IMG/VR virus record: IMGVR_UViG_3300008255_000098 | Length of the DNA: 64,000 nt | Source: a virus | Lineage: Duplodnaviria > Caudoviricetes | Direction: 5' to 3' (one strand) | Shown here: piece after piece, positions 1-64,000 of the stretch | Numbering within the stretch: position 1 is the stretch's first letter | How the letters are laid out: the number at the start of each line of letters is the position of its first letter | The notes under the pieces: generated by a model | The model's input: the letters and a program-made list of their open reading frames with translations, nothing else | Database searches by the model: none | Told to the model about the DNA's origin: nothing | Program-made: the position numbers and the translations under genes

Positions 1-2319
1 TAAATGAATCTGATATTTGATTCCATCAATACCTGCTCTGTTTTTAGCTATAAAAATGTTGCCAAATCCTGTTGCCTTGTTTGCAGATTTACGTAAAAGG
101 CCTACAACAAAATCAGCCACGTGCGCTTGTCCGTACCCTTCAGCCATGTTTGTTAAATCAACAACGTCACTGTTAGCACCTTCTTTATTAGACTGAATCG
201 CAGTCCAAATTGGAACATCAAGTTCGGTAGCTAATGCTCGCAACTCTTCCATAACCTTCTTCAATTCCAGTCTTAAAAGTTCATAACGGTCAGATGAACG
301 CATAATACCAGCATAATCTACTAGAATTATATTTGGTACAAAGCCTTGTGTCGAAAGTTTGTCAATGTGGCCTCTAAGAGTCATAGCTGAGGCACTCGCA
401 GTTGGGTAGTACTTGATCCTGAGTCTTCCAAGATTTTCTTTGTTTTCTTGGTAATATGTTTTGATTTCTTCTTTACAATCAAAACATTCGAGACTAGGAA
501 TATCCATAATATGTGAGTCATATCTAATACCCATTGCTCTTTCGTTGAGTTCAAATGTGTAATGTAAAACATTACGTTTATGCAATAATGCCTGAGCACC
601 CACATGAACTAAAAAGTGTGATTTTCCACAATTATGATGAACTATGAAATCTCCCGTTAGATATAAATGATCGCCTGTTAAAGTAAACCCGTAAAAATCA
701 TCTTGTTCAAGAGCTTCAATTTCAAACCCGATGCGAGAAACATCTTTAATTTGACATCGTGGTTTTGCTTGTTTTCTTGCAAGACGTGTTGGTACAATTG
801 ACGTTTCACCAAAAATTGTTACAGCATAGCACGTTCCAGAATAATTATTTTGACAACTTTTACTTGTCTTTTCGCTATAAGAAGCTAAACCTAAGCTTTT
901 ACTTAAAAAGACAATATCATCAGCTAGTTGTTTGGATTTTGTTATATGACAAAAACACTTATTATTCAAATAACCACATGCGTCCAATAAGCCAGCAAGC
1001 ATTTCCAATCTATTTTTTCTGGAAGCAACTTTGTATTGTTGTGGAATAAATTTGTTCCCACCCTTCTTGCCCGCCAACCCAAGTTCGGACAAAATCTTTA
1101 CTATAGAATTGTTGTGTTTATAACCATTTGTAATGTAGTAGCCAGCTGTTTTATTCCCTTCTTTAGGGAGGCTTGAAATTCTAAACCCTGCGTTTGGAGC
1201 GAATTGCTGCCATTCATTTAAAATTTCCTCATCAGCTGTCGTTAGTTCAACTCTGTTTTTGTTGATAAAATCGCCGCCCAATAATGTTCCCAAAAGGTAC
1301 GGAGGAATTGGCAATTTTGTCTGGTATGTTTCTTCAAAAGACACACCTTTTGTGTATAACTTATATTGGTGTTTGAACGTTTTGCTCTTGTCTAAATAGT
1401 CTTTAACAGAAATGTTAATAACTTCGCCGTTCTTTTTTGGGTTTCTACTTTTGCACCCAAGATTTGTTCTCTGCAAAGAAAGAATATGATTTTCGTTGAC
1501 AACAAACGAGTCTCCCTTATTGGGAGTAATTTTGTACATGTTTTCTTTTCCACGTACTAATTTTAATACCCTTCTTGGTTTACTGTCCGACCCCATTATT
1601 AGGTCGCCGACTTGAATATCTTCAATTTTTTCCAAAGTCCCGTTATAGGTGAGAATTTCTGTACCTTTTGCATGACACCCAGTTGGAGCAATACACACTC
1701 CAAGTTCTCCAGCGCCAAGTCCACCGTTCAAGATTTTTCTTTGGTCTAATTCAGGAATACCAGTTGGTACTGTTTTTCGTGCTGTCTCAGAATATCTACT
1801 TTCAACATCTTCAAAAAGATCTAATCCCGGAGAATGATGATTCCCCGCATTAATTGCGGTTTTAACAACATCAATTACTTTGTCATATTTTTCTGATTCA
1901 ATTAGACCGACACTATCCATAAGCGCCTGGTGCAATCTTCTTCTTTTACAGAAGTCTAATGCTTTTTCTTTAACATGCGGTAAATCACCTAGGTCTTGGT
2001 TTGTGGCAACCTTTTTAAGAAAGGTTTTAATTTGGTCTAAAAGAAGCTTATCGTTCTGATTTTTCAATTCAGTTTTAAGCATTGTGATCAGCAACTCTGT
2101 TGATGGAAACTCCTTATATTTCCTATAATAGGACAAATAGGTTGAGGTTACCAACTTCAAATAACTAAATTGAAAAAAATCAATGTCGATAACTTCATTT
2201 AATTGTGAAGCCCACTGTCTGTCCATTATTAGGGCTTGGACTATTTTCTCTTGGAAAGATTTATCAAATGAAAAATGTGTAGGTTGTTGTTGTTGTTGTT
2301 CTGTCATTTCTTCTTGCAT
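1..2319 (-). CDS. dnaB: Replicative DNA helicase (DnaB/T4 gp41-like), intein-containing; runs off the window edge
   Basis: Manual translation from ATG at 2319 (GGAG RBS): MQEEMTEQQQQQPTHFSFDKSFQEKIVQAL. Walker A GVCIAPTG-[intein]-CGKS, then HYTFELNE, ILVDYAGIM, IWTAIQSNKEG, FIAKNRAG. Not in the ORF track because it has no stop inside the window. Confidence 0.93.
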   Translation of the reverse strand, partial: MQEEMTEQQQQQPTHFSFDKSFQEKIVQALIMDRQWASQLNEVIDIDFFQFSYLKLVTSTYLSYYRKYKEFPSTELLITMLKTELKNQNDKLLLDQIKTFLKKVATNQDLGDLPHVKEKALDFCKRRRLHQALMDSVGLIESEKYDKVIDVVKTAINAGNHHSPGLDLFEDVESRYSETARKTVPTGIPELDQRKILNGGLGAGELGVCIAPTGCHAKGTEILTYNGTLEKIEDIQVGDLIMGSDSKPRRVLKLVRGKENMYKITPNKGDSFVVNENHILSLQRTNLGCKSRNPKKNGEVINISVKDYLDKSKTFKHQYKLYTKGVSFEETYQTKLPIPPYLLGTLLGGDFINKNRVELTTADEEILNEWQQFAPNAGFRISSLPKEGNKTAGYYITNGYKHNNSIVKILSELGLAGKKGGNKFIPQQYKVASRKNRLEMLAGLLDACGYLNNKCFCHITKSKQLADDIVFLSKSLGLASYSEKTSKSCQNNYSGTCYAVTIFGETSIVPTRLARKQAKPRCQIKDVSRIGFEIEALEQDDFYGFTLTGDHLYLTGDFIVHHNCGKSHFLVHVGAQALLHKRNVLHYTFELNERAMGIRYDSHIMDIPSLECFDCKEEIKTYYQENKENLGRLRIKYYPTASASAMTLRGHIDKLSTQGFVPNIILVDYAGIMRSSDRYELLRLELKKVMEELRALATELDVPIWTAIQSNKEGANSDVVDLTNMAEGYGQAHVADFVVGLLRKSANKATGFGNIFIAKNRAGIDGIKYQIHL
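631..1677 (-). mobile_element. Intein (349 aa) with LAGLIDADG-type endonuclease domain, inserted in the helicase P-loop
   Basis: Begins CHAKGTEILTYNG, ends GDFIVHHN followed by Cys+1 (CGKS). Internal blocks YLLGTLLGGDF and LAGLLDACG. Confidence 0.93.
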
Positions 2320-2571
2320 TTACGTGCTCCGATTATTTTTGGATATAGTAGTTTTATCATCCACACAAACATTTTTAAACGCCGATAGAAAGAAAGTTTA
2401 TTCTATAAAAAAATTGTTTCAGAGCTGGTGGTCTCCATAAAGAGATCTCTGACTCATAAAATTCCATTTAGTTATAATGTTTGTAAAATAAAATTTTTTA
2501 CAAAAACTTACCTGCAAAATATTTACTTATTGTATGAAATTGCCCATGTTTAAAACACAATAACAAAATTA

Positions 2572-3081
2572 GTGTATAAAGAAAATAAAGAATTTAGTGG
2601 CAATTATACTGCTGACGAAGACTCTGGTTATGATAGAGAAGACACCTACGTAAATCCAGAAGACAACAAAAAATTTTGGGGTACCCGAGCAGGCGGGATT
2701 TTGTTAGTGGCCAAAGATACAAAACATGTTTTGTTATTATTAAGAAGTCAAGACGTCTATGAACCCGGAACATGGGGTATGCCTGGCGGAAAAGTAGATG
2801 GAGACGAAAGCACAGAAACTGCTGTGCGTCGTGAGGTCAGAGAAGAAATGAACTATACCAAGAAATTTTCCATGATTCCTTCGTACACCTTCTCTTCAGG
2901 AGAGTTTAAATATTATAATTTTCTTGGGGTTGTCTCAAAAGAGTTCGCTCCAAGACTTGATTGGGAAAATGATGATTTTGGGTGGTTTAATTTAGAAAAT
3001 TTACCAAGCCCACTTCATTTTGGAGTTGTAGCTCTCTTAAAAAACTCATTCAGTGAAATCAAAGATTTAGTAACAGTTTAA
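2572..3081 (+). CDS. NUDIX hydrolase
   Basis: Nudix box GGKVDGDESTETAVRREVREEMNY. Confidence 0.88.
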   Translation: MYKENKEFSGNYTADEDSGYDREDTYVNPEDNKKFWGTRAGGILLVAKDTKHVLLLLRSQDVYEPGTWGMPGGKVDGDESTETAVRREVREEMNYTKKFSMIPSYTFSSGEFKYYNFLGVVSKEFAPRLDWENDDFGWFNLENLPSPLHFGVVALLKNSFSEIKDLVTV

Positions 3082-4094
3082 AATGTCATTAAAGAACGCA
3101 TCTGACTTGCTAAATTTTCAAAATCAAATGAAACTGTCAACCCGGAAGAAATTACTTCTTTAATTAAAGAAACTTTATTCATTTTTGGTTCATGATTTTC
3201 AATAATATAATTTATTTTTGCAATTTCTTTTGCGGATAACATCCCTGGAGAAAGAGTCATAAGTCTCCAATTTCTTCGAATGATGTCTTCTGATTCCTTG
3301 ACTTGTTTAAAGGTTTTTTGTTTTGCCTTGTTGTTAATTTGTTTAACACATTCTTGTAAAATCATTCCAGTATCTATGTCTCTTGTCCTATCAGACACTT
3401 CTGGAAAGCGTTTGAGTACTGTTTTCAATCCAACCCCAATAACTCCGTCGATGTTATCGCTTGGATCTCCAACCATTGATCTGGCCATACAAAAATTCCT
3501 TGGTGCAATACCAAATTTTTTATATACTGCATTTCCGTCAACTATTTCACGCTTAGAGTGATCATAAATGGTGATTGTTTCATCTTCTAATAATTGATAG
3601 AAATCTTTATCGTTAGAAACGATAATTTTATCTGTTTTGTCAGTTCTAAAATATTGAGTTGCTATATAAGAAACAACATCGTCACATTCAGTTCCACTAA
3701 CAAACACTTGACACGCAGGAGTAAAACTCAAAAGTCTGTATAGTTGCGTTAGTTGTTTAACTCGTGTTTCGTGGTCATATTTTAAAGAATCTTTCATAGA
3801 GGCAGACCCAGATTTGAGCTTCTTAAATTCTTTGATTTTACCACGATTTGCTTTATAATCCTTGTAAATGGACTTTCTTTTAGCCGAACCACCACCAGAC
3901 TCCCAAACAACGAAAACTTTAGATGGCGAAAATATATCTATAGCATGATTCATAAACCTAAGAAATCCTACCACACCTCCGACTAATTCGCTTTTACTAT
4001 TTACAGTACCGTTAACAAGAAAATGTCTAATAAAAACATTCATCCCATCGATAATCAAATATGGTCTATTCTTTTTTGTATTTTCTATATTCAT
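3078..4094 (-). CDS. 5'-3' exonuclease / flap endonuclease (PolI 5'-nuclease / T4 RNase H-like)
   Basis: IIDGMNVFIR, YKANR, ECDDVV, SNDKDFYQL, GDPSDNIDGVIGVGLKT motifs. Confidence 0.92.
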   Translation of the reverse strand: MNIENTKKNRPYLIIDGMNVFIRHFLVNGTVNSKSELVGGVVGFLRFMNHAIDIFSPSKVFVVWESGGGSAKRKSIYKDYKANRGKIKEFKKLKSGSASMKDSLKYDHETRVKQLTQLYRLLSFTPACQVFVSGTECDDVVSYIATQYFRTDKTDKIIVSNDKDFYQLLEDETITIYDHSKREIVDGNAVYKKFGIAPRNFCMARSMVGDPSDNIDGVIGVGLKTVLKRFPEVSDRTRDIDTGMILQECVKQINNKAKQKTFKQVKESEDIIRRNWRLMTLSPGMLSAKEIAKINYIIENHEPKMNKVSLIKEVISSGLTVSFDFENLASQMRSLMTF

Positions 4095-4149
4095 TTGTGT
4101 TTCTCGTTTAAAGTATCTATTATAGATTTTATTACAAAAACAAATTTAT

Positions 4150-4704
4150 TTAAACTAGTTTCATTTCAATTTCTAATAGTAAATCATCTGGGTTATGAAG
4201 AACTAAATTTTTACCAATAGAATTTGACTGTAAAACTACCCATTTAATAGAGTCTTTATGTAAGACTTTGTGAAATAGATAAATATCATAAAATCCTGGC
4301 CTGTAAGTTGCGGTGTGAAACGGTCTAATAAAAATTATATTGTCACCTAGCGACATGCCAACACAATCTTCTGACATAACTACTTCTTGCATTGTTTGTT
4401 TTGTTAGATCGGGGAAAATTGCGATTCCATTTTGGCTAAATTTAATAAAATCCATTTCAGAGTTATCACAGATAGAGATTTTCTTGTTTCTTAATAAATT
4501 AGAAATGAAAGAATCTGGTACATATTCAAAACTAACTGTATCTCTATCTGTTGTTGACCATAATCCTTTGACATGTTTTTTTTGTTCGTAGTACCATTGT
4601 TTTGTAGATAAAAACACATTTCCGTTATTCGAAATATATAAACCTCTAAAAAGAGTTCCAGCCTGTACACTAAATAAATTTCTAAGTGTTTTTATAGTTT
4701 CCAC
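4150..4704 (-). CDS. Hypothetical protein (possible member of the expanded small beta-barrel paralog family)
   Basis: ORF track; GDNIIFI...HKVLHKDSIKWV segment resembles the 55.5-57.7 kb paralogs. Confidence 0.6.
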   Translation of the reverse strand: METIKTLRNLFSVQAGTLFRGLYISNNGNVFLSTKQWYYEQKKHVKGLWSTTDRDTVSFEYVPDSFISNLLRNKKISICDNSEMDFIKFSQNGIAIFPDLTKQTMQEVVMSEDCVGMSLGDNIIFIRPFHTATYRPGFYDIYLFHKVLHKDSIKWVVLQSNSIGKNLVLHNPDDLLLEIEMKLV

Positions 4705-4737
4705 TTCAAATATAAATATCTGAGTATGACCAAATTA

Positions 4738-5283
4738 TTATTTAATACCAGTGGAACCAAATCCTCCGTCGCCTCTTTCGGTTTCACTTAGCATTTTAAT
4801 CTCAACAACTTTTGGTTGTTCGACGGCGGCGATTACTAGTTGTGCTATTCTGTCGCCTTCATTTATGAAAAATATTTCTTTTCCATGATTAATCAAAATT
4901 ACTTTGATCTCACCACGATAGCCAGCATCTATGGTTCCTGGACTATTGAGAACCACCACATGATGCTTAGCGGCAAGGCCCGACCGTGAGCGTACCTGAG
5001 CCTCTGTTCCACTTTTAAGTTGTATGGCTAATCCAGTTTGTACTATTTGTACTTCCCCAGGAGGAATATTGTAAAATGATGTAGAGCGCAAATCCATCCC
5101 GGCATCATCTTTATTCTCATATCTTGGCAAAACTGCTTTGGGTGATAGTTTCAAAAATTCTACTATCATTTCTTTTCCATCTAAAACGGGGTTATGTGGT
5201 TTATTCCAGTCAACGTTATTTATTTCTTGTCCTATTTTTGCTGTTTGTTTATAAAATTCTACTTTTCTTTTTGTATTTTGCAT
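4738..5283 (-). CDS. dut: Trimeric dUTPase
   Basis: AGMDL, RSRSGLA, NSPGTIDAGYRGEI, RIAQLV, RGDGGFGSTG. Start moved to ATG 5283 (AAGGA RBS). Confidence 0.95.
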   Translation of the reverse strand: MQNTKRKVEFYKQTAKIGQEINNVDWNKPHNPVLDGKEMIVEFLKLSPKAVLPRYENKDDAGMDLRSTSFYNIPPGEVQIVQTGLAIQLKSGTEAQVRSRSGLAAKHHVVVLNSPGTIDAGYRGEIKVILINHGKEIFFINEGDRIAQLVIAAVEQPKVVEIKMLSETERGDGGFGSTGIK

Positions 5284-5290
5284 GTTATCC

Positions 5291-6532
5291 TTACCTTGCT
5301 GCTCTAACAGCTTCAACTTCTTCTAACGAAGAAGAGTCTAAATCTTCAAAAGTCGGATGAGCCTGCGTATCAGACTTCATCACCAGCGCACTCTCAAATA
5401 ATGCATCCATATATTTAGCATATTCTGGCGCATATAAAATTTTGTCAAAATCTGATTTATGAAATTTCTTGTCCAAAATAACTTCTCCAGTTCCAGCATC
5501 TGAGACAGTAAAGTTTCTCCACGCAGATGTTCCATAAACGTTTACATATTCATTCCCAATTTTCACGCCAGCGGGGCTTACTTTGATAACCTCCGCACAA
5601 TGTGCCCTAAATAAATCAAACACTTCTTCAAACTCTATAACCCCTACTCCAAATATAATTTGGAATTCGCAAGATCTAAACGGCCGGGCTACTCTGTTTT
5701 TAATAGTCTTTGCTTTTACTTTGATTCCTACTACATTCCCATCCTTATCTTTAATTTGTGTTTGTCCCGTGGATGAGATTCTAACTCTAACACTAGAGGC
5801 ATATGGTATTGCCATTCCGCCTGGTGTAGTAATGTTATCTCCGAACATTACACCTATCTTTTGCCTCTGTTGATTTACCAACAAAAATAAAACATTCTGG
5901 TTTCCAATAATATTGACAATTTTACGCATTCCCTTTCCAAGCACCCTCGCCTGTAGCCCAATAGTGTTTTGGTCATAATCTCCTTCTAATTCAGCCTTCG
6001 GGGAAGAAGCGGCAATTGAATCCCAAATTATTGTTACTGGCACGTCTTTAGCCATGGCACGAGCTTTTAAAATAGTACTTTCGGCAATTGCAAAAATCTC
6101 TTCTGTGCAAGCTGTCTGACAGAATACAAATCGTTTATTTACATTAATACCAATAGACTCTAAGTTAGTTAGGCTTGTGGCATTTTCTGTGTCAATATAT
6201 ACAACAATTCCGCCCATCTTTTGTGTCGCTTTAGCAGCTTCAAAACATATATGAGACTTTCCGCTTGAAGTGGGACCTTGGACCTCCACAATTCTTCCTT
6301 CAGGAAAGCCCCCATATTTTTGATTTGAAATCAAACAATCAAGTTGTCGGGACCCTGTTGAAATCCAACGCTTAATATTTGTTGGTGCGTCATCTGTAGA
6401 TAAGTTAAATGCAATTTTCTCTCCATTTTCTTTATTCAGTTGTTTGATGAGATCGGATGTAAAATCATCACATATGTCTTTTTTGGAATCATCATTTACC
6501 TTGTCTGTTTTTTTATTTTTCTGTTTTATCAT
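5291..6532 (-). CDS. recA: RecA/UvsX-like recombinase
   Basis: GRIVEVQGPTSSGKS, YIDTENA, IIWDSIAA, TPGGMAIPYASSVR, KNRVARPF. Start ATG 6532 after GAGG. Confidence 0.95.
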   Translation of the reverse strand: MIKQKNKKTDKVNDDSKKDICDDFTSDLIKQLNKENGEKIAFNLSTDDAPTNIKRWISTGSRQLDCLISNQKYGGFPEGRIVEVQGPTSSGKSHICFEAAKATQKMGGIVVYIDTENATSLTNLESIGINVNKRFVFCQTACTEEIFAIAESTILKARAMAKDVPVTIIWDSIAASSPKAELEGDYDQNTIGLQARVLGKGMRKIVNIIGNQNVLFLLVNQQRQKIGVMFGDNITTPGGMAIPYASSVRVRISSTGQTQIKDKDGNVVGIKVKAKTIKNRVARPFRSCEFQIIFGVGVIEFEEVFDLFRAHCAEVIKVSPAGVKIGNEYVNVYGTSAWRNFTVSDAGTGEVILDKKFHKSDFDKILYAPEYAKYMDALFESALVMKSDTQAHPTFEDLDSSSLEEVEAVRAAR

Positions 6533-6548
6533 ATTTCCTCTAAGTAAT

Positions 6549-6577
6549 ATTTTACCATTCAATGTTTGTTCTGTAAA
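6549..6577 (-). promoter_or_regulatory. Sigma70-like promoter TTTACA-N17-TAAAAT with extended -10 TG, upstream of recA
   Basis: Read from the reverse complement of 6549-6577. Confidence 0.55.
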
Positions 6578-6587
6578 CTACAAAGAC

Positions 6588-6620
6588 AAAAAAACCCAAA
6601 TAAAAATATTTGGGTTTCTT
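6588..6620 (-). terminator. Intrinsic terminator after the SSB gene
   Basis: AAACCCAAATA/TATTTGGGTTT hairpin followed by a U-tract on the minus strand. Confidence 0.55.
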
Positions 6621-6656
6621 TATTCATTTGTTTTTGCTAGATATCATTTATTTATT

Positions 6657-7541
6657 TTAAAATAATTCGCTAACATCATCATCTAAGTCCGAAAAGGCAT
6701 CTTCAATGTTCTTTGTGGCAGCTGCTGCATCGTCTTTAGCAGAAAGTCCTTTTGAAGACGTATGATTTTTACCAGCTGAGTTAACTTCTTTTCCGACGTT
6801 CGTAGAAGTCTCTTCGCCATCATCACCAGCTGTCTTCGCTAGGAAGTTTTCCACAGCTTGTTTGATCCACTCTGCGTTTTTGACTTGTGCTTTGAAGTAC
6901 GCTCCGAGGTCTGGCATAGAAGCTATCAACTCATCTATTTCCTTTTTGGTCTTTGCGACCTTACTTGCCTTACGTCGTGGCTGGAGATCATAGTTTTTAA
7001 TGGTCCAAGTATTAAACTTTTTACCAGAATCGGTGACGGTAAGGGTAAAATCAAATCCATCATTGACTTCCATCATGTTTTCTTCCGCATAATCTGGGTG
7101 GGCAAGAATTCCATAAATATCTTTTAAGATATTAGGGCTGAGTTCCCAAATTTGTATTCCCTTTTCTTCTTCTCCACGGACAAGAATCGGGGCGTAAAAA
7201 CGATCTCGTGGACGTAAGTTGTTCATCAACCTCCAAGTTTCACGTGTATTTTCCTTTTTCAATTCGTTGATTAAGTCAAAGACCGGATCTTCCATTTGAT
7301 ATTGTGAAGGAACAACAAACCTAGTTTCGGATAAGCTTTTATTGTCGTAATAAGATACCTCCTCAAATGGTTGACCATTTCTATCAACATATGGCAAGAA
7401 TCTAATTTCATAAGAACTCTTACCCCCGTCAGATGTCAATACTGGTTTAAACCAAGTAAGTTTTACCCTGTCCTTCCCAGAGTTTCTTCCGCCAGATAAA
7501 TCGGCGAGTTTTTGTTTTATAGCTTCTAAATCGTATGCCAT
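6657..7541 (-). CDS. Single-stranded DNA-binding protein, T4 gp32-like
   Basis: EIRFLPY, RFYAPILVRGEEEKGIQIW, GFDFTL, acidic C-terminal tail; lies next to recA. Confidence 0.75.
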   Translation of the reverse strand: MAYDLEAIKQKLADLSGGRNSGKDRVKLTWFKPVLTSDGGKSSYEIRFLPYVDRNGQPFEEVSYYDNKSLSETRFVVPSQYQMEDPVFDLINELKKENTRETWRLMNNLRPRDRFYAPILVRGEEEKGIQIWELSPNILKDIYGILAHPDYAEENMMEVNDGFDFTLTVTDSGKKFNTWTIKNYDLQPRRKASKVAKTKKEIDELIASMPDLGAYFKAQVKNAEWIKQAVENFLAKTAGDDGEETSTNVGKEVNSAGKNHTSSKGLSAKDDAAAATKNIEDAFSDLDDDVSELF

Positions 7542-7937
7542 TGTTTTTCCTTTGTTTTTCTAATGTTTTTCTAATGTTTGTTTCATTTCGCAAAATAATA
7601 TTTGCTCTAAAACACTTACCAACTATTGGTAAGCATAAACTGTGTTTGAATAAACATAACAACTTTGTTTTAAATTTTAAACCTTGTTATGTAACTTGAT
7701 TTGATTTTTAATCAGAGAAATCAAAATCTCTATATGTCTTTTTGTTTATATCTTTCATGAAAATTGTTTTAAAATGTTTAATTTGGTTGTTGTTAAGTTG
7801 TTTTATATTTATTGTTTAGATGTTTTCGCTTCTTGTAATAAGTAGGTTTGTTGAACCTAAAAGTCTATTTTTCTTATTATAAGATATTAAATTTTATTCA
7901 ATAAAATCAACTACTTACAAAGTTTTTTAAACAAAAT

Positions 7938-8546
7938 TTATTCTAAAACAGATTGTTTGTTTTTGCCTTTTATACAGGCTACTCTTACGGCAGTTTGTAA
8001 AATTACCGACAACGGAGAAACATCATATAAATCTGTGCTGTACATTTGTCCGAGTTTTGACAAACTCAAAATTGCGTACATCTCATCTTCACTTACAGGA
8101 CATTTTGCTTTATTGGTTAGCCACCAGAGTGAACGTTGGCTCGGATGAATTTTATCTATCTTCTTGTTTAGTTCGTACATCATTCCACGTTCTCTATGCC
8201 AGTTTGATTCTTGTTCTAAATAGTAGTCTTCATTTTCATTACCAATTTTACCGAAATCATGAAACAAAGAAGTAACAAGTAAACTATCTCCGTTTTCGGT
8301 AAAATTAAGAGAGTTATTCAGATTTTTTGCAAGCGCAAAAACAGTTAGGCTGTGTCTAACAAGCCCGCCAGGATAGGCGCCGTTAAACTCTGTTCTAGAA
8401 GATGCAGGCGCAGCAGCCAAACGATCTTTTTCAGAATCACACAAAGACAGCAAACTATCTCTTACAGTTTTATTCTCCACTCTTTTTACTAAACCGTAAA
8501 ACAAATCCCAGTTTTTTTCTATTTTAGCTATTAATTCTTGATTCAT
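7938..8546 (-). CDS. HD-domain phosphohydrolase
   Basis: GGLVRHSL...LFHDFGKIG. Confidence 0.8.
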   Translation of the reverse strand: MNQELIAKIEKNWDLFYGLVKRVENKTVRDSLLSLCDSEKDRLAAAPASSRTEFNGAYPGGLVRHSLTVFALAKNLNNSLNFTENGDSLLVTSLFHDFGKIGNENEDYYLEQESNWHRERGMMYELNKKIDKIHPSQRSLWWLTNKAKCPVSEDEMYAILSLSKLGQMYSTDLYDVSPLSVILQTAVRVACIKGKNKQSVLE

Positions 8547-8621
8547 ATTTCCTCATTATTGTAGAGATAACAATAATAAAAAAATTTGTAAACACATTAG
8601 TGTTTTTTAAATAACTTTTTA

Positions 8622-9248
8622 TTATGGGTGAGCGATATATCCAACGACGGCGCCGACCGCTGCGGCTCCAATTACAACTAAACCCCATTTAATAGCCAAA
8701 CCAAATTTGGTTCTAAAAAACCCACTAGTCAAACTATCAACATAGTCTTTATGTAAGGTGTGACAATTAATAATTTCTCTTTGTTGTCCCGCAATTACAA
8801 TATTAGCCTCAGCCCGATCACTTCTTAAACGTAGACGAAGTTGCCCTACCTCCAAAGTTATTCTGTTTGTATCCGTTTCCCTTTGAAGTCGCAGAGCGAG
8901 TCGAGCACGGTCATAACTTGCTTGAGTTTCTGAAATAATAAAAGCAACAGCAGAAGGATTTAATAAAACTCCTGCCCACGGAGCTACTTGTCCAGATTGT
9001 AAGAAAACTTGTCTTTCTCCATGGCTTCCATCTGTTAAATAGGGTTCTGGTAATTGAATTTCTTCTAATGGGGATATAGTTGTTTCTATTTCAGCCCAAT
9101 CGATTGTTATATCTTCTGGAGAATTGGCAGTGGGCTGCCCCGACTCAAGCATTGTATCTGGGTTATTCTGTGCGGTTGCTCGTGGGGCAAAAGAAATTCC
9201 CATTAGGGAAGCTGCAAGAACAATTAATAATGTTTTTCTCATATTCAC
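8622..9248 (-). CDS. Exported protein with signal peptide and hydrophobic C-terminus
   Basis: N-terminal KTLLIVLAASLMGISFAPRATA; C-terminal WGLVVIGAAAVGAVVGY. Confidence 0.65.
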   Translation of the reverse strand: MNMRKTLLIVLAASLMGISFAPRATAQNNPDTMLESGQPTANSPEDITIDWAEIETTISPLEEIQLPEPYLTDGSHGERQVFLQSGQVAPWAGVLLNPSAVAFIISETQASYDRARLALRLQRETDTNRITLEVGQLRLRLRSDRAEANIVIAGQQREIINCHTLHKDYVDSLTSGFFRTKFGLAIKWGLVVIGAAAVGAVVGYIAHP

Positions 9249-9649
9249 TCCGTTGGAATCCCAAAAGTATTAGTTACTGCACTTGTTAAAGTCGTTGGAT
9301 TGGAATTATAATTTGATATTATATTATCTTGGGTTGTGGCTCTTTGAGTTTCAATTTTGGTTAATTCCGTTTTATATTCTTGTTCAATCCTATGAAGCTC
9401 ATCAAGATAATTTCGCATAATACGTTCTTGGTCAGCACGTTCTTGTTCTTGCACCGCACGTAAGTCTTCTATCTGTTGACGATTATCTGCACTTTGTTGT
9501 GTATAACTTTTAAATAGATTTTTATACGCCTGGTCGTTTGATCTAAAGCTCCACGCCAAGAATCCTACTCCAAATAACAAAACTATGACAAGCCAATTAT
9601 TTTTAATCCATTTCCAAAATGATGATAATAATTTTTTAAATTTTTCCAT
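9245..9649 (-). CDS. N-anchored membrane protein with coiled coil (i-spanin-like topology)
   Basis: TM segment WLVIVLLFGVGFLAWSF, then a Q/E/R-rich helical region. Confidence 0.6.
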   Translation of the reverse strand: MEKFKKLLSSFWKWIKNNWLVIVLLFGVGFLAWSFRSNDQAYKNLFKSYTQQSADNRQQIEDLRAVQEQERADQERIMRNYLDELHRIEQEYKTELTKIETQRATTQDNIISNYNSNPTTLTSAVTNTFGIPTE

Positions 9650-9654
9650 TAATC

Positions 9655-9975
9655 CTAATTAATTCCAAACTTTTTCTCTTCAGTTTGTATTAACTTTGGA
9701 TGGTTTTCTTCTGTTTGTTCATTTTGTTCAAAAGAATATAATATTTCTTCTTGTAAGATTGTCATAGCAGACAACTTTTCATTAATTTGTATTATCTTGT
9801 CAGACAAAATTGTAACTTTATTATTAAGATTATGGGCCATAATCTTTACCTCTTCAAAATTTGTATCTTCTATATCTTCTGTAGACACATCATGTAAAAA
9901 GTTGTTCTCCTCTTTTTCTTTTAAAGCCTTCAGAAGGTTTTCTAAGAAAGAAACAAATTTCAATTTTATTGACAT
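9655..9975 (-). CDS. Hypothetical coiled-coil protein
   Basis: ORF track; tightly packed in the operon. Confidence 0.6.
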   Translation of the reverse strand: MSIKLKFVSFLENLLKALKEKEENNFLHDVSTEDIEDTNFEEVKIMAHNLNNKVTILSDKIIQINEKLSAMTILQEEILYSFEQNEQTEENHPKLIQTEEKKFGIN

Positions 9976-9977
9976 AC

Positions 9978-10259
9978 CTAAACTCCATTTTTATTTTTTT
10001 CTTTGAGATTTTTTTCAATGAGTTTATAAACTAATTCAGCATCTATATCACTTTTACGTTTATTGCCAAAATTATGTTGTTTGTAGGTAACAGTTTCATC
10101 CATTATTTCTAATAATCTATGATCATAAAGTGTTACTTTTTCTATAACATATGTAAAAAATTGTTGTGGAGATAAGCCTTTTTTGAATAAGATCTTCCTT
10201 AGTTCTTTAAGAGACCCTTCATCAAATTCAAAAACAATTTTTGTTTTTTTTATAACCAA
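9978..10259 (-). CDS. Hypothetical protein
   Basis: ORF track; tightly packed in the operon. Confidence 0.6.
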   Translation of the reverse strand: MVIKKTKIVFEFDEGSLKELRKILFKKGLSPQQFFTYVIEKVTLYDHRLLEIMDETVTYKQHNFGNKRKSDIDAELVYKLIEKNLKEKNKNGV

Positions 10260-10261
10260 AG

Positions 10262-10885
10262 TTATCCACCAACGGGACCAGTAACTGCCGTAGTTGGGTC
10301 TGGAAAATCAGGTTGTGTCGCAGAATGTTCTTCTGTTGACACAGGGCGTAGGTCATACGTCGTATCTAAAATTTCCATCATCTCTTTGGCAGTTCTTTCG
10401 TTATAATTACTTTGGATATATTTTTCTGATCTGTTTAGAATTAAAGTGTTTAGATCGATTAAAGAACCAAGATTATTAACAAGTCTAGCAACACTCCTAG
10501 TAAAATCTTGTAAATTAATTTTTGGAGTATTCATAACGGGTGGGGGTTTTTCTTTGTTTGAGGAATCACTATCGTCGTCATCAGCTGCTCCGCCGCCGCC
10601 ACCAAGGTCTAAATCTGGTAAATCAGTCTCGCCCGTGCCATCTTCTTTATCTTGTTGCTCGAACAAAAAGGAAACTAAATTAGTAATTTTAGCAGATTCA
10701 AACATTTCCGATGTAGGAATTGACTCCCGTTCATATTGAATTAAATACCGATCAATAGCCTGATCTAAAGAAAATGGTTTTTCTGCGACTGACGCAAAAT
10801 CAGCCATAGATTGTGGACGTTCGATTGGCTGCGTCTCTTTGAGTAAAGATTCTAACAAAACTTCTAAATTTCTATTTTTTTTCAT
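10262..10885 (-). CDS. Hypothetical acidic protein (possible virion/head protein)
   Basis: LLESLLKE leader; G/D-rich linker. Confidence 0.6.
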   Translation of the reverse strand: MKKNRNLEVLLESLLKETQPIERPQSMADFASVAEKPFSLDQAIDRYLIQYERESIPTSEMFESAKITNLVSFLFEQQDKEDGTGETDLPDLDLGGGGGAADDDDSDSSNKEKPPPVMNTPKINLQDFTRSVARLVNNLGSLIDLNTLILNRSEKYIQSNYNERTAKEMMEILDTTYDLRPVSTEEHSATQPDFPDPTTAVTGPVGG

Positions 10886-11820
10886 TATAAAGTACCTGGG
10901 TAATGAGAGGTAACAATATCATCAGAAGCACCAGGAGGCGTCGTTGAAGGAACTTCAAGTCCATTCGCATCTTTGACTTGCCCGATAGGAGCTTCGCCAG
11001 CGGCTGCAAGCATGTCTTTAGGAGCAGAGTTGTATATTGGTCTAATCATATATAGCGCATTTAACTCAGATCTTTCTGCAATAACCATGCGTGCTTCAAT
11101 TACGTTCCAATTAATTTCTCTCATCATTGCAACTATGTAATCATTGATTTCTGTTTCATAATCAAATATATATGCGTGTTCTGACATGTCCATAACCAAG
11201 ATTGGAACAGTGCCAAATGGTATTCCAATGTTATTAGAATCAACCACAACATTCATATAAACGTTTTTATATGGTTCATATACAAGAACACCCCAACCAC
11301 TTCTTGAAGATTTGCAAGTCGCCATAAAATCAAATTGCCAATTTTCAAATGTGCCAAAGTCTCTAGAAAGTTTCATATATGGAATAGCATCAACACTTAT
11401 ATCACTTGCTTGGTCTGCTATATTGTAGAAATACAATTCATGTAGCTTGATACTGTTAAGGTTAAAATTTTCTTCTACTTTTAGTGAACGATATGAACTG
11501 TAGTTTTTATTCGCTTCAAACTTATTTGCACCATCAAGAGCTGCGCTTGTTTTATTGAATGCATCAATACACACTTTATATAATTTTTCTTGTGTTTTTT
11601 TGGTGGTCTCAGAAAGTTTTTCTGTATTGAGAATAAAAGACTGTGGCAAAGCCACGAGTGCTTCTTTCAAAAAAGATTTTGTGGAGGTAACAACTTTAGT
11701 AACTGTATTTTCTAAAATACTTGTTTTGTCATTACCAACAGGGCTTTTGACCTTTTTTTCTGGACGAGATTTTTGAAACGACTCTCGCACAGCACCATTT
11801 ATTATTTGTTTTAGATCCAT
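10885..11820 (-). CDS. Fe/Mn superoxide dismutase-fold protein, divergent
   Basis: LHELYFYNI, DFGTFENW, SGWGVLV, PILVMDMSEHAYIFDY, INWNVIEAR match the SOD C-terminal domain pattern. Confidence 0.8.
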   Translation of the reverse strand: MDLKQIINGAVRESFQKSRPEKKVKSPVGNDKTSILENTVTKVVTSTKSFLKEALVALPQSFILNTEKLSETTKKTQEKLYKVCIDAFNKTSAALDGANKFEANKNYSSYRSLKVEENFNLNSIKLHELYFYNIADQASDISVDAIPYMKLSRDFGTFENWQFDFMATCKSSRSGWGVLVYEPYKNVYMNVVVDSNNIGIPFGTVPILVMDMSEHAYIFDYETEINDYIVAMMREINWNVIEARMVIAERSELNALYMIRPIYNSAPKDMLAAAGEAPIGQVKDANGLEVPSTTPPGASDDIVTSHYPGTL

Positions 11821-11893
11821 AGTTTTTTGTTACTTTCATTTTGTAACAATATTAAATATGCATTAGAATGCAAAAGAAAGTTTCTTTTATCTT

Positions 11894-12958
11894 CTAAGAA
11901 ATATTTTCATATCTATTGTACACATCATACAACTTAGACCTATTAAACTCAGTCCCAAATAATGACATATTACACAATCTGGAATATGCTTCGTAATATG
12001 AGATTCCGTGTGGAGTAAACTTTTCATAATTGCTCGCCACTAAATTTTTTTCTGCCGCACGGCGAACTTGGAATACTATATCTTCTGGTAGTGTTACAAT
12101 AAAATTATTAATCGGCTCTATAAAACTATAAGTGTCTTTACACGAAAAAAGGTACAGGGCGTCACGATTTCTATTTAGTCTTTCAAAGATTTGTTCTTTA
12201 ATCTCTTCGGGTGTGAAATTTTTATTAGATAGCCAATCTTTTATATCAAATTTAAACCATAAAGTAGATAACTTCTTTTTTTTATATTTTACTTCTAAAA
12301 TAGTTGTAATATTTGTGTAGCGTTTAGTTTTTGATTTCATAACCTCGGTATTCACAAATCCTAAAAATATTGCTGTATTTCCGCCAAATGTACTATATGC
12401 TTGTCCTACAAATAAATCAACTGGTTTTATTTTTACCTTTTTCCTTTTATTTTCTTTGGCTATTGCAGCCTTATGTATACCAGACCCTACTTGGATTGGC
12501 AATAAAACATTATTAATAATAGCAAACACAAATTCTCCTGGTAAGGTTCTATCATCTCTAACCTTGCCAAATAAAATTGCGTTTACTAAAACTTCATTTG
12601 ACATTTTTACTAGATACCCGCTAGGTGTCACCACATATATTGTATCTTTGTTTTTATAAGAATCGTTATTTATATCACTTCCAATTCCGAATAAACGAAG
12701 GTTACAAGGAACATTGTCGTGTACGTGCCAAATATTTTCAGTGCTAGATTCAATTCTATCAATTTGTTTTTGTGAATCTATAGCCCAGTATATTCCATAA
12801 TGTACTGGGCCACTAATTTTAGCTATTTTATCTTCAAATTCGTTTCCAAGCATAGACCAATTTTTATACAATAATTTTTTATCTTCTACGGTTTCTTTTT
12901 TGGAGAATATAATTTTTTTTGGTATTCTTGCTGTAAGTTTCATATTATCCTCGATCAA
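11894..12958 (-). CDS. Hypothetical protein
   Basis: 354-aa ORF downstream of dnaE. Confidence 0.65.
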   Translation of the reverse strand: MIEDNMKLTARIPKKIIFSKKETVEDKKLLYKNWSMLGNEFEDKIAKISGPVHYGIYWAIDSQKQIDRIESSTENIWHVHDNVPCNLRLFGIGSDINNDSYKNKDTIYVVTPSGYLVKMSNEVLVNAILFGKVRDDRTLPGEFVFAIINNVLLPIQVGSGIHKAAIAKENKRKKVKIKPVDLFVGQAYSTFGGNTAIFLGFVNTEVMKSKTKRYTNITTILEVKYKKKKLSTLWFKFDIKDWLSNKNFTPEEIKEQIFERLNRNRDALYLFSCKDTYSFIEPINNFIVTLPEDIVFQVRRAAEKNLVASNYEKFTPHGISYYEAYSRLCNMSLFGTEFNRSKLYDVYNRYENIS

Positions 12959-15900
12959 TAACTTCTATTTTACTATAGAACGTTGATAATCCAAAATCAC
13001 TCTTTTCAAACTTAGCTAAAACTAAAGTGTTGCTTGGAATTGGAAAATCTTTAACAGGGTTATACCCCCAAATAAAACAATCTCGTTCTCGACCACTTTC
13101 CCCGAAAATTTTCATTCGCAAATATGGTTTGTTGTTTCTGGTTTTATATTGGGCACTACGTTTTACAACACACCAATACCATTCATGTTTGCTTTTATGT
13201 TCATCTACCGAACCTAACCCTGAAGAATCAAGATATTCACGAACATTTTTAGGAATGATAAGATTAATATCTACAGAACCAGCTAAAGTTTGACTATTGT
13301 TTATTTTTTCTTCAAGCGTCCAATCGTCTAACTCCTGAGCCTCTGCAATTAAAGTTTGTAAAACTTCCTTTGGTTGTGGATCTTTTTTCCGGGCACATGC
13401 ACGTTTGATCTTATCACCATTATCTACTAAAACATAATGCATTTGTCGATAATTTTTGAATGTTTTACCTTTCCCTACTAAATCCATACTAGAAAAAGCT
13501 TCAAGTTTTATAAGAGTAGATAAAGCTTTTTTGTTGAATTTGCTATGCCTCCATGTTTCATCTGGGTTCCAAACTAAATCCTCAATTTTAGTATAAGGTC
13601 TATATTCACGGATTTCTTGTAACGTTGGGACTCCAACATGTTTAAGTGCCTGGAAACTGGGGATCAAAACTTTATTAATTATTTGATAGTCTACATCAGA
13701 AGTATTTATATCCGGCTTTCCTACCTTATAGCCAATTCCTTTTGCGTCTCCTAGAGCCACAGATACTGGGCTTTCTCTTCCAGCCGCCTGCCCTTTATCT
13801 ACTGCACAATAGTCAATATAACTTGCTGTCCATTCGTCTGGATAATAAGTAAGTAACCAAGCACACTGATATGAAGTTATTGTATAAGAGACAGCGTGAC
13901 TTTTGTTAAAGCTGTACGCAATGAATTTTTCAATGTCTTCAAATATTGAATAACTAATACTTTTAGGAATGTCATTAACTTCTAAACACTTGTCAGCAAA
14001 AAATTCTCTAAGTTTTAATCTTTCTTTTGCAGCTTCAACTTTATTAGACATATCTTTCTTCATGAAAGCTTTTCGAATTCCGTCAGTTTCTTCTAGCGGT
14101 ACACCGGCAAGTTTATTGTAAATAAGTTGCAACTGTTCTTGGAAAACAATTAAACCATATGTGTCGCCTAATACCTCCTTTAACAAAGGGTGCTTATAAG
14201 CAATTTCTTCTGGCTTAGCCCTATTCTTAAGATAAAGTTTATCTGCTGATATGCCGAGAGGTCCGGGTCTAAATATTGACGTCGCAGTCGCTAGATCAAT
14301 AATATTCTTTGGTTTCATCTTCATTACAAATTTTTGTACTGGAGATTGAACAAATTGGAATATTCCTGCCCACTTACCTTCTTCATACACCTCTTTATAA
14401 ACCTTTGGGTCATCCATGGTGTTATTATCTGGATGTACATTTTCGTAAAACCATTTACTAACTTGTTCAAAAGTTGGGTGTTTTATCCCTTGGTTTTTTA
14501 AAATCCTTTTGACAGTATTCTCAAAAATTCTAAGAGTTCCCAAACCTAGAATATCAAACTTAAGAAATCCTAAATTTTCTAAGTGTCTGAAATTTAAACC
14601 TTCTTGCCACGGCGTCTGTAGGACACCACCGCTCTTAATAATTGGCATATGTTTTTCTGGTTTTTCTGTTATAATAACTCCACCAGCATGACGACTTACA
14701 TTTCTCATTTGTTTGAACAGAATTTTAATGTTTGTTTCCAGTTCTGGAAACTTATTCATTAGTTCTCTAAATGTTTGAGAATCCTTGGATGCAACATCGT
14801 ATGTTAAAACCCAGCCTTGTCTATCAAAACCGGCATTCTTTTTTGCTTCTGCTAGTGCTTCGGCTTCTATCTTCTTCGTATAGTTATTCACTTCCTCAAA
14901 TGGAACTCCATCAAGCTTGCATAAATCTTTTACTAAAGATCTAAGTTGTAGCTGATTGAAGTTGGATACCGGAATAACATTCTCTTCTCCGAAATGTTCT
15001 GCAATAATCTTTACGGCTTTGTCTCGATCAGCAAAGTCACTATCTATATCCGGAAAGCCCTTTTTAAATCTTGTCAAAAATCTCTCAAACAATAATCCAT
15101 ATTTTATGGGGTCCAATTGAGTTATATTCAAGACATAAGACAACAATGACCCGGCCGCTGAACCACGTGCGAGTCCGCAGAGCATTTGACTAGAAATATT
15201 CTCCATTATTTTTGAATAAGTTAAGAAATATTTTGAGAACTTTAGATGTTTTACTACTTTAAGTTCTTCTTTTAGCCTATCAATATGTTCTTGACTATCA
15301 AGCAACCGTCGATATTTCATTCCAGCAATTGCTTGTCGTTTTAATTCTTGGAATGCCGCTGATTCTTCGCTTATATCTTCACCAAATTTTGCCTCTATTG
15401 CTTTTAAATTTGAATCAGTTGCTAGATAAGAAATTGACGGGAGTTTAACTTTTGTATCTGGCGAAATATCATCAATTTGGTCATGAGCAATATCATATGT
15501 TCTTTCAATTGCTTCACGGACAATATCATCGTCATAAAAATCCCAACCTTTATCTTTTGTAGTTGAAAGATATGTATCCCAAATTTGAGATGCATTTTTA
15601 GGATATAATTCACACTTTAATTCATCTACAGACTTAGGAAGATTTTCTTTGTTCATGTCCATCCCCTTAGAAGCCCACGCCATCATTTTGTAAATTTCTC
15701 TTTGCTTCCAATGTTTTGGATTAGAATAGTGAGCATCTGTAGTCACAACTAACGGAGTTCCTGTACGCTTACTACATTCTATCAAGTGTTGATTTACAAG
15801 ATGTTGCGGTTCCAATCTGTTGAATTGTAGCTCTAAATAATAGTTTTCTTCTCCGAGCGCCCATTTAAACTTGTCTACCATTTCTTTTAATTCATTTTGA

Positions 15901-16637
15901 ATTTCTTCAAAATCATTCATATTTGGCGACCATAAATCCCACTCTGGCTCTGTTTGGTGTCCAAAAACTATTCTACCAGGCTGTCCACCAATACATGCAC
16001 TAGTTGCTATAATATTTCCATTGGAAAATTTCTTTAGCATGTCAAAATCCATACGGGGAAAACGATAAAATCCGTCTATATATGATCTTGATACCATCTG
16101 AAATAAAGATTCAAGACCTTCAATATTTTTTGGCAATAAAACCAAATGGTTCCTTTGTTTCAACGGGTCATTATGTTTATTTTTCTTTGAAGCATCTTCA
16201 TCTTCAACAACAGTTCCACCCTCCATATCTTCTTCAATTTTTTTTGATTTATCAGTTTCAAATGGATTGTTATCTAGTTTTTTTTGAATTCGCAAAGCTT
16301 CTGTAGCATCAGCGTCACCGCCTGCGGAAAGCTTTTTCAAGCTTTTAGTTTCTTTGTCCTTTAAATATAGGTTTTTCCAATCTGCCAATGAATCAATAAA
16401 ATATGCTTCTATTCCAGGAATTGCTTTGAATTTTTGTCCATTTTTATGTAATTTTTGGTTATGCAAAAATTGGTGCGTATAACCATTCATGTTTCCATGA
16501 TCTGTAAGCGCAAGTGCGTCCATTTCATTTTCTATTGCAAAATCTATATGGTCTTGCGGCATACCTATGGCATCTCCTATTGAAAATGTTGAATGGCTAT
16601 GCAGTCCTACAAACTTTTTTGGGTATCTATTTTTCAT
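12945..16637 (-). CDS. dnaE: DNA polymerase III alpha subunit-like (family C, PHP domain)
   Basis: HSHSTFSIGDA, LTDHGNMNG, TTDAHY, ARGSAAGS, LLFERF, FPDIDSDF, SRHAGGV, KFDILGL, FQEQL, YSFNKSHA. Confidence 0.96.
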   Translation of the reverse strand: MKNRYPKKFVGLHSHSTFSIGDAIGMPQDHIDFAIENEMDALALTDHGNMNGYTHQFLHNQKLHKNGQKFKAIPGIEAYFIDSLADWKNLYLKDKETKSLKKLSAGGDADATEALRIQKKLDNNPFETDKSKKIEEDMEGGTVVEDEDASKKNKHNDPLKQRNHLVLLPKNIEGLESLFQMVSRSYIDGFYRFPRMDFDMLKKFSNGNIIATSACIGGQPGRIVFGHQTEPEWDLWSPNMNDFEEIQNELKEMVDKFKWALGEENYYLELQFNRLEPQHLVNQHLIECSKRTGTPLVVTTDAHYSNPKHWKQREIYKMMAWASKGMDMNKENLPKSVDELKCELYPKNASQIWDTYLSTTKDKGWDFYDDDIVREAIERTYDIAHDQIDDISPDTKVKLPSISYLATDSNLKAIEAKFGEDISEESAAFQELKRQAIAGMKYRRLLDSQEHIDRLKEELKVVKHLKFSKYFLTYSKIMENISSQMLCGLARGSAAGSLLSYVLNITQLDPIKYGLLFERFLTRFKKGFPDIDSDFADRDKAVKIIAEHFGEENVIPVSNFNQLQLRSLVKDLCKLDGVPFEEVNNYTKKIEAEALAEAKKNAGFDRQGWVLTYDVASKDSQTFRELMNKFPELETNIKILFKQMRNVSRHAGGVIITEKPEKHMPIIKSGGVLQTPWQEGLNFRHLENLGFLKFDILGLGTLRIFENTVKRILKNQGIKHPTFEQVSKWFYENVHPDNNTMDDPKVYKEVYEEGKWAGIFQFVQSPVQKFVMKMKPKNIIDLATATSIFRPGPLGISADKLYLKNRAKPEEIAYKHPLLKEVLGDTYGLIVFQEQLQLIYNKLAGVPLEETDGIRKAFMKKDMSNKVEAAKERLKLREFFADKCLEVNDIPKSISYSIFEDIEKFIAYSFNKSHAVSYTITSYQCAWLLTYYPDEWTASYIDYCAVDKGQAAGRESPVSVALGDAKGIGYKVGKPDINTSDVDYQIINKVLIPSFQALKHVGVPTLQEIREYRPYTKIEDLVWNPDETWRHSKFNKKALSTLIKLEAFSSMDLVGKGKTFKNYRQMHYVLVDNGDKIKRACARKKDPQPKEVLQTLIAEAQELDDWTLEEKINNSQTLAGSVDINLIIPKNVREYLDSSGLGSVDEHKSKHEWYWCVVKRSAQYKTRNNKPYLRMKIFGESGRERDCFIWGYNPVKDFPIPSNTLVLAKFEKSDFGLSTFYSKIEVIDRG

Positions 16638-18088
16638 TTATCATTTATTTCTCTACTAAAAAGGGTTTGTCCGCAATCCCAAATTTTATATAAACCTTGG
16701 GAATAACCGGAATTTCCACGAAATTTTAATCTATGGTAGGTTCTCTTACCGTCTGTCCACCTAAAACTAACACTTGTTTTTTTCTTTATAAAGCCTAATT
16801 TTAAAAGGTAATTTCCATTTCCATATCGTTCGTCTACAAACGTAATAATTTGTGACGGTTTTTCCGTCTTGATAACTTTGCTAATTAGCCTTGAATATCC
16901 TCCAACAACACTTGTATTGGCTAGCGTGCAAAATCTTGAGATTTCTAAGACTTTAGTTTTTTTGTTTTTCCATTTAACCTGTATGGCTGCAACAAGCTTA
17001 TCATTATTATATAAACCATAAACTCGGCCTGCGCCTGGACCCATTAGGTGATTATCCTGATAAAAGTCTTTTATTGTACTTTTTTTTGTTTCTTCTTTTA
17101 CAATTAACTTTCTTGCAAATAATTTGCAAGTGTTTGCAAGAAGGGCGTTTCCTATAATTGACTTAACAATTATTTCTTTATTTACAATTTCATCACTTCT
17201 AAAGAAAAAAGTTTTATACCCATTTTCCTTGTAGAATTCTTTCTTTTTAAAATGATATTTTTTGTCCTTATTAACTCTATCACAATGCCATGCCAAACCG
17301 TCACATTCAATTATAATATTTTTATGCGGCAAAATAAAATCTGGTCTATAAGTTTTGAATTTTGTAACATCATATAAAATTTCTCCATCATATATTTCAC
17401 TAATAAGTTTATTCACCGTACTCTCAATTCCTGTTTTATTTAGTGAGAGTTTTTTGGCCGTTTCAATTCCTTGTTCATTTGTAACTTGCTTAAAATAAGA
17501 GTATGAAATTTCCAATTCATCTGCCCATTCCAGCATGGTCTTGTTGCCAAATTGGTATGTCAATCCCCTTTCAATTCGTGTATTTCTTGTTTTTTCTTTA
17601 ACAATAGAACTTTTTGTTGCCCAATCTATCCCATATTTTTTTGTAAATGAATTTCTTAAATTTTGTTTTACTATTTCTGCTTGCATTGGGTGTTCAACAC
17701 CATATTTTTCAATACTAGTTTTTCTAACCGCTTCTTTCATTTCACCATTTTCCCAACGATCTTTAAGCAATTTTGATAGTTTATTTCGTTTTTCTTTTGA
17801 AATTACGGCTTTGCCTTCGAGCCGTAATTTTTTGAAGGTATCTATCATCTTCTTATTTTGCTCTTTTGTCCTTTTATAAGAACCGCATTGTTTTCTGGTA
17901 CTTACTCCTAAAGCTAGAGCACAGGACCTACTACAAGTTTTTTGGCTAAGCCGAAAAGAAGTATCCTGAAATGTGTTTTTGCACCATAAACATTCTTTTT
18001 GTCTACGAGCAACACGTTTTGCTCGTTGATTTTTATTATGTTGTTTGAGATTTTTGATTTGTTTTTTAGACTGTTGTTTTTTAGGCAT
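16634..18088 (-). CDS. Putative free-standing homing endonuclease (Vsr/DUF559-like nuclease plus C-terminal GNAT/Mom-like region; Hef-like)
   Basis: Cys motif CLWC...CSRSC, KYGVEHPMQ repeats, RPDFILP...IIIECDGLAWH, then EISRFCT...VVGGYSRL...TFVDERYGNG. Confidence 0.7.
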   Translation of the reverse strand: MPKKQQSKKQIKNLKQHNKNQRAKRVARRQKECLWCKNTFQDTSFRLSQKTCSRSCALALGVSTRKQCGSYKRTKEQNKKMIDTFKKLRLEGKAVISKEKRNKLSKLLKDRWENGEMKEAVRKTSIEKYGVEHPMQAEIVKQNLRNSFTKKYGIDWATKSSIVKEKTRNTRIERGLTYQFGNKTMLEWADELEISYSYFKQVTNEQGIETAKKLSLNKTGIESTVNKLISEIYDGEILYDVTKFKTYRPDFILPHKNIIIECDGLAWHCDRVNKDKKYHFKKKEFYKENGYKTFFFRSDEIVNKEIIVKSIIGNALLANTCKLFARKLIVKEETKKSTIKDFYQDNHLMGPGAGRVYGLYNNDKLVAAIQVKWKNKKTKVLEISRFCTLANTSVVGGYSRLISKVIKTEKPSQIITFVDERYGNGNYLLKLGFIKKKTSVSFRWTDGKRTYHRLKFRGNSGYSQGLYKIWDCGQTLFSREINDK

Positions 18089-18118
18089 AAAAGTAAATAT
18101 GTATCAATCTATTGAAAA

Positions 18119-18330
18119 GGTTGAATGGGAGTGAAGGCTAACGAATTTAGGGGTTTTCTTGCATAGTATTTCCTACCCTAGCTCCTAAAAATTTTATTTA
18201 AGTCCAGATAAGATATTTTTAGTACGTTCAACCCGACTCTTTGAGCAAGAACTTTTTTCTACTTCAGTGAAAAACTTTTCTTTATATTGAAGTGTTATTG
18301 TCGAATAACATACTATATGCAATGAACTAT
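18119..18330 (-). pseudogene. Possible decayed IS200/IS605 tnpB 3' end with omegaRNA remnant
   Basis: Minus strand reads LQYKEK...KNILSGLK* then TAGGGTAGGAA...GAAAACCCC...TTCAA; weak resemblance only. Confidence 0.3.
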
Positions 18331-18556
18331 TTCTCTCAAAAATATTTGATGACAATCCATTATTGACTTTATCAAATTTCCCTGCCGTTAGTGAGTCACT
18401 AAATGTGATTTAAAAATCTATCAAGTTCTATATTTTGCTTATGCAAATTTTTATTATTGTTCATAATGTGATAGTAACACCAGTACTTTAAAAACAAAAC
18501 CCATTTTGTATTTCTACAATCCACGGCTATTTACCTTCAGAATACAAAGGATTAAA

Positions 18557-19465
18557 ATGATAACTACAAAATGGGTAAAATATAAAATTTGGTCTGGTTG
18601 TGCAATTAGCGAAGGAACTAAATGGATTCTAACAAACGAACAAAAAGAACAGCATATGTACCGTGCCATGTATCTTACCTCCCAGCTAGAAACATTTGGT
18701 AAATTTGGACCAATAAACTCATATGATGGTGCTGGAATTTCCGCAGGTTTAGAACATAATATAGCTGTTTTTCCAAAAACTATGACACAAGGCCCATTAT
18801 GGAAAAGTCTTAGAGAACTAGAGCTATATGCGCCGTGCGGAGATTTACGCAAACTTTGGGGAGAACTAAAAAACAATAACAAATATATTGATCAAGATGG
18901 TGTTTTGAGAAATTATTCAAATGGTGCAATAATAACAGCTGCCGAAATCAGAGACATGGTAGCCCCACCTGGCGGAAAAGTTCCTAAAACAGGACCAAAT
19001 TGGGATTCTGCCGTCAAGTGGGCTTTATTATTTCACAAATTATTTACTAACCCAATCACCTTTACCGTTCAAATTAATAGCGCAATTCGATCACTAGTTT
19101 CTGGAAACGGAGTAGCTGAATCTGACGCTTATAAAATTACTGTAGGGGTTGATCATCCAACTGCGTTGCAACGTATTGGCCAAATTTCTCCAGAATATGA
19201 CCTGGCATGGTGTGTGTATCATAGTTTCTCTGTAAACGCTCCAGGGATGGCTCGAAAAGTTTTATCGAACTCACACCCAGACAAAACATCAAGTTGGCCT
19301 CACAGGCTAATCAGGGCTCTAGGAACTACTAACTACGGGCGATGGCATGATACAACAGATAGGGGTAACCGATACGATAGAACTAGACTAACAGCTATGC
19401 ATAGTGGACTTTGGCCAAATGAATTATTTGTTGGCCCAAAAGCTATTATGCCAGAAAATCTATAA
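18557..19465 (+). CDS. Putative lysozyme-like cell wall hydrolase
   Basis: LETFGKFGPINSYDGAGISAGLEH resembles the E..G...aiNsYD.a..S.G..Q muramidase-like motif; ATG 18557 after AAGGA. Confidence 0.5.
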   Translation: MITTKWVKYKIWSGCAISEGTKWILTNEQKEQHMYRAMYLTSQLETFGKFGPINSYDGAGISAGLEHNIAVFPKTMTQGPLWKSLRELELYAPCGDLRKLWGELKNNNKYIDQDGVLRNYSNGAIITAAEIRDMVAPPGGKVPKTGPNWDSAVKWALLFHKLFTNPITFTVQINSAIRSLVSGNGVAESDAYKITVGVDHPTALQRIGQISPEYDLAWCVYHSFSVNAPGMARKVLSNSHPDKTSSWPHRLIRALGTTNYGRWHDTTDRGNRYDRTRLTAMHSGLWPNELFVGPKAIMPENL

Positions 19466-19978
19466 ATTATTTTTTTCTACTTCTGGGTTAATATAAGTAA
19501 ATTGTTTCATAATTTGTTGTTTGTTAAGCATGCTTATGTTAACCCAACCAAAAGTATCTTTATACGCTACTCTAATTCTTCCTTTGTATACAGGAACATC
19601 AGATGTGAAATAAATATAATACATATTTGGCCAAGGAGACTGAACAACTCGGTATAACTTTAGTTTTTTACGTGCTAAAATCATTTCTTCTCTTTTAATA
19701 AGTTGTTTTTCTTGGACATATGATAATACAGAATAACTCATAGGCCATATTGCTTCTGTAAGTTCACCGCCCAAATATAAAAGGCGGTCGCCCTTTATAA
19801 TTTTATATCGGTCTTTCGGCTTAGAGGGACAATTCTTTTTTTCTGGATATAACAATCTGAATTTGCCATTAAAACTATATAACTTTCCGGGTTCTAAACC
19901 AAAATCCAAACAATCAACTTCTTTTTTTTCTTTAGTAGGTTTGTTTTTTCGTGAACTTGCAACTTTATTTTTTTTCAT
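19460..19978 (-). CDS. Hypothetical protein
   Basis: ORF track. Confidence 0.6.
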   Translation of the reverse strand: MKKNKVASSRKNKPTKEKKEVDCLDFGLEPGKLYSFNGKFRLLYPEKKNCPSKPKDRYKIIKGDRLLYLGGELTEAIWPMSYSVLSYVQEKQLIKREEMILARKKLKLYRVVQSPWPNMYYIYFTSDVPVYKGRIRVAYKDTFGWVNISMLNKQQIMKQFTYINPEVEKNNL

Positions 19979-20031
19979 AGTTTATCATTGAATAAGATTC
20001 AATTCTTGTTTAAGATGTAAAAGTGCAATAA

Positions 20032-20787
20032 TCACAAAAACTCGGAAAACGCAGGATTTGTTGTAGTCCCTCTTCTATAATTGTAGAAAGGCATTTTAAG
20101 TACACTAGTTTTTTGTAATAATAAAGTTAATTTTGTATTCATGTCGCTGTCTTCTGCTAACTGACAACGTAATCCTAAATTACCGGGCATAAATTTCATA
20201 CCATGATCCCACAATTGTTTATAAAATAAAGTTGATGCCCCGTGCGTCTCAAAATTTGGTCCCATATAATAATGGTTAATTCCATTTGTATGGAACCCTG
20301 TGAACACATTTTGTGTTACTGCATCGTGTGGTATAATATCAGATATACTTGGGGCGGGGGCATTTACAACAAATTTTGTGGCATTATCAATTTCTTCTTG
20401 GCTGGAACAATTATGAAACCCGCAAAGAGTGTGATAACTTTTCATTTGTTGTAAAGTTTTAACTTGAAATTCCAGTCTTTGCTTACAAGAACTATCATCA
20501 GCATCTTGACATGTTAATAACTGTCCAGTTGCTCTTTGTCCAATACCTCTATTTAAAGCAAACCATTTTCCTCTATTTTCTGGTAGAAAAATAGGCTCTA
20601 CAACTCTTTTATCTAATTTAGATATTTCGTTGATAACTTCTTTACTGTTGTCATTTGAACAGTCGTCAACTATAATTATTTCCAAGTTTTCATACGTTTG
20701 GTCCAAAACAGATTGCACAGCTTGTTTGATATATTGTGCATGATTAAAGTTAGCTACAATAACAGAAATTTTGGGTTCATTACTCAT
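20032..20787 (-). CDS. Glycosyltransferase family 2
   Basis: KISVIVANFN...SVLDQTYENLEIIIVDDCSND, GKWFALNRGI, QDADD. Confidence 0.92.
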   Translation of the reverse strand: MSNEPKISVIVANFNHAQYIKQAVQSVLDQTYENLEIIIVDDCSNDNSKEVINEISKLDKRVVEPIFLPENRGKWFALNRGIGQRATGQLLTCQDADDSSCKQRLEFQVKTLQQMKSYHTLCGFHNCSSQEEIDNATKFVVNAPAPSISDIIPHDAVTQNVFTGFHTNGINHYYMGPNFETHGASTLFYKQLWDHGMKFMPGNLGLRCQLAEDSDMNTKLTLLLQKTSVLKMPFYNYRRGTTTNPAFSEFL

Positions 20788-20788
20788 C

Positions 20789-21799
20789 TCATTTTCCACT
20801 GTGCTCTGCACACCATTTTTTAATAATCGGGTGAATTGGCGTTTCAATTTCAACATGATTTATTTTTGAACCATCCCAAGGAGAGTGAAAAATCCAACCA
20901 CCAGTTTCTGTTTTAAGTTTGTGAGCTAGTTTTTTAATTTCCTTTTCTGAGACGTCAGATAAGCTTTTATCAGCAAAAAACGGGTTCCACCCTTCTGGTC
21001 TTTCCTCGTTATATAGCGATAGCCATGAGGCATTCCAAAATTTCTTGAACTTGATAATTTTTTCTTCTATTGAGAACCAAGAAAAATGATAAACCGTGGG
21101 CAAATGTCCCACAACCATATTAAACCAAGTTTGATATTTGTATGCTGCCTCTTTGTTGAAAATTGCTTCTCTTCTAAGATTATCTACCTCTTGTGTAATA
21201 AAGTTACTAGAAACAACTACACTGCCATCGTTCTTGTTTATTAAATCACAACCATCTGTGCCCTGTTTAGCATACAACAAACCGTTTTCTTCTTTTCTTA
21301 GATGCTTAGGAATGCCATGTGTAATTTCTGGTAAATTTTTACTTATTCTCCATTTCCATGGGTTTACATCAATTCTAACTTTATCTTTAGAACCCCAATA
21401 TTCTACCACTGGTAAACAAATAATTGGAGCCTTGTCCATATGTGGGGCAGCATTATTTATTAAATTTTCTACTTTTGGTCGTATCCCTACCTCTGCAATT
21501 TCATCAGCATCTTGTTGCCACAAATAGTCTCCAGTACATTTTGCCCTGGCGATGGCTTTCATCTTACCGTCATAAATTCCATGATTTGGGGCATCCCAAG
21601 GTACTTTTATATGAAAAACTTTTAATTTCTCATTTTGTTCCATTAAATTTTGAAGCACTTCTATAGTGGAATCTGTTCCATCGGAACTATCTGCCACTAC
21701 TACTTCGTCACAAAAAGCTAACATGCTTTTAATTGACTCCTCGAATGGATAATCCATTTCTACCGCATTGCGTGTTGTTGTATAACCACTAATTTTCAT
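20789..21799 (-). CDS. Glycosyltransferase (GT-A fold, GT2-like)
   Basis: FCDEVVVADSSDGTDST, ARAKCTGDYLWQQDADE. Confidence 0.85.
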   Translation of the reverse strand: MKISGYTTTRNAVEMDYPFEESIKSMLAFCDEVVVADSSDGTDSTIEVLQNLMEQNEKLKVFHIKVPWDAPNHGIYDGKMKAIARAKCTGDYLWQQDADEIAEVGIRPKVENLINNAAPHMDKAPIICLPVVEYWGSKDKVRIDVNPWKWRISKNLPEITHGIPKHLRKEENGLLYAKQGTDGCDLINKNDGSVVVSSNFITQEVDNLRREAIFNKEAAYKYQTWFNMVVGHLPTVYHFSWFSIEEKIIKFKKFWNASWLSLYNEERPEGWNPFFADKSLSDVSEKEIKKLAHKLKTETGGWIFHSPWDGSKINHVEIETPIHPIIKKWCAEHSGK

Positions 21800-21809
21800 T
21801 ATATTTCTT

Positions 21810-22700
21810 TCATGGACAATGAGTTGTGCCTTTGAAACTACACCACATACAAGACATTTTATTTTTACTCACTCTTCCAGACATAATTTGATTTAAAGCA
21901 GATTGTAATTGTATGCTTGCTTTTTCTAATGCTTTTGGACCAACAGATACTAAAAGCATTTCTATTCTTGAGCCGTCTTTATTTGGTCTGCGTTTGAGAA
22001 ACACCCACCCGGTTTTAACATTTTCGACTGGAATACCAGTCTTTTGACACCAGAATTTTTTATAAAGTATCAATTGTAGTTGTTTATTGAACGAACGTTT
22101 TTGTTTTGCTTGCCAACCCCAAGAAGTAGTCTTCCAATCTAACATATAATAGACATATTCTCCGGGTATAATTTCTCCTTTAAGACCACTTAAAGTAGTT
22201 TTTCTTCTTGGCTTTCTTTTAGGAACTTTGATTACTAAGTCAATAAAGCCCTTAAACCATTTATTAGTTTGCCCTGGGATATACTCAAATAAATCTTCTT
22301 CTGCTGACACGAGCTGCCAACCAGGAAATTGCTCATCTAAAAATAAAGGAACTTGCCTAAGAATTTCTGGAATAACATCAATAAACTCTTTTGCGTCTTT
22401 TGACGTTACTTCTTCTTTTGTAAAAAGAAATTTTTCTAATCGTTCTTTGAAATCAGCTTCACAAGTTTCAACAGATGGTTGATTCCCAGTCAATACATAT
22501 TGTTCTAAAGCAGTATGTACGGCATTACCGAATGCCGTATGTATAGACCCTGCAAATGGATCTAATTTTTTGATATGTTTTAACTTATGTCTAAAAGAAC
22601 ATTCTAAAAATTCAAACAACTCTGAGTAACTAATATGAAATTTACCTGTTGGTAATAAGTAAGGATCTTCAAAGAGCTTTAACTGATTATTTTCGTTCAT
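21810..22700 (-). CDS. PD-(D/E)XK exonuclease, Cas4/RecB-like
   Basis: ISYSE...EC, GNAVH, KGFIDL, LDWKT, QLILY, CMWCSFKGTTHC. Confidence 0.88.
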   Translation of the reverse strand: MNENNQLKLFEDPYLLPTGKFHISYSELFEFLECSFRHKLKHIKKLDPFAGSIHTAFGNAVHTALEQYVLTGNQPSVETCEADFKERLEKFLFTKEEVTSKDAKEFIDVIPEILRQVPLFLDEQFPGWQLVSAEEDLFEYIPGQTNKWFKGFIDLVIKVPKRKPRRKTTLSGLKGEIIPGEYVYYMLDWKTTSWGWQAKQKRSFNKQLQLILYKKFWCQKTGIPVENVKTGWVFLKRRPNKDGSRIEMLLVSVGPKALEKASIQLQSALNQIMSGRVSKNKMSCMWCSFKGTTHCP

Positions 22701-22735
22701 ATTTTATTTCCTAGAACTGTTGTAAGACATTTCAG

Positions 22736-23686
22736 TTATCTTCTAAACCCGAATTCGCAGCTGGCCTGGAACTCCCCTAAATTAATTGCATTTGAATACG
22801 AAAACGCACTTTGCAGTCCACCTTTAATTTCTTGTACCAACTGTTTAACTGAAACCTTCTGTTCAACTTCCATTGTTTTTCCCTCTGGGGTTGGCAAAAA
22901 ATCTACGTCTCGAATCATCTTCATTGCATCTTTAGAAGCCATTCCTCTATATACTCCAGGCAATGGTGACTCAACGCAAGACGCAAACATTCTTCCAGAC
23001 ATAACAAAATCAGCGCCTGCCCCTAAAGCTTTGGCAATATCACCAATTTCTCTAACACCGCCGTCTGCGATTACTGTTATTGGGGTATTAACTGAATCTG
23101 CGGCACGAACACAATTTTTAATTGCAGTAAATTGCGGGACAGTAACGCCAGTAACATTTTTTGTTAGGCAAGCTGCTCCGGGTCCAATCCCGCATTTTAT
23201 TGCCTGAACTCCCCAAGAAATAAGATCCACAGCGCCTTGGTGCGTGGCAACATTTCCCCCAATAATAAAAATATCTTTGAATTCATGGTTAAGCCACTTT
23301 ACCATATTTTCCATTAACTCAGAATGTCCATGAGCAATATCTACAATAAAATATCTAGCTCCAACGTCATACAAAGCTTTCGCTCGTTCTTTTGAATCGC
23401 TATTTACTCCAATAGAAACAAGTGTTATTCTGCCACTAGCGGCTTTATATTCTTTAATATTTTGTTCTATACTCATAAATCTGTGAATAGCTCCGAGCCC
23501 GCCAGCATCTGCTACCGCCATAGCCATTTTACCGTCAGTAACAGAATCCATATTCGCAGAAATTATAGGCACATCAATTCTATTTTGTTTTAATAATGGG
23601 TCTAAAACAGATGACGTATCAACCATAGAACGAGTTGTTACAGTTGAATATTTTGGAACAATATAAACATCACTAAATTCGAACAT
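22736..23686 (-). CDS. IMP dehydrogenase / GMP reductase family, no CBS domains
   Basis: ISANMDSV, GLGAIHRF, VDIAHGHS, GIGPGAACLT, IADGGVREIGDIAKALGAGA, YRGMAS. Confidence 0.9.
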   Translation of the reverse strand: MFEFSDVYIVPKYSTVTTRSMVDTSSVLDPLLKQNRIDVPIISANMDSVTDGKMAMAVADAGGLGAIHRFMSIEQNIKEYKAASGRITLVSIGVNSDSKERAKALYDVGARYFIVDIAHGHSELMENMVKWLNHEFKDIFIIGGNVATHQGAVDLISWGVQAIKCGIGPGAACLTKNVTGVTVPQFTAIKNCVRAADSVNTPITVIADGGVREIGDIAKALGAGADFVMSGRMFASCVESPLPGVYRGMASKDAMKMIRDVDFLPTPEGKTMEVEQKVSVKQLVQEIKGGLQSAFSYSNAINLGEFQASCEFGFRR

Positions 23687-23700
23687 GTTTTTCCTTTTTT

Positions 23701-24039
23701 TTAAAAATCATATAAAATATGGCAGTTTAAACAACGATATTTTGTTTTTGTCCATACAGGAGACGTACTACCTAAAATTAGGCTAGTGTGAAATAACTCA
23801 AAAATACTCTCAATTTCATCTTTACATACGAGACATTTTTTATCAATTTTTGATCCACGAGTTTTTTCATCTATTTGATAATCACCAGGCAAATATTTTA
23901 TATTTTCAATTGTAGATTCTGATTTTTCCAGTGAAAAATTGGCTTCTTTTATTAAAGACTGACTATCTCGAAGCTCTAGTTCCTGTGCAGAGTCAAAAAC
24001 ATCAACAAATCTATTTTCAATTTCTTTTTTCTTTTTCAT
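23701..24039 (-). CDS. Hypothetical protein with two CxxC motifs
   Basis: CLVC...CLNC. Confidence 0.55.
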   Translation of the reverse strand: MKKKKEIENRFVDVFDSAQELELRDSQSLIKEANFSLEKSESTIENIKYLPGDYQIDEKTRGSKIDKKCLVCKDEIESIFELFHTSLILGSTSPVWTKTKYRCLNCHILYDF

Positions 24040-24937
24040 TTAGAATTATTTCCCAAAAATATTTAGGTCTAGTTTTTAGATAGTTTTCACAGTCTTCAAT
24101 GGAACCCGTAAACCAATCTTCCTCCCGCATTTGTACATTCTCGTTTAGTATACTTTCTAGACCTAAAAGTTTGGACTCTATTACGTACCTTGGTGCAGTA
24201 TCATATCCGGCTGGTAAAAATACTATTCCCTTATATTCTGAGAGCTTCTCTAAAAACTTTTCATGTTCAAGCCCACCAAGACGTTCATATTTTATTTTAT
24301 GGCCCTCACAGTATTTTATCGTTTGCGCCTCGGCTTTAATCCATGAACCACCAGCAAGAACTACCCAAGTGTCAGAAGAAGTGTTTTTGTTTTGCAATCG
24401 CAGATTTCTAATTTTTTCTAATGTGGAATTTTTGAATGTAGAAGATTGCACAGAAAAATTTGAACATTCAAATTGTGGAAATTTGTTAATATAAATTTCC
24501 ATTTGATTTTTTGACATAAAGAATACATGTTGCGCTTTTTGGAAAATTTTCCTAATAAAAAATCCATATTTTTGCGTGTGACAGTTGCATTCAATTTTTT
24601 CTTGTATTTTATGTAAATGGCTAGAACGAAATTTACAGTATTTATAGTCACATTCAATAATAGAAAATTTCACTTCATTAGTCACTAAAGTGATTAAACT
24701 TTCGTGTGACATATTAGAAAAATTCCCCAATATCCAATATTTGTCCTTATTTTTTTCTATTAACTGTTCAGTGACAGAGCTTGAATGTAACTTGAATATT
24801 TTTCCTGGGCATTCCTCAAGAATTGCTTCTAAAGTAAGTTCAGCGCCGCCAATATAATTTTCTGCGAATAAATCAGAAACAATTATATAATCAACGTTTT
24901 TTGGAATATAAAACACATTAGGAAATTGGTTAAACAT
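24017..24937 (-). CDS. Glycosyltransferase-like protein (GT-B/GT4-like)
   Basis: GGAELTL near the N-terminus; GIVFLPAGYDTAPRYVIESKLLG near the C-terminus. Confidence 0.65.
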   Translation of the reverse strand: MFNQFPNVFYIPKNVDYIIVSDLFAENYIGGAELTLEAILEECPGKIFKLHSSSVTEQLIEKNKDKYWILGNFSNMSHESLITLVTNEVKFSIIECDYKYCKFRSSHLHKIQEKIECNCHTQKYGFFIRKIFQKAQHVFFMSKNQMEIYINKFPQFECSNFSVQSSTFKNSTLEKIRNLRLQNKNTSSDTWVVLAGGSWIKAEAQTIKYCEGHKIKYERLGGLEHEKFLEKLSEYKGIVFLPAGYDTAPRYVIESKLLGLESILNENVQMREEDWFTGSIEDCENYLKTRPKYFWEIILNEKEKRN

Positions 24938-24971
24938 AAAGAAATTTTATGCATATTATGATTATGTGTTT

Positions 24972-24999
24972 AAAAAAAAATAGAGGAACAAGTCCTCTA
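24972..24999 (-). terminator. Intrinsic terminator
   Basis: TAGAGGA/TCCTCTA hairpin followed by T9 on the minus strand. Confidence 0.55.
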
Positions 25000-25024
25000 C
25001 TTTGAAAATAATAATTTATGAAAC

Positions 25025-25876
25025 TTATTCTAGTATAGAATTCATTTCTGTATTTTCCTCACAAGCAAATGATGTGAATAGTGCTTTTAGTTGAGTTGTT
25101 GAGTATTTGTGATCATACTCGAATGTATTTTCATAGCCTTCTATTGGAATAAAATTCAACTTAGTTGCTAAATGTTTAACACTTACAAGTTCCTTTTTAT
25201 CGCCATCCCAATATTCTTTAGAATTTAAAATTACACAATAGGTGTCATTTACATAACCAAAAGAGTGATAACACTCTGGAAATTCCACTGTTTTCTCAAT
25301 ATTAGTTTCAATATCTTTTTCTGAATTAGATTCTTCTTCGGAATCTTGGGCTTGTAGATTTGCAACAATTTTTTCGGCTGTTGTCGTTTCTTCCTCATCA
25401 TCCGAGTGAATTTTAATTGTCCACTCTTGCTCAGTTGGTGCTCCAAATGGCTTATCGTCTCTATATAGAATTTCTGCCATATTTAGAGAAAGACCAATAG
25501 AAATGTCTTGAAAAGAAATCTCTTCTATTTCTTTGGTATAGAAATTCTTACATTCCATATAGTCAGAGTCTTTTACAATTTTTTCTACTAAATACATATT
25601 CGAAGAAAATCCTGGAATAGGACCATCGGTTCCTCTAAATATTCCTAACCCAATTACATCCTTGACCATAATCGCATCATATAATTCTACAGTTTCCTCT
25701 TCATTTAAGATTAGCTTTCCTTCAAGCATGTCATTCCTTTCACTAGGAGATAAGATCGTAATTAACTTTCTTCCAGCGTCAATGACCTCATGTGTTGCTC
25801 TACACGGATACCTAACATCATTAGGGTGATTTTTAATCGCTGTTTTAATTGTATGCTCGGTAACTTTCATAGTCAT
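25025..25876 (-). CDS. Hypothetical acidic protein
   Basis: ORF track. Confidence 0.65.
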   Translation of the reverse strand: MTMKVTEHTIKTAIKNHPNDVRYPCRATHEVIDAGRKLITILSPSERNDMLEGKLILNEEETVELYDAIMVKDVIGLGIFRGTDGPIPGFSSNMYLVEKIVKDSDYMECKNFYTKEIEEISFQDISIGLSLNMAEILYRDDKPFGAPTEQEWTIKIHSDDEEETTTAEKIVANLQAQDSEEESNSEKDIETNIEKTVEFPECYHSFGYVNDTYCVILNSKEYWDGDKKELVSVKHLATKLNFIPIEGYENTFEYDHKYSTTQLKALFTSFACEENTEMNSILE

Positions 25877-26168
25877 ATAATACCTATATTTCTTAATTGT
25901 TAATTTAAGTGTCTTAATTAGAATAACACATTAGAATATAATGTAAATCATATATTAAATACTAATATATTTGTGTAGTAACATGTTGTTTTACTACAGT
26001 TTGAGTTTAAAATATAAACTTAAAGATGTCTACCCCAGAGAATATCTAAATATCTGAAACCAGATCACTTTTAATTTACTGAATAAAATTCCCAAACAAA
26101 TTCAACATTTTTAATATAAAATACACTGAAATTAATTTTGCTTTAACTTTGTTATTGTTATTATGCAG

Positions 26169-27869
26169 TTAATTCTTGAACATCCAAGAAAATTGAGACC
26201 AAAACGGGGAATTGTAATCATGTGTTCCTGAATTTGCGTGACTTGCCATAGACCTATTTTTTTCTAAGAAATCTGATAAGCTTCCATCCGTCATAATTGG
26301 AGACCCGGCATTTTGTTCGCCCTGTGGGTTATCCGTAGCACTGAATATTTTAGTAGATACAGACATTCCGGCAAGCATTGCCTTAGCAATCTCGTCACTG
26401 TCGTATACCACAGCTCCTCCAGCATCAAACAAAGAGTTACCAATTGCTAAAGCCATAATAAGATCATCATTATAACCTTTTTGTGCAGATAATTTGTTAT
26501 TTTTTTTCCAGATATAAGTTTGTAATTCAGCATATAAACGTTCTGAATATACTGCAATTCTTTTATTTCTCAATACGTCTTCTAATTTTGCCAGAATCTC
26601 AGTTTTGCTTTTTTGTGTAGTTTCAAAACCAGGAATTTCATTTTTCATTTCCATGGTGGAATATACCATATATACGTTTTTATGCATTTTATGATAATAT
26701 AAATTCGGGTAATTCATTTCTTTTAATTTTAGGCAAGCTGGTAATCCTACGGAATTTCTTTCTGGGCAAATCATGGCTACATTATATCTAAGACCGACTA
26801 CAGCTAGCATTTCTCCAAATTTGTCTGGAGGGATTTTTCCTTTATATTCTGCAACGACTTCATCAGAGTCGGTATCAATAACGTGGAATGCGGAAAAGTC
26901 CTCAGCGTCGCCACGTGAAATATCAGCAGAAATTATATATTTATGTTCAGAAACTGGGTGTACCCAAATCCACATATCTTTTTTAACAGTCCACTCGGGA
27001 CCCCAAAAAGCAATTGGCTTTTTGATTCTTTTAAAGATATTATCCATTACCTCAGCACGTAGAAAGGTATCTCCAGAAGAAGCAAAGGAGCACAATAATT
27101 CCATTGCGACGCCCCGTTCGCCTTTTGCTTCGACAATAGCCTTTTTTTGTTCTTCAAACCAAGTCTGATCTCTTTCAGGATGGACAGTCCACATTAATTC
27201 TAACGGTACAAAATCACTTTCTCCGTCTTTTGCTTTTTTCCATACCCTGTGGAAAAAGTTTCCAACACCAGCTGGTGTTGAAATTAGTATAGCGGAACCA
27301 CCTGTGGACAAGGTTGGATAAAGTGCCAACCATAGTTCTTCAATGCCTTCAACGTGTGCGGCCTCATCTACGATTAACATAGATAATGCGCTACCTCGAA
27401 ATGCGTTTTGAGAAGTTGCACTAGCTTCGATACGTGAACCATTTGAAAATTCTAAATGTGATTTAGAATCTCCAACAATTTCTGGCATAATCATCCACTT
27501 TGGCAAGCTTCCTAACATGTCTTTGACTTTTCTAATAAAAAGCTGAGCGGTTTTAAGTTGTGTAGCAATTACACCAATATTTTTTTGTTTTTGAAAAATA
27601 GCCATCCAAAGACAAAATGCTGCGGAAATTGTTGAAAGTCCCAACTGTCTTGATTTATTTACGATTACAAATCGGTTGTCTTGAAAAACATCAAGACAAT
27701 TATCCTGGAATGGGAAAGTATCAAATTTCACCATTCCTTTCATTGGATGTGAAATTTGAACATAGTTGTTTATAAAATATTTCGCATCCGACCCACAGGA
27801 CATAATTTCTTGGAGTTGAATCTTTTTTGAAGGCGCTGTACTTCTTTTAGTTTTCTTTATTCTAGCCAT
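26169..27869 (-). CDS. terL: Terminase large subunit (T4 gp17-like)
   Basis: IVNKSRQLGLST, LIVDEAAH, ISTPAG, SADISRGDAEDFSAF, GYNDDLIMA. Confidence 0.95.
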   Translation of the reverse strand: MARIKKTKRSTAPSKKIQLQEIMSCGSDAKYFINNYVQISHPMKGMVKFDTFPFQDNCLDVFQDNRFVIVNKSRQLGLSTISAAFCLWMAIFQKQKNIGVIATQLKTAQLFIRKVKDMLGSLPKWMIMPEIVGDSKSHLEFSNGSRIEASATSQNAFRGSALSMLIVDEAAHVEGIEELWLALYPTLSTGGSAILISTPAGVGNFFHRVWKKAKDGESDFVPLELMWTVHPERDQTWFEEQKKAIVEAKGERGVAMELLCSFASSGDTFLRAEVMDNIFKRIKKPIAFWGPEWTVKKDMWIWVHPVSEHKYIISADISRGDAEDFSAFHVIDTDSDEVVAEYKGKIPPDKFGEMLAVVGLRYNVAMICPERNSVGLPACLKLKEMNYPNLYYHKMHKNVYMVYSTMEMKNEIPGFETTQKSKTEILAKLEDVLRNKRIAVYSERLYAELQTYIWKKNNKLSAQKGYNDDLIMALAIGNSLFDAGGAVVYDSDEIAKAMLAGMSVSTKIFSATDNPQGEQNAGSPIMTDGSLSDFLEKNRSMASHANSGTHDYNSPFWSQFSWMFKN

Positions 27870-27875
27870 TGATAG

Positions 27876-28274
27876 TTATTTTACTTGGATTAATGCAGTA
27901 ACACGATAAAATCCTCTTGTGAGTGCAGAATATTGTGACACATGAATTATTTCTGTACTCTCGCTAAAAGAGTCGTCGTCCATGACTAAACTTATTTTTT
28001 CATCATATTGAGCCTTGTAATCTTCAGCGGCTCTTTCTAGTGCGCCTTTTATCATAGCTAGTGCTTCTTCTCTGTGTTTTCTTTGTAGTTCCATCCTCAT
28101 CTTATCTGAGCGATAGGTAACTGTCATAATGCACATAGCTTTTATTAGTTCACTGTCAATAGCTTTAAGTGTTACGTTCATTCCGTTGATGTGTTGGTGA
28201 CCAGGACCATCAGATCCAAAAGTAGAGTTTAAAACCTGTGATAGTCTTATTAATTTTTTATAGTCTTTTTCCAT
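27876..28274 (-). CDS. Hypothetical protein
   Basis: ORF track; immediately upstream of terL. Confidence 0.6.
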   Translation of the reverse strand: MEKDYKKLIRLSQVLNSTFGSDGPGHQHINGMNVTLKAIDSELIKAMCIMTVTYRSDKMRMELQRKHREEALAMIKGALERAAEDYKAQYDEKISLVMDDDSFSESTEIIHVSQYSALTRGFYRVTALIQVK

Positions 28275-28317
28275 AGTACCTTCTTATTACTAATTAGCAA
28301 CAAAATATAAAAATAAT

Positions 28318-28629
28318 TTATTTGAGTTCAAGTATTGGTTTTTCTAGGATATTTCGAGTGTTAATATAGTCTTCCCATTCCTTGGAAAGTTTATCTGGGC
28401 CTGTAGGCCAAACAATATTTGGTTTATTGGTCCACCTTTCATCACATTTATTACATATTTTATTCTTGCGATATGCAAGACTATCGTCGATTGTTTTCAT
28501 TGGTCTTAAACAACACTGACAAAACAAAGGAACAATATTTTCTACATCTGTTGTAGTTATTACTATAACTTTTCCTTTATTCATAAGTTTAATTTTTTTA
28601 CCGTTTGCGGTTTCTACCCATTTGTTCAT
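28318..28629 (-). CDS. Hypothetical protein with Cys motifs
   Basis: CQCC...CNKC. Confidence 0.55.
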   Translation of the reverse strand: MNKWVETANGKKIKLMNKGKVIVITTTDVENIVPLFCQCCLRPMKTIDDSLAYRKNKICNKCDERWTNKPNIVWPTGPDKLSKEWEDYINTRNILEKPILELK

Positions 28630-28658
28630 ATACTTGATTTTAGAGGTACTATTTATAT

Positions 28659-30260
28659 ATGTTTATGGAAAAAAATAAAATCGAAATTTTAGTAGAAGAA
28701 GTCGTTGACGACCTATTAGCGAAAAAACTCGTAAAGAAGAAATCTAAACGTAAAAAAATCGATAAATTATCATATGAATACGTATATTATCTTAAAAGGA
28801 AAGACCCGGCTCTTTTTGAATTATTAGCGGCACAAGCGAGATTCATAATTGCTGCTGTTGAGAATGGCTACTCTCCAAAGGATAAAATTATATCACTTAA
28901 TAAATTCCTAAAAATGGATAAAAAGTTAGATCCAAGAGACAGTGCTGATACCCATGGGGTAAAGTTAGTTTTAGATTATCTTGTTAGACAGCAAAAGATT
29001 AAAGATCCTGGAGAATTTGCAGGTAAGACAAAACGTTGGTATCAGGCAGCACTCGATGCTGTTTTGAGAGCTACATATGAAAAAAAACCAATCAAGGTTT
29101 CCAAGGAACAAGTTACATATAATAAAAAAAAGTTAAATGAATCGAGTGCAGTTCATAAATCATTTTATTTGGATTTGCCAGACGATCTACTAAGGGTGTC
29201 AGACATTTTTAAAAGCCATGGATACCAACTGTTTGTTGTTGGTGGCGCTGTTAGAGATGCTCTTATAGGAAAAGCACCAAAAGACTATGACCTTGCTACA
29301 AATGCAAAACCAGATGAAATTTTACAAATGTTCAATGGGGCTCCTGGCTTCCGCACATTAGAAGTTGGAAAAGCTTTTGGAGTTATTAATGTTTATACAA
29401 AAGAAAATAATGAATATGAAATTGCCACTTTTAGACGAGATTTAAGTGCCGGTCGTCGCCCCGATGCCGTTGAATTTACGACAATTGAAAATGATGTACA
29501 GCGCAGAGACCTAAGTATAAATGCACTGTTTTATGATATTCAGAAACAAGAAATTGTAGATTTTGTTGGTGGAATTGAAGATCTTAAAAACGGAATTGTT
29601 AAATCTGTTGGAGACCCAAAAGAACGGTTTGCGGAAGACCGACTGAGAATATTACGTGCCCTTCGTTTTGCTGCTCGCATGGGAACAGAGTTAGACACAA
29701 ATACTAGAAATGCAATTCTTGAAGATAACTCTTTATCTGGAGTTTCTCCAGAGAGGATTAGAGATGAGTTTTTGAAAAGTATTAAAAGTGCCAAATCGGT
29801 TGTTTCCTTGATGAAACTTTATGATACATTTGATTTATGGCCACAGGTTTTTCCTAATTTAAGAATAAATAAAGATTATCCAGAAACAAAAAATATACCT
29901 GTGCTTTTAGCTTTATTGTTACGAGAAAACAATCCTAAAAATTTAGGTAAAAACTTAAATAAGTTAGTGTATAGTGTTGTTGAAACAAAACAAGTGGTAT
30001 TTTTAGTTATGTTTCAAGAAATATCGCTCACTAATGCTTATCAACTTAAAAAGTTATTTTCTTCTACAAGACTTACAAACTCAGACCTTCTGGAATTTGG
30101 GGAAGAAAATAAAAATATTGATATGAAATTAGTAAGTGCTTTTACAAAATATGATCTATCTGTCAGTGGACAAGATTTATTAGATTTAGGACTTAAAGGT
30201 AGAGAACTAGGCCAAGAACTAGAACGTCGTGAAAACTCTTTATTTATGGATTTGGTATGA
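28659..30260 (+). CDS. cca: Class II tRNA nucleotidyltransferase (CCA-adding / poly(A) polymerase family) with about 160-aa N-terminal extension
   Basis: VGGAVRD...KDYDLAT, EIATFR, DVQRRDLSINAL, EDRLRILRALRF, SPERIRDEF. Confidence 0.92.
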   Translation: MFMEKNKIEILVEEVVDDLLAKKLVKKKSKRKKIDKLSYEYVYYLKRKDPALFELLAAQARFIIAAVENGYSPKDKIISLNKFLKMDKKLDPRDSADTHGVKLVLDYLVRQQKIKDPGEFAGKTKRWYQAALDAVLRATYEKKPIKVSKEQVTYNKKKLNESSAVHKSFYLDLPDDLLRVSDIFKSHGYQLFVVGGAVRDALIGKAPKDYDLATNAKPDEILQMFNGAPGFRTLEVGKAFGVINVYTKENNEYEIATFRRDLSAGRRPDAVEFTTIENDVQRRDLSINALFYDIQKQEIVDFVGGIEDLKNGIVKSVGDPKERFAEDRLRILRALRFAARMGTELDTNTRNAILEDNSLSGVSPERIRDEFLKSIKSAKSVVSLMKLYDTFDLWPQVFPNLRINKDYPETKNIPVLLALLLRENNPKNLGKNLNKLVYSVVETKQVVFLVMFQEISLTNAYQLKKLFSSTRLTNSDLLEFGEENKNIDMKLVSAFTKYDLSVSGQDLLDLGLKGRELGQELERRENSLFMDLV

Positions 30261-30457
30261 ACTCCGAAAATGATTTTAAGCAAAAAGCTAGAGCTAGAGA
30301 AGCCTTGTTAAAGTCTGCACATTTTGCCCACCGTCAAGGAGTTGCTCAAGACTTTTGGATGAAGCACCCTGACATCCAAAAGATCAAGTTTGATTTTAGA
30401 CTTAGAGATGACATTCTCCTGCATATTGCAGCTTTTGTTTGGACATTTTCAAAGTAA
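30257..30457 (+). CDS. Hypothetical protein
   Basis: ORF track; overlaps the cca stop codon. Confidence 0.5.
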   Translation: MNSENDFKQKARAREALLKSAHFAHRQGVAQDFWMKHPDIQKIKFDFRLRDDILLHIAAFVWTFSK

Positions 30458-30518
30458 AAAAATATTTATTTGCGAAATTTAGGTTTACAATAATGTTTTA
30501 TGTGTTATTTTAATAATC

Positions 30519-30746
30519 ATGAAATTAACAAAAAAATTTAAAAATATTTTCCACCCAAAAAGAATGTTTAAAGTTAACTTATTTGGAGTTCTATTAAATG
30601 TGGTTTTAGCTATTATCTCTGTGCTACTTGGACTTCACAAAGAATTTATGGAAATATTTGTTCTTTCTGGATTTTGTTTTTTCATTGGGCTAACTGCCAA
30701 TATGTGGCTATTTCTTAAAGAAGAGAGAGAAAATAAAATAAAATGA
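30519..30746 (+). CDS. Small two-TM membrane protein
   Basis: Two hydrophobic segments. Confidence 0.55.
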   Translation: MKLTKKFKNIFHPKRMFKVNLFGVLLNVVLAIISVLLGLHKEFMEIFVLSGFCFFIGLTANMWLFLKEERENKIK

Positions 30747-31009
30747 AAATTCGGACGTACAAATCACATATGAAAATGGCATTAGCTTGGTATACAAATG
30801 AACTGTATAGAAATCACGTAAACACATTTTTGACTGCTGCTAGAATTGAAGTAATTAGAAGAAATTTGTTTGAACTTCAAAAACTACAACAAACAAGAGA
30901 AACAAACCCAGTTTGGGGTGTTCCAGTAGAAATATCAGTTAATTTAGATGCAGGGCAATTTGAAGTAGTTGTTTCTGACGAAAATAGTGTTTTATATCTA
31001 GATTTTTAA
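30743..31009 (+). CDS. Hypothetical protein
   Basis: ORF track. Confidence 0.5.
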   Translation: MKIRTYKSHMKMALAWYTNELYRNHVNTFLTAARIEVIRRNLFELQKLQQTRETNPVWGVPVEISVNLDAGQFEVVVSDENSVLYLDF

Positions 31010-31050
31010 TTTATAATTTATACACTTAAATCACATGAAAAGGTTGGTAG

Positions 31051-31806
31051 ATGAAGATTCAATATAAATTGATGGTCGGAATGTTTTTGTCTATATTGGC
31101 ATTTGTTATATTTTCGACAAATCAACAAAAACAAGTTATTGAAGATGTTGACAATGCACAAATTGTTCAATATAGACAACAGACAAATAGTGTTTTAGCT
31201 GATTATTCAACTAATCCTACGTCAGTCTTGCACAACAAACGTATTTTGTTAATTGGTGATTCACAAGTCGCAGGCGCACCTGGGAGAGCTTTACAAAATT
31301 ATCTTATAACAGTCGGCGCATCCTATTTTTACCGGAGTGGACATTCAGGATGGGGAGTGAGACAGTGGTATGATATTCGCTCTCAAATTGAGTTAATGGT
31401 ATTGCAATATCACGTAGACGTATTATTAATTATATTAGGTGGAAATGATTGGAGTAGAGTTAGTAGTCAAGATTATATACAACTGGTAAATCAATTTTGG
31501 AGTTATATTGTTTTGAATCTTATTGCTGAAAATAACGATATGCGTGTATGTTGGATTGGACCTCCAAGAGTAGTTGGGCCAAGAGCGGCAATTATGCAGC
31601 CAAAAAGAGACTTTGTGTCAGAAACTATAAGACAGATAGTTGGTCAGGAACATTTTATTCTGTCAAGTGATATCACCGGAAATTTTGGAAGAACTGCTGA
31701 TGGAGTTCATTTTACTTATTCTGGGGCTAACCAATGGGTATATTCAATGAATTCAAGAATTGAAACTTGCGTATCAAATCAACAAAATATGTTAGGGAAT
31801 AGATGA
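31051..31806 (+). CDS. SGNH/GDSL hydrolase with N-terminal membrane anchor
   Basis: LIGDS, GHSG, LGGND, DGVH blocks; hydrophobic N-terminus. Confidence 0.88.
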   Translation: MKIQYKLMVGMFLSILAFVIFSTNQQKQVIEDVDNAQIVQYRQQTNSVLADYSTNPTSVLHNKRILLIGDSQVAGAPGRALQNYLITVGASYFYRSGHSGWGVRQWYDIRSQIELMVLQYHVDVLLIILGGNDWSRVSSQDYIQLVNQFWSYIVLNLIAENNDMRVCWIGPPRVVGPRAAIMQPKRDFVSETIRQIVGQEHFILSSDITGNFGRTADGVHFTYSGANQWVYSMNSRIETCVSNQQNMLGNR

Positions 31807-32585
31807 ATTATAAGAAAATATTGGTACCATTAAGTTTGTTGGTTTTACCGTTATTTGAGGCAATACCAGCGAGAGCAAATGTTAATTCAGATGTTAATAA
31901 TGGAAGAAATATTGTTTCTTTTCCAATTGAGGAGCCTAACGATAGAGAAATTATGAAGGAAATAATTCTTAGGCGGCTAACTGTCTGGGTCAGACGTGAG
32001 GATAATGAACCAGTTTATGCGTGGTCTTGTAGGAATTTGAGATTTGGCTGTGAGCGACAAGTAGAAGCGTTTGTTGGATATATTTTTGATGAAGCTCGAA
32101 TACAAAAATTTGATCCTTGGCTTGTTGCAGCAATGGCATGGCATGAATCTAGATTTAATCCATTTGCGGTGTCAAACGAAAATGCTTTTGGTATTCTCCA
32201 AATGCTAAGAAGGTCTAGATGGTCTTCAGGATTACGGTTTGTTCATAATCCACAATATAGGACTCGTTGTAGAAATGAGTTGGGTTCATGTCAGCGAGAA
32301 ATTATAGAAAGATCCATATATTGGACCAGAAAAACAATATCTATCTGTGGGTCAATCCAGGGCGGACTACGAATGTATAATTCAGGTCGTTGTGACGGAC
32401 CACGTAGATATTCAAGAGCAGTTTTAGGATTACAACAAAGATTTTTAGCAGAAGCTAATGAATTTAAAGCAAACGGACATTTTGAAAATTTGACATTTCA
32501 TTATTTACCAATAACATGTTCAAATAGTTTAGCAAATAACATTTTTGCTGACAAACAATCCATTATTGTGACTACTTATCTGTGA
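31803..32585 (+). CDS. Lytic transglycosylase (SLT domain) with signal peptide
   Basis: DPWLVAAMAWHESRFNPFAVS...AFGILQM, MYNSG. Confidence 0.85.
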   Translation: MNYKKILVPLSLLVLPLFEAIPARANVNSDVNNGRNIVSFPIEEPNDREIMKEIILRRLTVWVRREDNEPVYAWSCRNLRFGCERQVEAFVGYIFDEARIQKFDPWLVAAMAWHESRFNPFAVSNENAFGILQMLRRSRWSSGLRFVHNPQYRTRCRNELGSCQREIIERSIYWTRKTISICGSIQGGLRMYNSGRCDGPRRYSRAVLGLQQRFLAEANEFKANGHFENLTFHYLPITCSNSLANNIFADKQSIIVTTYL

Positions 32586-32591
32586 GAAATT

Positions 32592-32867
32592 ATGAAAATA
32601 CCCTTTTTTAAAAACACCGCTGGTGAGCCTTCTGCATCTTTGACAATGGCTTTGATAGCATTTCTTGTTGTCACATTATGGCTATTGATATGGTTAATAG
32701 CCACTCCCCTTGGAGCCGCTATTCCAGAATTTGATGCTGGAACTGCAATGACCTATTTAATGCCAATTTTGACTTTGTATTTTGGTAGAAGATATACTGC
32801 CAAAATTAAAAATGGTGATAAAGCGGCTGAGATTAATTTAGAGGCCCCTACGCCACCAGAAACTTGA
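32592..32867 (+). CDS. Small two-TM protein, holin candidate
   Basis: Two TM segments, YFGRR, charged tail; follows the SLT gene. Confidence 0.5.
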   Translation: MKIPFFKNTAGEPSASLTMALIAFLVVTLWLLIWLIATPLGAAIPEFDAGTAMTYLMPILTLYFGRRYTAKIKNGDKAAEINLEAPTPPET

Positions 32868-33020
32868 AAAATACTTTTTAAGTTAAAAGCAGTTCACAAC
32901 GTTATATTTACAACAAAAGGAATATAAAACCCATTCATAATTTTTACATAAATAAATATAAAAACATCAAAGATAATAAATATTAAAAATCAAGATTTAG
33001 AAAACAATATTTTAAAAAAA

Positions 33021-33139
33021 CTGTCTGGTTCAGGAACTGAGTCGGACACTAAACAAAAACGGAATAAGGCGTTGCCATTAGGGTAAGTCTGCGACCTCCG
33101 AAACCCATCCCACGACTAAGTTGTAGGTGGGTAGTTCAC
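33021..33139 (+). mobile_element. IS200/IS605-type right end / TnpB omegaRNA-like scaffold, no intact tnpB (copy 1)
   Basis: CTGTCTGGTTCAGGAACTGAGTCGGACACTAAACAAAAACGGAATAAGGCGTTGCCA...GAAACCC-hairpin-GGGTAGTTCAC; nearly identical to 58572-58680. Confidence 0.7.
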
Positions 33140-33176
33140 GTGTTAGACTATTAGCTCCTAAGATGGAAAGTATAAT

Positions 33177-34052
33177 ATGGCAAATATAAAATCAGTACCA
33201 GAACTACAAAAACGCATCCGTACCTTAGTAAAAGAGGAGGTCGCTGCGGCGCTCCGAGAAGATATTAACCCTCAATTTAGGAAGGTTTATAACAAAAAAG
33301 AGTTTTCTGCCTGGCTGGTAAGACAATTTTTTTCACATAAAAGTAGAACCAAAATTTGGTATGACCCATCGGTAAATGAAACTAATGTGTTAGAAAAGAT
33401 TTCTGAACTTACACAAAAAGGAGTCTTTCCGGCTACTCCAAAAGCTTTAGTGTCTACTTGGAATATGAAGGGACAATTAAATAAAGCTATGGGTGAAATG
33501 GACCGTGAAGAAAAAACAGCAGCCAGAAAAGCAGCTAAAGCAGATTCTTCTAGTGACGAAGACAAAGTAAAATATAAAACTGGAGAAGTATCTCTGAGAG
33601 ATATTGGCCAGGAGCTTGGTGGAGTCACCCCTACCATGATAAATAAGCTTGGGGCCAAAGCTATGGAAGATTTCAAAACTTTAAATTTTGGCAAAAGACC
33701 AGAAACACTAACTCCCGCAGAAAAAAATCAACAGTTTGAACAAACAGAACAGGCGAGACATGACGCCGCTGAGGAGTTTGCAGAGTTATTGCATAACTCT
33801 GCCTCTGTAGAAGAATTCTTGGACACCCTAAAACGCAATATGGTTTTGTCTCCAATGGATCTCAAAACTATTACGCCAGAAGAACTAGATGGATTAGAAA
33901 TTCTTAAAGAAAAAGATCCTGAGCGAGCCAAGCTTATTTTGATTCAGGATATCGAAGAAGATGATAATTTATTCAAGTCGTACCAGTCTGCTGTCTATAG
34001 GAAAATTTTCCCGGCTGGTAAACGAGGAAGACCTAAAAAGGTAGTAGACTAG
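33177..34052 (+). CDS. Putative DNA-binding protein (sigma region-4-like HTH plus AT-hook)
   Basis: SLRDIGQELGGVTPTMINKLGAKAM; C-terminal KRGRPKK. Confidence 0.55.
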   Translation: MANIKSVPELQKRIRTLVKEEVAAALREDINPQFRKVYNKKEFSAWLVRQFFSHKSRTKIWYDPSVNETNVLEKISELTQKGVFPATPKALVSTWNMKGQLNKAMGEMDREEKTAARKAAKADSSSDEDKVKYKTGEVSLRDIGQELGGVTPTMINKLGAKAMEDFKTLNFGKRPETLTPAEKNQQFEQTEQARHDAAEEFAELLHNSASVEEFLDTLKRNMVLSPMDLKTITPEELDGLEILKEKDPERAKLILIQDIEEDDNLFKSYQSAVYRKIFPAGKRGRPKKVVD

Positions 34053-34285
34053 TGTTCACACAGATTTCCAATAATTTGGAACTAGAGGGGTGGCAGTTGA
34101 TGCGCACCCTTCAATGTTTAAAAATATATGAGTTTGACAACATATACGACATGTCAGGATTTTCTTTAAAAATTTTGTCAATGAAGTGTTCGTCTAAAAT
34201 TGAAATATCGGTTACCCCAAATGAGTTTACTAAGATTGTTGAAGTATCCATTATTTCTGAAAATAACTGTCAAAAAAAAAGTTAA
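34052..34285 (+). CDS. Hypothetical protein
   Basis: ORF track; weak. Confidence 0.35.
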   Translation: MFTQISNNLELEGWQLMRTLQCLKIYEFDNIYDMSGFSLKILSMKCSSKIEISVTPNEFTKIVEVSIISENNCQKKS

Positions 34286-34345
34286 AAAAATTATCAAAAA
34301 TATTGAGGACATATACAATTATTACAAAAATACTAAATTAGTATA

Positions 34346-34867
34346 ATGGGTAAAAATAAAAAAGAAATTGATGGTGAAACTTATATAGTAAGTGAAGAAA
34401 TTGATTTCAACGACATTGACTTAGAAAACATGGTCGATAATAGTGAGCATGTTACAAATGTCAAAATTTCTTACTCTAATGACACTAATGACACCAATGA
34501 TAACGAAGAACTTGTTATTGACAATCCTGATTCAATTGAAGAAAGAATATGGCTTGAAGTAGTTATTGAATTTTCCTCGGAGGAAGAAAAAAACTATACC
34601 GGAATTTTGGAAACGATACATATATCAAAAGATATAACTCATTTCTATTTATTGCTTAATAGAGAGCAAGCTTGTGAAATTGTTAATAATTTTGCGAAAG
34701 ATACATTTGCTGGAAATAAAATATTCCTGAAAAAATATAAAAGTTTTTATCTTAATCAAGAGTGTGTATTACATTTAGAGGACAAATGCATTATTACTAA
34801 TTGTAGTATGCAAGATTTAGATCATAAAGATATATTTGTAAAAGTAAATTTTAGTATTATTTACTGA
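34346..34867 (+). CDS. Hypothetical acidic protein
   Basis: ORF track. Confidence 0.55.
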   Translation: MGKNKKEIDGETYIVSEEIDFNDIDLENMVDNSEHVTNVKISYSNDTNDTNDNEELVIDNPDSIEERIWLEVVIEFSSEEEKNYTGILETIHISKDITHFYLLLNREQACEIVNNFAKDTFAGNKIFLKKYKSFYLNQECVLHLEDKCIITNCSMQDLDHKDIFVKVNFSIIY

Positions 34868-34900
34868 TGTTGGTTCCTAATTATACACAAGGATTTTATA

Positions 34901-35413
34901 ATGACTAAAAAGACTAGCCCAAGAAAAGAACACGACCTTGTTAAAGAACGTCGTTCCAGATATATTAAAAATTTGATTGAAGAAGCGATTGTTAATGTTA
35001 TAGCTGAACAAGAAAATCAGTTACAGGCAACACAACCGGAAGCATTGCCTCCTCCCGTGGCTACTCCGCAAAATCAAGCGCAGAAAACCGTTCAGGCGGA
35101 ACAAAATTTTTCTGTAGATGATTTGATAGAAGCACTTAATGTTGTTCGAGGTGGTAGGTCATTTTCAGACCCTGAAGTTTACGGAAAGCTTGTTACTTTT
35201 TTCAAGAATACTTCTGACGAACAACGTGTTGTTCTAGAGAATTTATTGACACAAATAGCAGGTTTGGTTACAGGAATCGAAGAAAAAGAAGAAGAAGAGG
35301 GGAAACAAGGTCCGAGTGGGCAACCAACTTCACAAGACGGAGCCCCACAACAATCAGCGCCAATGCCTGGCGCACAAACAGCGGTCGGCGCCGCAGGAGT
35401 AGGCGCTGCCTAG
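34901..35413 (+). CDS. Hypothetical protein (possible virion protein)
   Basis: IKNLIEEAI leader; Q/P/A-rich tail. Confidence 0.6.
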   Translation: MTKKTSPRKEHDLVKERRSRYIKNLIEEAIVNVIAEQENQLQATQPEALPPPVATPQNQAQKTVQAEQNFSVDDLIEALNVVRGGRSFSDPEVYGKLVTFFKNTSDEQRVVLENLLTQIAGLVTGIEEKEEEEGKQGPSGQPTSQDGAPQQSAPMPGAQTAVGAAGVGAA

Positions 35414-35752
35414 GTGAATAAAATTAGTAAATTGCTGGCTAATCAAAAATTTTTGATCGTTATAGCAGTTCTATTAGTTGTGTTCAATATTGTCGATGCT
35501 GGAGTTTCATATTGGGCAATTTGTGTAGTAAAAATTGCACGTGAGGCTAACCCATTTATGAGAAGCTTATTGGAAACTTCCCCAATTTTATTCTTTGTAA
35601 CCAAAATTACTTTTTCTTCTTTTGCGGCAGTGTTTCTTTATCGCCTCAGAAAAAACAGTTTTGCCACGATTGGATTATTTGCGAGTTTTTTGGGATATTT
35701 CGCTTTAGTCATATTTTTGCTCACAGAAGTTGTAATTTTCGTAAACATATGA
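35414..35752 (+). CDS. Membrane protein, DUF5658-like
   Basis: NIVDAGVSY...REANPFM; three TM segments. Confidence 0.65.
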   Translation: MNKISKLLANQKFLIVIAVLLVVFNIVDAGVSYWAICVVKIAREANPFMRSLLETSPILFFVTKITFSSFAAVFLYRLRKNSFATIGLFASFLGYFALVIFLLTEVVIFVNI

Positions 35753-35818
35753 AATCATTAGAATTTTTATTAGGTTCACATGTTTGGGTATGTGTGCTAG
35801 TATAAAGTATAGGTCAAA

Positions 35819-36091
35819 ATGACAGAACTTAAACGAAAAACAGAAATGCGTAGATTTAGACTAAAGCGTATTGAAGACGAATCAGGAGTGTCAGGTACGG
35901 GATACGTATCCGAAGGAATTAAATTTTCTAATGGAAATTGTGTAATTACCTGGCTCACAGATACAAGTAGTATGGGAATATATCACAGTACTGTTGAATT
36001 ATTACATATACACGGACATTCTGGACGTACGATTATCGAGTGGATAGATAATGAAAATGCTACTGGTTCTGGGACAGTATTAGATAATTAA
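35819..36091 (+). CDS. Hypothetical phage protein
   Basis: RRFRLKRIEDESGVSGTG...HGHSGRT. Confidence 0.65.
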   Translation: MTELKRKTEMRRFRLKRIEDESGVSGTGYVSEGIKFSNGNCVITWLTDTSSMGIYHSTVELLHIHGHSGRTIIEWIDNENATGSGTVLDN

Positions 36092-36123
36092 AAAAATAGA
36101 TTACTCGATTAGTAAAAAAGAAG

Positions 36124-36152
36124 TTTACAACATACTTAGGATCTGCTATACT
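36124..36152 (+). promoter_or_regulatory. Sigma70-like promoter at the head of the tRNA array
   Basis: TTTACA-N17-TATACT with extended -10 TG, about 30 nt upstream of tRNA-Glu. Confidence 0.65.
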
Positions 36153-36184
36153 GATTTAACAAACTACTTTTTATAGTTATTTTT

Positions 36185-36259
36185 GGCCCTATAGTTTAAT
36201 GGTAGAACAGCCGCCTCTCAAGTGGCTAACGGAGGGTTCAATTCCCCCTAGGGTCACCA
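36185..36259 (+). tRNA. tRNA-Glu(CTC)
   Basis: Cloverleaf; anticodon loop CT-CTC-AA; CCA encoded. Confidence 0.9.
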
Positions 36260-36274
36260 AAATAGTAAAATTTG

Positions 36275-36418
36275 TCACAACTCTTTTAGAGGTTGTGAGT
36301 CAATGTTCTCTGAAAACAGAATACGTCTTTATTAGTTTGTCTGTACTAACACCAGTAAACAGACAACTGTAAAGGCGAGTTAGCGTTTGTAAATCATTCA
36401 GTTTACCACGCTCTCGCT
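36275..36418 (+). ncRNA. Candidate structured RNA (four hairpins) between tRNA-Glu and tRNA-Phe
   Basis: TCACAAC/GTTGTGA, TTGTCTGT/ACAGACAA, GCGAG..AGCGT/ACGCT.CTCGC stems. Confidence 0.45.
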
Positions 36419-36425
36419 AATACTT

Positions 36426-36501
36426 GCCAACTAAGCTAATCTGGTGAAAGCACTCGGTTGAAGCCCGAGGTAGCCCGGATCAAAACCGGGAGTTGGTACC
36501 A
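36426..36501 (+). tRNA. tRNA-Phe(GAA)
   Basis: Cloverleaf; TT-GAA-GC loop; T-loop ATCAAAA; CCA. Confidence 0.9.
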
Positions 36502-36595
36502 AATCCAAAATAATAGAATAATAGAATAATAGAATTACCATTCTATAGACCGTCAGGCAGGAATTTTTTTCCTTCTATGAAGGACATAAAATAAT

Positions 36596-36723
36596 AATAC
36601 CGCCAGTTCTTGGCGGTTACATGTGTGGAGCTATAAATAAGACTTCTTCTTTACAAAAGAAGAAGCACAAAGTAGTGAAACCCGAAGCCTAACCCACCGC
36701 CCTAGCGTGGGTGAGTAGTTCAC
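36596..36723 (+). mobile_element. IS605-type TnpB omegaRNA-like scaffold / right end (copy 2, different subfamily)
   Basis: TACCGCCA..TGGCGGTTACATGTGTGGAG..TAAGAC..hairpin..GAAACCCGAAGCC..ACCCAC/GTGGGT..GTAGTTCAC. Confidence 0.65.
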
Positions 36724-36795
36724 AGGTTATTGGTGTAATGCGTAGCACAATGGATTCCAAACCCATTAGTTAGAGTTCGAGTCTCTAGTAGCCTG
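36724..36795 (+). tRNA. tRNA-Trp(CCA)
   Basis: Cloverleaf; TT-CCA-AA loop; followed by CTA rather than CCA. Confidence 0.88.
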
Positions 36796-36865
36796 CTAAT
36801 AATGATAAAAGGTGGGAAACATCTGTCTGGCCAATAATATTGATTGGCTATAGGCCATATATTTT

Positions 36866-36940
36866 AGGATCATAGCATAATCTGGCTAGTGCTCTCCCCT
36901 GTCACGGGAGAATGTGTGGATTCGAATTCCACTGGTCCTG
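36866..36940 (+). tRNA. tRNA-Asp(GTC)
   Basis: CT-GTC-AC loop; followed by CTA. Confidence 0.9.
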
Positions 36941-37069
36941 CTAAATTATCAGCATGATGGAGTAACAGGCAAATTGGCCTAAAATAACATGAAAATTGAG
37001 TTCGAGACGCTTATAATGTGTGGTTTTAGCTCTCGATGATGATAATTCCCCCATTTTATGATGGGGCAT

Positions 37070-37146
37070 GGGCTTTTGGTGTAATGGACAAGCACGTCGG
37101 GCTCTTAACCCGTAAAGTCAGAGTTCGAGTCTCTGGAGGCCCACCA
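37070..37146 (+). tRNA. tRNA-Lys(CTT)
   Basis: CT-CTT-AA loop; CCA. Confidence 0.9.
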
Positions 37147-37174
37147 AATATTTTTCAAGGTTACAAGGAGTCAA

Positions 37175-37447
37175 ATGAAATATAAAGTAGAGTTTGAGGT
37201 CTCAACAGATATAAAATATTCTTCTATAGAAGAATGTATAGAGGACTTTTGGGATCTATTCATTGCAAATGGTCGTCTTACTGTTTTAGAAAATAAAATT
37301 AGATTATTAATTGATATTAAAAAAAATCTAGTTCCTCCAGTAATGCAAAAAGCTGCCAATGAAGCATACAAAAATCAAGAAAATACTTATAACAGTGTAA
37401 AAAACTTTTCTGTTTCTCCTTTAGAAGAAGAAGAAGATAATAAATAA
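37175..37447 (+). CDS. Hypothetical protein
   Basis: ORF track; AGGAG RBS. Confidence 0.6.
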   Translation: MKYKVEFEVSTDIKYSSIEECIEDFWDLFIANGRLTVLENKIRLLIDIKKNLVPPVMQKAANEAYKNQENTYNSVKNFSVSPLEEEEDNK

Positions 37448-37454
37448 ACATTTT

Positions 37455-37526
37455 GCGTCCGTAGTCTAATGGAAGGGCATCGGCCTTCTAAGCCGGGGTG
37501 TGTAGGTTCGAGTCCTACCGGACGTG
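37455..37526 (+). tRNA. tRNA-Arg(TCT)
   Basis: CT-TCT-AA loop; followed by CTA. Confidence 0.9.
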
Positions 37527-37532
37527 CTAATA

Positions 37533-37654
37533 TCATTTAGTGGTAGTTTAGTGGTAGAACACCCGCAGATAACGGCCTGATGCAAGTTTGATTCTTGCAC
37601 ATGTTGGCACTCTGGGGCTTGGAAACACATGTTTGATTCATGCTCACTAAATGA
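37533..37654 (+). ncRNA. tRNA-like RNA with a D-arm and two T-arm-like hairpins
   Basis: 10-bp closing stem TCATTTAGTG/CACTAAATGA; D-arm TAGTTTAGTGGTAGAAC; two GTTTGATTC T-loops. Confidence 0.55.
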
Positions 37655-37660
37655 ATATTT

Positions 37661-37737
37661 CCTGCTGGACGGTTCGGTGTAACCTGCCCTCTCTGATAAA
37701 GAGGGCGCACCAAGTTCAACTCTTGGCAGCAGGACCA
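37661..37737 (+). tRNA. tRNA-Ile(GAT), atypical D-arm
   Basis: CCTGCTG/CAGCAGG acceptor; CT-GAT-AA loop; CCA. Confidence 0.85.
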
Positions 37738-37766
37738 AATAAATTAATAATAGAAAATAGGATAAA

Positions 37767-38354
37767 ATGAAAGATAAAATAGAAGAAATCTGGTTTACAT
37801 CAGATACTCATTTTGGTCATACTAATATATTGAAATATTGTGATAGGCCATTCGCAAACATTGAGGAACACGATGAATATCTAATTTCTCAATGGAATAA
37901 AGCAGTAAAGCCTAACGATAATGTTTATCATTTAGGAGATTTTGCATTTGGAAACGACACGTTTATCAAAAACATCATACGTCGCCTAAATGGAAAAATA
38001 CACTTTATTACTGGTAATCATGATAAAATTATTAACTCTAACAAAACAATACAAGATTCTTTCGCAAGTTATCAACAATATTGCGAAATAAAAGTTTCTA
38101 CAAAAAACAGTAAACAGAAACAATCAATTGTAATGTTTCATTATCCGATAGAATCTTGGAACAAGTGTTATCACGGTGCTTGGCATTTACACGGGCATTG
38201 CCATGGTACTTTTCCTAGTACAAATTTCCAAGCGAGAGTTGATGTAGGAGTGGATATTTGGGAATATACACCAGTCTCATATGAACAAATTAAAAATCAT
38301 ATGAGCGGAAAAGAGTTTAAACCCATAGACCACCATGGTAAAAGAACGAAGTAA
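37767..38354 (+). CDS. Calcineurin-like metallophosphoesterase
   Basis: TSDTHFGH, HLGDFAFG, ITGNHD, MFHYP, HLHGHCH. Confidence 0.9.
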   Translation: MKDKIEEIWFTSDTHFGHTNILKYCDRPFANIEEHDEYLISQWNKAVKPNDNVYHLGDFAFGNDTFIKNIIRRLNGKIHFITGNHDKIINSNKTIQDSFASYQQYCEIKVSTKNSKQKQSIVMFHYPIESWNKCYHGAWHLHGHCHGTFPSTNFQARVDVGVDIWEYTPVSYEQIKNHMSGKEFKPIDHHGKRTK

Positions 38355-38379
38355 CCACTATGCAGCATAGACTGCGCAT

Positions 38380-38454
38380 GGGTCTCTAGCACAACGGCAG
38401 TGCAATGGCCTTTTAAGCCACAGGTTGAGGGTTCGAATCCCTCGGGACCCACCA
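38380..38454 (+). tRNA. tRNA-Lys(TTT)
   Basis: CT-TTT-AA loop; CCA. Confidence 0.9.
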
Positions 38455-38510
38455 AACACTGAAAAGATAAATAACACTGTGTTATATATTTACTGTGTAT
38501 AGGTCATTAA

Positions 38511-39125
38511 ATGAATAATTTCAAAAACATTGCTACTGCAAAGGCAACTAACGATAACAAAAAATTATATGAGGCGAGTCTTGGTAGAATTTGGCAACAT
38601 GTTGTTGAAGCAGATGAAAAATCAATTGCTATACTTACTTCATGGCGAGCAGCAAACAACAAGAAACAAAACCAAAAACAGTTTCAAGATTTAAAAGCTG
38701 CGGTGCGAGGTCTCGGTTTGGGGTTCGTCCAAATAAGAGGGCACTGGAGAGAGTGCCAAAACGACTCTGTTCCGTACGAAAATTGTCCAGAAGAAGAATT
38801 AGTAGATGCAATTGAACCATCACTGTTTATTATTGGAATAAAACAAGAACAAGCAGAGATGTTATCAAATCAATATAAACAAGATGCTTATATTTTTGCT
38901 GGACCTGAATCTAAAGGTAAAGTCGTTTTATTATTCAAAGGCGGCGAGTCAATGGAAATTGGTTCTTTCAAACCCCAAACTTTGGGACAAGCCTATTCGG
39001 AACTAATAAAATCTAAATTAGCTAGTCCAAAATATTTTAAATTTGAAGGAATAGAGTATACTGCACAAACTTGGGTAGAAACTCTAATAGAACAAGAAGT
39101 TAGAAAAACACTAGCAAATATTTAA
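38511..39125 (+). CDS. Hypothetical phage protein
   Basis: ORF track; ATATTTA motif upstream. Confidence 0.65.
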   Translation: MNNFKNIATAKATNDNKKLYEASLGRIWQHVVEADEKSIAILTSWRAANNKKQNQKQFQDLKAAVRGLGLGFVQIRGHWRECQNDSVPYENCPEEELVDAIEPSLFIIGIKQEQAEMLSNQYKQDAYIFAGPESKGKVVLLFKGGESMEIGSFKPQTLGQAYSELIKSKLASPKYFKFEGIEYTAQTWVETLIEQEVRKTLANI

Positions 39126-39134
39126 TAATTCATA

Positions 39135-39202
39135 ATTAGGGTAGCTTAAATAAAGCCTATTGTCGTATAATAGAAGTTCTAGGTCAAATCCTAGTCCTAA
39201 TT
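39135..39202 (+). ncRNA. Degenerate tRNA-like element (truncated D-loop; CGT in the anticodon position)
   Basis: ATTAGGG/TCCTAAT acceptor, CTATT/AATAG anticodon stem, CTAGG/CCTAG T-stem; no D-loop GG, no CCA. Confidence 0.5.
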
Positions 39203-39205
39203 CAT

Positions 39206-39281
39206 TCAGGGTTAGCCATCTGGTGAAAGCACTCGCCTGTTAAGCGAGTCAAGGTGAGTTCGATCCTCACACCCTGAGCCA
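39206..39281 (+). tRNA. tRNA-Asn(GTT)
   Basis: CT-GTT-AA loop; CCA. Confidence 0.92.
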
Positions 39282-39345
39282 GTATACCAATGTGTCTCTT
39301 ATAAAAGCAACAGTGCCAGTGTCACAGGTAAAATATAAATAATAT

Positions 39346-39419
39346 TCGGGGATCGTTCAATGGCAGGACCGGAGACTCTGAATCTCCTTATCTAGGTTCG
39401 AATCCTAGCCCCCGGACCA
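39346..39419 (+). tRNA. tRNA-Gln(CTG)
   Basis: CT-CTG-AA loop; CCA. Confidence 0.9.
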
Positions 39420-39468
39420 GTATTTGTTTAGTACAGCGGAAGATAAATATTTTCACTTAATGTAATAT

Positions 39469-39539
39469 TCGGGATTCGTCTAAAGGCAAGACTATAGGCT
39501 TTGAACCTATGAATGTTAGTTCGATTCTAGCATCCCGAT
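39469..39539 (+). tRNA. tRNA-Gln(TTG)
   Basis: CT-TTG-AA loop; followed by CTA. Confidence 0.9.
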
Positions 39540-39542
39540 CTA

Positions 39543-39729
39543 AAATAGCTTTGCTTTGCTTGGAATCATTTATGTAGTCCGGTCATCCGGTATGTAAACG
39601 GTTAGAAGGTTTGAGTTTGTGTTCAAATAATATTCCTTTGTTTGAAACATTCACGTGTTACGCAACTCTGTTGCGACATAAATGTCTAGAAGATTTAAAA
39701 TCTGGATTACTCTCAAAATATGTTATTTT
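39543..39729 (+). ncRNA. Candidate structured spacer RNA
   Basis: AAATAGC/GTTATTT closing stem; CCGG-TCAT-CCGG, CGCAAC/GTTGCG and AGAT/ATCT hairpins. Confidence 0.4.
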
Positions 39730-39731
39730 TA

Positions 39732-39810
39732 CGGCGTGTAGCCCAGTTTGGTTTAGGGCACCTGCTTTGGGAGCAGGAGGTCGTGGGTTCAAATCCCTCC
39801 ACGCCGACCA
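39732..39810 (+). tRNA. tRNA-Pro(TGG)
   Basis: TT-TGG-GA loop; CCA. Confidence 0.92.
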
Positions 39811-39875
39811 AAATTAAATCCGGTGGTGAGTATTGTGGTCCTAACAAGGATGGTTTTAGGATAATTTTTAATTTT

Positions 39876-39950
39876 GCGTCTGTAGTTCAAAGGACAGAGC
39901 ACGGGTTTCCTAAACCCGGAATGAAGGTTCGAGTCCTTCCAGATGCGCCA
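39876..39950 (+). tRNA. tRNA-Arg(CCT)
   Basis: TT-CCT-AA loop; CCA. Confidence 0.92.
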
Positions 39951-39964
39951 AATTTTTTTATCAT

Positions 39965-40042
39965 CAGTCAGAGTGCCATGAGGTAGGCAACCGCATTCGG
40001 ATTGCGGAAGACGTGTGAGTTCGAATCTCGCCTGACTGACCA
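39965..40042 (+). tRNA. tRNA-Pro(CGG), atypical positions 8-9
   Basis: CAGTCAG/CTGACTG acceptor; TT-CGG-AT loop; CCA. Confidence 0.82.
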
Positions 40043-40050
40043 AAATCTTT

Positions 40051-40213
40051 TCACCTATTATACTATTGATAATAAGCTGCGTCGCAGATTGAATCCTGCG
40101 ATTTTACCATTTATTTTAGGTGGGTCTGTGACGACCGAAGAAGAAAAAGAAGAAGAAGCCCGACCCATCAATTTTTTTGCTCTCTTCTTCTTTATGGGCA
40201 GTCTACTAGGTGA
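40051..40213 (+). ncRNA. Candidate pseudoknotted RNA
   Basis: TCACCTA/TAGGTGA closing stem, TCGCAG/CTGCGA, TGGGTC/GACCCA; loop AAAGAAGAAG complementary to downstream CTTCTTCTTT. Confidence 0.5.
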
Positions 40214-40220
40214 TAAATGG

Positions 40221-40292
40221 GGGGGTTTAATTTAATCGGGAAAATACATGCTTCGCAAGTATGAGTCATGGGATCGTAACCCATAACCTCCA
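40221..40292 (+). tRNA. tRNA-Ala(CGC)
   Basis: G3-U70; TT-CGC-AA loop; T-loop ATCGTAA; followed by CTA. Confidence 0.85.
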
Positions 40293-40379
40293 CTATCCGC
40301 AGTTTAGAAGTGCCAGCTAGGTTAGTGGTTCGTCAAGATGGCTTCCAGATAGCAGGAAGAGTAAAAGAATAAACAATAT

Positions 40380-40465
40380 GTCGATGTGGGGGAATGGCAG
40401 ACCCGCTAGTCTCAGAAGCTAGTTCCCGAAAGGGAGTGCAGGTTCAAGTCCTGTCATCGACACCA
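40380..40465 (+). tRNA. tRNA-Leu(CAG)
   Basis: CT-CAG-AA loop; long variable arm; CCA. Confidence 0.92.
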
Positions 40466-40537
40466 AATTTCGCAAGCTAAAATCCAGGCAATGACTTTGA
40501 ATTATTTGAGAGTTGATGGTTCTCATGCGAAATTTAT

Positions 40538-40622
40538 ACCGACGTGGGGGAATGGCAGACCCGCTAGTCTAAGAAGCTAGTATAGCGAAAGCTGTGTGCG
40601 AGTTCAAGTCTCGCCGTCGGTA
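40538..40622 (+). tRNA. tRNA-Leu(AAG)
   Basis: CT-AAG-AA loop; long variable arm; followed by CAA. Confidence 0.88.
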
Positions 40623-40665
40623 CAAATGTTTTTTCACACAATTTTCAGGTATAAGATAAATTCAT

Positions 40666-40742
40666 GGTGTCCATAGTGTAAACGGTGAACATGGTCGGTT
40701 GTGACCCGGCAGTTAGCGGTTCAAATCCGCTTGGACACACCA
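40666..40742 (+). tRNA. tRNA-His(GTG)
   Basis: TT-GTG-AC loop; G-1 encoded; discriminator A; CCA. Confidence 0.9.
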
Positions 40743-40798
40743 AGGTTTCATAAATATAATGGCGTCACAGTCACTAAATTGGTTTATTTTCGAAACAT

Positions 40799-40874
40799 GC
40801 CCAAGTACGCTAAAGGCAGTGCGGCTTTTCTCAAAAAAAAGTGGTTGTGAGTTCGACTCTCACCTTGGGTACCA
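40799..40874 (+). tRNA. tRNA-Leu(CAA) with short variable loop
   Basis: CTTTT/AAAAG stem, CT-CAA-AA loop, 5-nt variable region; CCA. Confidence 0.82.
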
Positions 40875-40895
40875 AAACAGGAATAAATAAAATCT

Positions 40896-41195
40896 ATGGA
40901 AACAACACCTAAAGCTGGAAAATTATACAAAGTGGTTGGTCCAGCAGAGTTTGTTCCAAATTTAGAAAGTTACGTCAGTTCATCATTCAAGTATCAATTA
41001 TATCGAATAACAGAAGAAATTCCTATAGGGGAAATTTTATTGTTTGTCGAAATACAACAAAACGTTGTTGAAAACAAATATTTACCTACTCTATTTGGTG
41101 ATAAAATAGAAATACTTCTTTACAAGTTCTTGTATGGGGAAAAAATCATTTATTTGGAGTGTTATAATGACGAAATGTTGCGTCAAGTGGAATAA
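40896..41195 (+). CDS. Hypothetical protein (small beta-barrel paralog family)
   Basis: IPIGEILLFV...YKFLYGEKIIYL. Confidence 0.6.
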   Translation: METTPKAGKLYKVVGPAEFVPNLESYVSSSFKYQLYRITEEIPIGEILLFVEIQQNVVENKYLPTLFGDKIEILLYKFLYGEKIIYLECYNDEMLRQVE

Positions 41196-41207
41196 CATTC
41201 AGCCAAA

Positions 41208-41301
41208 TAAACAAAAACGGAATAAGGTGTTGTCACTAGGTGAGTCTAAGACCTTCGAAACTTATCCACGTCAGCTATACTGTCGTGGGAGGGTAATTCA
41301 C
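41208..41301 (+). mobile_element. Truncated omegaRNA-like scaffold / IS right end (copy 3)
   Basis: AAACAAAAACGGAATAAGGTGTTGTCACTAGGTGAGTCTAAGACCTTCGAAAC...GGGTAATTCAC; homologous to copies 1 and 4. Confidence 0.65.
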
Positions 41302-41347
41302 CATAGCCACATGAATAAGTATTATAGATTGCCTAATATTAGGCTGA

Positions 41348-42256
41348 ATGGAAAAAAATATGCGTGCATTAGTTTTAGGTGGAGGAGGCGCTAAGGGCGC
41401 ATTTCAGGCTGGAGTTTTTAAATACCTAGCCGAACAGGGAGAAAAGTTTGAAATCATCTCTGGTACGTCTGTAGGCGCTTTGAACGGGTCTTTCCTGGCT
41501 CAGTATGTTTTAGGTGACGAAGCCAAAGCATCACAGGAGTTAATATCTCTTTGGGAAAAAATCGAAGATAAAAAAATCTATAAGAAATGGTATTTTGGTA
41601 TTCTTGGCAAAGCTCCATTTCTTATGCCAAGATGGCTAGGTGGAAAGAAAAGCATGTTTACCACAAAACCATTAGAAAACAATATCAGTGGACTTTTGGA
41701 TTTGGAAAGAGTTAGAAGTTCAGGACATAAACTCCGAATTAATACAATAAACATAGATACTGGTGAATTAGAAGTGTTTGATGAAGATTTTGACCTGCTC
41801 AAAAAAGCAGTTTTAGCAAGTTCTTCTTTTCCTCCTGCTTTTGCTCCGGTAGAAATCAATGGAATGAGATATTTGGACGCAGGCGCACGAGAAATAGTGC
41901 CAATAGAAGCTGCAATAAAAGCTGGTGCTACAGATATTGTTGTAATTGCTTGTAGCCCATACAATGTAATAGGAAATTTAGCTAAGAAGCCATCAGGGCT
42001 TGATATAGCATTTCGGACAATAGACGCAAGTGGGGTTGAAATAGAAAAATGGGATTTGAAAATTGTTGAATTATATAATGCTTTAATAAAATCTGATAGT
42101 CCAATGGCGGGAGATAAAAAGATAATAAAGGTTACAGTTATTCGTCCAAAACAAGCTTTGTTAAGTGACACTTTAGATTTTAACCCTGAGAGGATCAGAA
42201 CAAATATTGAAAGAGGATATTTAGCTGCACAAGGGTTAGACAAAGTTTTAGAGTGA
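41348..42256 (+). CDS. Patatin-like phospholipase
   Basis: LGGGGAKGAFQAG, GTSVG (GxSxG), YLDAG. Confidence 0.92.
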   Translation: MEKNMRALVLGGGGAKGAFQAGVFKYLAEQGEKFEIISGTSVGALNGSFLAQYVLGDEAKASQELISLWEKIEDKKIYKKWYFGILGKAPFLMPRWLGGKKSMFTTKPLENNISGLLDLERVRSSGHKLRINTINIDTGELEVFDEDFDLLKKAVLASSSFPPAFAPVEINGMRYLDAGAREIVPIEAAIKAGATDIVVIACSPYNVIGNLAKKPSGLDIAFRTIDASGVEIEKWDLKIVELYNALIKSDSPMAGDKKIIKVTVIRPKQALLSDTLDFNPERIRTNIERGYLAAQGLDKVLE

Positions 42257-42307
42257 AATATGTCAGCGAGCCTTGAGCACATAGGGCAAGTCCTACCGCT
42301 GACCCTC

Positions 42308-42382
42308 GCCTCATAAGCATAAATGGTGATGCACCGGCTTTGTAAACCGGAAAATTCGGTTCGATTCCGAAATGAGGCTCCA
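42308..42382 (+). tRNA. tRNA-Thr(TGT)
   Basis: TT-TGT-AA loop; CCA. Confidence 0.9.
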
Positions 42383-42408
42383 AAAAATTCTACTATATTG
42401 TAGAAAAC

Positions 42409-42479
42409 GCCCTGTTAGTATAATGGTATTACCCTCGCCCCGTAAACGAGGAACGTCGGATCGTTACCGACACAGGGCT
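42409..42479 (+). tRNA. tRNA-Thr(CGT)
   Basis: CC-CGT-AA loop (C33); T-loop ATCGTTA; followed by CTA. Confidence 0.85.
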
Positions 42480-42494
42480 CTAAGTTAAAAAAAT

Positions 42495-42569
42495 GCATCC
42501 GTGGTCTAATGGAAGGGCACTGGTCTACGAAACCAGTTCATGTAGGTTCGAATCCTGCCGGATGCGCCA
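42495..42569 (+). tRNA. tRNA-Arg(ACG)
   Basis: CT-ACG-AA loop; CCA. Confidence 0.92.
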
Positions 42570-42737
42570 AACGTATACAGAAAAATATACTAAATTAGTT
42601 TACAAGGCTGGGCGTTAAAAACCCATCCATTTACTTTTAATCCACAGGACGGAGAATTGTTCACCAGGGGTTAAGAACCTTTGATAGAAAGAGCGGAAGT
42701 GCATAAAGTTTTTGTAGAAACAATGAAATAATTTAAC

Positions 42738-42822
42738 AAATATTTTGGTAGCTCTATAATCTTGAGACATATAGGGCTGGTAGGCGAGGTCTCGGCCGGG
42801 TTCGAATCCCGCCAAAATATTT
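42738..42822 (+). ncRNA. tRNA-like RNA with a canonical T-arm and a pseudoknot in place of the D and anticodon arms
   Basis: 11-bp AAATATTTTGG/CCAAAATATTT stem; CGGGTTCGAATCCCG; GCTCTAT/ATAGGGC hairpin whose loop GAGAC pairs with GTCTC. Confidence 0.55.
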
Positions 42823-42896
42823 GCCTTTGTAGTATAATGGTATTACACTTGCCTGGTATGTAAGAAACGAGAGATCGATACTCTCCAAAGGCTCCA
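42823..42896 (+). tRNA. tRNA-Thr(GGT)
   Basis: CT-GGT-AT loop; T-loop ATCGATA; CCA. Confidence 0.88.
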
Positions 42897-43020
42897 AAAA
42901 ATAGTTTTGCGGTATTAATTGAATGGCTTAGTCCTGCTTGAGGTGTTTCTTACGACATTATCTGGTACTCCACTCTTGTTCTTCCAGCCTCTTCAAATAA
43001 GTATGTAACTCATATTTCAT

Positions 43021-43094
43021 GGGCAAATAACTCAGTGGCAGAGTGCCTCTTTTACATGGAGGAAACGGCAGTTCAATCCTGTCTTTGCCTACCA
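43021..43094 (+). tRNA. tRNA-Val(TAC)
   Basis: TT-TAC-AT loop; CCA. Confidence 0.9.
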
Positions 43095-43144
43095 ATAAAA
43101 CCACAGCAGGGAGATTGATTCGATACCAATATTCCGCACTGTAT

Positions 43145-43221
43145 GCACGATGGGCTGGCTGGGATTAGGCACCTTCTCGACATGGAGGATTAGACAGGTT
43201 CAATTCCTGTGTCGTGTACCA
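43145..43221 (+). tRNA. tRNA-Val(GAC)
   Basis: TC-GAC-AT loop (C33); atypical D-arm; CCA. Confidence 0.82.
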
Positions 43222-43349
43222 AATTTTGTAGGCTATGAGCATTATTACAATCTGTGAAGGAAACAAGTATTATATACATCAACAACGTATTTTTAGCGGT
43301 CTTTTTTTTGGCATGTGACACAAAGCTAAAATTTAGCATTTAGAGGTTT

Positions 43350-43592
43350 ATGAAAAAATTAAATTTAGGTATTCTTTATAAAAATGGGAAGGTAGTAGAT
43401 CATCGTTCAGCTTTACAGGTTTTTTTAAATCCCTTTTTACGAACAGCGGGATTTGAAATTTGCTCTATCTTTTTAGATGGGGAATTTGACAAATACGAAG
43501 TTAGAAAACTAGAAAAGGCGCAAGAATTTAATTTTGATTTATATTCTTGGAATGATTTTGATGAGGTAGAAAAGAAAAGACGAATAATATAA
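43350..43592 (+). CDS. Hypothetical protein
   Basis: ORF track; GAGG RBS. Confidence 0.55.
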   Translation: MKKLNLGILYKNGKVVDHRSALQVFLNPFLRTAGFEICSIFLDGEFDKYEVRKLEKAQEFNFDLYSWNDFDEVEKKRRII

Positions 43593-43596
43593 ATTT

Positions 43597-43667
43597 GCGG
43601 GTATGGTATAATGATATTATGTTTGGTTTCCACCCAAAGGATCTGAGTTTGATTCTCAGTACCCGCT
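43597..43667 (+). tRNA. tRNA-Gly(TCC)
   Basis: TT-TCC-AC loop; followed by CTA. Confidence 0.88.
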
Positions 43668-43689
43668 CTAAGTTAGTCAAATATTATTT

Positions 43690-43765
43690 CGGGCGTTAGT
43701 GAAAAGGATAATCACGCAGAACTCCGAATTCTGTATTACAAGTTCGATTCTTGTACGCTCGGCCA
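43690..43765 (+). tRNA. tRNA-Arg(CCG)
   Basis: CT-CCG-AA loop; CCA. Confidence 0.9.
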
Positions 43766-43880
43766 AATAATCTATGAAGCCTTATAGATAGTGGTTACAC
43801 ATGAGACTAGACTGGCGGTGGTTACACGCATTGTATCGTGTTTATGTGTAACCGTGTGGTCGCTCCACGATAGATTATTT
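43766..43880 (+). ncRNA. Candidate structured spacer RNA with a duplicated GTGGTTACAC motif
   Basis: 11-bp AAATAATCTAT/ATAGATTATTT closing stem; GGTTACAC (two copies) complementary to GTGTAACC. Confidence 0.5.
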
Positions 43881-43883
43881 TTT

Positions 43884-43954
43884 GCCTACGTTCTTAGGTT
43901 GAGAGCAAACGTTTCATAAGCGTTTTGGTGAAGGTTCGAATCTTTCCGTAGGCA
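43884..43954 (+). tRNA. tRNA(CAT), elongator Met or Ile2; reduced D-arm
   Basis: GCCTACG/CGTAGGC acceptor; TT-CAT-AA loop; no initiator GGG/CCC pairs; followed by CTA. Confidence 0.8.
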
Positions 43955-43977
43955 CTAATATTTCAATAATGAAATAT

Positions 43978-44048
43978 GCGGGATTGGTATAAAGGTATTA
44001 CACGACATTGCCAATGTTGAGACATCGGATCGTTTCCGATATCCCGCT
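43978..44048 (+). tRNA. tRNA-Gly(GCC)
   Basis: TT-GCC-AA loop; T-loop ATCGTTT; followed by CAA. Confidence 0.88.
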
Positions 44049-44081
44049 CAAAAATAACATTCTAAAATAGGAAATAATATC

Positions 44082-44534
44082 ATGTATATTGTAGAAAAAA
44101 ATTCCAAAAAAAAGGTAGATGCGGAAGAATGGTTTGAATTCGAATCATATGGAAAAATTATATATGACCCGCCTCGGCCAGGAATGAAAAAAAATAAAGA
44201 TTGGTGGGTTATCTTTTCTGTAGATCGTGAAATAACAAGATATTTTCGTTGGCAAATTTTGTGGAATTGGGGAATTAAATTATACCAACCGTCTTGGGAC
44301 GCACATATTTCTATTATTAGAGGCGAACGTCCTGCAAATGATAAGATGCATCTTTGGAAGAAATTTCATGGGCAAAAGTTCAAATTCAAGTATTCAAATA
44401 AAGTATTTCAGGCTGACAATAAGCCAGAATTCTGGTACATACACGCACAGAGTCCGATTATCAAGGAAATACGTGAAGATTTTGGATTTCAATCAGATTG
44501 GACATCTCATATAACAGTTGGAAAAACATGTTAA
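44082..44534 (+). CDS. 2H phosphoesterase family protein
   Basis: Two HxS/T motifs: AHISII and SHITVG. Confidence 0.75.
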   Translation: MYIVEKNSKKKVDAEEWFEFESYGKIIYDPPRPGMKKNKDWWVIFSVDREITRYFRWQILWNWGIKLYQPSWDAHISIIRGERPANDKMHLWKKFHGQKFKFKYSNKVFQADNKPEFWYIHAQSPIIKEIREDFGFQSDWTSHITVGKTC

Positions 44535-44563
44535 CAAATGTAACAAACTGGTTTACAACTTTT

Positions 44564-44598
44564 ATTAACTACCCACCCGCAACGGGTGGGTAGTTAAT
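44564..44598. repeat. Perfect 16-bp inverted repeat resembling IS200/IS605 end hairpins
   Basis: ATTAACTACCCACCCG-CAA-CGGGTGGGTAGTTAAT; GGTGGGTAGTT is shared with the end of copy 1. Confidence 0.75.
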
Positions 44599-44600
44599 CT

Positions 44601-44730
44601 AACGGCATTGCACATTTAAATTTTGATGGGGGTTAGTTCTAATCCTTCAATTGATTATATAGAATGCGTATATATTGGTGCAAGCTCATCTAAAGCCGCA
44701 CAGGCTAGAAAATTAGTGGCAAATGCTGTT
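44601..44730 (+). ncRNA. Candidate structured RNA upstream of tRNA-Ala(GGC)
   Basis: AACGGCATT/AATGCTGTT closing stem; TATATA/TATATA, AGCC/GGCT and GGGTTA/TAATCC hairpins. Confidence 0.4.
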
Positions 44731-44769
44731 TATCCAAAAGGTTATACACCTGGCAATTGAAACTTTTTT

Positions 44770-44841
44770 GGGGGTATGGTGTCAATGGGAACACGCTGAC
44801 TTGGCTAGCCAGAGTTTTGAGTTCGAGTCTCAATATCTCCA
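44770..44841 (+). tRNA. tRNA-Ala(GGC)
   Basis: G3-U70; TT-GGC-TA loop; followed by CTA. Confidence 0.85.
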
Positions 44842-44851
44842 CTAAATAAAT

Positions 44852-44945
44852 GGAAGAGAAACCAGTCAGGGTACTGGGCACGCCTGGAAAGCGTTGCGGA
44901 CGGGCTAAGAACCTGTTTGGGCTTCGATTGCTCTCGCTTCCGCCA
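44852..44945 (+). tRNA. tRNA-Ser(GGA)
   Basis: CT-GGA-AA loop; long variable arm; CCA. Confidence 0.88.
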
Positions 44946-45070
44946 AAATAAAGATGTATTCTTTTTAAATAGTAAAAAACGTGAGAAGTAAATTCAAGAT
45001 GCAACAAAAAAGTATTGTGAATATGTTGATTTGATTATCAAACAAACTATAAGCTATATTTAAACAAACT

Positions 45071-45161
45071 GGAAGGTAACCTATGACGGTGATTAGGCTT
45101 GCCTGCTAAGCAAAGTGGACTCGTGAAACAGTCTGGGGTTCGACTCCTCTGCCTTCCGCCA
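45071..45161 (+). tRNA. tRNA-Ser(GCT)
   Basis: CT-GCT-AA loop; long variable arm; CCA. Confidence 0.88.
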
Positions 45162-45244
45162 AGTTTAAACAAAATGGTTTAGATATTTTAGTTCAATCTA
45201 AAATTTTGTCGTGTTATAAAATATTGTTACGATAGGAAAAATAT

Positions 45245-46843
45245 ATGTGCGGAATTTTTGCCTATAAAGGAAGTTTGATTCCCTTTGAGGAACTAGAAAA
45301 GCAATTTATGAAATTGCAACATAGAGGACCAGACAACATGCAAATAGATGTTGACCCTCAAAAAAAAGTATTTCTAGGTTTTCATAGATTATCAATAATG
45401 GATTTAACTTCCAAAGGAAACCAACCATTTGTTGATGGTACAATACGTTTGTTGTGTAACGGAGAAATCTATAACCACGAGAGTCTAAAACAGGAAATAA
45501 ATTACAAATGTCACTCTGCAAGTGACTGTGAAATTTTACTACCACTTATTGAAAAATTTGGGTTGCTTGAAACATCTAAAAAATTAGATGCAGAGTTTGC
45601 ACTAATATGGTATGACCATAAAACACAAAAAATGATGGCTGCACGTGACCCAATTGGCATTCGTCCTTTATTTTGGGGGAAGACAACTTCTGGAGAAATA
45701 GCCTTTGCGTCCGAGGTCAAAGCATTAGTGGACATTTGTGAGTTTGTTGAAGCATTTCCACCGGGATTTATTTGGGATGGCAATGAATTAATTGAATTTA
45801 GTGATGCAGGCTGTCAGCCTAAAAAAACTCTTTCCGGGTCAGAGCCCATGAAAGAAAAAGAAGTCCTGTACGGAATATCCTATAAGCTTACAGAGGGTGT
45901 TAGAAAGAGGATGGGGGCTGACGCTCCGATTGGATTTTTGTTGAGCGGAGGTCTTGACAGTAGTCTAATTTGTGCTTTGGCAGCTAAAATCTCTGACAAG
46001 CCTATAAAGACGTTTTCTGTGGGGTCAAATATTGACGCAATTGATAATAAATATGCAGAATTAGTTGCAAAACATATTGGCGCTGAACATACTACAGTAT
46101 TGTTTACACAACAAGATGCAACAAGTAGACTAGATGAGCTAATTCGAAAATTAGAGACGTGGGATATTACGACTATCCGTGCTTCTGTTGGAATGGATTT
46201 TGTATGCGAGTGGATACATAAAAATACAAATATTAAAGTGTTGATGACAGGAGAAGTTAGTGATGAATTATTTGGATATAAATATACAGATTATGCCCCG
46301 AATGCAACTGAGTTTCAAAATGAAGCAATTAAAAGAATGAGAGAATTATACATTTATGACGTACTTCGAGCGGACAGGTGTATTTCTGGGCATTCGTTAG
46401 AAAGCAGAGTTCCTTTTGGAGATTTAAATTTTGTAAGCCATGTGATGAATATTCCAGCTGAAATGAAAATGAACACACACGGGCAAGGAAAATATTTATT
46501 ACGCAAAGCCTTTTCCAATATTAACCTTTTGCCGGAAGAAATCCTTTATAGAGAAAAGGCAGCGTTTTCAGATGCAGTTGGACACTCAATTGTTGATGGA
46601 ATTAAGTTTTATGCTGAAACCAACATAAGTGATAAAGAGTTATTAGATGCAAAACAAAAGTACAGTTATGGAACTCCTCTGACAAAGGAAGCTTTATTGT
46701 ATCGTAATATTTTTGAAAGACACTATCCTGGCAGAAGTGAGTTAATTAAAGATTTTTGGTTACCAAATAAAAATTGGGAAAATTGTAATGTTACTGATCC
46801 AAGTGCTCGTGTGTTGCCTAATTACGGAGACAGCGGCAAATAA
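45245..46843 (+). CDS. asnB: Asparagine synthetase B (glutamine-hydrolysing)
   Basis: MCGI N-terminal nucleophile, HRGPD, GFHRLSI, NGEIYNH, RDPIGIRPL, LSGGLDSS, TGEVSDELFG, ESRVPF. Confidence 0.96.
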   Translation: MCGIFAYKGSLIPFEELEKQFMKLQHRGPDNMQIDVDPQKKVFLGFHRLSIMDLTSKGNQPFVDGTIRLLCNGEIYNHESLKQEINYKCHSASDCEILLPLIEKFGLLETSKKLDAEFALIWYDHKTQKMMAARDPIGIRPLFWGKTTSGEIAFASEVKALVDICEFVEAFPPGFIWDGNELIEFSDAGCQPKKTLSGSEPMKEKEVLYGISYKLTEGVRKRMGADAPIGFLLSGGLDSSLICALAAKISDKPIKTFSVGSNIDAIDNKYAELVAKHIGAEHTTVLFTQQDATSRLDELIRKLETWDITTIRASVGMDFVCEWIHKNTNIKVLMTGEVSDELFGYKYTDYAPNATEFQNEAIKRMRELYIYDVLRADRCISGHSLESRVPFGDLNFVSHVMNIPAEMKMNTHGQGKYLLRKAFSNINLLPEEILYREKAAFSDAVGHSIVDGIKFYAETNISDKELLDAKQKYSYGTPLTKEALLYRNIFERHYPGRSELIKDFWLPNKNWENCNVTDPSARVLPNYGDSGK

Positions 46844-46850
46844 AGTATAA

Positions 46851-46920
46851 GACGGGGCACCTCGGGGGTACATACGACTGCAAATCGTCATGTTTAAGAG
46901 TTCGACTCTCTTCCTCGTCT
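46851..46920 (+). tRNA. tRNA-Cys(GCA), reduced D-arm
   Basis: GACGGGG/CCTCGTC acceptor; CT-GCA-AA loop; followed by CTA. Confidence 0.82.
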
Positions 46921-46951
46921 CTAGTGTAACCAGTTTAAAAAATCCTGTTTT

Positions 46952-47263
46952 GTGTTATTCCTAGCACAGAGGCAGGATTTGTTAGTTAACACCAAAGAAG
47001 CGGAAAATGAAGCTATTTTAGCTGAACTTGATAAGAACGGGTTTGTTTGGGTGTCCGTGACAAATAAACAGAATGAACATATCAAAATTACCAAAACGAC
47101 AACTTGGAAAAATGGTGATTTAGTTTTATGTTTATTTAAAAAAGAGTTGCATGTCATGTTAGTTAAAAAAGAATCTATCTTAGAAGATAAAGAACGAGTT
47201 ATTTTTGTATGTCCTAAAAATATTTTTGGAAAAGCAACACAAAGGAAGAACAAAAATGACTAG
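46952..47263 (+). CDS. Hypothetical protein
   Basis: ORF track. Confidence 0.5.
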   Translation: MLFLAQRQDLLVNTKEAENEAILAELDKNGFVWVSVTNKQNEHIKITKTTTWKNGDLVLCLFKKELHVMLVKKESILEDKERVIFVCPKNIFGKATQRKNKND

Positions 47264-48170
47264 GTATAAAAAAATTGAGAATATCCTTGTTGTTTACAAA
47301 AAGAGTAGTCTCCAAGAAGCTATTGACCACAATAACAAAAAAATCTTAGACTTAGTAAAAGAGAATCACCCATCAGTAGCAGATTATGTAATGGCGGATG
47401 AAGCACACTCTTTATCCCGTAAAAATGTTAAAGATGCTCTGGACGCCAAATTTCATGTTGAATATCAATATGATGTTGTTGAAAACGAAGTAAATAATTA
47501 TGATTTAGTAATAACTGTAGGAGGAGACGGAACATTTTTGTGGGCGTCAAAGTTTGTTAATTCTAAAGTACCAATGCTGGGAATTAATTCTTCCCCAACA
47601 ACTAGCTTTGGCTTCTTTACTGCATACAAAGGCAGCGACAGAGATTCTCTTATGACCTTGGCTGTTGATTTAGAAAGGCTAGGAATCAAAAGCTTTTCTA
47701 AGAAAAAAGTTGAGGTTGATAGGTTGTCACTTTTTGTAAATGGAAAAATGCTTCAAGACCACATTTTGAATGAAGTTTTATTTGCCGCTGAACATCCAGC
47801 AGCAATGACAAAATATGAAATTGTTATTTCGGATGGTCAAACATCAACCGTAGAAGTTCGTGAACCGCAAAGCTCTAGTGGAGTCTGGATTTCAGCACCA
47901 GCAGGATCGACTGGCGCAAATTATAGTGCTGGAGGTCAAGTATTAAATTTATTTGATCGTCGTGGGCAATATATAGTTCGGGAACCAGCAGTGGGTGGGA
48001 TGTGTTCCCTACACGGGTTTTTCTCACACGGCTCATCTATTAACTTTCTTTGCAAAACAAGAAAAGCGATTCTTGCATGTGACGGAACAAATATTACAAT
48101 TCCAGTGACTATTGGAGATTATATTTCTATTCAACATTCTAAAGAATCGCTTATTATTTTAGGGAAATAA
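47256..48170 (+). CDS. nadK: NAD(+) kinase
   Basis: VITVGGDGTFL, LGIN, ILNEV, SAPAGSTGANYSAGG; start set at ATG 47256. Confidence 0.9.
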   Translation: MTRYKKIENILVVYKKSSLQEAIDHNNKKILDLVKENHPSVADYVMADEAHSLSRKNVKDALDAKFHVEYQYDVVENEVNNYDLVITVGGDGTFLWASKFVNSKVPMLGINSSPTTSFGFFTAYKGSDRDSLMTLAVDLERLGIKSFSKKKVEVDRLSLFVNGKMLQDHILNEVLFAAEHPAAMTKYEIVISDGQTSTVEVREPQSSSGVWISAPAGSTGANYSAGGQVLNLFDRRGQYIVREPAVGGMCSLHGFFSHGSSINFLCKTRKAILACDGTNITIPVTIGDYISIQHSKESLIILGK

Positions 48171-48448
48171 ATGAAATTTTGGAATAAAGATTTAATTATT
48201 GCCCAAAGAAATTGAGTTATAACCCAAAAGCTTTTCCTATAGATAAGAAATTTTTACGGGCTTAGAAGAAATAGAAGTTTTTGACAAAAAGCGTGTAGAA
48301 CTCTTTTTGGGCGTAGAAAGGATTGAATTGTTATTAGTAAATTAATACAACCTTTGCGTATATACTTTTAACTAAAATAGGTTTAAAACCAATGGAAAAT
48401 AGCTCATACTAATCAAGTAAACAAACTTTTAGATTACGAAGAAATATA

Positions 48449-48892
48449 ATGAATTTTGAAACTCCGAAATTAGCTGTTGATTGTATTGTAATAACCCCGA
48501 AGGGAGTCGTTCTTATAGAACGAAAGAATCCGCCTCATGGGTATGCAATTCCTGGCGGGTTTGTTGATGTTGGAGAAACTTTAGAAAATGCAGCTCGACG
48601 TGAAATGAAAGAAGAATTAAACCTGGATGTAAAAATCCTTGGTAGATTAGGCATTTATGATGAGCCCATTCGTGATCCAAGGCAACATGTAATTTCTGTT
48701 GTTTATGTCGGGAAAAGCGAGTTATCTCCTGTGGCTGGCGATGATGCAAAAGAAGCATTTGAAATTCCTTTGAAAATTGTTGATGGAGAGCCAGTTTTCG
48801 ATCGTAAATTTGCGTTTGATCACGAAACCATTCTTAGAGACTTTATTAAATCGGAATTTCTACAAGTTTATAGATTATATTACGGTAAATAA
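48449..48892 (+). CDS. NUDIX hydrolase (ADP-ribose pyrophosphatase-like)
   Basis: AIPGGFVDVGETLENAARREMKEELNL, DPRQHVIS, AGDDA. Confidence 0.9.
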   Translation: MNFETPKLAVDCIVITPKGVVLIERKNPPHGYAIPGGFVDVGETLENAARREMKEELNLDVKILGRLGIYDEPIRDPRQHVISVVYVGKSELSPVAGDDAKEAFEIPLKIVDGEPVFDRKFAFDHETILRDFIKSEFLQVYRLYYGK

Positions 48893-48893
48893 T

Positions 48894-50111
48894 ATGGAAA
48901 AAACATATACACGAAGAGGATGGATACGTTCTATCCGAAAGAGTAAGAAACTCAGTTTTATCAGTGCCACTGATGGACAGGATGAGTTTCAGCTTACTAT
49001 TAAACATTTTGGAAAAGAAGACGATAGTAAAGTTTTTGGAGACTTTAAAGTAGGAGCTTCATTTGAAGCGTTTGGTAAAGATAGCTATACCCCACGTGGA
49101 GATTACGAATTTTCTGTAAAGGAAATTAAAATTGTTGGCGAAGCGGCTGACGATTTTGCTATTCAACCTAAAAAACATAGTGACGATTTTTTGCGAACTA
49201 TTCCTGAAGAACGTGGCAGAACTGCTTTATATCAGGGAGTTTGGAGAATTAGGCATAAGGTTTCACAAGAGTTACATCGGTTTTTTACGAGCAAAGATTT
49301 TATACAATTCTGGACACCTTGCATTACATCAGCGGATTGTGAGGGTGCAGGAGAAACATTTTCAGTAGAAACTGACTGGCTTAAAAGCCATCTAACGGTT
49401 TCTGGTCAACTGCATGGTGAAGTTGGTATGATGTCCTGTGGGAAGATTTATACTTTTGGGCCGTGTTTTCGTGCGGAGAAATCAACTGGTCGTCGTCATC
49501 TTGCAGAATTTTGGATGTTAGAACCAGAAATGGCTTTTTATTCTCTAAAAGAAACAATGGACCTTGTAGAAGACTTACTCAGCCATGTTTTTAGAGTCGC
49601 ATCAAATGAATATGAAAAAGAATTTGAGAAAATGCGGGTTTCAATGGACCATATTACTGAAATGATATCTTTGCAAAAAGCGTGGCTCCGCATGACATAT
49701 GAAGAAGTTTGTGATAAATACGGGCTTGTTTGGGGCACGGATATTAATGCTGAGTTGGAGCGCAAGCTAACAGAAGATTTAAAATCACCAGTATTTATCA
49801 CTCATTGGCCAAGGGAAATGAAACCTTTTTACATGAAAAATGACGGAATCGTAGCAGAGTGTTTTGACCTCATTTTCCCAGAGGTCGGAGAACTCATAGG
49901 GGGCTCTGTACGTGAAGAAAATTTTGAGAAACTTAAAAAATCAGTAGTTGATTCTGGAATAGATGCACAATCAATGGATTGGTATCTTAAAACTAGAAAA
50001 CACGGAACAGTGCCACATGCAGGTTTTGGATTGGGTTTTGAGAGACTTATAATGTATATTTGTAAGTTAGAAAAGATTCAAGATACGATTCCATTTCCAG
50101 TTAGTTATTAG
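48894..50111 (+). CDS. asnS: Asparaginyl-tRNA synthetase
   Basis: DCEGAGETF, LTVSGQL, YTFGPCFRAEKS, RHLAEFWMLEPEMAF, ELIGGSVRE, PHAGFGLGFERL; start set at ATG 48894. Confidence 0.93.
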   Translation: MEKTYTRRGWIRSIRKSKKLSFISATDGQDEFQLTIKHFGKEDDSKVFGDFKVGASFEAFGKDSYTPRGDYEFSVKEIKIVGEAADDFAIQPKKHSDDFLRTIPEERGRTALYQGVWRIRHKVSQELHRFFTSKDFIQFWTPCITSADCEGAGETFSVETDWLKSHLTVSGQLHGEVGMMSCGKIYTFGPCFRAEKSTGRRHLAEFWMLEPEMAFYSLKETMDLVEDLLSHVFRVASNEYEKEFEKMRVSMDHITEMISLQKAWLRMTYEEVCDKYGLVWGTDINAELERKLTEDLKSPVFITHWPREMKPFYMKNDGIVAECFDLIFPEVGELIGGSVREENFEKLKKSVVDSGIDAQSMDWYLKTRKHGTVPHAGFGLGFERLIMYICKLEKIQDTIPFPVSY

Positions 50112-50128
50112 AGCAATTATGAGGAAAA

Positions 50129-50410
50129 ATGGGTTGGGCTACAGTATATGTTGAAAAATTGTTTTCTGGAGAATGTGTTGATTTTCGTCTACTAGGAAAT
50201 TCAACGCAACCAATTATTAAATCTGGGGAACACGTTTTTGTAGAACCAATTACAGAAAATACCGAACTGTCTATTAAAGACGTTGTTTTGTGTAAGGTTA
50301 GTGATAAACAATATTTGCATTTGGTTACAATAATTTGAGGAACAGATATCAAAATATCAAATTTCAAATAATATCGGAAAGGATGCCGTGCTTCTAACAT
50401 ATTGGCAAAG
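50129..50410 (+). pseudogene. S24/S26 peptidase-like gene interrupted by in-frame stops
   Basis: GNSTQPIIKSG...VVLCKV...YLHLV, then TGA 50336, ISN, TAA 50369, ...SNILAK continues the apparent domain. Confidence 0.5.
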
Positions 50411-50454
50411 AAAGAAATGTTTAAGCAGATTCCAAAGAAATTCACATATAAAAT

Positions 50455-51246
50455 ATGCAAACTTTTGATTTAATAAAAATGAAACAGTCGTGTGCTTTGG
50501 CTGCTGAGACGTTATTGTTTGTTGGAGATATTATCAACGAAGGGATGTCTACAGGGGATATAGATATTTTAGTGCATGAATTTATTCTTGGGGCATTTGC
50601 TTATCCCTCCCCACTTCACTATCAAGGGTTTCCAAGATCAATTTGTACAAGTAGAAATAATGTAATGTGCCATGGAATTCCAAATAAAAATGAAATATTG
50701 GAAAATGGCGATATAATCAACATAGATATAACTACATTTTTTCCAACCCAAGATGGTTTTCACGGAGACACTAGTGCTACATTTTATATTGGAACCCCTT
50801 CAGAGGAAGCACAGCGTATAACAAGAACTGCTCGTGAGTGTTTAGATTTAGGAATTGCAGTGGTGAAGCCAGGAGTTTATTTTGGAGACATAGGGGATAA
50901 AATTGTTTCGCATGCTTTACAAAATAAATGTTCTATAGCACCCGAGTTTGTTGGACACGGTATTGGTAAAGAATTCCACACTAACCCATATATTGACCAT
51001 TGTGGGAAAAAAAACACAGGAAAAATTATCGAGGAAGGAATGATTTTTACGATTGAGCCAATTTTAAATCTTGGTACTTCTGAACATATAATTTTAGAAG
51101 ATGGATGGACTGTAATAACAAAAGATGGTAGTTTAAGTGCGCAATTTGAACATACAATTTTAGTAGTCGAAAATGGTTGTGAAATCTTGACAGAAAGAAA
51201 TAGACCACTTAAAAACTCATTAGAAACTATTAGTAATAAAATTTAA
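50455..51246 (+). CDS. map: Methionine aminopeptidase type I
   Basis: CHGIP, NIDIT, HGDTSAT, FVGHGIG, FTIEPI, SAQFEHTI. Confidence 0.95.
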   Translation: MQTFDLIKMKQSCALAAETLLFVGDIINEGMSTGDIDILVHEFILGAFAYPSPLHYQGFPRSICTSRNNVMCHGIPNKNEILENGDIINIDITTFFPTQDGFHGDTSATFYIGTPSEEAQRITRTARECLDLGIAVVKPGVYFGDIGDKIVSHALQNKCSIAPEFVGHGIGKEFHTNPYIDHCGKKNTGKIIEEGMIFTIEPILNLGTSEHIILEDGWTVITKDGSLSAQFEHTILVVENGCEILTERNRPLKNSLETISNKI

Positions 51247-51257
51247 GGAATTGTAAT

Positions 51258-51593
51258 TTGATTTTTACCGATAAAAATAAAAAATTTGGTAGTTGTAAGT
51301 TATGTCTTCGTGGAGAAGTTAAACTAACTTCACACCATCTAATTCCACGTACTTTACACTCAAATAAATGGTTCAAAAAAAATTACGAGCCAAATAAGCT
51401 ATTGATGACAGTGCCACTATGTGAAGATTGTCATAGAATGGTTCACAACACATTGTCCGAAAAAGACCTAGGAAAAAATTTTAATACTTTAGAATTGCTT
51501 TTATCACACCCTAAAGTATATAACTTTATTAGGTGGGTCCGCAGACAAAAGAAATCAAAAATTAATAATTTCAAACAGGAAAAAAATAAATGA
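51258..51593 (+). CDS. HNH-like zinc-binding protein
   Basis: CKLC...HHLIP...LCEDCHRMVH. Confidence 0.75.
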   Translation: MIFTDKNKKFGSCKLCLRGEVKLTSHHLIPRTLHSNKWFKKNYEPNKLLMTVPLCEDCHRMVHNTLSEKDLGKNFNTLELLLSHPKVYNFIRWVRRQKKSKINNFKQEKNK

Positions 51594-52045
51594 TTGATCA
51601 GTTTAAAGATGATTTTAGATTTTTGTCTAATTTTTTTGATAGTCCATTCACACATAATGGAATTGTATTTCCTACTAATGAACATTTTTACCAAGCAATG
51701 AAAACTTTGAATATTGCTACTAGGAAGAAAATTGCGGCCCTGGACAGTCCAGAAAAAGCAAAGAAGTATGGCAGAACGCTTGTCCTGCGTCTTGGCTGGG
51801 AGGAAAATAAAATTCGTGTTATGCGCAAGGGGTTGGAACTTAAATTTATCACGGGTAGTCTTTTAGCCGAGATGTTACTCGCAACATTTCCAGAAGAACT
51901 TTTTGAAGGAAATTATTGGGGTGATACATTTTGGGGAGTTGATTTAAAAAATAACAACGTGGGAGAAAATTGGCTCGGTAAATTACTTATGGAAAGAAGA
52001 GATTGGCTTTTAAATAAAAAAACTGAAGAGGGAAAGCATGAGTAA
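51590..52045 (+). CDS. NADAR (YbiA-like) family protein
   Basis: FLSNF, EHFYQAMK, AKKYGR, LELKF, EGNYWGDTFWG, NWLGKLLMERR. Confidence 0.92.
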   Translation: MIDQFKDDFRFLSNFFDSPFTHNGIVFPTNEHFYQAMKTLNIATRKKIAALDSPEKAKKYGRTLVLRLGWEENKIRVMRKGLELKFITGSLLAEMLLATFPEELFEGNYWGDTFWGVDLKNNNVGENWLGKLLMERRDWLLNKKTEEGKHE

Positions 52046-52295
52046 AAGAAAAATTGAAAAATGTCCGCTATGTGGTTTTAGTGATATCTATGTCGGGGCA
52101 ACAGCCGTGGAGTGTGGATACACTAATAAATGCAAAAACTGGACACAAAAGCAGGCTAACGTTGTGAAAGAATTATTCAAAAAACAAGAAGCTGCGGCAG
52201 AAATACACAAAAACAATAATTTAGGTTGGGATGAAGATGAAGAAACAACTTCCCCAAGTGGCGGCTTTTATTTGTATGACGGATTTTCAGATTAA
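52038..52295 (+). CDS. Hypothetical zinc-ribbon protein
   Basis: CPLC...EC...C. Confidence 0.55.
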   Translation: MSKRKIEKCPLCGFSDIYVGATAVECGYTNKCKNWTQKQANVVKELFKKQEAAAEIHKNNNLGWDEDEETTSPSGGFYLYDGFSD

Positions 52296-52529
52296 ATGGT
52301 AACAACAGAACAGGATATCAAATTTATTTGGGATACTTGGGGAGATACTAAGCCCTGGTATTGCCCTAAGTGTGATTCTTTGTTGGCCCCGGATGTATAC
52401 TCCTCTTGTGACGGTACCGATGAAGAAATACCAAAAAATCTTTGGAAGCCACACGAAAATGTTTTCATGGAAAGCTCTGTTACATTTGAGCAGTTTTCTG
52501 AAATTACAAAACGACAAAACGACTTGTAA
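52296..52529 (+). CDS. Hypothetical protein
   Basis: ORF track; CPKC. Confidence 0.5.
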   Translation: MVTTEQDIKFIWDTWGDTKPWYCPKCDSLLAPDVYSSCDGTDEEIPKNLWKPHENVFMESSVTFEQFSEITKRQNDL

Positions 52530-52559
52530 AAAAATGTTTACCTAAGCATAATTACACCC

Positions 52560-52916
52560 ATGTACAAGTATACAGCAACAGTAGTTAAAATTATAGATGG
52601 CGACACACTAGATTTATTAATTGATTGTGGTTTTGGGATTTCAAAAAAAATTCGGGTGAGATTATTTGGTATTAATGCACCAGAAGTTTTTGGCATTAAG
52701 CACGATTCAGAAGAACACAAAAAGGGAATTGAGTCCACAAAATTCGTAGAAGATTGGCTTAAAGGTTGCGGGGATGAAATAATTGTTCTTACCCACAAAG
52801 ATAAAAAAGGGAAATTTGGAAGATATTTAGCTGAAATAATCAACCCTAAAACACTTGCTGTCTTAAATGAAGAAATAGTAATTAATGGATTTGCCGAAAG
52901 TAAAATTTACGATTAA
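52560..52916 (+). CDS. Thermonuclease (staphylococcal nuclease-like)
   Basis: IIDGDT, RVRLFGINAPE, GKFGRYLA. Confidence 0.9.
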   Translation: MYKYTATVVKIIDGDTLDLLIDCGFGISKKIRVRLFGINAPEVFGIKHDSEEHKKGIESTKFVEDWLKGCGDEIIVLTHKDKKGKFGRYLAEIINPKTLAVLNEEIVINGFAESKIYD

Positions 52917-52968
52917 AAATATACAGAAATTGTTTTATGGCACACCCTCAATATGAATAGGAATTATT

Positions 52969-53415
52969 ATGCGTAAAATATTTTATCTCTTTTTGTTAGT
53001 TGGTTTGTTAGTATCTGGTTGTGCAAAATATGCTACTAATCAAAGACTTTCCACTAGTTTGTCAGCTACCACTCAACAGTTGAATGCTTACAGAACAGAA
53101 TCGAGTGAAACTTCTTTGGCAATTTATCAGTGTGTTCTCACCCAAGAATATTCTTTAGAAGCTGAGAGAATGTGTGAGCAGTCTGAAGGACATTTTTCAC
53201 ATATGTGTGCTATTAGTGATACTTGGGAATCATATTGTATGAATACCGAAGAAACTTCTAACGGCGAGGTATTAACAAATCCAAGAATCGGAGTTATTCT
53301 CGCCTTGAGAAATGTTATTTCAAATATAAGAGAAAACTATCTTAGGAATACACAAATTGAGGGCAGGGAAACGATAGTAAACGTGGAAAATGATTTTGTT
53401 AGAACTCCTGAATAA
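52969..53415 (+). CDS. Predicted lipoprotein
   Basis: Signal peptide ending LVSGC (lipobox). Confidence 0.65.
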   Translation: MRKIFYLFLLVGLLVSGCAKYATNQRLSTSLSATTQQLNAYRTESSETSLAIYQCVLTQEYSLEAERMCEQSEGHFSHMCAISDTWESYCMNTEETSNGEVLTNPRIGVILALRNVISNIRENYLRNTQIEGRETIVNVENDFVRTPE

Positions 53416-53552
53416 AATAAAATAAAGCTTTAAAGTTTCTATTTTAAATAAACTTTTGAAGTTTATATCTCAAACAAACTGTTTTATCACTATAGAAGCA
53501 ACAAGACACAATTAGCAATTTATTTATTGTATTTGTAGTATTTGGTGTTATA

Positions 53553-54032
53553 GTGATACACATGCGGAAAACTACTAAACATTTTTGGATAGAACAGTTA
53601 CGAGATCTAGAAAGATATTGCAACGAAAAAGGCTATAGAGTAGTGGTTAAATCTACCGGGATAGAAACGATAGATTTTGCCAATAAACTTATAACCCTAA
53701 ACAGCAAAAAAAATGATGAAACTACTTTTTATCTTTTGTTGCACGAAATGGGACATGCCCGTTTGATGAACAACAATGAAAAATATAAAAAAACATGTGG
53801 ATATGTTTTTGAAAATTTTTGTAAGAGTAGTCTCACACACGCAATTGCAATTTTAGAAGAAGAACTAGACGCTTGGAAAGAAGGACTTGTCTTAGCAAAA
53901 ACAATTAATTTTTATGTAGACCGTAGAAAGTGGGAGGCAATTAAAACTAAATGTATCTCCTCTTATGTGGCCTGGGTAGATAGTAAAAAGCAAGTTTCTA
54001 AAAAACAGGAAAATAAGAAAGATAATAAATGA
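53553..54032 (+). CDS. ImmA/IrrE-like metallopeptidase
   Basis: LLHEMGH and EEELDAW. Confidence 0.7.
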   Translation: MIHMRKTTKHFWIEQLRDLERYCNEKGYRVVVKSTGIETIDFANKLITLNSKKNDETTFYLLLHEMGHARLMNNNEKYKKTCGYVFENFCKSSLTHAIAILEEELDAWKEGLVLAKTINFYVDRRKWEAIKTKCISSYVAWVDSKKQVSKKQENKKDNK

Positions 54033-54781
54033 AAAAGAATATTAATTTGGTGGAAAAATCCAGACCTAAAAGTAAAGCACATTTAAAGGATGAAGAATTA
54101 TTTTATAAATATGCCATTACTAAAGATGGAAATTTGCGGAACACTTTGGTTCGTAATAATCAAGCACTTGTTACGTATATAGTAAATAAATACTATTCCA
54201 ACAGGAACGAATATCGAAAATATCGAGAAGATATCTTACAAGAAGGCACGCTCGGGCTAATGTCGGCGATTGATAGATACAAAGTAGAGTTAGGATACAA
54301 GTTTTCAACCTATGCTACTTGTTGGATCAGACAAGCAGTGAATAATTATCTTATCAATGTTGAGCCGTTAATCCATGTTCCTAGTCACATAAGGACACAA
54401 CACAATAAAATTGTCAAACAACTCAAAGAAGAAAATAAAACACTCCAAGCTCTTATCGCTGAAGGAAATAAGTCTGTAGAAATTAACGGAGAAAAAGTGA
54501 GTAAAAAGATGATGTGGTCGGTACAAAGTGCAATATGTACACATTATATTTCTTCAATAGACAAGCCCATAAACTCGAAAAACAGTGACGGGACTTCAGG
54601 CACTCTCAAGGACATTATTCCAGAACATAAACCAAGTTTGGATGTTATTTTTGATAGTATCAAGATGGTAGAAGTTATTAAAAATGGACTTGAAGCTTTG
54701 AATGATAGGGAGCGTAATATCTTACTACTGCGTTTTGATATAATTAATGAAAAAGATGTTTTAAGCGCAGAAACTAAATGA
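54029..54781 (+). CDS. Sigma70-family RNA polymerase sigma factor ending after region 4.1
   Basis: NQALVTYIVNKY, EDILQEGTLGLMSAIDRY, GYKFSTYATCWIRQAV, LNDRERNILLLRF, then stop. Confidence 0.9.
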   Translation: MKKNINLVEKSRPKSKAHLKDEELFYKYAITKDGNLRNTLVRNNQALVTYIVNKYYSNRNEYRKYREDILQEGTLGLMSAIDRYKVELGYKFSTYATCWIRQAVNNYLINVEPLIHVPSHIRTQHNKIVKQLKEENKTLQALIAEGNKSVEINGEKVSKKMMWSVQSAICTHYISSIDKPINSKNSDGTSGTLKDIIPEHKPSLDVIFDSIKMVEVIKNGLEALNDRERNILLLRFDIINEKDVLSAETK

Positions 54782-54819
54782 ATTAGAAAAAATAAGAGAA
54801 TTCAATAGAGGAAATACAA

Positions 54820-55092
54820 ATGATTAAAAAAAAATATGTGACAATTGCTGAAGGTACAGATTTTCGTACAATTGCAAAAATTATGACGACAAAAGGGTAT
54901 GTAATGAATCACGCAACCGCAAGGAACGTTTTGATTTCTGCGATCAAAAAAATACTAGCTCACTCTGCAAATGAGTTTGGAGTTAAAATTAGTCCTGAAA
55001 TGTTGAGTAAACTAGTTAAAGATCAAAGGCTTCATGGAGCTTTAGCGGACGTACTTTATAGAGTACAAAATCAACAAAAGGAAAACAAATGA
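54820..55092 (+). CDS. Small HTH protein resembling sigma region 4.2
   Basis: DFRTIAKIMTTKGYVMNHATARNVLISAIKKI; own GAGG RBS. Confidence 0.6.
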   Translation: MIKKKYVTIAEGTDFRTIAKIMTTKGYVMNHATARNVLISAIKKILAHSANEFGVKISPEMLSKLVKDQRLHGALADVLYRVQNQQKENK

Positions 55093-55487
55093 CAATCGAA
55101 GTTAAAAAACCAGATCTTCTTGCGGTAATAAACCGACGTGGCCGTACTTTAGAAGAATTTTTGGCAGAACTTGGGGTTTCTGACAGAAAAACTCTTGATA
55201 GAAAAATATCCTTATTAAAATCTCACTATACTGTAAGTGATACTTTTATAAAACAAGCTTATTTATTAGTTCCGAGTAAGCCAGTTGTAAAAATTGTAGA
55301 AGAGCCAGTGAAAATAGAAGCAGTAGCAGCGGGGGTGACTTCGGGGGTGACTTCGGGGGTGACTTCGGGGGTGACTTCGGGGGTGACTTCGGGGGTAGAA
55401 GACAAAAGTCAAAAAATCGAAGAACCTACCCGAACAAAAGAACGAAAAGTTGTTAGACAAAAAAAGTCTTCTAACAAAAAACAGTAG
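55089..55487 (+). CDS. Hypothetical protein with GVTS repeats
   Basis: ORF track. Confidence 0.6.
   Translation: MTIEVKKPDLLAVINRRGRTLEEFLAELGVSDRKTLDRKISLLKSHYTVSDTFIKQAYLLVPSKPVVKIVEEPVKIEAVAAGVTSGVTSGVTSGVTSGVTSGVEDKSQKIEEPTRTKERKVVRQKKSSNKKQ
55331..55396 (+). repeat. Perfect tandem repeat (GGGGGTGACTTC) x5 plus GGGGGT
   Basis: Read directly from the sequence; encodes (GVTS)5. Confidence 0.95.
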
Positions 55488-55539
55488 ATAGATTAGATTA
55501 AATCTTTAAAAGTGCGGACAAGTATGGTAAAATGTTTAA

Positions 55540-55992
55540 ATGGACAAACAAAATAAAAATCTAAGATTTACCGAAGGTAAGCTTGTGATGTATTCAAAAA
55601 AAAATACTCGTTCGGGACTTATCAAATATTTCTTACCAACAACAAATAAAAATAAATCTATATATAGTTATTTGCAGCGTGTAACAGGAACGGCACATAG
55701 ATATGTTGAAACATATGTTGATAACATGAAACGAGGAGTTCCGTTTTTGTTGATCGAAGACCCAAAATTAGTCAGCACGAAAGAAAAATATTTTTTATAT
55801 CAAGGTACAAATTCAGACGCAAATAGTCGAGCTAAAGGACAAATGTTTTGGAGAATTAAATTTTTATACAAAGAACAAATTTATGTGTCTTATTTAACTA
55901 GAAAGCAATATTCACAAGAGTTGGTTATTGCAGTTCTAGCTAGACTAAATAAGGACTATTCAATTGGAGGAAAAAACAAAACTATCTTTTAA
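55540..55992 (+). CDS. Hypothetical protein (paralog family)
   Basis: ORF track; GVPFLLI...IKFLYKEQIY. Confidence 0.55.
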   Translation: MDKQNKNLRFTEGKLVMYSKKNTRSGLIKYFLPTTNKNKSIYSYLQRVTGTAHRYVETYVDNMKRGVPFLLIEDPKLVSTKEKYFLYQGTNSDANSRAKGQMFWRIKFLYKEQIYVSYLTRKQYSQELVIAVLARLNKDYSIGGKNKTIF

Positions 55993-56470
55993 AAAAGTTA
56001 AAGATCTTGGCAGGGTATGTGTCTTTCTAAGCGCAGAAACACTAAAAATAGCAGGAAATATAGCAGCTGCGCCATTAGCAGACCGTAAAAAAACTATGAT
56101 TTTTCCGCTAAATTTAGCGGCTAAAGCATACCAAGCAGTTAGTGACGGGTGGAATGCTTCTGTATGTAAACATATAAATTTACAGTTGGCCTCTTCAGGT
56201 ATTCACCCAGGCACAATTATTATTTCGCAAAAATCTATTATTGGTGTTCCAAACTCGTCTCTTTTACTTAGAGATAGAAAATATATTCTCATTCCAGAAA
56301 ATGAATATATTATGTTTTTGAATGTTGAACATAGCCAAATTAGTGATAATTTTTTGATTAAAGTGTTGTGGGGAACAAGAATCTTATTTATAAATTCACA
56401 AAAAGGAATTGAAACTTTTGAAGAAATATTTTCTTTAGCTTACGATGGAAAAACAAGAAACAAATTTTGA
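55964..56470 (+). CDS. Hypothetical protein (paralog family)
   Basis: GIHPGTII...ENEYIMFL...KVLWGTRILF. Confidence 0.55.
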   Translation: MEEKTKLSFKKVKDLGRVCVFLSAETLKIAGNIAAAPLADRKKTMIFPLNLAAKAYQAVSDGWNASVCKHINLQLASSGIHPGTIIISQKSIIGVPNSSLLLRDRKYILIPENEYIMFLNVEHSQISDNFLIKVLWGTRILFINSQKGIETFEEIFSLAYDGKTRNKF

Positions 56471-56780
56471 TAAATTTATTATAGACAATTTTGGACTTTT
56501 ATTTTTAAAAGTCGGGATAGTTCCGGGAAGTATTTTAGTATGTGAAAAGCCAACAGTAATTTTATATAATTATGAAAATAAAATTAATGAAATAAACTTA
56601 TTAGAAAAAGACACGTTAGTTTTCTTAGGAACATTTGATAATTTTATTAGAAATAATATGTTTTTTTGGAGTGACGCTACTTTTTTAGGAATGATACATG
56701 GTAAATTTTACAATATTTTAATTTCAGATTTTCGGGCAAGAATTTTTAGAAATTTTGTTGTTTGGAAACAAGATAAATGA
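56445..56780 (+). CDS. Hypothetical protein (paralog family)
   Basis: GIVPGSIL...DTLVFL. Confidence 0.55.
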   Translation: MEKQETNFDKFIIDNFGLLFLKVGIVPGSILVCEKPTVILYNYENKINEINLLEKDTLVFLGTFDNFIRNNMFFWSDATFLGMIHGKFYNILISDFRARIFRNFVVWKQDK

Positions 56781-57148
56781 TTAAATACAAAAGTAAAATA
56801 ATTTGTTTAACAACTCTTGCTACATTAAAACACGCCTATGGAATAGTGCCAGGAAATATTTTCTCTATTAGTGAAACCATCGAGTGCCATGAAATATGTG
56901 AAAAAATAAGCAAAGACCATATTCTAGAAACAGAAACTACGAAATTTATGGACAGAGTAGACGAAATACTTACAGCAGGCAAGTATATGATATTTTTAGA
57001 TATTGTTTTTGATCCAATCACTCATGAACATTTATTTTTGTTTTTACACCCAAATGGAATATATGGAAAAATTTGGAAGAAAAACCATTCGATCAGACAT
57101 TTAAAAGACTGGTTAACATGGGGAAAAGAAGAGAATAATGCCAGATAA
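56777..57148 (+). CDS. Hypothetical protein (paralog family)
   Basis: GIVPGNIF...GKYMIFL. Confidence 0.55.
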   Translation: MIKYKSKIICLTTLATLKHAYGIVPGNIFSISETIECHEICEKISKDHILETETTKFMDRVDEILTAGKYMIFLDIVFDPITHEHLFLFLHPNGIYGKIWKKNHSIRHLKDWLTWGKEENNAR

Positions 57149-57407
57149 TCCAAGATATAAAAAAGGGGCACTGTGGCTAACGAGAACAAGCATACATGCG
57201 TTTTTAGACAGAGAACACAGTGAAAATAATGCTTTCTCTATTATTCCAAAAGGGGAATATGTAATGTTATTAGTTTATTTTTTGAATAAGAATTATTCTG
57301 AACATATTTCTATTTTATGGAACGAACATTTGTATTATGTTTATGATGTAGATACCGCATACCAATTTAACATTGATCCAGGACATCACAATACTAAACA
57401 AAGTTAA
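57138..57407 (+). CDS. Hypothetical protein (paralog family)
   Basis: IPKGEYVMLL...ILWNEHLYY. Confidence 0.55.
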   Translation: MPDNPRYKKGALWLTRTSIHAFLDREHSENNAFSIIPKGEYVMLLVYFLNKNYSEHISILWNEHLYYVYDVDTAYQFNIDPGHHNTKQS

Positions 57408-57451
57408 AATAATTTTAGTAGTAAATTAGTTTTGGCGCTATTATTATTCAT

Positions 57452-57712
57452 GTGGCGCAAAACAAATACACTTTAGGAAAAATGTTTCAGGTGTTATCAA
57501 CTACATCAGTAATCACCACAAATCCAAATTGTTCACAAAATCGAACAATAACACACGTTGACCACAAAAAAATAGCAGTTGGGGAGATTTTATTATTAAT
57601 AGATTATTTTGATCTAGGAATATCAGGAATTTGGGTGTGGCTTTATTATGATAGTGTGGTATGGCAAGTGATGGAAAAAAATAATTTTAAGAAATGTTGG
57701 AGGTTGTTATGA
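57452..57712 (+). CDS. Hypothetical protein (paralog family)
   Basis: IAVGEILLLI...LYYDSVVW. Confidence 0.5.
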   Translation: MAQNKYTLGKMFQVLSTTSVITTNPNCSQNRTITHVDHKKIAVGEILLLIDYFDLGISGIWVWLYYDSVVWQVMEKNNFKKCWRLL

Positions 57713-58515
57713 GGCCGGTAGTGTTGTTCAGAGCAGGTTTGGCAGAAGAAAAAGAAATGCAGGTTTGTGCAAAATATTTTCCTGTTATTACCCAACGAAG
57801 TCATGTTAAAAAAGATGATCTTATTATTCCTAGGTATTCAGCAATACCGTGGTACAAAGAGTTTGAAGAAGACGTAGTATATTCTGGCGGAAGGATAATC
57901 AACTCTTTTCGAGAGCACAACTATGTAGCGGATTTAAAAAATTGGTATTATCATCTTGAGGAATATACTCCAAGAACTTGGTTTTATTTGGATCAAATAC
58001 CCCAAGATGGTCCTTTTGTTTTGAAAGGACAAACAAGCTCTCTCAAACATAGTTGGAACACACACATGTTTGCTAAAAACAAACAAGAAGCAATTCAAGT
58101 ACATTCTAGATTATGTGAAGACAGTTATATTGGAACACAATTAATTTACGTGCGTCAGTTTGTTCCTTTGCGACGCCTTGCTGATGGTTTACAAGGTTTG
58201 CCTATATCTGAAGAATATAGATTTTTTGTACTCAATGGGGAAGTATTAAGTGGAGCATTTTATTGGTCTGAACATAGTGAGTATATTGAAGAACAAGGCA
58301 TAGATATTAGTTCAAACAATGTTCCAAAAGTCTTTTTAGATAAAATTATTTCTATTGTTAAGCCGCATATTCCATTTTTTGTAGTTGACATAGCACGAAC
58401 TGCAAGCGGGGAGTGGATAGTAATAGAATTAAATGACGCTCAAATGAGTGGGTTAAGCGATAATGATTCTGAAATATTGTATTCAAATATGAGAAAAGTG
58501 TTGTCTGAAAAGTAA
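57709..58515 (+). CDS. ATP-grasp domain protein (DUF4343/R2K-like)
   Basis: PFVLKG, EEYRFFV, FFVVDIA, WIVIELND; start set at ATG 57709 (GGAGG RBS). Confidence 0.8.
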   Translation: MRPVVLFRAGLAEEKEMQVCAKYFPVITQRSHVKKDDLIIPRYSAIPWYKEFEEDVVYSGGRIINSFREHNYVADLKNWYYHLEEYTPRTWFYLDQIPQDGPFVLKGQTSSLKHSWNTHMFAKNKQEAIQVHSRLCEDSYIGTQLIYVRQFVPLRRLADGLQGLPISEEYRFFVLNGEVLSGAFYWSEHSEYIEEQGIDISSNNVPKVFLDKIISIVKPHIPFFVVDIARTASGEWIVIELNDAQMSGLSDNDSEILYSNMRKVLSEK

Positions 58516-58571
58516 ACTGTTAACCTCCAATATAATTATCTTTGAGCAAAAAACAACAAGATTTAAAAATA

Positions 58572-58680
58572 CTGTCTGGTTCAGGAACTGAGTCGGACAC
58601 TAAACAAAACGGAATAAGGCGTTGCCACCATTAGGGCGAGTCTAAGACCTCCGAAACCCGCCCCTGGGCGGGTAGTTCAC
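58572..58680 (+). mobile_element. IS200/IS605-type right end / TnpB omegaRNA-like scaffold, no intact tnpB (copy 4)
   Basis: Nearly identical to 33021-33139; ends CCCGCCC-CT-GGGCGGG-TAGTTCAC. Confidence 0.7.
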
Positions 58681-58718
58681 AGCCACGTAAATATCGTAAA
58701 CAAATTCTTTGAAATTTT

Positions 58719-59081
58719 GGGGATAAATTGGATTCGACTTGGGAAACAACGGAACAATAACGTTGTAGTGGATGTTCACGCCCACTTAAATATCGTGAAC
58801 AAATATAAATGCAGATAATGCACCACTTGCTCTTGCTGCCTAAAAAACACTAGAGCCGTTGAACGGATAATGTGCTTCGATTACCGGGAAATGTCATTTT
58901 AGAGGCTAGACGAAATTACCATTGGATTGCTTTTGAGTAATTAGTTTAAATTAGTAAAAGTAAGAACCCGCTGTAGATGCTTGTAGCTTAGATGCGGAAA
59001 ATCTAAAATCAGGATAGACAACGTAAATGTTTTTCTAGAAGTTCTTGAGGACGAGGGCATCGAAGCCCTCTATCTCCACCA
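58719..59081 (+). ncRNA. ssrA: tmRNA (SsrA), tag peptide ADNAPLALAA
   Basis: 5' GGGGATAAATTGGATTCGAC pairs with 3' TATCTCC-A-CCA including G3-U70; tag ORF gca..gcc-taa at 58811-58843. Confidence 0.93.
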
Positions 59082-59101
59082 AAATAAACTATTGCTGTAA
59101 T

Positions 59102-59414
59102 ATGGATACTACAAACGAACAATATATAAATCGCCAAGATTTAAAAACACCTACTAAAAAGCTATCAGCACAGGTTGCCCATGATGTAATGCGTATAAAT
59201 TTATCTTTTGCGGGTGCAATTAAGAATTTTTCTGATTTTTCTTGTGAGTCAGAAAACCTTCCAATTTGTATGGTTTATTACGTCAAAAAATGGAGCCAAA
59301 CTTCTAGCTTTAGAAGAGAAAATCAAACAAACTACTATTCCATACGCCATGCAGCGAAACGCTGAGTATAATTTTGTATCCAAAGATACTCAACAGCATT
59401 GTGTATTGGGCTAG
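59102..59414 (+). pseudogene. Frameshifted Pth2-type peptidyl-tRNA hydrolase remnant
   Basis: Frame A: RQDLKTPTKKLSAQVAH. Frame +1: KLLALEEKIKQTTIPYAMQRNAE...HCVLG. Together they follow the Pth2 pattern. Confidence 0.55.
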
Positions 59415-59466
59415 ATATAAAATCAAAAATAAATTCTTTAACAAAACGATTGCAGGTTTACAAGTT

Positions 59467-60267
59467 ATGAAAACATTTATATTATATTTTATTACTTCAA
59501 TAATATTATTGTGTCCGTCAACAACACACGCCCAGACACTAACAACAGCTACTAATTACCCTATTGTTTTATCAACATTTCAAACAACTTATGGAGATTA
59601 TGGCAGGTATCACGGCCGAGCACGCAATATTAGGGTTGCTGCTGAACTTGTCTCAGGAATAGTACTGCAACCAAACGAAAGATTTTCGTTTAATGAAGTA
59701 GTTGGTGAGCGAACTAGGGAAAATAATTTTAGTGTTGCGCCGGTAATTGGTTCTGGAAGACTGCGATCCGGAATAGGCGGCGGTGTCTGTCAATTAGCGA
59801 GTACAATATATGCTGCTGCGCTTTATTCAGGAATGAATATAATTGAACATCACCAACACTCTAGAATTAGCAGATATATAAGTCCCGGTTTAGATGCGAC
59901 AGTAGATTGGGGTACTAAAGATTTAGTATTTGAAAATCCTTATTCATTTCCTGTGGTGTTGTTTGTTAGTATTTTACCTGGGCGATTACCAGCCGAACAA
60001 GCCGTAAAAGTAACTTTCTTGGCCCCAAGACACGGATATGAAGTAAATGTCTATTTTAATAGACGTATCAATGCCCGAGCTAATACAATAGAAGAGGTTG
60101 AACAAAGTATTCCGTTAGGACAAAGACATGTGGTAGAAACAGGAACACCGAGGGTGCAAGTTACAATGCGTAGAAGAATAACTAATTCGTCGAATGGAAC
60201 AGAAACTTTAGAACAAAATTATATGGTTTATCCTGCCTCAGATAGAATTTTTCAAGTTTCACCATAA
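59467..60267 (+). CDS. VanW-family secreted protein
   Basis: Signal peptide; NIRVAA, FSFNEVVGER, GIGGGVCQLASTIY, HHQHS, GLDATV, DLVFENP; start set at ATG 59467. Confidence 0.9.
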   Translation: MKTFILYFITSIILLCPSTTHAQTLTTATNYPIVLSTFQTTYGDYGRYHGRARNIRVAAELVSGIVLQPNERFSFNEVVGERTRENNFSVAPVIGSGRLRSGIGGGVCQLASTIYAAALYSGMNIIEHHQHSRISRYISPGLDATVDWGTKDLVFENPYSFPVVLFVSILPGRLPAEQAVKVTFLAPRHGYEVNVYFNRRINARANTIEEVEQSIPLGQRHVVETGTPRVQVTMRRRITNSSNGTETLEQNYMVYPASDRIFQVSP

Positions 60268-60327
60268 CAATATAGTTCAATCTCTTTTCTAAGAGGTTAT
60301 ACTTGCTATTGACAATAAGGGTTATAT

Positions 60328-60573
60328 ATGGAATCTTCTGGATTGACAGTTAAAACATTAATTGGAAAGCTTAAAAAGCAATGGGCACCTGCATCTGCGA
60401 TTGTGGTAAATGATATAATCATTCTAAGCAGCGAAGAGTTCTGGGTGGTGTCAGAGGTAAGGAAAAAGTCGAATGGGTTCTACACCATCCTCAGCGAGCA
60501 GGGGGAGGGTTCTTTTGAGGTACCACCAGCAGAAATATTCCTTATTGTGAACAGGGGGTGTTATGGTAGCTAA
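60328..60573 (+). CDS. Hypothetical protein
   Basis: ORF track. Confidence 0.45.
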   Translation: MESSGLTVKTLIGKLKKQWAPASAIVVNDIIILSSEEFWVVSEVRKKSNGFYTILSEQGEGSFEVPPAEIFLIVNRGCYGS

Positions 60574-60979
60574 AAATAAAATAGAAAAGTGGAGAGCTTA
60601 TAGTGTTCCTTATCTAGAATCTGGAAGTGTTAATTGGAAAAGTGTTCCAGACGGAATAGAAAAAGTAAGATTTTGGGACTACGCCAGTAGAAGTTATATA
60701 AATGGAAAAATATTTTGGGTAGAAAATAAGCCATTTAAAACAGCTTTAAAGTTTGTTTCTTTGTACCACATGGCAAGAGAAAACACTCATTTTATTTTTG
60801 AGAATATTGAGACAGGCGGAAAGTATATTATGCGAAATACTGATTTTGAACATTGCCTCAAAAAAGGAGTATTTATTCATGGTGTTATTTTAGGGGAATG
60901 GAGATTTGAACGTTCTCACAATAGAATGTCAGTGGTTCCGATAGAATTTATTTCTTCTATTGAGCTTGAGAAAAAGTAA
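60563..60979 (+). CDS. Hypothetical protein
   Basis: ORF track. Confidence 0.55.
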   Translation: MVAKNKIEKWRAYSVPYLESGSVNWKSVPDGIEKVRFWDYASRSYINGKIFWVENKPFKTALKFVSLYHMARENTHFIFENIETGGKYIMRNTDFEHCLKKGVFIHGVILGEWRFERSHNRMSVVPIEFISSIELEKK

Positions 60980-61134
60980 TTTTTTTAAACATTGTAAAAA
61001 AAGTATGATAGGATATTGAAATGTCTAAAGAATTTTTGTAAGTTTTAAATCGTGGACCTCCTTTTGAACTCGGTAAAGTAATTTGTCGAAGTAGATTTGG
61101 TTTAAAAAATATAAAATATTAAAAGGAGTTAAAA

Positions 61135-61614
61135 ATGAATCCACAAAATAAAAAACAGTTATCGGCACTTAGAGGCGCAATCAAAGGATTGGCCTATTCT
61201 GGACAAGAAATTCGAACAAGAAATATTGCCACTAGTAAAGGTGAGCAAAAATATGAAGCATGGGCGCTAAAGCGTTCTATCGGACATGTAGCTAGATGTC
61301 ATTTATTGGCTTATGGTTTGTCAAGAGGACAAACACGAGAACAAGTAGAAAAGTCTGGCAAAAGAAAAAAGCTAATATATTTGGATAGCTATTTTACAGC
61401 TGACAGAACGTACATATATGGATTTAACGCAAAAAAATATGTACAAGATATTTTATACATATTGTCTGTATATAAAATTCTTCCATATGATTGTGACCAG
61501 CGGGCCATAGAAAAATGGCTTGCTGATGGAAATAAAAAGCTTATTTCTTTTGAAGACCGGGAAACCAGAAAGCTGTATAAACTCAAAGATGCTAGTATGT
61601 CATGGCTAAGATAA
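61135..61614 (+). CDS. Hypothetical phage protein
   Basis: ORF track; AGGAG RBS; ARCHLLAYGL motif. Confidence 0.6.
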   Translation: MNPQNKKQLSALRGAIKGLAYSGQEIRTRNIATSKGEQKYEAWALKRSIGHVARCHLLAYGLSRGQTREQVEKSGKRKKLIYLDSYFTADRTYIYGFNAKKYVQDILYILSVYKILPYDCDQRAIEKWLADGNKKLISFEDRETRKLYKLKDASMSWLR

Positions 61615-61952
61615 AAAAAATGTATGTTCTAGTAAGACAAGATTTAGGTGCGGGCTATCAAATTCCACAAGCAATTCATGCTAAAGATAAATTTAGTCAC
61701 GAACATGCCAAAATTGAACATTCGTGGTATGAAGAATCTAATACTATTGCAGTATTAGGTGTAGATAATGAAGAACATTTGTTAGGAATAACACAACACA
61801 TAAATGAGTTAGGACTGAAGTTTTCTTTATTTTTTGAGCCAGATATTCAAGAATATACTTCTGTTGCCATAGAACCTGGAGATAAAACATCCGAAATACT
61901 CAAAGTGCTCAAAAGAGCTTGCGGCGGAAAGAGAAAAAGAAATAGAAAATAG
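61602..61952 (+). CDS. Pth2-like peptidyl-tRNA hydrolase family protein
   Basis: MYVLVRQDL...QAIHA, SNTIAVL, FFEPDI..YTSVAIEP. Confidence 0.65.
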   Translation: MAKIKKMYVLVRQDLGAGYQIPQAIHAKDKFSHEHAKIEHSWYEESNTIAVLGVDNEEHLLGITQHINELGLKFSLFFEPDIQEYTSVAIEPGDKTSEILKVLKRACGGKRKRNRK

Positions 61953-61957
61953 ACTCT

Positions 61958-62137
61958 ATATCATAATATTGACGCAATACGGTAGAAGACGTATGTGGTT
62001 GCAAGTTTTGGATCAGTTTGTGTCTCACACAATCCAAGGAGTTTGATCCCTTAATCCTTTTAATTAGGATTTGATGTTGAACGACCAATCAGCCTAAGTG
62101 TACATAGGAGCGTAGTAACGCCGCAATATTTTGATGT
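61958..62137 (+). ncRNA. Candidate multi-hairpin structured RNA upstream of the suppressor tRNA
   Basis: About 15-bp closing stem plus seven internal hairpins (see findings). Confidence 0.55.
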
Positions 62138-62142
62138 AGTAT

Positions 62143-62220
62143 GGGGCCTTGGCAGAAAACTGGAAATGCGGTTGACTTTAAATCGACTTTATGCGGGTTC
62201 AATCCCCGCAGGCCCTACCA
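62143..62220 (+). tRNA. tRNA with TTA anticodon (ochre suppressor candidate)
   Basis: GGGGCCT/AGGCCCT acceptor, GTTGA-CT-TTA-AA-TCGAC anticodon arm, GCGGG-TTCAATC-CCCGC T-arm, CCA. Confidence 0.88.
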
Positions 62221-62264
62221 AAAACTTGTTTAAAAATAAAATTTAGAATGTTATTGTAAGTTAT

Positions 62265-62735
62265 ATGAGCGAAATAAATTATATTTTAGGAAATGCTGTT
62301 GAGCCTATTGGAGTTGATAATAAAATTATTGTTCATGTGTGTAATGATATTGGCGCATGGGGCGCAGGGTTTGTACTAGCCGTTTCAAAAAAATGGCCGC
62401 ACATTAAAAAAGAATATCTTTCATTGTTTAAAGATTATAAAAAACCTATTTTAGGAAGTGTACAATTCGTTGTGGCCGAAAAAAAAATAGTTATTGCTAA
62501 TCTTATAGGACAAGAGGGGATTGGAAGGAAAAATTCACCTATCCGCTATGTTGCTATTGAAAGAGGCTTAGAACAAATAAAAGAACTAGCTGAAAAGTAT
62601 AATACATCTATTCATATGCCTAGAATTGGTTGCGGACTCGCTGGCGGAAAATGGGAAGAAATAGAAGCAATAATTGAACGAGTTTTTGAAAAATCAAAAG
62701 TTAAAATTATTGTATATGATTTAAGCACGGAATAA
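62265..62735 (+). CDS. Macrodomain protein (DarG/TARG1-like ADP-ribosylhydrolase)
   Basis: IVHVCNDIGAWGAGFV, IHMPRIGCGLAGGKW. Confidence 0.88.
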   Translation: MSEINYILGNAVEPIGVDNKIIVHVCNDIGAWGAGFVLAVSKKWPHIKKEYLSLFKDYKKPILGSVQFVVAEKKIVIANLIGQEGIGRKNSPIRYVAIERGLEQIKELAEKYNTSIHMPRIGCGLAGGKWEEIEAIIERVFEKSKVKIIVYDLSTE

Positions 62736-62898
62736 TAATGATATATTAAGGCCCGAAAACAAAAGAAGAAAAAGATTTTAATCACTGCTTTGCTCCTAGA
62801 ATATTTGAGAATTTCACTATTCTGACTATCGCCATTGGAAACAAAAATTAGTTATTGGGATTTCTAGAAATTCCAGAGAAGAGAAGGAAAAAATAAAC

Positions 62899-63054
62899 TT
62901 TGACGGCTACACTACGGTTAGTTGCAACATGAATTTTGGTACCAAAGATTCACGAAGTACAGACGCAGGGGTACCTAAGAACCTGATAACAGTATCTACA
63001 AGGTCAGGTGAGGATGCCGATACTAAGTAGGTTAAAATCCTATTAGCCGTCGAA
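62899..63054 (+). ncRNA. Candidate structured RNA with a kissing-loop pseudoknot
   Basis: 11-bp closing stem; ACCTGA/TCAGGT and AGGAT/ATCCT hairpins whose loops carry AGTATC and GATACT. Confidence 0.55.
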
Positions 63055-63084
63055 ATTTTTGTGTTTACTAATAGGTTAAACACC

Positions 63085-63103
63085 AAAAGCCGCTAAAGCG
63101 GCT
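63085..63103 (-). terminator. Intrinsic terminator for the 63136-63558 gene
   Basis: AGCCGC/GCGGCT hairpin followed by TTTT on the minus strand. Confidence 0.55.
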
Positions 63104-63135
63104 CAGATGGAAGAGATAGAAAGGGATAAATTCTA

Positions 63136-63558
63136 TTATATAGCTGGTTTTCGGTCAACAATGTGCCAAGAGTAGCTGCCAGAGTTATCAGCCGGAACAC
63201 TCAAAAGTTCAAGATGCCCGTATGCTCCACTCATATTTGTTGTCGCAGCGCCATCAATGTTTAGGGCTCCTGCGGATCCTGTTACTAAAACAACATTATT
63301 TCCCAAGCCATCGAGCATAATTAAAACTCTTTCGCCTTCCGTGTCTGAAGAAACAGCAGGTAAACTAGCAGTGACTCCAGCCGCAGCTCTAGTAATCAAT
63401 AGATTAAGTCCGCCGTATATAGATACAACGCCAGATGAGTTTACGAGTTTGGTAATGTCCTCTCGTTGTGAGCTAACAGTTATTTGAAGTTGGTCTTGTG
63501 AACCAGTAACAGTTTCAGTTACGACGCCCTTTGGGCCAATTGTAGTTTTTAATGCCAT
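63136..63558 (-). CDS. Hypothetical beta-rich protein, possible virion component
   Basis: G/S/T/V-rich composition; ATACTTA motif upstream. Confidence 0.6.
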   Translation of the reverse strand: MALKTTIGPKGVVTETVTGSQDQLQITVSSQREDITKLVNSSGVVSIYGGLNLLITRAAAGVTASLPAVSSDTEGERVLIMLDGLGNNVVLVTGSAGALNIDGAATTNMSGAYGHLELLSVPADNSGSYSWHIVDRKPAI

Positions 63559-63806
63559 TTTATTTTTCTTTCTCTAACGGGTACTCCGATAAGTATTAAG
63601 ATAAAATCTATTTTACACTAAAGACATTCTATAAATAACATTTTTAACTTTTTTTAAAATACCAAATTAGTTTACAAAATAATTTAGTAATGTCATCCTA
63701 TGTATGGGAATTTAAATCGTATGGAGCGATAACTAATAAACTTTGCTTTTGCAACTTACTTCTTGCGGCTGATAGTATTCCTTATTTATAATTGAAAGAA
63801 TTATTC

Positions 63807-64000
63807 ATGGCAGACAAATTAACGATTCACCAAGGTGACAATTTAGAAATATTAAAAACTCTTGAAGACAAAACTTATGAATTAGTTTATACAGACCCTC
63901 CTTATAATACTAAAATTATACAAAAACGAAAACGTTCTAGCCACGGGAAAGAAATAGTAGAGCTTTCTAGTTTGGCTTATGAAGACAATAAAGAAGACTT
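63807..64000 (+). CDS. DNA methyltransferase (N4-C/N6-A class), partial
   Basis: MADKLTIHQGDNLEILK...VYTDPPYN; runs off the window edge. Confidence 0.85.
   Translation, partial: MADKLTIHQGDNLEILKTLEDKTYELVYTDPPYNTKIIQKRKRSSHGKEIVELSSLAYEDNKED

What the first reader, a model, noticed from the sequence alone, without database searches (positions are those of the whole stretch)
36260..44760. Nearly every tRNA spacer folds into a self-contained RNA with paired ends
Seen: closing stems that start just after one tRNA and/or end just before the next at 36944-37047 (AATTATC/GATAATT), 37533-37654, 39543-39729, 39811-39875 (AAATTAAA/TTTAATTT), 40051-40213, 40466-40535 (AATTTCGCA/TGCGAAATT), 42738-42822, 43766-43880 and 44601-44730, most with GC-containing internal hairpins. 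Known: T4 releases two stable RNAs of unknown function (species 1 and 2) from its tRNA cluster. Inference: the tRNA array also serves as a processing scaffold that releases about ten distinct small RNAs through RNase P and 3' trimming.
Basis: partly seen in the sequence, partly recalled or inferred. Interest (0 to 1): 0.6.

Follow-up and report, generated by a model that had tools for sequence, protein, structure and literature searches.

The report
Mixed structured RNAs between phage tRNAs
In this uncultured jumbo phage, about four in ten gaps between tRNA genes fold back on themselves, but they are a mixed bag: only one is a demonstrably conserved new folded RNA, while most of the ten small RNAs proposed remain unproven.

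Summary

- **Closing stems.** Eight of the nine stems exist. The ninth (39811-39875) is A/U only and does not fold.
- **How common.** "Nearly every spacer" overstates it. Six of 19 ORF-free spacers of at least 40 nt have strongly pairing ends, against 3.8% for mismatched end pairs (p about 5e-5). Two of five short spacers are whole-spacer hairpins.
- **Fold stability.** It is ordinary: mean z is -1.5, against -1.25 for this phage's other intergenic regions.
- **What the spacers are:**
  - 36260-36425 is a four-hairpin RNA conserved in the closest retrievable relative, with nine compensatory pairs.
  - 37533-37654 and 42738-42822 are tRNA mimics.
  - Three odd tRNAs were missed at default settings.
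  - 36599-36723 is a TnpB omega-RNA relic.
  - About five stem-closed elements are unique, with no homologue and no shared motif.
- **Other phages.** In two other jumbo phages, stem-closed array spacers are YrlA-type Y RNAs beside a Ro60 gene. This shows such arrays can release small RNAs. The window's spacers fail that family's test, and no Ro60 gene was found.
- **Earlier scan work.** The scan found Y-RNA-like array spacers before, on other DNA.
- **Limits.** No close relatives could be fetched, so covariation for the nine elements is untested.

The parts
36124..36152 (+). Sigma-70-like promoter (TTTACA, 17 nt, TATACT, with TG) in front of the first tRNA. It is the likely start of the array transcript.
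   Evidence: This is a consensus match only.
36260..36425 (+). Conserved four-hairpin RNA between the first and second tRNA. It is the best-supported structured RNA in the region.
   Evidence: z is -5.8. A homologue sits at the same place in the closest relative, L254:3959-4143 (Smith-Waterman Z 20). Nine of 33 pairs changed on both sides, three on one side, and none is broken. Indels of 12, 2, 2, 1, 5 and 2 nt rule out a conserved reading frame. No Rfam match.
36599..36723 (+). Degenerate copy of a dispersed, gene-less TnpB omega-RNA or right-end relic. It ends in TTCAC directly at position 1 of tRNA-Trp.
   Evidence: Alignment with the copies near 33006, 41190 and 58600. The whole spacer has z -4.3.
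36944..37047 (+). Stem-closed element (8-bp closing stem). It is followed by a separate hairpin at 37049-37067 before tRNA-Lys.
   Evidence: z -1.35 on the + strand. Closing-stem probability in context 0.48. No homologue.
37533..37654 (+). tRNA-derived mimic with an 11-bp terminal stem, a D-arm 91% identical to that of tRNA-Glu, and two T-arm-like hairpins.
   Evidence: Z 5.9 against tRNA-Glu. Rfam tRNA scores 22.3 bits, below the 29-bit cut-off. z is -1.95.
39135..39203 (+). Degenerate tRNA-Thr(CGT)-like gene, hidden in what looks like spacer 2 nt before tRNA-Asn (39206).
   Evidence: ARAGORN finds it only at the relaxed threshold.
39543..39729 (+). Stem-closed element with a 7-bp, A/U-rich closing stem around four hairpins.
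   Evidence: z is -2.3. Closing-stem probability in context 0.16. No homologue.
39811..39875 (+). Claimed element that is not supported. Its A/U-only stem is absent from the fold.
   Evidence: z is +1.1 and the fold is open.
40051..40213 (+). Stem-closed element holding a long purine/pyrimidine helix (GAAGAAGAAG with CTTCTTCTT).
   Evidence: z is -2.5. Closing-stem probability in context 0.06.
40466..40535 (+). Stem-closed element between the two duplicated tRNA-Leu genes. Its 9-bp closing stem is the most robust of all.
   Evidence: End duplex -9.9 kcal/mol. Closing-stem probability in context 0.96. Overall z only -1.3.
40745..40797 (+). Short closed spacer (GGTTTC with GAAAC) that overlaps a promoter-like site at 40732-40760.
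   Evidence: probability 0.63.
42383..42408 (+). Short spacer that is one 6-bp hairpin.
42738..42822 (+). tRNA mimic with a 12-bp terminal stem, two hairpins and a canonical T-arm, abutting tRNA-Thr(GGT). Its 5' half overlaps a promoter-like site (TTAACA, 16 nt, TATAAT).
   Evidence: z is -2.5. The T-arm is identical over 16 nt to that of T4 rnaC. Promoter-like site. ARAGORN and Rfam make no tRNA call.
43766..43880 (+). Stem-closed element with a 10-bp closing stem, a 13-bp internal hairpin and a small 3' hairpin.
   Evidence: z is -2.65. End duplex -7.9 kcal/mol. Closing-stem probability in context 0.36. No homologue.
43956..43977 (+). Short spacer that is one 8-bp hairpin.
44601..44730 (+). 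Claimed element with a weak fold. It overlaps a possible 44-codon ORF (44626-44760). A perfect hairpin lies just upstream at about 44566-44598, after the 150-aa gene.
   Evidence: z is -0.8. ORF translation, with no homologue found. Sequence read.
44852..45161 (+). Two non-canonical tRNA-Ser genes (44852-44945 GGA, 45071-45161 GCT) that end the array.
   Evidence: ARAGORN at the relaxed threshold. Rfam tRNA-Sec model 34.6 bits. The second is conserved in the relative at L254:11574-11664, 72% identity.

Best explanation
The ORF-free gaps of this roughly 33-tRNA array are a heterogeneous set, not one class of about ten small-RNA genes.

**How it would work (inferred).** The array is probably transcribed as one or a few + strand precursors, from promoter-like sites at 36124, 40732 and 42733. 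RNase P cuts at the 5' end of each tRNA. An endonuclease or a trimming exonuclease frees each tRNA 3' end. Every gap is therefore released as a by-product.

**Self-closed gaps.** About 40% of the gaps pair their two ends. That would shield both termini from exonucleases and keep the A/U-rich spacer from interfering with folding of the neighbouring tRNAs.

**Evidence of selection as an RNA in its own right.** Only a few gaps carry it:
- the conserved four-hairpin RNA at 36260-36425;
- more weakly, the two tRNA mimics at 37533-37654 and 42738-42822.

**The rest.**
- One gap is a transposon (omega-RNA) relic.
- Three 'gaps' hold odd tRNAs.
- About five closed elements are unique to this phage. 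They are best read as young, fast-evolving structured linkers that may or may not accumulate: 36944-37047, 39543-39729, 40051-40213, 40466-40535 and 43766-43880.

**Shown versus inferred.** Shown: the structures, the end-pairing excess, conservation of one element, and the identity of the relic and the mimics. Inferred: co-transcription, the processing route and stability.
For: - End-pairing excess over composition-matched non-cognate ends.
- Whole-spacer hairpins in short gaps.
- Conservation of 36260-36425 with nine compensatory pairs and no broken pair.
- tRNA-derived sequence only in 37528-37657 and 42570-42822.
- Omega-RNA relic family.
- Hidden tRNAs.
- Butt-joined layout on one strand.
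- The same layout in two other jumbo phages, where 5 of 8 closed spacers belong to a covariation-supported Y RNA family and 3 of 8 do not.
- T4 rnaC and rnaD abut tRNA-Arg, and rnaC carries a T-arm. They are detected RNAs of unknown function in infected cells (PMC9697503).
Against: - Fold z-scores are no better than for other intergenic DNA of this phage.
- Closing stems have low predicted probability in context for several elements.
- The closest relative's array shows only a weak end-pairing excess (p 0.08).
- No expression data exist.
- The relative's array is rearranged and cut by the contig end, so absence of homologues is weak evidence.
- Promoter-like sites inside spacers could mean that some 5' strands are never transcribed.
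Confidence: 0.55

Rival explanations
1. The array is a processing scaffold, and about ten of its spacers are distinct, functional, stable small-RNA genes.
For: - Layout and end-pairing excess.
- Precedent in other jumbo phages, which carry up to 17 Y RNA copies in their arrays, and in T4 rnaC and rnaD.
- One conserved RNA in the region.
Against: - None of the nine listed elements is conserved in the nearest relative.
- They share no motif.
- None matches Rfam or the Y RNA model.
- Their z-scores are ordinary.
- One does not fold.
Confidence: 0.12
2. The closing stems are purely structural. Spacers are selected only to fold on themselves, which insulates the neighbouring tRNAs and presents clean RNase P and 3'-end sites. 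After excision they are degraded and have no function as RNAs.
For: - Closure is found without any sequence conservation or shared motif.
- Even 22-26-nt spacers are simple hairpins.
- The closed elements are unique and turn over fast between the window and G039.
Against: - Only about 40% of spacers are closed, so closure is not required.
- It does not explain the conserved, elaborate 36260-36425 RNA.
- It does not explain the T-arm mimics.
Confidence: 0.22
3. Chance and composition. A-rich trailers after CCA and T-rich leaders before tRNAs pair by default, and the rest is ordinary folding of A/T-rich DNA picked out by eye.
For: - Trailers start with AAA(T) and leaders end in ATTTT.
- The A/U-only stems at 39811 and 39543 are of this kind.
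- z-scores equal the intergenic background.
- The excess over random internal segment pairs is modest.
Against: - The non-cognate-end control keeps exactly that composition and is exceeded (p about 5e-5).
- Four end duplexes reach -7.5 kcal/mol or lower, where 0.6% is expected.
- The same excess appears independently in other phage arrays.
Confidence: 0.08
4. The closed spacers are small mobile insertions whose terminal inverted repeats look like closing stems.
For: The genome is littered with gene-less IS605-type relics, two of them inside the array.
Against: - Each closed element is single-copy in the window.
- I saw no flanking target duplications when reading the sequence.
- From general knowledge, IS200/IS605 elements have no terminal inverted repeats.
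- The relic family does not coincide with the closed elements.
Confidence: 0.03

Closest known systems
Phage T4 stable RNAs rnaC (species 1) and rnaD (species 2)
   Same: They are non-tRNA RNAs butt-joined to a tRNA inside the tRNA cluster on the same strand, 1-6 nt from their neighbours. rnaC is strongly structured (z -4.5) and places a canonical T-arm just before the 3' strand of its terminal pairing, as does 42738-42822. Their function is still unknown (PMC9697503).
   Different: There is no sequence homology beyond the 16-nt T-arm. T4 has two such RNAs at the 3' end of a small cluster, whereas here the elements are scattered through about 33 tRNAs. T4's RNAs have been detected in cells; these have not.
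YrlA-type Y RNAs (Rfam RF02553; Chen et al. 2014, PMC4201824), including the copies I found in the tRNA arrays of two other jumbo phages (IMG/VR records behind L015 and L019)
   Same: Both have a terminal stem made from the 5' and 3' ends and a variable interior that often includes a T-arm. Both are butted against tRNAs, so tRNA processing would release them.
   Different: The window's elements lack the conserved handle (GNCGAA N0-1 G / AAUGC ... UUACAU ... CUUG). They score at most 15.8 bits with the family model, where true members score 28-69 bits. No Ro60/TROVE gene is present in the window or in the 91-kb relative.
Spacer-derived regulatory RNA of bacterial tRNA operons (3'ETS-leuZ sponge of E. 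coli; from my own memory of Lalaouna et al. 2015, not checked here)
   Same: A transcribed spacer of a polycistronic tRNA precursor that is released by processing and acts as an RNA.
   Different: It acts by base pairing to small RNAs. No target or seed was sought or found here.
Gene-less IS200/IS605 (TnpB) right-end or omega-RNA relics
   Same: 36599-36723 and 41190-41332 align with the dispersed family in this genome and share its ...GGGTRGTTCAC end.
   Different: This explains only one structured spacer, and none of the nine closing stems.

Membership tests
YrlA / Y RNA (RF02553) | Terminal helix carrying the conserved Ro60-binding handle (GNCGAA N0-1 G on the 5' strand). | tested here: not met
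   Model R2 was built from 13 phage members and finds 17 members in L162, L164, L169 and L170 at 28-69 bits. In the window its best score is 15.8 bits (E about 0.9). With filters off over 35500-46000, the best is 14.9 bits on the minus strand. A motif scan found no array element.
YrlA / Y RNA (RF02553) | Match to the Rfam covariance model. | tested here: not met
   No YrlA match at E up to 5 over 35800-45300.
YrlA / Y RNA (RF02553) | Ro60/Rsr (TROVE) gene encoded nearby. | tested here: not met
   tblastn with the two phage Rsr proteins against the window gives nothing better than E 4.8. No TROVE domain in the 91-kb relative G039. The rest of this phage's genome is not held, so absence from the whole genome is untested.
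YrlA / Y RNA (RF02553) | tRNA-like domain with a T-arm. | tested here: inconclusive
   Present in 37533-37654 and 42738-42822 and absent from the other closed elements.
T4 rnaC / rnaD | Sequence homology to rnaC or rnaD. | tested here: not met
   Local alignment against shuffles shows only the 16-nt T-arm for rnaC and nothing for rnaD. rnaC homologues are confined to T4's near relatives.
T4 rnaC / rnaD | Non-tRNA RNA butt-joined to tRNAs within the tRNA transcription unit. | tested here: met
   Coordinates.
T4 rnaC / rnaD | Accumulates as a stable RNA in infected cells. | not testable with these tools
   No host, culture or transcriptome is available.
tRNA (RF00005) | Cloverleaf scoring above the family cut-off. 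| tested here: not met
   37544-37598 scores 22.3 bits against a 29-bit cut-off. 42738-42822 has no tRNA match. ARAGORN calls neither, even at relaxed settings.
IS200/IS605 omega-RNA relic (for 36599-36723 only) | Alignment to the dispersed right-end family, ending in TTCAC. | tested here: met
   Four-copy alignment with 60% mean column identity and a shared 3' block. I did not test for TnpB itself.

The most novel reading that the evidence does not exclude
In this phage lineage the tRNA array is a general launch pad for a changing set of Ro60-independent, stem-closed small RNAs. These would include the conserved four-hairpin RNA and sealed tRNA mimics. They would accumulate after tRNA processing and act, for example, as decoys for host tRNA-targeting defences or for tRNA-binding enzymes.
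Probability: 0.15. Interest if true: 0.7.

Novelty: new variant of a known kind. Interest (0 to 1): 0.42.

Why it matters
Phage tRNA clusters are usually annotated as tRNAs plus junk.

T4's two cluster-embedded RNAs are still described as of unknown function (PMC9697503). Y RNAs in phage arrays show that the precursor can deliver other RNAs.

This window adds a conserved, uncatalogued four-hairpin RNA and two sealed tRNA mimics in a phage that has no Ro60 gene in the 64 kb examined. It also gives a simple statistic, cognate against non-cognate end pairing, that picks out such passengers.

It tempers the stronger claim as well. Most self-closed spacers here have no evidence of function beyond their shape.

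Tried and rejected
**Searches for relatives that failed or fell short**
- Near and distant BLAST of the array against GenBank phages gave only generic tRNA hits.
- IMG/VR searches with three single proteins found nothing.
- A patatin alignment found only loci at 48% identity or less, with no tRNAs nearby.
The near-identical and 66-77% relatives (P0001, P0002, P0122, P0124) could therefore not be fetched.
- BLAST of the array against 38 viral records matched only tRNAs and genes.
- An alignment of the small protein encoded just upstream of the array found three more distant contigs, none with an array beside it.
- A T-arm plus stem pattern of the mimic had no exact match in IMG/VR.
- The core motif of the conserved RNA found only the same relative again.
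- Model R3 found that RNA in only 2 of 71 records, and both copies have the same sequence.

**Readings rejected**
- Pseudo-tRNA origin for all closed spacers. Only two show tRNA similarity.
- Y RNA membership.
- Mobile inverted repeats. No second copies exist.
- A coding explanation for the conserved RNA. Its indels break any frame.

**Correction to my own working**
- I first took G003 and G015 for relatives. Their terminases are not detectably similar to the window's, so I use them only as analogues.


Full report
**Context.** The window comes from an uncultured jumbo phage. It carries:
- a T4-type large terminase and a DnaE-type polymerase;
- a tmRNA at 58719-59081;
- a CCA-adding-enzyme family gene at 28659-30260.

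The tRNA array spans 36185-45161, all on the + strand. ARAGORN finds 30 tRNAs at default settings. Three more appear only at a relaxed threshold: a degenerate Thr(CGT) at 39135-39203 and two long-arm Ser genes at 44852-44945 and 45071-45161. Seven protein genes are interleaved, among them a metallophosphoesterase and a patatin.

**Checking the observation.**
- Eight of the nine closing stems are present and close the minimum-free-energy fold of the claimed interval. The ninth (39811-39875) is A/U only, is not used in the fold, and has z +1.1.
- z-scores of the nine are modest, from -0.8 to -2.7, and similar on the opposite strand.
- The 18 ORF-free spacers of at least 40 nt that were scored have mean z about -1.5. 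This phage's other intergenic regions have -1.25 and coding controls -0.53. Folding better than shuffles holds for a subset but is not special here.

The distinctive signal is pairing between a spacer's own two ends.
- Non-cognate end pairs keep the A-rich trailer and T-rich leader composition. Against them the excess is clear: mean -3.8 against -1.6 kcal/mol, with none of 5000 permutations as low.
- Six of 19 spacers reach -5.3 or lower, where 3.8% is expected (p 5e-5).
- Against random internal segment pairs (16.7%) the excess is modest.
- Two of five short spacers are single whole-spacer hairpins.
- With tRNA flanks included, closing-stem probabilities range from 0.06 to 0.96.
- About 8-10 of 24 gaps are self-closed, so "nearly every" is an overstatement.

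**What the individual gaps are.**
1. **36260-36425** has the strongest fold (z -5.8). It is conserved, as described under the closest relative below.
2. **36599-36723** is a degenerate member of the genome's gene-less TnpB omega-RNA or right-end family. Its TTCAC end abuts tRNA-Trp.
3. **37533-37654** is tRNA-derived. Its D-arm is 91% identical to that of tRNA-Glu (Z 5.9), and it has two T-arm-like hairpins. It scores 22.3 bits on the tRNA model, below the cut-off.
4. **42738-42822** has a 12-bp terminal stem, two hairpins and a canonical T-arm. Its 5' half coincides with an 11-of-12 sigma-70-like site.
5. **36944-37047, 39543-39729, 40051-40213, 40466-40535 and 43766-43880** are unique closed elements.
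   - They show no tRNA similarity.
   - They have no second copy in the window.
   - They have no Rfam match.
   - I found no shared motif when reading them.
6. **44601-44730** folds weakly (z -0.8) and overlaps a possible 44-codon ORF.

**Closest relative.** No close relative could be reached in GenBank phages. A terminase alignment recovered one IMG/VR contig with 75% terminase identity, G039, plus an identical fragment, G084.
- Its array of 28 tRNAs is syntenic at the start but is otherwise reordered, and it runs into the contig end.
- Exactly one window spacer has a homologue there: 36260-36425 matches L254:3959-4143, again after the first tRNA (Smith-Waterman Z 20; all other spacers Z below 5).
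- Of 33 predicted pairs, 9 changed on both sides, 3 on one side, and none is broken.
- Helices H1 and H3 were already the single-sequence fold of the window copy, so this is not circular.
- The fourth hairpin has a different sequence in the two phages but folds in the same place.
- Six indels exclude a conserved reading frame.
- The RNA was not found in 69 other viral records.

**Other jumbo phages.** Two contigs, G003 and G015, share patatin and CCA-enzyme homologues with the window but have no detectable terminase similarity.
- Their array spacers show the same end-pairing excess: -5.2 against -2.6 kcal/mol, with none of 5000 permutations as low.
- Five of the eight closed spacers there belong to one family: a terminal stem, then AAUGC, a second stem, UUACAU, a variable core often with a T-arm, then CUUG or UUUUG and the stem's 3' strand.
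- This is the YrlA handle, the GNCGAA N0-1 G motif of Chen et al. 2014 (PMC4201824).
- One copy aligns end to end with Rfam YrlA at 24.6 bits, below the cut-off.
- My models find 17 copies.
- Covariation is strong: 95.8% of cells are paired, 14 pairs changed on both sides, none of 500 shuffles is as high, and slid controls are far lower.
- Both phages encode a TROVE/Ro60 protein 5-7 kb upstream of the array.

Stem-closed array spacers can therefore be real small-RNA genes. The same model finds nothing in the window (best 15.8 bits) or in G039. No Ro60 gene is present in the window or in G039.

**Mechanism.**
- Shown: the one-strand, butt-joined layout (closed elements begin 0-8 nt after a tRNA and mostly end 0-7 nt before the next), and the structures.
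- Inferred from established tRNA processing: RNase P cleavage at each tRNA 5' end and endonucleolytic or exonucleolytic 3' maturation release every gap. Paired termini would slow exonucleases.
- My reading is that the conserved four-hairpin RNA, and perhaps the two mimics, are selected as RNAs. The unique closed elements are more likely fast-evolving structured linkers.

**Comparison with known systems.** The closest analogues are T4 rnaC and rnaD and phage YrlA.
- T4 rnaC and rnaD sit 1-6 nt from their neighbours, and rnaC has a T-arm. They are detected RNAs of unknown function (PMC9697503). Sequence homology to them fails apart from a 16-nt T-arm.
- The YrlA handle and partner tests also fail.
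- The region therefore works like these systems in layout but is not a member of either family. I rate it a new variant of a known kind.

**Limits.**
- There is no expression data.
- Only one distinct relative sequence is available.
- The rest of this genome is not held.
- E-values from my own models are rough.

Noticed in passing
L162, L164, L169, L170 (IMG/VR records behind L015 and L019); Rsr at G003:13335-14958 and G015:99800-101402: Two other jumbo phages carry about 17 YrlA-type Y RNA copies butted against tRNAs in their arrays. Each also has a 534-541-aa TROVE/Ro60 gene 5-7 kb upstream of the array. The handle is supported by strong covariation.
   Followed up: yes
window 44082-44534: A 150-aa gene inside the array has two H-x-S/T motifs and a weak match to a 2H phosphoesterase domain (E 0.004, below the cut-off). 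A 34%-identical homologue lies in the tRNA array of G015 (L170:9811-10101). It is possibly an RNA-end repair or processing enzyme.
   Followed up: partly
window 28659-30260: A 533-aa CCA-adding enzyme / poly(A) polymerase family gene lies about 6 kb upstream of the array. This is relevant because many of the array's tRNAs do not encode CCA.
   Followed up: partly
window 36259, 39540, 42896; L254 7392, 11967, 12109: The motif (A/G)AATAG recurs within about 10 nt after tRNA 3' ends in both the window (3 of 33) and its relative (3 of 28). Background is about 2-3%. This is a weak enrichment and a possible processing signal.
   Followed up: partly
L254 11968-12037 and 12110-12182: Two spacers of the relative's array share the start T(C/A)GAATAG and a GGTCACCTAAGG.TGTTTC block. 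This is a small repeated spacer family that is absent from the window.
   Followed up: no
window 45071-45161 and L254 11574-11664: A non-canonical tRNA-Ser(GCT) with an apparent 8-bp acceptor stem and a long variable arm is conserved between the two phages at 72% identity. It scores better on the tRNA-Sec model than on the tRNA model.
   Followed up: partly
window 44566-44598: A perfect 13-bp G+C-rich hairpin without a T-run lies directly after the 150-aa gene. It is a possible RNA-stability or termination element.
   Followed up: no
proteins P0123, P0177, P0212 (terminase relatives): Some terminase homologues of this lineage are about 989 aa long and carry Hint/intein-type Pfam domains. The window's terminase is intein-free.
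   Followed up: no

Follow-up and report, generated by a model that had tools for sequence, protein, structure and literature searches.

A decayed IS605-family right end carrying a pseudoknot 1-like flank beside the tmRNA gene of a huge T4-like phage: probably the fossil of an old insertion

In the genome of a large ("huge") T4-like phage, an RNA that resembles the guide RNA of a TnpB nuclease lies just upstream of a tmRNA (ssrA) gene, and the 25 nt in its guide position are nearly identical to part of that gene. Is this a guide maintained against tmRNA genes, or is it the trace of a past event? A sequence-only reading of the locus proposed a weapon against the ssrA alleles of rival phages or of the host, with the phage's own gene protected by mismatches; it named as alternatives a TldR-type repressor guide for ssrA and an old insertion into ssrA followed by repair of the gene. 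Our analysis favours the last of these, based on the register of TTTAT in related genes, an ancestral A at position 18 of the flank and the absence of both partner and target from the data searched. Probably, an element inserted at the TTTAT of pseudoknot 1 (PK1) in a tmRNA copy, a rearrangement left an intact tmRNA downstream, and the element decayed.

The window (the whole stretch of DNA analysed, 64,000 nucleotides of IMG/VR record IMGVR_UViG_3300008255_000098) encodes gp32, a RecA/UvsX homologue, a T4-type terminase and a sigma factor, as identified by Pfam among its 29 largest ORFs. It also includes genes for an aminoacyl-tRNA synthetase-like enzyme, a CCA-adding enzyme and an intein-bearing DnaB, and its RNA genes are 30 tRNAs, a UAA-reading tRNA and the tmRNA. 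The window sequence is found again on a 201-kb ENA contig, where it occupies approximately 95.9-160 kb, and on several JGI and Logan contigs. It is present in DNA runs only, from aquifer and groundwater samples, and the locus had no match among GenBank phages. The spacer between the R2K gene and the tmRNA gene did not differ among six contigs from several samples. The UAA-reading tRNA (anticodon tta) is located at 62143-62220, about 3 kb 3' of the tmRNA, and a tRNA of the same kind (L088:852-924; anticodon tta) was found near the tmRNA of a related contig. Eight further tRNA genes form a second cluster, some 25 kb past the end of the window (L117:16453-17953; approximately 184.5-186 kb on the 201-kb contig).

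The coordinates of the features are collected in Table 1. We built a covariance model (R1) from the window copies and from copies linked to tnpB. Homology to the 3' ends of tnpB-linked elements, the R1 score and compensatory changes at 6 of 36 pairs of the consensus structure together identify copy 3 as a real TnpB omega-RNA scaffold and as the right end of an IS605-family element, in agreement with the sequence-only reading. The window copies align along the whole scaffold to those of L036, L037 and L042, all of which have tnpB, and Rfam contains no family for the scaffold. Copy 3 opens with a 5' hairpin, which a central stem follows; its subterminal hairpin has lost 17 nt relative to the tnpB-linked copies and is followed by GTAGTTCAC. 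In the IMG/VR locus L001, on the same contig as L036, the scaffold homologue overlaps the 3' end of the TnpB gene, and the L001/L036 TnpB has OrfB_IS605, Cas12f1-like TNB and HTH_OrfB_IS605 domains. The TnpB of L001 (5295-6496, minus strand) is split into ORFs of 126 and 275 aa that overlap by 7 nt, which is a frameshift or an assembly error.

Table 1. Features of the tmRNA locus and related scaffold copies in the window.
Feature	Position	Strand	Basis
tnpB tail remnant, degenerate, last codons (HDRD...KQGL region)	58520..58571	+	nucleotide alignment to the 3' end of L036 tnpB and to window copy 1; tblastn with TnpB residues 233-268
omega-RNA scaffold, IS605-family right end (copy 3)	58572..58680	+	model R1, 107.7 bits; homologous to tnpB-linked L036, L037, L042
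TTCAC, transposon-encoded motif (TEM), exact right boundary	58676..58680	+	element-end comparison; ISGst2 shares the TEM
25-nt flank in guide position, paralogous copy of tmRNA PK1	58681..58705	+	21/25 to 58780-58804; at most 17/25 to related alleles
native tmRNA 5' leader TCTTTGAAATTTT	58706..58718	+	relatives have TTCTTTGA.AT(TTT) directly before tmRNA nucleotide 1
phage tmRNA gene, tag ADNAPLALAA	58719..59081	+	Rfam RF00023, 106.4 bits, full length (model positions 1-374)
PK1 hairpin region: GTTCAC, loop, GTGAAC, then AAAT	58774..58804	+	Rfam; allele comparison
copy 1, scaffold lacking tnpB, other flank	33021..33139	+	model R1, 133.3 bits
second-subfamily relic, TTCAC end adjoins tRNA-Trp nucleotide 1	36640..36723	+	model R1, 21.8 bits, E 0.007
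copy 2, degenerate 5' hairpin, ends GTAATTCAC	41187..41301	+	model R1, 75.5 bits

Only the last ~160 nt of the copy 3 element survive, starting with a degenerate remnant of the tnpB tail about 5 nt past the stop codon of the upstream R2K ATP-grasp gene. No left-end hairpin and no TAM-adjacent left end were found upstream of 58520, and no ORF within 58516-58718. With no left end, tnpA or tnpB, copy 3 is not an autonomous or mobilisable IS605-family element, whether as an IS or as a PATE. The right boundary of the element is fixed by L036, L037 and L042, near-identical tnpB elements that all end in GGTAGTTCAC and whose flanks are unrelated straight after it. In addition, around 15 more distant phage elements terminate in TAGTTCA(C/T).

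The relic of a second subfamily (36640-36724) terminates in GTAGTTCAC exactly at nucleotide 1 of tRNA-Trp, so that RNase P would cut exactly at the boundary between the two. We considered a general association of intact tnpB elements with tRNA or tmRNA genes and rejected it, as just one of 38 loci is in a tRNA cluster. Two weak matches lie past the end of the window: one to model R1 (19 bits) amid the second tRNA cluster (L117), and a scaffold-like one ending in GTARTTCAY at about 64.9 kb in window coordinates (L114:12582-12683), with genes for a DNA methyltransferase and an M23 peptidase on either side.

At five of five independent left-end junctions of the family (L036, L041, L048, L049 and L054), TTTAT stands 15-20 nt before the left-end hairpin, and the DNA upstream is unrelated from one to the next. 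From these relatives, with 42-100% TnpB identity, the TAM of the family is predicted to be TTTAT; its right-end motif is TTCAC. The same pair, TAM TTTAT and TEM TTCAC, belongs to ISGst2 of Geobacillus stearothermophilus (Meers et al., bioRxiv 10.1101/2023.03.14.532601). In the phage's own tmRNA, TTCAC occupies the TAM position. The similarity between the flank and the tmRNA takes in the element's own TTCAC, which is a TEM and not a TAM, and the own-tmRNA site therefore resembles a donor junction rather than a TAM followed by a target. Judging from these motifs, the own-tmRNA site should not be cut even if it were perfectly matched.

In the tmRNA gene, a match to RF00023 over its full length is accompanied by a tRNA-like domain with G3:U70, by PK1 and by a tag ORF that ends in LAA. 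ARAGORN left it uncalled even with a lowered threshold, despite the Rfam score of 106 bits. Its T-loop (within 59040-59081) reads ATCGAA, compared with TTCGAA, TTCAAT or TTCGACT in relatives, and among the alleles compared a 3' CCA is encoded only here and in L108.

Five related tmRNA loci, found via R2K homologues and a pattern of the tag region, were available for comparison: L019 (= L111), L088, L094, L108 and L112. All five have a strong sigma-70-type promoter (TTTACA/TTCACA/TTAACA-N17-TA.ACT) 25-55 nt upstream of the tmRNA and a short leader, TTCTTTGA.AT, before tmRNA nucleotide 1. The window has only this leader in common with them, and a consensus scan of 58516-58718 found no sigma-70-type promoter. 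Transcription of the tmRNA must start farther upstream or at a non-consensus site. Since the relatives' type of promoter is missing, a present-day transcript may include the relic in a long pre-tmRNA leader. None of the five related loci has the scaffold at the tmRNA gene; relatives with a promoter and no scaffold indicate that the arrangement is lineage-specific. In the more distant relatives L023, L025 and L026, the R2K-tmRNA spacer is 200-290 nt long, GC-rich and apparently structured (L023:4784-4981, L025:4793-5083, L026:4793-5019), with a conserved GAAAACTGAATAGGAAA-like motif and no match to an Rfam family or to model R1; it may be another non-coding RNA. L109 (2351-3103) and L110 (2300-3103) have a LAGLIDADG-type ORF directly 3' of the R2K gene, in the position of the tmRNA in other relatives, and no tmRNA was present in the 1.5 kb examined of either.

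The near match that drew attention to the locus holds up. The last 6 nt of the element plus the 25-nt flank (58675-58705) are identical to 58774-58804 at 27 of 31 positions, with the claimed mismatches at guide positions 1, 2, 7 and 18, and the Rfam alignment of the tmRNA places the matched site in the PK1 region immediately before the tag ORF, as had been stated. Within the window, the flank has a near match at the tmRNA site alone (21/25; runner-up 17/25). When the guide was shuffled 300 times, the best result was a single 20/25, and a local alignment of the 70 nt 5' of the tmRNA with its 5' part scored 23, which none of 500 shuffles equalled. By these shuffle tests the resemblance is far beyond chance.

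Several further similarities were examined and set aside. A loose likeness of the copy 2 flank (AGCCACATGAATA) to the copy 3 flank, suggested by the sequence-only reading, was non-significant in a shuffle test, and copy 2 does not supply a second PK1-like flank. A similarity between upstream DNA and PK1 was not a clade-wide trait, being non-significant in L019, L088, L094, L023, L025 and L026. The flank was also compared with the relatives' promoter as a possible orthologue; that similarity was weak and non-significant, and the likeness to PK1 far stronger. A 7-nt direct repeat, TCTTTGA, stands on either side of the relic and the PK1 patch. It could be taken for a duplication scar, either from the target site or from a leader once present twice. 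We rejected both, since its left copy is better explained as degenerate tnpB codons (GAT TTG AAT...) and about 1% of random window pairs have such a 7-mer in common.

The related alleles bear on the history of the match. They agree with the flank at 11-17 of 25 positions; within the first nine, the four closest differ from it at 2-4, and L112 aligns poorly. The hexamer before the homologous 25 nt is GTTTAT in L088, L108 and L112, GTTTAC in L094 and GTTTAG in L019/L111, and in comparison with these five relatives GTTCAC is peculiar to the window allele. TTTAT therefore precedes the homologous sequence in exact register in three of five related alleles, which makes the tmRNA PK1 a genuine type of target for this transposon family. 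The flank and the phage's own PK1 segment are each other's closest sequences (21/25, against at most 18/25 for any other allele) and have derived bases at positions 14-15 and 24-25 in common. At position 18 the flank keeps the ancestral A, as do four of five relatives, giving GTAAAC, which pairs with GTTTAY; the own segment has G18, which pairs with the C of GTTCAC. Because A18 fits GTTTAY and not GTTCAC, the flank appears to have been copied before the compensatory change in the working gene. The changes unique to the flank relative to its sister segment are at positions 1, 2 and 7, and they lead away from most sampled alleles: at position 7 the flank deviates from all five related alleles, and at positions 1 and 2 from at least three. 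Such changes are better accounted for by drift of a guide no longer in use than by selection to hit a target.

A partner for the scaffold was sought by several routes. A tblastn search of the window with the L001 TnpB recovered the scaffold copies only, and Pfam found no OrfB or TnpB domain in the 29 largest window ORFs. The contig was walked for approximately 7 kb before and 38 kb after the window (~45 kb), with no called gene that has a TnpB domain, and 13 diverse TnpB queries (tblastn) had no match in the downstream stretches. Across ~109 kb of the 201-kb contig, which begin at ~89 kb and extend from about 7 kb before the window to about 102 kb past its start, there is no tnpB or TldR gene, and within the ~109 kb searched the relic has no nuclease at hand that could use it.

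Searches for a target were similarly negative. The guide 20-mer has no exact occurrence in GTDB genomes (one for each of 185,579 species) or in JGI metagenome contigs. A pattern of TTTAT plus a near-exact guide gave one chance match, in an archaeal coding region, and an 18-mer scan of IMG/VR gave 15 matches, all in coding regions and none in a tmRNA. No perfect and no TAM-flanked near-perfect ssrA allele was therefore present in the GTDB species genomes, the JGI metagenome contigs or IMG/VR, and by these searches the locus does not appear to form a working TnpB or TldR guide-target pair, in which a match would adjoin TTTAT. The follow-up that the sequence-only reading had called for, a perfect ssrA match with a common TAM and a cognate TnpB, thus returned no such match in the three collections (11-17/25 in the related alleles) and no such gene in ~109 kb of the contig. 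Its proposal of an RNA-guided weapon against rival or host ssrA is accordingly disfavoured by the TEM in place of a TAM at the own site, the missing tnpB, the missing allele and the lack of the scaffold in relatives; a TldR-type repressor of ssrA loses ground in the same way, with no TldR gene in the ~109 kb and no TAM-flanked target in the three collections.

On the most probable reading, the scaffold is what decay has left of the right end of an IS605-family element like ISGst2 (with TTTAT as TAM and TTCAC as right-end motif), and the 25 nt past it would be a fossil of landing-site DNA, namely PK1 of a tmRNA copy or allele of the lineage itself, rather than a maintained guide. TnpA would have inserted the element just 3' of GTTTAT, in the 5' strand of the PK1 hairpin, joining TTCAC to the PK1 sequence. 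A local duplication or rearrangement would then have placed a complete tmRNA 38 nt downstream of the junction, although the duplication may have preceded the insertion. The left end, tnpB and the upstream tmRNA fragment would have been deleted, like those of the other relics of this genome, and the working tmRNA would later have changed from GTTTAY...GTAAAC to GTTCAC...GTGAAC. The junction and the allele states can be read from the sequences themselves; we infer the order and the mechanism of these rearrangements. As to intermediates, we found no IS-disrupted tmRNA and no tandem 5' duplication, and none of the contigs of four runs joins across an empty site; their loose ends are other copies of the element. 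Counting against the fossil path, no fewer than three events are required (an insertion, a duplication or rearrangement, and a deletion), illegitimate joining is its only account of how the PK1 copy came to adjoin the native leader, and the scaffold still folds well and scores high.

A second route could yield an equally non-functional fossil. The element may first have landed between the R2K gene and the tmRNA promoter, after which a template switch or gene conversion between GTTCAC and GTTYAY overwrote the promoter region with about 25 nt of PK1, with no insertion into PK1 itself. The repeats are 99 nt apart on the same strand and both start with the common hexamer; the best upstream/tmRNA local match in L019 and L088, which is non-significant, pairs the promoter -35 GTTTAC with the PK1 GTTTAG or GTTTAT; and the canonical promoter is missing in the window. 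On the other hand, two template switches are required, the second with very short homology, and, by the A18 argument, PK1 probably read GTTTAY at the time of copying, leaving a microhomology of just 4/6. Canonical TnpA insertion at TTTAT accounts more simply for the exact junction, and we regard the copying route as unlikely, if the most credible of the alternatives. A reading in which the relic and the PK1-like patch were kept as signals for transcription or processing of the tmRNA appears improbable to us. Candidate signals are TTCACA-N15-TAAACA at the junction, or a promoter within the relic from which a long pre-tmRNA would be transcribed. The relatives' promoters stand 25-55 nt upstream of the tmRNA where the consensus scan of the window found none, and the element end creates TTCACA where L094 has TTCACA as its -35. 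However, the spacer of the candidate is 15 nt and its -10 is weak, and the PK1 origin of the patch is left unexplained. These readings and the fossil junction are partly compatible, in that a fossil can be co-transcribed.

The scaffold and flank could also be a working orphan guide RNA, transcribed and perhaps freed when RNase P cleaves at tmRNA nucleotide 1. With it, a trans-supplied TnpB or TldR would cut or repress foreign ssrA genes that have TTTAT at PK1, in rival phages or the host, and the own allele would be safe through TTCAC and the mismatches. Several observations speak for such a guide: the TAM is in exact register in three of five related alleles, the own allele alone has the non-TAM TTCAC with a compensatory change, the scaffold structure is kept, and six contigs from several samples carry the locus unchanged. 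A published analogue is TldR with host fliC (bioRxiv 10.1101/2023.11.30.569447), reportedly a phage RNA-guided repressor of a host gene beside the phage homologue. Against it are the absence of a tnpB-like gene in ~109 kb of the 201-kb contig and of a target allele in the three collections, known alleles that match at no more than 17/25 with TAM-proximal mismatches, the lack of conservation of the element at this locus in relatives, and the terminal hairpin shortened by 17 nt compared with tnpB-linked copies. We give this reading little credence. Its most far-reaching version seems more doubtful still: that the guide RNA is retained and acts in trans with a TnpB-family protein from the rest of the phage, a co-infecting element or the host to attack tmRNA genes with TTTAT at PK1, while the phage's own tmRNA has been immunised by conversion of the TAM into the transposon end motif with a compensatory base change. 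Alleles with TTTAT at PK1 occur in about half of the sampled related phages, and, if true, this version would amount to the kind of warfare known from homing endonucleases, here guided by RNA and fought over a conserved RNA gene.

Copy 3 shares with ISGst2-type elements the TAM/TEM pair, a scaffold that overlaps the tnpB 3' end and the right end, and a guide formed by the DNA flanking the right end. It differs from them in having no left end, tnpA or tnpB, in a flank that is paralogous to a gene 99 nt downstream, and in its location within a huge T4-like phage. PATEs are non-autonomous, protein-less derivatives of IS200/IS605 elements with transposon-end hairpins, some of them with an omega RNA. 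Copy 3 resembles them in having no protein and an end hairpin, but PATEs keep both ends and are mobilisable, whereas copy 3 has lost the left one. A phage-borne TnpB-derived guide RNA reportedly represses host fliC from a position beside a phage homologue of fliC, which is the same logic as the proposed guide against a host gene with the phage homologue adjoining. In the TldR-fliC systems, however, the TldR gene adjoins the guide RNA and the target is real and has a TAM, while the copy 3 locus has neither a protein gene nor a target. Free-standing homing endonucleases of T4-like phages cut the rival alleles of an adjacent conserved gene and leave their own resistant allele intact (intronless homing). 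They are protein enzymes with demonstrated cleavage, in contrast to the resemblance in sequence seen at copy 3.

For scans of genomes, the locus is a cautionary case: near identity between a guide and the gene beside it can stem from a paralogous flank and need not indicate targeting. Asking whether the match reaches into the end motif of the element, that is, whether a TEM or a TAM precedes it, separates a paralogous flank from a target. RNA-guided competition between phages would come into consideration here only once both a partner nuclease and an allele that matches had been identified. Under the fossil reading, copy 3 would be a decayed IS605-family element of an ordinary sort whose history is unusual, and TTTAT, the motif at which the family inserts and cleaves, would form part of the PK1 hairpin in tmRNA genes of this huge-phage clade. 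The flank would then preserve a snapshot of an older tmRNA allele, and one lineage would have replaced TTTAT, together with a compensatory change, by a sequence that the TnpA and TnpB of the family should refuse.

Follow-up and report, generated by a model that had tools for sequence, protein, structure and literature searches.

Transfer RNAs whose anticodons match stop codons are known from phages which keep the standard genetic code. A tRNA with the anticodon UUA was reported for 51 of 51 Lak megaphage genomes, which use the standard code (PMC8346664), for Bacillus phage G (PMC12484599) and for Klebsiella phage phiKp24 (PMC8386662), and in the crAss-like phage OKSC01000115 the TTG anticodon of a tRNA-Gln is mutated to TTA (PMC7886860). 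XacN1 and Atu_ph07 are likewise standard-code phages with stop-anticodon tRNAs (CUA, UCA). As at the locus described here, the stop anticodon occurs in these published cases in a genome still using that stop, and the tRNAs were previously left unexplained or were termed incipient recoding. In recoded phages (TAG to Gln, TGA to Trp; 10.1101/2021.08.26.457843) a phage-encoded suppressor tRNA also overrides a host stop; there hundreds of genes depend on the tRNA, whereas here one leader codon appears to do so. The classical E. coli ochre suppressors supB (Gln), supG/supL (Lys) and supC (Tyr) carry the anticodon UUA as well (Eggertsson and Soll 1988, as cited in PMC8386662). They read both UAA and UAG, as the tRNA described here probably does by wobble, and, strong ochre suppression being harmful, are for the most part weak. 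However, they are laboratory mutants of sense tRNAs, whereas the phage tRNA is natural, conserved and without a close sense-tRNA relative.

On the side of the regulated genes, the closest described systems are arrest-peptide leaders and prfB. The motifs RGPP and RAPP arrest ribosomes robustly and resist EF-P; proteomes avoid them, and leaders that regulate a downstream gene employ them (PMC12992588, PMC10951233, PMC7897499). In ApdA, ApdP, ApcA and the RGPP leaders of Streptomyces the arrest motif is located in a small upstream ORF (PMC7897499, PMC10951233, PMC12992588), and the same holds for the phage leader reported here, where sequestering of the Shine-Dalgarno sequence is predicted. The phage leader differs from these peptides in that its motif lies behind an in-frame stop and is reachable only by readthrough, in that its input would be suppression versus termination and not protein export, and in that its output would be a Pth2-like operon. 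The prfB gene, encoding RF2, is autoregulated via an in-frame UGA and a +1 frameshift. Both prfB and the phage leader have an early in-frame stop which ties, or in the phage would tie, expression to termination competing with an alternative event; in the phage, decoding by a dedicated tRNA would take the place of the +1 frameshift, and the regulated genes are not release factors. While a UUA tRNA in a standard-code phage is already published, the literature searched contained no link between Pth2 and a suppressor tRNA and no description of the module of leader, gene X, Pth2-like gene and stop-anticodon tRNA.

The stretch of DNA analysed here, referred to as the window, comprises 64,000 nt with 34.7% G+C and originates from an uncultured giant groundwater phage. 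It encodes DnaE, TerL, a CCA-adding enzyme, AsnB, AsnRS and tmRNA, and one of the proteins encoded in it is also recorded on a 200,117-bp contig. The features relevant for the locus are the following:

58719-59081, plus strand: phage tmRNA (Rfam RF00023, 106.4 bits)
61021-61041, plus strand: leader ORF, ATG and five codons (M-S-K-E-F-L) followed by TAA at 61039-61041; same type in relatives
61042-61122, plus strand: extension of the leader by readthrough, V-L-N-R-G-P-P plus 20 codons, from reading of the frame
61058-61067, plus strand: predicted anti-Shine-Dalgarno arm (Pro-Pro codons with the bases that follow), pairing with 61119-61128 in the MFE fold
61119-61128, plus strand: Shine-Dalgarno region of gene X (AAGGAG at 61123-61128), predicted to be sequestered in the MFE fold
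61135-61614, plus strand: gene X, 159-aa helical protein, ATG at 61135, 13-nt overlap with the Pth2-like gene
61602-61952, plus strand: Pth2-like gene, 116 aa, no in-frame stop in this genome, assigned by profile and fold
61953-62142, plus strand: structured spacer RNA between the stop of the Pth2-like gene and the tRNA
62143-62220, plus strand: tRNA with the anticodon UUA and encoded CCA (ARAGORN, Rfam, direct reading of the sequence)

A total of 31 tRNA genes was called in the window by ARAGORN, 30 of them as an array at 36185-44842. The remaining one, called as tRNA-Stop (tta) at 62143-62220 (+), is located 17 kb beyond the final tRNA of the main array (44842) and scored 52.6 bits against Rfam RF00005 (gathering score 29), which places it in the tRNA family. 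Its acceptor stem consists of seven pairs (GGGGCCU/AGGCCCU) with G1.U72 and is followed by A73 and the encoded CCA; the D stem has three pairs plus G13.A22, and the anticodon stem has five pairs (GUUGA/UCGAC). The seven bases of the anticodon loop (C-U-UUA-A-A, 62176-62182) include the anticodon at 62178-62180 and are canonical (U33, A37), as expected by sequence for an ochre suppressor tRNA. The variable loop has five bases, the T loop reads UUCAAUC and the T arm is normal. These readings bear out the description in an earlier note on this DNA, made from the letters alone, of an intact UUA tRNA with encoded CCA outside the main array, with a short variable loop, G1-U72 and A73. The same note had asked for confirmation of the anticodon base and had named a misread GTA as the alternative. 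Logan contigs from three more groundwater/aquifer runs (X3, X4, X5) span the anticodon with zero differences, and three independent assemblies without a difference exclude a sequencing error of this kind; as the three samples probably contain the same phage population, their identity is no evidence of conservation. On these sequence grounds, the best explanation for 62143-62220 is a working tRNA which would decode UAA in competition with the host release factors. Aminoacylation and insertion at UAA are supported indirectly, by the covariation of the anticodon with the leader stop described below.

The published UUA tRNAs of phage G (L014:2198-2271) and phiKp24 (L025:1612-1696, minus strand) were re-found, both with C37 and with the loops CCUUACG and UUUUACG, respectively. 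The phiKp24 tRNA reached 26.8 bits, which is under the Rfam cut-off, and the tRNA of the window is the cleaner one. In contrast to the published suppressor-type tRNAs of phages, the tRNA in the window has a conserved likely cis target, and it has no sequence similarity to the UUA tRNA genes of phage G and phiKp24. The 'Sup-TTA' tRNAs of the two phages share an unusual anticodon arm (CYUUC / YYUUACG / GAARG) and may not be ordinary decoders. In phage G, the UUA-type tRNA is located 55 nt upstream of tmRNA (L014:2198-2634).

The phage uses the standard code (code 11). Among 89 crudely called genes, which cover 82% of the window, 54 end in TAA, 22 in TGA and 13 in TAG; TAA thus remains in use as a stop, as the earlier note had stated. 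Likewise in line with that note, dnaE, terL and asnB are uninterrupted in code 11, and DnaE, TerL, AsnB, AsnRS and the CCA-adding enzyme all show full Pfam/NCBIfam coverage. Reading TAA as sense gave no meaningful gain in coding density in the 64-kb window, and the same was true for any stop. A TAA-recoded phage was rejected for the 64-kb window, as there is neither an in-frame TAA in conserved genes nor a gain in density. Back-up stops were not enriched in the window, the median distance to the next in-frame stop being 8 codons after TAA-ended genes and 9 codons after TGA-ended genes. In 32 of 53 cases a TAA-ended gene has another TAA as its next stop in frame; the median distance to a TGA is 42 codons. 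The same-frame downstream neighbours inspected each have their own start codon and give no signal of an extension. The phage is thus not recoded, and an adaptation to strong suppression is not visible. Since a UAA-reading tRNA would hit 54 TAA-ended genes which lack protective back-ups, its activity would be low or its main role would lie elsewhere.

A putative specific target, which the earlier note had missed, is an ORF with an in-frame TAA 1.1 kb upstream of the tRNA on the same strand. This leader has a ribosome-binding site (AGGA, 7 nt upstream), and its TAA lies 94 nt upstream of gene X. The RGPP codons (61051-61062) are located three codons past the leader TAA and 73 nt before the start of X, and a second TAA in the leader frame (61120-61122) abuts the AAGGAG of X, 12 nt before its start. 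A small ORF with RGPP upstream of X corresponds by sequence to a RAPP/RGPP arrest-peptide leader. The MFE fold, calculated for 61005-61150, predicts a pairing between the Pro-Pro codons and the Shine-Dalgarno region of X. The predicted duplex of -12.2 kcal/mol is equalled by 13 of 47 other ribosome-binding regions and is unexceptional in the window because any Pro-Pro pair complements a Shine-Dalgarno sequence, and the fold of the leader region as a whole is no better than that of shuffled sequences (z -0.95). An equivalent Pro-Pro/Shine-Dalgarno pairing is nevertheless predicted in nine of nine leaders, in which the flanking complementary bases differ, and in the relatives it is clearly stronger than the pairing at other ribosome-binding sites.

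In at least 12 loci a homologue of gene X immediately precedes the Pth2-like gene, and the two genes overlap or abut in most relatives. No Pfam or NCBIfam family and no fold match was found for X, and only an N-terminal helical hairpin is confident in its AF2 model. The fold of its partner is that of Pth2 (PF01981; PDB 2zv3, 3erj, 1q7s): the AF2 model (pLDDT 91.7) aligned by Foldseek with TM 0.70-0.76 to archaeal Pth2 and human Bit1 (E 7e-7 and TM 0.75 to 3erj), and a profile match to PDB 2zv3 was obtained with E 4e-9. The phage protein differs from the Pth2 family in that it falls below the NCBIfam Pth2 cut-off (E 1.7e-5, 24.9 bits vs 126), in that PGY stands in place of the longer GKGK loop and EPD in place of DAGxT, and in that it is always coupled to the helical X. 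Based on the model, the protein is a candidate hydrolase with a Pth2 fold in which two canonical, presumably active-site motifs are replaced.

In order to find related loci, homologues of the Pth2-like protein were aligned, which led to 21 loci from JGI metagenomes; tRNAs were called by ARAGORN, and in the majority of the loci of sufficient length the tRNA next to the Pth2-like gene had a stop anticodon. A stop-anticodon tRNA adjoins the Pth2-like gene in 19 of 24 fetched related loci (20 with the window), at a distance of 7 to 759 nt in 17 of the 20. The related loci (1-12 kb each) have normal coding density under the standard code. The tRNA beside the Pth2-like gene has the anticodon UUA in L036, L038 (two copies) and L040 (from a 461-kb contig), and CUA in L041, L043, L047, L048 and L051-L056. 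In L044 (1988-2061), L045 and L046, CUA is found within an eight-base loop (C-U-U-C-U-A-A-U) directly after the Pth2-like gene; the leader of these three loci reads M-N-S-L-F-TAG, with no clear RGPP. In cultured phages, tblastn found the Pth2-like protein in 206 Mycobacterium phage records, and Bxz1, Myrna and the 735-kb phage LR756501 have a CUA tRNA 129 to ~2200 nt downstream of the Pth2-like gene.

Upstream of X, a leader of the form H-F-W-stop-I-F/Y-x-R-G-P-P is present in eight relatives. RGPP is encoded by synonymous codons in nine loci (CGT, CGA, CGC or AGA for Arg; GGA, GGT or GGC for Gly), which argues that the frame past the stop is translated and selected as a peptide. The leader stop corresponds to the anticodon of the linked tRNA. 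A leader TAA occurs with a UUA tRNA in the window, L036, L038, L040, L075 and L073, and a leader TAG with a CUA tRNA in L041, L043, L047, L062, L065, L066, L070 and L074, with no mismatch in ~14 loci. Seven of these loci were obtained in a blind scan of IMG/VR with a pattern allowing either stop, namely L073 and L075 (TAA/UUA) and L062, L065, L066, L070 and L074 (TAG/CUA). A further form of matching is seen in Bxz1, Myrna, L051 and L059, where Pth2-like genes with TAG at codon 2-5 pair with CUA tRNAs; an internal in-frame stop as in these amber versions is absent from the Pth2-like gene of the window. With 5-6 against 8 loci and no mismatch, a match by chance is unlikely at face value, although the loci form a TAA/UUA clade and a TAG/CUA clade, so that few independent switches may underlie the perfect match.

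The tRNAs themselves were compared as well. Those of L040 and L038, located 258-262 nt after the Pth2-like gene, are orthologues of the window tRNA and share with it UUA, the D arm and the loops of both the D and the T arm. Among the three, 6 of the 20 stem pairs are nevertheless changed on both sides, and 98% of the cells pair. Such compensatory changes with retention of UUA indicate a genuine tRNA maintained by selection. UUA also occurs in L036 and L038 on a second scaffold, which has a tRNA-Glu-like acceptor (GUCCCC) and bears CUA in L041, L043, L047 and L048; in L073, UUA is found on a third scaffold. The joint change of two sites that lie apart, together with UUA on three scaffolds, points to a functional link between leader stop and tRNA. 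In L073 the leader, X and the UUA tRNA persist though the Pth2-like gene is largely replaced. This 51.8-kb IMG/VR contig is 99.8% identical to L002 from the leader across X as far as nt 45 of the Pth2-like gene, beyond which it diverges from L002 and runs into the UUA tRNA; L073 is either a natural variant without the hydrolase or an assembly join.

Taken from the sequence, the tRNA is probably the trans-acting key of a stop-codon-gated leader switch for X and the Pth2-like gene and not a sign of code change. By default, ribosomes would terminate at the leader TAA, the ribosome-binding site of X would stay paired with the Pro-Pro codons and X would be silent. Where the UUA tRNA decodes the leader TAA, the ribosome would continue for three codons into R-G-P-P, and a ribosome arrested there would sit on the anti-Shine-Dalgarno arm and free the binding site of X. 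Alternatively, the ribosome may run as far as the second TAA, which lies 12 nt ahead of the X start. By either route X would be made, together with the translationally coupled Pth2-like protein, and the output of the switch would depend on how well the suppressor competes with termination by RF1 and RF2. While anatomy, conservation, the matching of anticodon and stop and the compensatory changes of the tRNA can be read directly, readthrough, arrest and unmasking of the binding site are what we infer from them. The purpose is a matter of speculation; we favour a monitor of termination capacity or of suppressor activity which would tune a peptidyl- or aminoacyl-tRNA hydrolase. Possible tasks of X and the Pth2-like protein are recycling peptidyl-tRNA, discharging the suppressor or freeing stalled chains. 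A wider reading is put forward tentatively, as a possibility: large phages would possess a self-contained switch in which a suppressor tRNA devoted to this task, with UUA here and CUA elsewhere, competes with host release factors at one leader stop, readthrough leads to arrest at RGPP and turns on the Pth2-like gene and its partner, and the phage thereby senses termination capacity or the activity of the suppressor itself.

Among other explanations, the tRNA could be a general weak ochre/amber suppressor which serves to make extended isoforms, to sabotage host termination or to buffer nonsense mutations, the leader only monitoring it and tuning the Pth2-like clean-up. A tRNA that reads UAA will do so at every UAA stop, the genes for tmRNA and the Pth2-like protein are located nearby in the window, L040 and L038, the Lak phages universally have UUA tRNAs without recoding (PMC8346664), and a leader acting as a sensor is compatible with such a role. 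However, TAA-ended genes have neither conserved extensions nor special back-up stops, and apart from the leader stop no conserved feature covaries with the anticodon, so that we consider a general suppressor unlikely. The earlier note had proposed conditional readthrough with a link to tmRNA and Pth; both fit the leader TAA and the neighbourhood with tmRNA and a Pth2-like gene, whereas genome-wide timed C-terminal extensions are not supported in the window, where special back-up stops after TAA genes are lacking and the neighbours have their own starts. The suggestion of that note that an early stage of code change is seen here is not supported either. TAA might be becoming sense in some (late) genes outside the window, as the change of Gln TTG to TTA in the crAss-like phage was called 'pre-emergence' (PMC7886860) and recoding in phages can be limited to late genes (Borges et al., 10.1101/2021.08.26.457843). 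Against this stand TAA as the commonest stop, intact TerL and replication genes, a density gain of nil, the conservation of the anticodon across diverged standard-code relatives (UUA is kept in phages whose Pth2-like proteins are 51-62% identical and which also use TAA as a stop) and zero cases of TAA recoding in 10,754 jumbo phages (PMC13037316). The statement that no UAA reassignment is established in phages agrees with PMC13037316 and PMC8346664, and incipient or partial recoding is regarded as highly improbable.

Descent from tRNA-Tyr by a change of G34 to U, with insertion of tyrosine, had been proposed from the resemblance of the anticodon arm, and the A36-A37-A38 context and A73 are indeed alike; moreover, ARAGORN confirmed that there is no tRNA-Tyr in the window. 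The bacterial tRNA-Tyr, however, has a long (class II) variable arm in place of the five bases found here, and the best tRNA of the window is at most 67% alike. Among the three orthologues the discriminator base varies (A, G, U), which speaks against a synthetase needing A73, such as TyrRS or LeuRS. No close relative of the region or of the tRNA was found in cultured phages by blastn, none was found in IMG/VR by the exact tRNA pattern, single neighbouring proteins or TerL, and no cellular relative was found in 185,579 species genomes by the pattern of T arm and 3' acceptor, where the single match is a chance hit and not a tRNA. A mutated tRNA-Tyr is hence very improbable. A role without decoding, for example as an anticodon-nuclease decoy, as an element of transcript processing or stability or as a non-ribosomal carrier, would accord with the ability of phage tRNAs to counter tRNA-targeting defences and with the structured spacer, plus a tRNA-like minihelix in relatives, that precedes the tRNA. 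It is nonetheless very unlikely, as the loop is fully canonical (U33, A37) and the covariation of the anticodon with an mRNA stop codon is explained only by decoding.

If such a stop-gated switch exists in large phages, it would explain why standard-code phages keep suppressor tRNAs. The locus offers such a tRNA a concrete, conserved and anticodon-matched target and a mechanism which is testable by simple reporters; the mycobacteriophages Bxz1 and Myrna, which have the amber form and are in culture, bring the idea within reach of laboratory work. The switch would be a natural counterpart of the device of synthetic biology in which a suppressor tRNA gates one gene, and with it the balance of termination and readthrough would become a new input for regulation by arrest peptides.

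Several observations concern the surroundings of the tRNA. Nothing resembling a terminator was detected between the operon and the tRNA, and a promoter scan gave fewer consensus sites than in shuffled sequences. The spacer at 61953-62142 has an MFE of -49.2 kcal/mol (z -2.7 vs shuffles) and matched no Rfam family. The spacers of L040 (6334-6591) and L038 (3616-3877) are ~260 nt long and well conserved between the two, also without an Rfam family; they end in a tRNA-like minihelix, consisting of a T arm and an acceptor followed by ACCA or ACAA, from which the UUA tRNA is separated by 3-4 nt. The order tmRNA, Pth2-like gene, UUA tRNA was seen by ARAGORN and Rfam in the window, L040 (tmRNA at 794-1145) and L038 (1-122), with the tmRNA 3-5 kb upstream. 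A macro-domain (DarG-like) protein is encoded at 62265-62735, 45 nt beyond the tRNA; with more than 8000 representatives at E <0.001 its family is too large to be informative, and this neighbour was discarded as a clue to the tRNA.

Near UUA tRNAs, a GluRS catalytic domain (~290 aa) without an anticodon-binding domain is encoded in L036 (2784-3677), L040 (7950-8810) and L038 (4936-5067). The best NCBIfam match of this mini-GluRS is bacterial GluRS and the second is GluQRS, and its large family is often found on contigs of 100-460 kb. Such an enzyme could charge a suppressor regardless of its anticodon; it was not found in the 64-kb window, and among the best 120 matches listed for the family none is on the 200,117-bp contig. 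Bacterial tRNA-Leu is expected to have a long variable arm. In the main array, the tRNA with the anticodon CAA (Leu by anticodon, 40799-40874) has just 76 nt and a short variable loop, and several tRNAs at 36724-44842 (among them Trp, Asp, Arg-TCT and Gly-TCC) lack an encoded CCA and carry C-T-A after the discriminator.

Follow-up and report, generated by a model that had tools for sequence, protein, structure and literature searches.

The 64,000-nt stretch of DNA analysed here (the window), which comes from an uncultured huge groundwater phage, carries at positions 62899-63054 a 156-nt element that, judged by comparison of homologous sequences, is a member of a previously uncatalogued structured phage RNA family with a well-supported fold. 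The element is very probably a real structured RNA of the + strand. Its fold, a four-way junction with a pseudoknot and a palindromic loop that never varies, has unusually good support for so few sequences. Huge phages have large sets of translation genes and, to our knowledge, almost nothing is known of their structured RNAs other than tRNAs. The 156-nt RNA lies amid the phage's tRNA, tmRNA, suppressor-tRNA, and peptidyl-tRNA-hydrolase genes, and it is small enough for in vitro transcription, dimerisation assays, and structure determination. The features of the RNA and of its surroundings are collected in Table 1.

Table 1. Positions of the RNA, its structural parts, and genes of the window
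Feature	Positions	Strand	Remarks
156-nt RNA element	62899-63054	+	between the Macro gene and the convergent 140-aa gene
P1 5' strand	62899-62909	+	TTTGACGGCTA (RNA UUUGACGGCUA); pairs with 63044-63054
J1/2	62910-62922	+	CACUACGGUUAGU; 12 of 13 positions invariant in four close homologues (alignment A3)
P2	62923-62959	+	long imperfect hairpin; stem sequence varies freely, pairs covary
L2	62938-62944	+	apical loop GGUACCA; GGUACC hexamer invariant in 5 of 5 homologues
J2/3	62960-62969	+	CAGACGCAGG; CAGACGYAG conserved, sole variation C/U at one position (A3)
P3 5' strand	62970-62976	+	GGUACCU; pairs with 63011-63018 around bulged A63014
P4 5' strand	62981-62986	+	ACCUGA (ACCTGA); pairs with 63004-63009
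Pseudoknot 5' strand	62991-62996	+	AGUAUC, in the P4 loop; pairs with 63019-63024
P4 3' strand	63004-63009	+	UCAGGU (TCAGGT); pairs with 62981-62986
P3 3' strand	63011-63018	+	AGGAUGCC, A63014 bulged; covariation count
Pseudoknot 3' strand	63019-63024	+	GAUACU, contiguous with the P3 3' strand; pairs with 62991-62996
P5	63027-63043	+	hairpin GUAGG-UUAAAAU-CCUAU; adjoins the P1 3' strand without a spacer
P1 3' strand	63044-63054	+	TAGCCGTCGAA (RNA UAGCCGUCGAA); pairs with 62899-62909
Macro-domain gene	62265-62735	+	upstream neighbour of the RNA
Convergent 140-aa gene	63136-63558	-	no Pfam match; downstream neighbour of the RNA
Intrinsic terminator of the 140-aa gene	63087-63104	-	not claimed as part of the RNA
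Suppressor tRNA, UUA anticodon	62143-62220		one of 31 tRNAs
tmRNA	58719-59081		Rfam match
PolyA_pol/CCA-adding-type nucleotidyltransferase	28659-30260
Asparagine synthase	45245-46843
Class II (D/K/N) aminoacyl-tRNA synthetase	48777-50111
Methionine-aminopeptidase-type M24 peptidase	50455-51246
R2K ATP-grasp protein	57694-58515

Homologues of the RNA have been traced via the flanking proteins in a protein collection and from there back to contigs. Several contigs (L002-L006) belong to the same phage strain and carry an identical RNA. Three clearly diverged copies (L008/L010, L081, and L080, the last being the same as L099) and the divergent copy of L011 occupy the syntenic position. A covariance model, R1, was built from four sequences, which it scores at 150-168 bits, and it detects the L011 copy as a fifth member with 42 bits and an E value of about 1e-8. 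The L011 copy keeps P1-P4 and the GGUACC loop, while its pseudoknot and junction motifs are changed or gone. Between phages the RNA is 62-75% identical and the adjacent 140-aa protein just 47-56%. Since the identity of the RNA is above that of the neighbouring protein, the RNA is under purifying selection.

The structure was examined in a four-sequence MAFFT alignment (A3), in which P1-P5 and the pseudoknot were written down and the pairs counted. Across the four diverged sequences, standard pairs are found in 91.8% of 171 alignment cells, and two-sided changes that keep the pairing occur in 18 of the 43 pairs. Sliding the partners by 1-3 columns as a control leaves 1-4 two-sided pairs and 32-42% pairing, and none of 500 shuffles reaches the observed pairing and covariation. 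Compensatory pairs are present in every helix, with three in P1, four at the base of P2, two in P3, three in P4, one in P5, and two in the pseudoknot. With the L011 copy added, 19 of the 37 nested pairs are two-sided in a five-sequence model alignment, which is itself fitted to R1. P1, the base of P2, P3, P4, and P5 are also given independently by RNAalifold.

P1, an 11-bp helix of ten Watson-Crick pairs and one U.G, closes a four-way junction with P2, the P3-P4 arm, and P5. It has three two-sided changes (GGCUA/UAGCC to GGUCA/UGACC, and U.G to A-U) with 97.7% of its cells paired. Each of the four basal pairs of P2 has a two-sided change, and the pairing register in the middle of the hairpin differs among the homologues. 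The P3 pairs of L080 change from G-C to C-G and from C-G to U-A, with further compensations in L011, while the three two-sided changes of P4 convert CCUGA/UCAGG to CCAG/CUGG. The pseudoknot pairs in 95.8% of cells and changes in L080 from A-U to U-A at one end and from A-U to G-C centrally. P5 is paired in 100% of cells, with U-A replaced by C-G in L080 and G.U by A-U in L081. As no spacer follows P3, coaxial stacking of P3 on the pseudoknot can be proposed, with P4 likely branching off.

A preliminary description of this DNA, made from the single sequence, had listed an 11-bp closing stem, a hairpin with a perfect 12-bp palindrome, further hairpins, and a kissing-loop interaction, and all the sequence features that it listed are present at the coordinates given. 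The closing stem and the ACCTGA/TCAGGT hairpin are borne out as P1 and P4, with three compensatory pairs each, and the palindrome (TTTGGTACCAAA) lies at 62935-62946 within the hairpin 62930-62952. The proposed AGGAT/ATCCT helix and the alternative ACCTA/TAGGT pairing exist in this sequence, but both break without compensation in the relatives and show no covariation. The conserved pairings at those sites are instead GGUACCU/AGGAUGCC (P3) and GUAGG/CCUAU (P5), and the L080 change that breaks AGGAT/ATCCT is compensated in P3, where A121 covaries with U80. As for the kissing loops, the AGUAUC/GAUACU helix itself is real and has two compensatory pairs, but it is better described as a pseudoknot than as a loop-loop kiss. 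Its 3' partner lies on a strand continuous with P3 and the AGGAT/ATCCT hairpin is not conserved; the contact therefore runs from a loop to a junction. The same description had regarded an absence of expression and of covariation in the kissing helix as telling against its proposal, and two of the 18 covarying pairs are located there. A rival partner for the P4 loop is available, since in each of the four close homologues the GUAUC of L4 could also pair with the GGUAC of L2. Of the two partners, GAUAC is favoured over L2 GGUAC by the compensatory change seen in L080.

The single sequence makes a weaker case. The minimum-free-energy fold is -41.9 kcal/mol, both strands alike, with z = -2.3 on the + strand and -2.5 on the - strand, and 4 of 200 shuffles fold equally well. 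The fold from one sequence is thus only mildly above chance, and it is the covariation among the homologues that places the element beyond chance. The strand has been read from the same alignment, in which 157 of 171 cells pair when read as the + strand and 148 as the - strand. G.U cells number 13 on the + strand and A.C cells 4. This wobble asymmetry, together with the position at the 3' end of + strand genes, points to the + strand, which we assign with moderate confidence. Where the RNA starts and stops, its strand, and its stability are inferred from sequence. No reading frame is open across the element in all five homologues, in agreement with the earlier view that it holds no credible ORF.

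The junction strands J1/2 and J2/3 offer several candidate pairings. The ACUA/UAGU mini-hairpin, which resembles a D arm, and CUACG/CGYAG are invariant with one break each, and GUUAG/CAGAC, an extension of P2 proposed by RNAalifold, is invariant. The complement of J2/3, CCTRCGTCTG, matches nine sites in the window at one mismatch, against 1.4 expected from shuffles. A pairing target of the junction strands elsewhere in the window was looked for, and the idea has been dropped.

No known family accounts for the element. The 4227 models of Rfam 15, which include riboswitches, ribozymes, Y RNA-like, ROOL, GOLLD, OLE, 6S, SRP, and tmRNA families, give nothing that overlaps 62899-63054 at gathering thresholds or at E values up to 10. 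There is also no Rfam match at the homologous positions in L008, L081, L080, and L011. The comparison with Rfam had been proposed in the preliminary description, and its outcome in the window and the homologue loci agrees with the statement made there that the sequence fits no riboswitch or ribozyme consensus. The suggestion of a novel ncRNA is likewise upheld by this result and by a fold that is kept through compensatory changes.

The family seen here numbers five sequences, all from a narrow clade of uncultured huge phages, and a second copy of the RNA in the window is not detected by R1. A blastn search with three versions of the RNA against the GenBank phages (50,697 records) gives no match, pattern scans of IMG/VR give chance matches only, and a scan of JGI metagenome contigs recovers only the contig of L080. 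A scan of representative genomes yields 53 chance matches, the best of which scores 17.7 bits with R1. P0008, reached via a neighbour protein, is bacterial. These wider searches gave no further members, and the family as seen is small and confined to a single clade. Some relatives are without the RNA; L078, L109-L111, and L181-L184 have a gap of 53-60 nt at the site and no RNA, and L112-L114 have gaps of about 85 nt in which R1 finds nothing.

The RNA lies in a part of the window that is rich in translation functions. The large terminase of the phage is T4-type and 38% identical to the terminase of Flavobacterium phages. ARAGORN finds 31 tRNA genes in the window, and the translation-related genes are densely clustered around the tRNA array. 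VanW and PTH2-like proteins are also encoded, and a DNA methyltransferase gene is found near the RNA. The best matches of the Macro gene beyond three phage relatives are proteins 50-56% identical to it, and most of the named ones belong to Flavobacteriia or to further groups of Bacteroidota. Taken with the Flavobacterium-phage match of the terminase, they suggest that the host is one of the Bacteroidota or that the gene was acquired from such a bacterium. The element has a GC content of 0.42. The earlier remark that it is GC-richer than its flanks holds for the upstream side (about 0.31-0.33) but not for the downstream gene (0.44). On its 3' side, the P1 3' strand is followed by the U-rich AUUUUUGUGUUU, which starts with AUUUUU.

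The gene upstream of the RNA differs among the phages. In L008/L010 and L081 the RNA is 3' of a Macro gene and a 101-aa ORF, while in L080 it is directly 3' of a homologue (L080:975-1256, - strand) of the window ORF 60563-60979, without an intervening PTH2, suppressor-tRNA, or Macro block. In the window this block (61025-62735) comprises a 159-aa ORF, the PTH2-like gene, a structured RNA, the suppressor tRNA, and the Macro gene, and the L080 arrangement identifies it as an insertion/deletion difference between related phages. A functional tie of the RNA to the Macro gene was considered and dropped, because the L080-type phage is without that whole block. An ORF of 91-101 aa with a hydrophobic centre lies between the Macro gene and the RNA in L008 (1221-1526), L081 (520-825), and L011 (867-1142). 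In the window the corresponding stretch, 62736-62898, is a 163-nt non-coding spacer in which a remnant of the 101-aa ORF is not detectable. On the downstream side, the terminator hairpin of the convergent 140-aa gene is found at the same place in L008, L081, L080, L079, and L108. This terminator consists of GCCGC...GCGGC followed by a U-run on the - strand, with loops that vary among the relatives, and a conserved AAGCACCAAAAGCCGC-like motif precedes the hairpin. Since the upstream gene varies and the constant convergent gene also occurs without the RNA, the RNA is an independent module and not the regulator of any particular gene.

The stop codon of the upstream ORF precedes P1 by 2 nt in L081, 8 nt in L008, and 19 nt in L080. 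With stops so close to P1, co-transcription with the upstream genes is probable and a separate promoter unlikely. We propose that the RNA would be the final part of the rightward operon transcript, and that this tail may then be released as a stable RNA. This RNA would act in trans via its self-complementary GGUACC loop. L2 could form a symmetric kissing dimer, as the loops of OLE, GOLLD, and the HIV-1 DIS do, or dock on a fixed partner, and the pseudoknotted core and invariant junction strands could present a surface for a bound partner. As a whole, a gene for a + strand ncRNA of about 156 nt that acts in trans via L2 is the explanation that we lean towards. For the parts taken separately, the chances that the RNA is stable and trans-acting seem evenly balanced, and self-dimerisation through the loop is put forward more tentatively.

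The loop is central to this proposal. GGUACC is identical in all five copies, including that of L011, even though the P2 stem varies freely, which suggests self-dimerisation or a fixed partner. An apical loop with a strictly retained 6-nt palindrome is characteristic of symmetric kissing contacts. Because GGUACC never varies, covariation speaks neither for nor against an intermolecular contact, and this invariance fits equally well with a protein or other partner or with an alternative intramolecular pairing. A cofold calculation puts the dimer about 13 kcal/mol below two monomers, a gain that follows by construction for any palindromic hairpin loop. As the palindrome reaches into the stem both in the window and in L011, an extended duplex could also form there. 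Avoidance of GGTACC as a restriction site has been rejected, since the window contains 8 sites against 5.5 expected and the hexamer is neither avoided nor enriched. The tRNA-Phe and tRNA-Leu(CAA) genes of the window (36426-36501 and 40799-40874) end in ...UUGGUACCA with CCA encoded, and the final heptamer equals the P2 loop GGUACCA. The tRNA-Phe with its trailer also has the 11-mer UUGGUACCAAA in common with 62936-62946. The heptamer may be a hint that the 3' end of a tRNA is mimicked; as its flanks are not conserved in the homologues, the likeness is probably a coincidence.

Several other explanations of the element can be weighed against a trans-acting RNA. The RNA could be a cis-acting 3'-UTR element of the rightward operon with no function in trans, serving in exonuclease protection, in defining a processing site, or in insulation from the convergent gene. 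Such a role agrees with the 2-19 nt between the upstream stop and P1 in L081, L008, and L080, with the constant position immediately ahead of the terminator that belongs to the convergent 140-aa gene, and with the U-rich run after P1. Simple hairpins suffice for 3' protection, however, and invariant junction strands of 13 and 9 nt, a pseudoknot, and a palindromic loop exceed that need. The upstream gene also differs (the 101-aa ORF or the homologue of ORF 60563-60979), and close relatives do with a 53-60-nt gap and no RNA; we therefore regard a purely cis-acting role as unlikely. The preliminary description had called the element riboswitch-like or catalytic, and variable helices around invariant junction strands and a pseudoknot are indeed typical of ligand-binding aptamers and small self-cleaving ribozymes. 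The genomic position does not support a riboswitch: the element lies 3' of a stop codon, and the next gene is on the opposite strand and converges on it, leaving no + strand gene downstream to regulate. No riboswitch or ribozyme model matches up to an E value of 10, and the L011 copy keeps P1-P4 and the loop but is without the junction motifs and the pseudoknot. A new class of aptamer or self-cleaving ribozyme is thus improbable as the explanation of this element. A small chance may be given to a broader possibility, that of a minimal self-assembling RNA, with a kissing dimer and possibly AGUAUC/GAUACU assemblies in trans, or of a new aptamer or ribozyme class. The covariation of AGUAUC/GAUACU does not assign this pairing to cis or to trans.

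A tRNA-shaped mimic that engages tRNA-handling enzymes, analogous to T4 RNA C, has also been considered. In this layout P1 is the acceptor, ACUA-CGGU-UAGU the D arm, P2, with its 7-nt loop, the anticodon arm, P3/P4 the variable arm, and P5 the T arm, and the five helices do follow the order of a class-II tRNA with P5 adjoining the P1 3' strand. The phage has 31 tRNAs, a tmRNA, a PTH2-like gene, a CCA-adding-type enzyme, and an aminoacyl-tRNA synthetase, the 139-nt tRNA-like RNA C from the T4 tRNA region provides a precedent, and the L2 heptamer equals the 3' end of tRNA-Phe and tRNA-Leu(CAA). On the other hand, neither ARAGORN nor the tRNA-clan models of Rfam, even up to an E value of 10, find a tRNA at 62899-63054. 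P1 has 11 bp where a tRNA acceptor has 7, and there is no 3' CCA. The loop of P5 is variable and lacks the T-loop consensus, with GUAA or UAAA tetraloops possible in some copies, the D-like hairpin is broken once and does not covary, and the connectors far exceed those of a tRNA in length. R1 moreover has no match to T4 RNA C or D, and we consider a tRNA mimic quite improbable. Least probable is that the element works as DNA and not as RNA, as a miniature transposon, an IS200/IS605-type single-stranded DNA fold, or a protein-binding palindrome. P1 does resemble 11-bp terminal inverted repeats, the palindrome GGTACC is well known as a DNA site, and only some of the relatives carry the element. 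Yet the 64 kb contain a single copy, the other collections searched contain none, the position is syntenic across phages whose neighbouring proteins are 47-56% identical, and GGTACC is neither enriched nor avoided. Compensatory changes in five helices and a pseudoknot, with G.U preferred over A.C, likewise speak for RNA. No transposase is found next to the element, and the single copy and the synteny also fit neither a MITE, nor an IS200-IS605 end, nor a TnpB guide scaffold. P1 could pass as the a1/a2 of a retron ncRNA, but there is no reverse transcriptase among the neighbours.

Among known phage RNAs, the trans-acting RNA proposed here can be compared with T4 RNAs C and D (rnaC/rnaD, 'species 1 and 2'). 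These are also folded orphan phage RNAs of about 120-140 nt that are co-transcribed with other genes in a tRNA-rich region, and both phages have a T4-type terminase. T4 RNA C is 139 nt long, weakly tRNA-like, and has the canonical T arm GGGUUCGAAUCCC; the 156-nt RNA has neither a T arm of this kind nor such likeness to a tRNA, and its pseudoknot and palindromic loop set it apart from RNAs C and D. Homology has been rejected, as R1 and blastn found nothing, and R1 has no match up to an E value of 10 in T4 66000-76000, the locus of RNAs C and D. The T4 rnaC sequence (L115:4909-5047, - strand) has a strong fold (z = -4.6), with the T arm beside an acceptor-like closing stem, and gives a weak match to the tRNA-Sec model (17.5 bits, E 0.76). 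In the Rfam scan made here, neither RNA C nor RNA D matches a family above the gathering threshold.

Pairing of a hairpin loop with a strand that runs on from the enclosing helix is seen in the cores of several riboswitches and ribozymes. The 156-nt RNA has the same layout between the P4 loop and the P3 strand, and covariation supports it. It differs from these pseudoknotted three-helix cores in that no known family model matches and in that its core is embedded in a larger four-way junction. The HIV-1 DIS has a palindromic loop that forms a kissing dimer, and it likewise shows a 6-nt self-complementary sequence in a hairpin loop. The two are unrelated in origin and context. In the phage RNA the loop has 7 nt in two homologues and is larger in others, and a dimer would be hypothetical.

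ROOL and GOLLD, which are encoded by phages or prophages, occur in the vicinity of tRNA islands (PMC12286853). The homo-oligomers of OLE, GOLLD, and ROOL are held together in part by symmetric kissing loops whose palindromes are conserved or covarying (PMC12286853). The 156-nt RNA resembles ROOL and GOLLD in its location in a tRNA/translation island and in its invariant palindromic apical loop. ROOL, GOLLD, and OLE have roughly 580-800 nt or more against 156 nt here, and Rfam gives no match to any of them. With one obvious self-complementary site, at most a dimer would be expected, unless the pseudoknot forms in trans. The general importance of the RNA may turn out to be modest, that of an accessory RNA restricted to one clade. 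Should it self-assemble or bind a translation factor, it would offer a tractable entry into orphan phage RNAs such as T4 RNA C/D, ROOL, and GOLLD, and if self-assembly holds true, the tRNA and translation island of a huge phage would encode, in 156 nt, a functional counterpart to the cages of ROOL and GOLLD.
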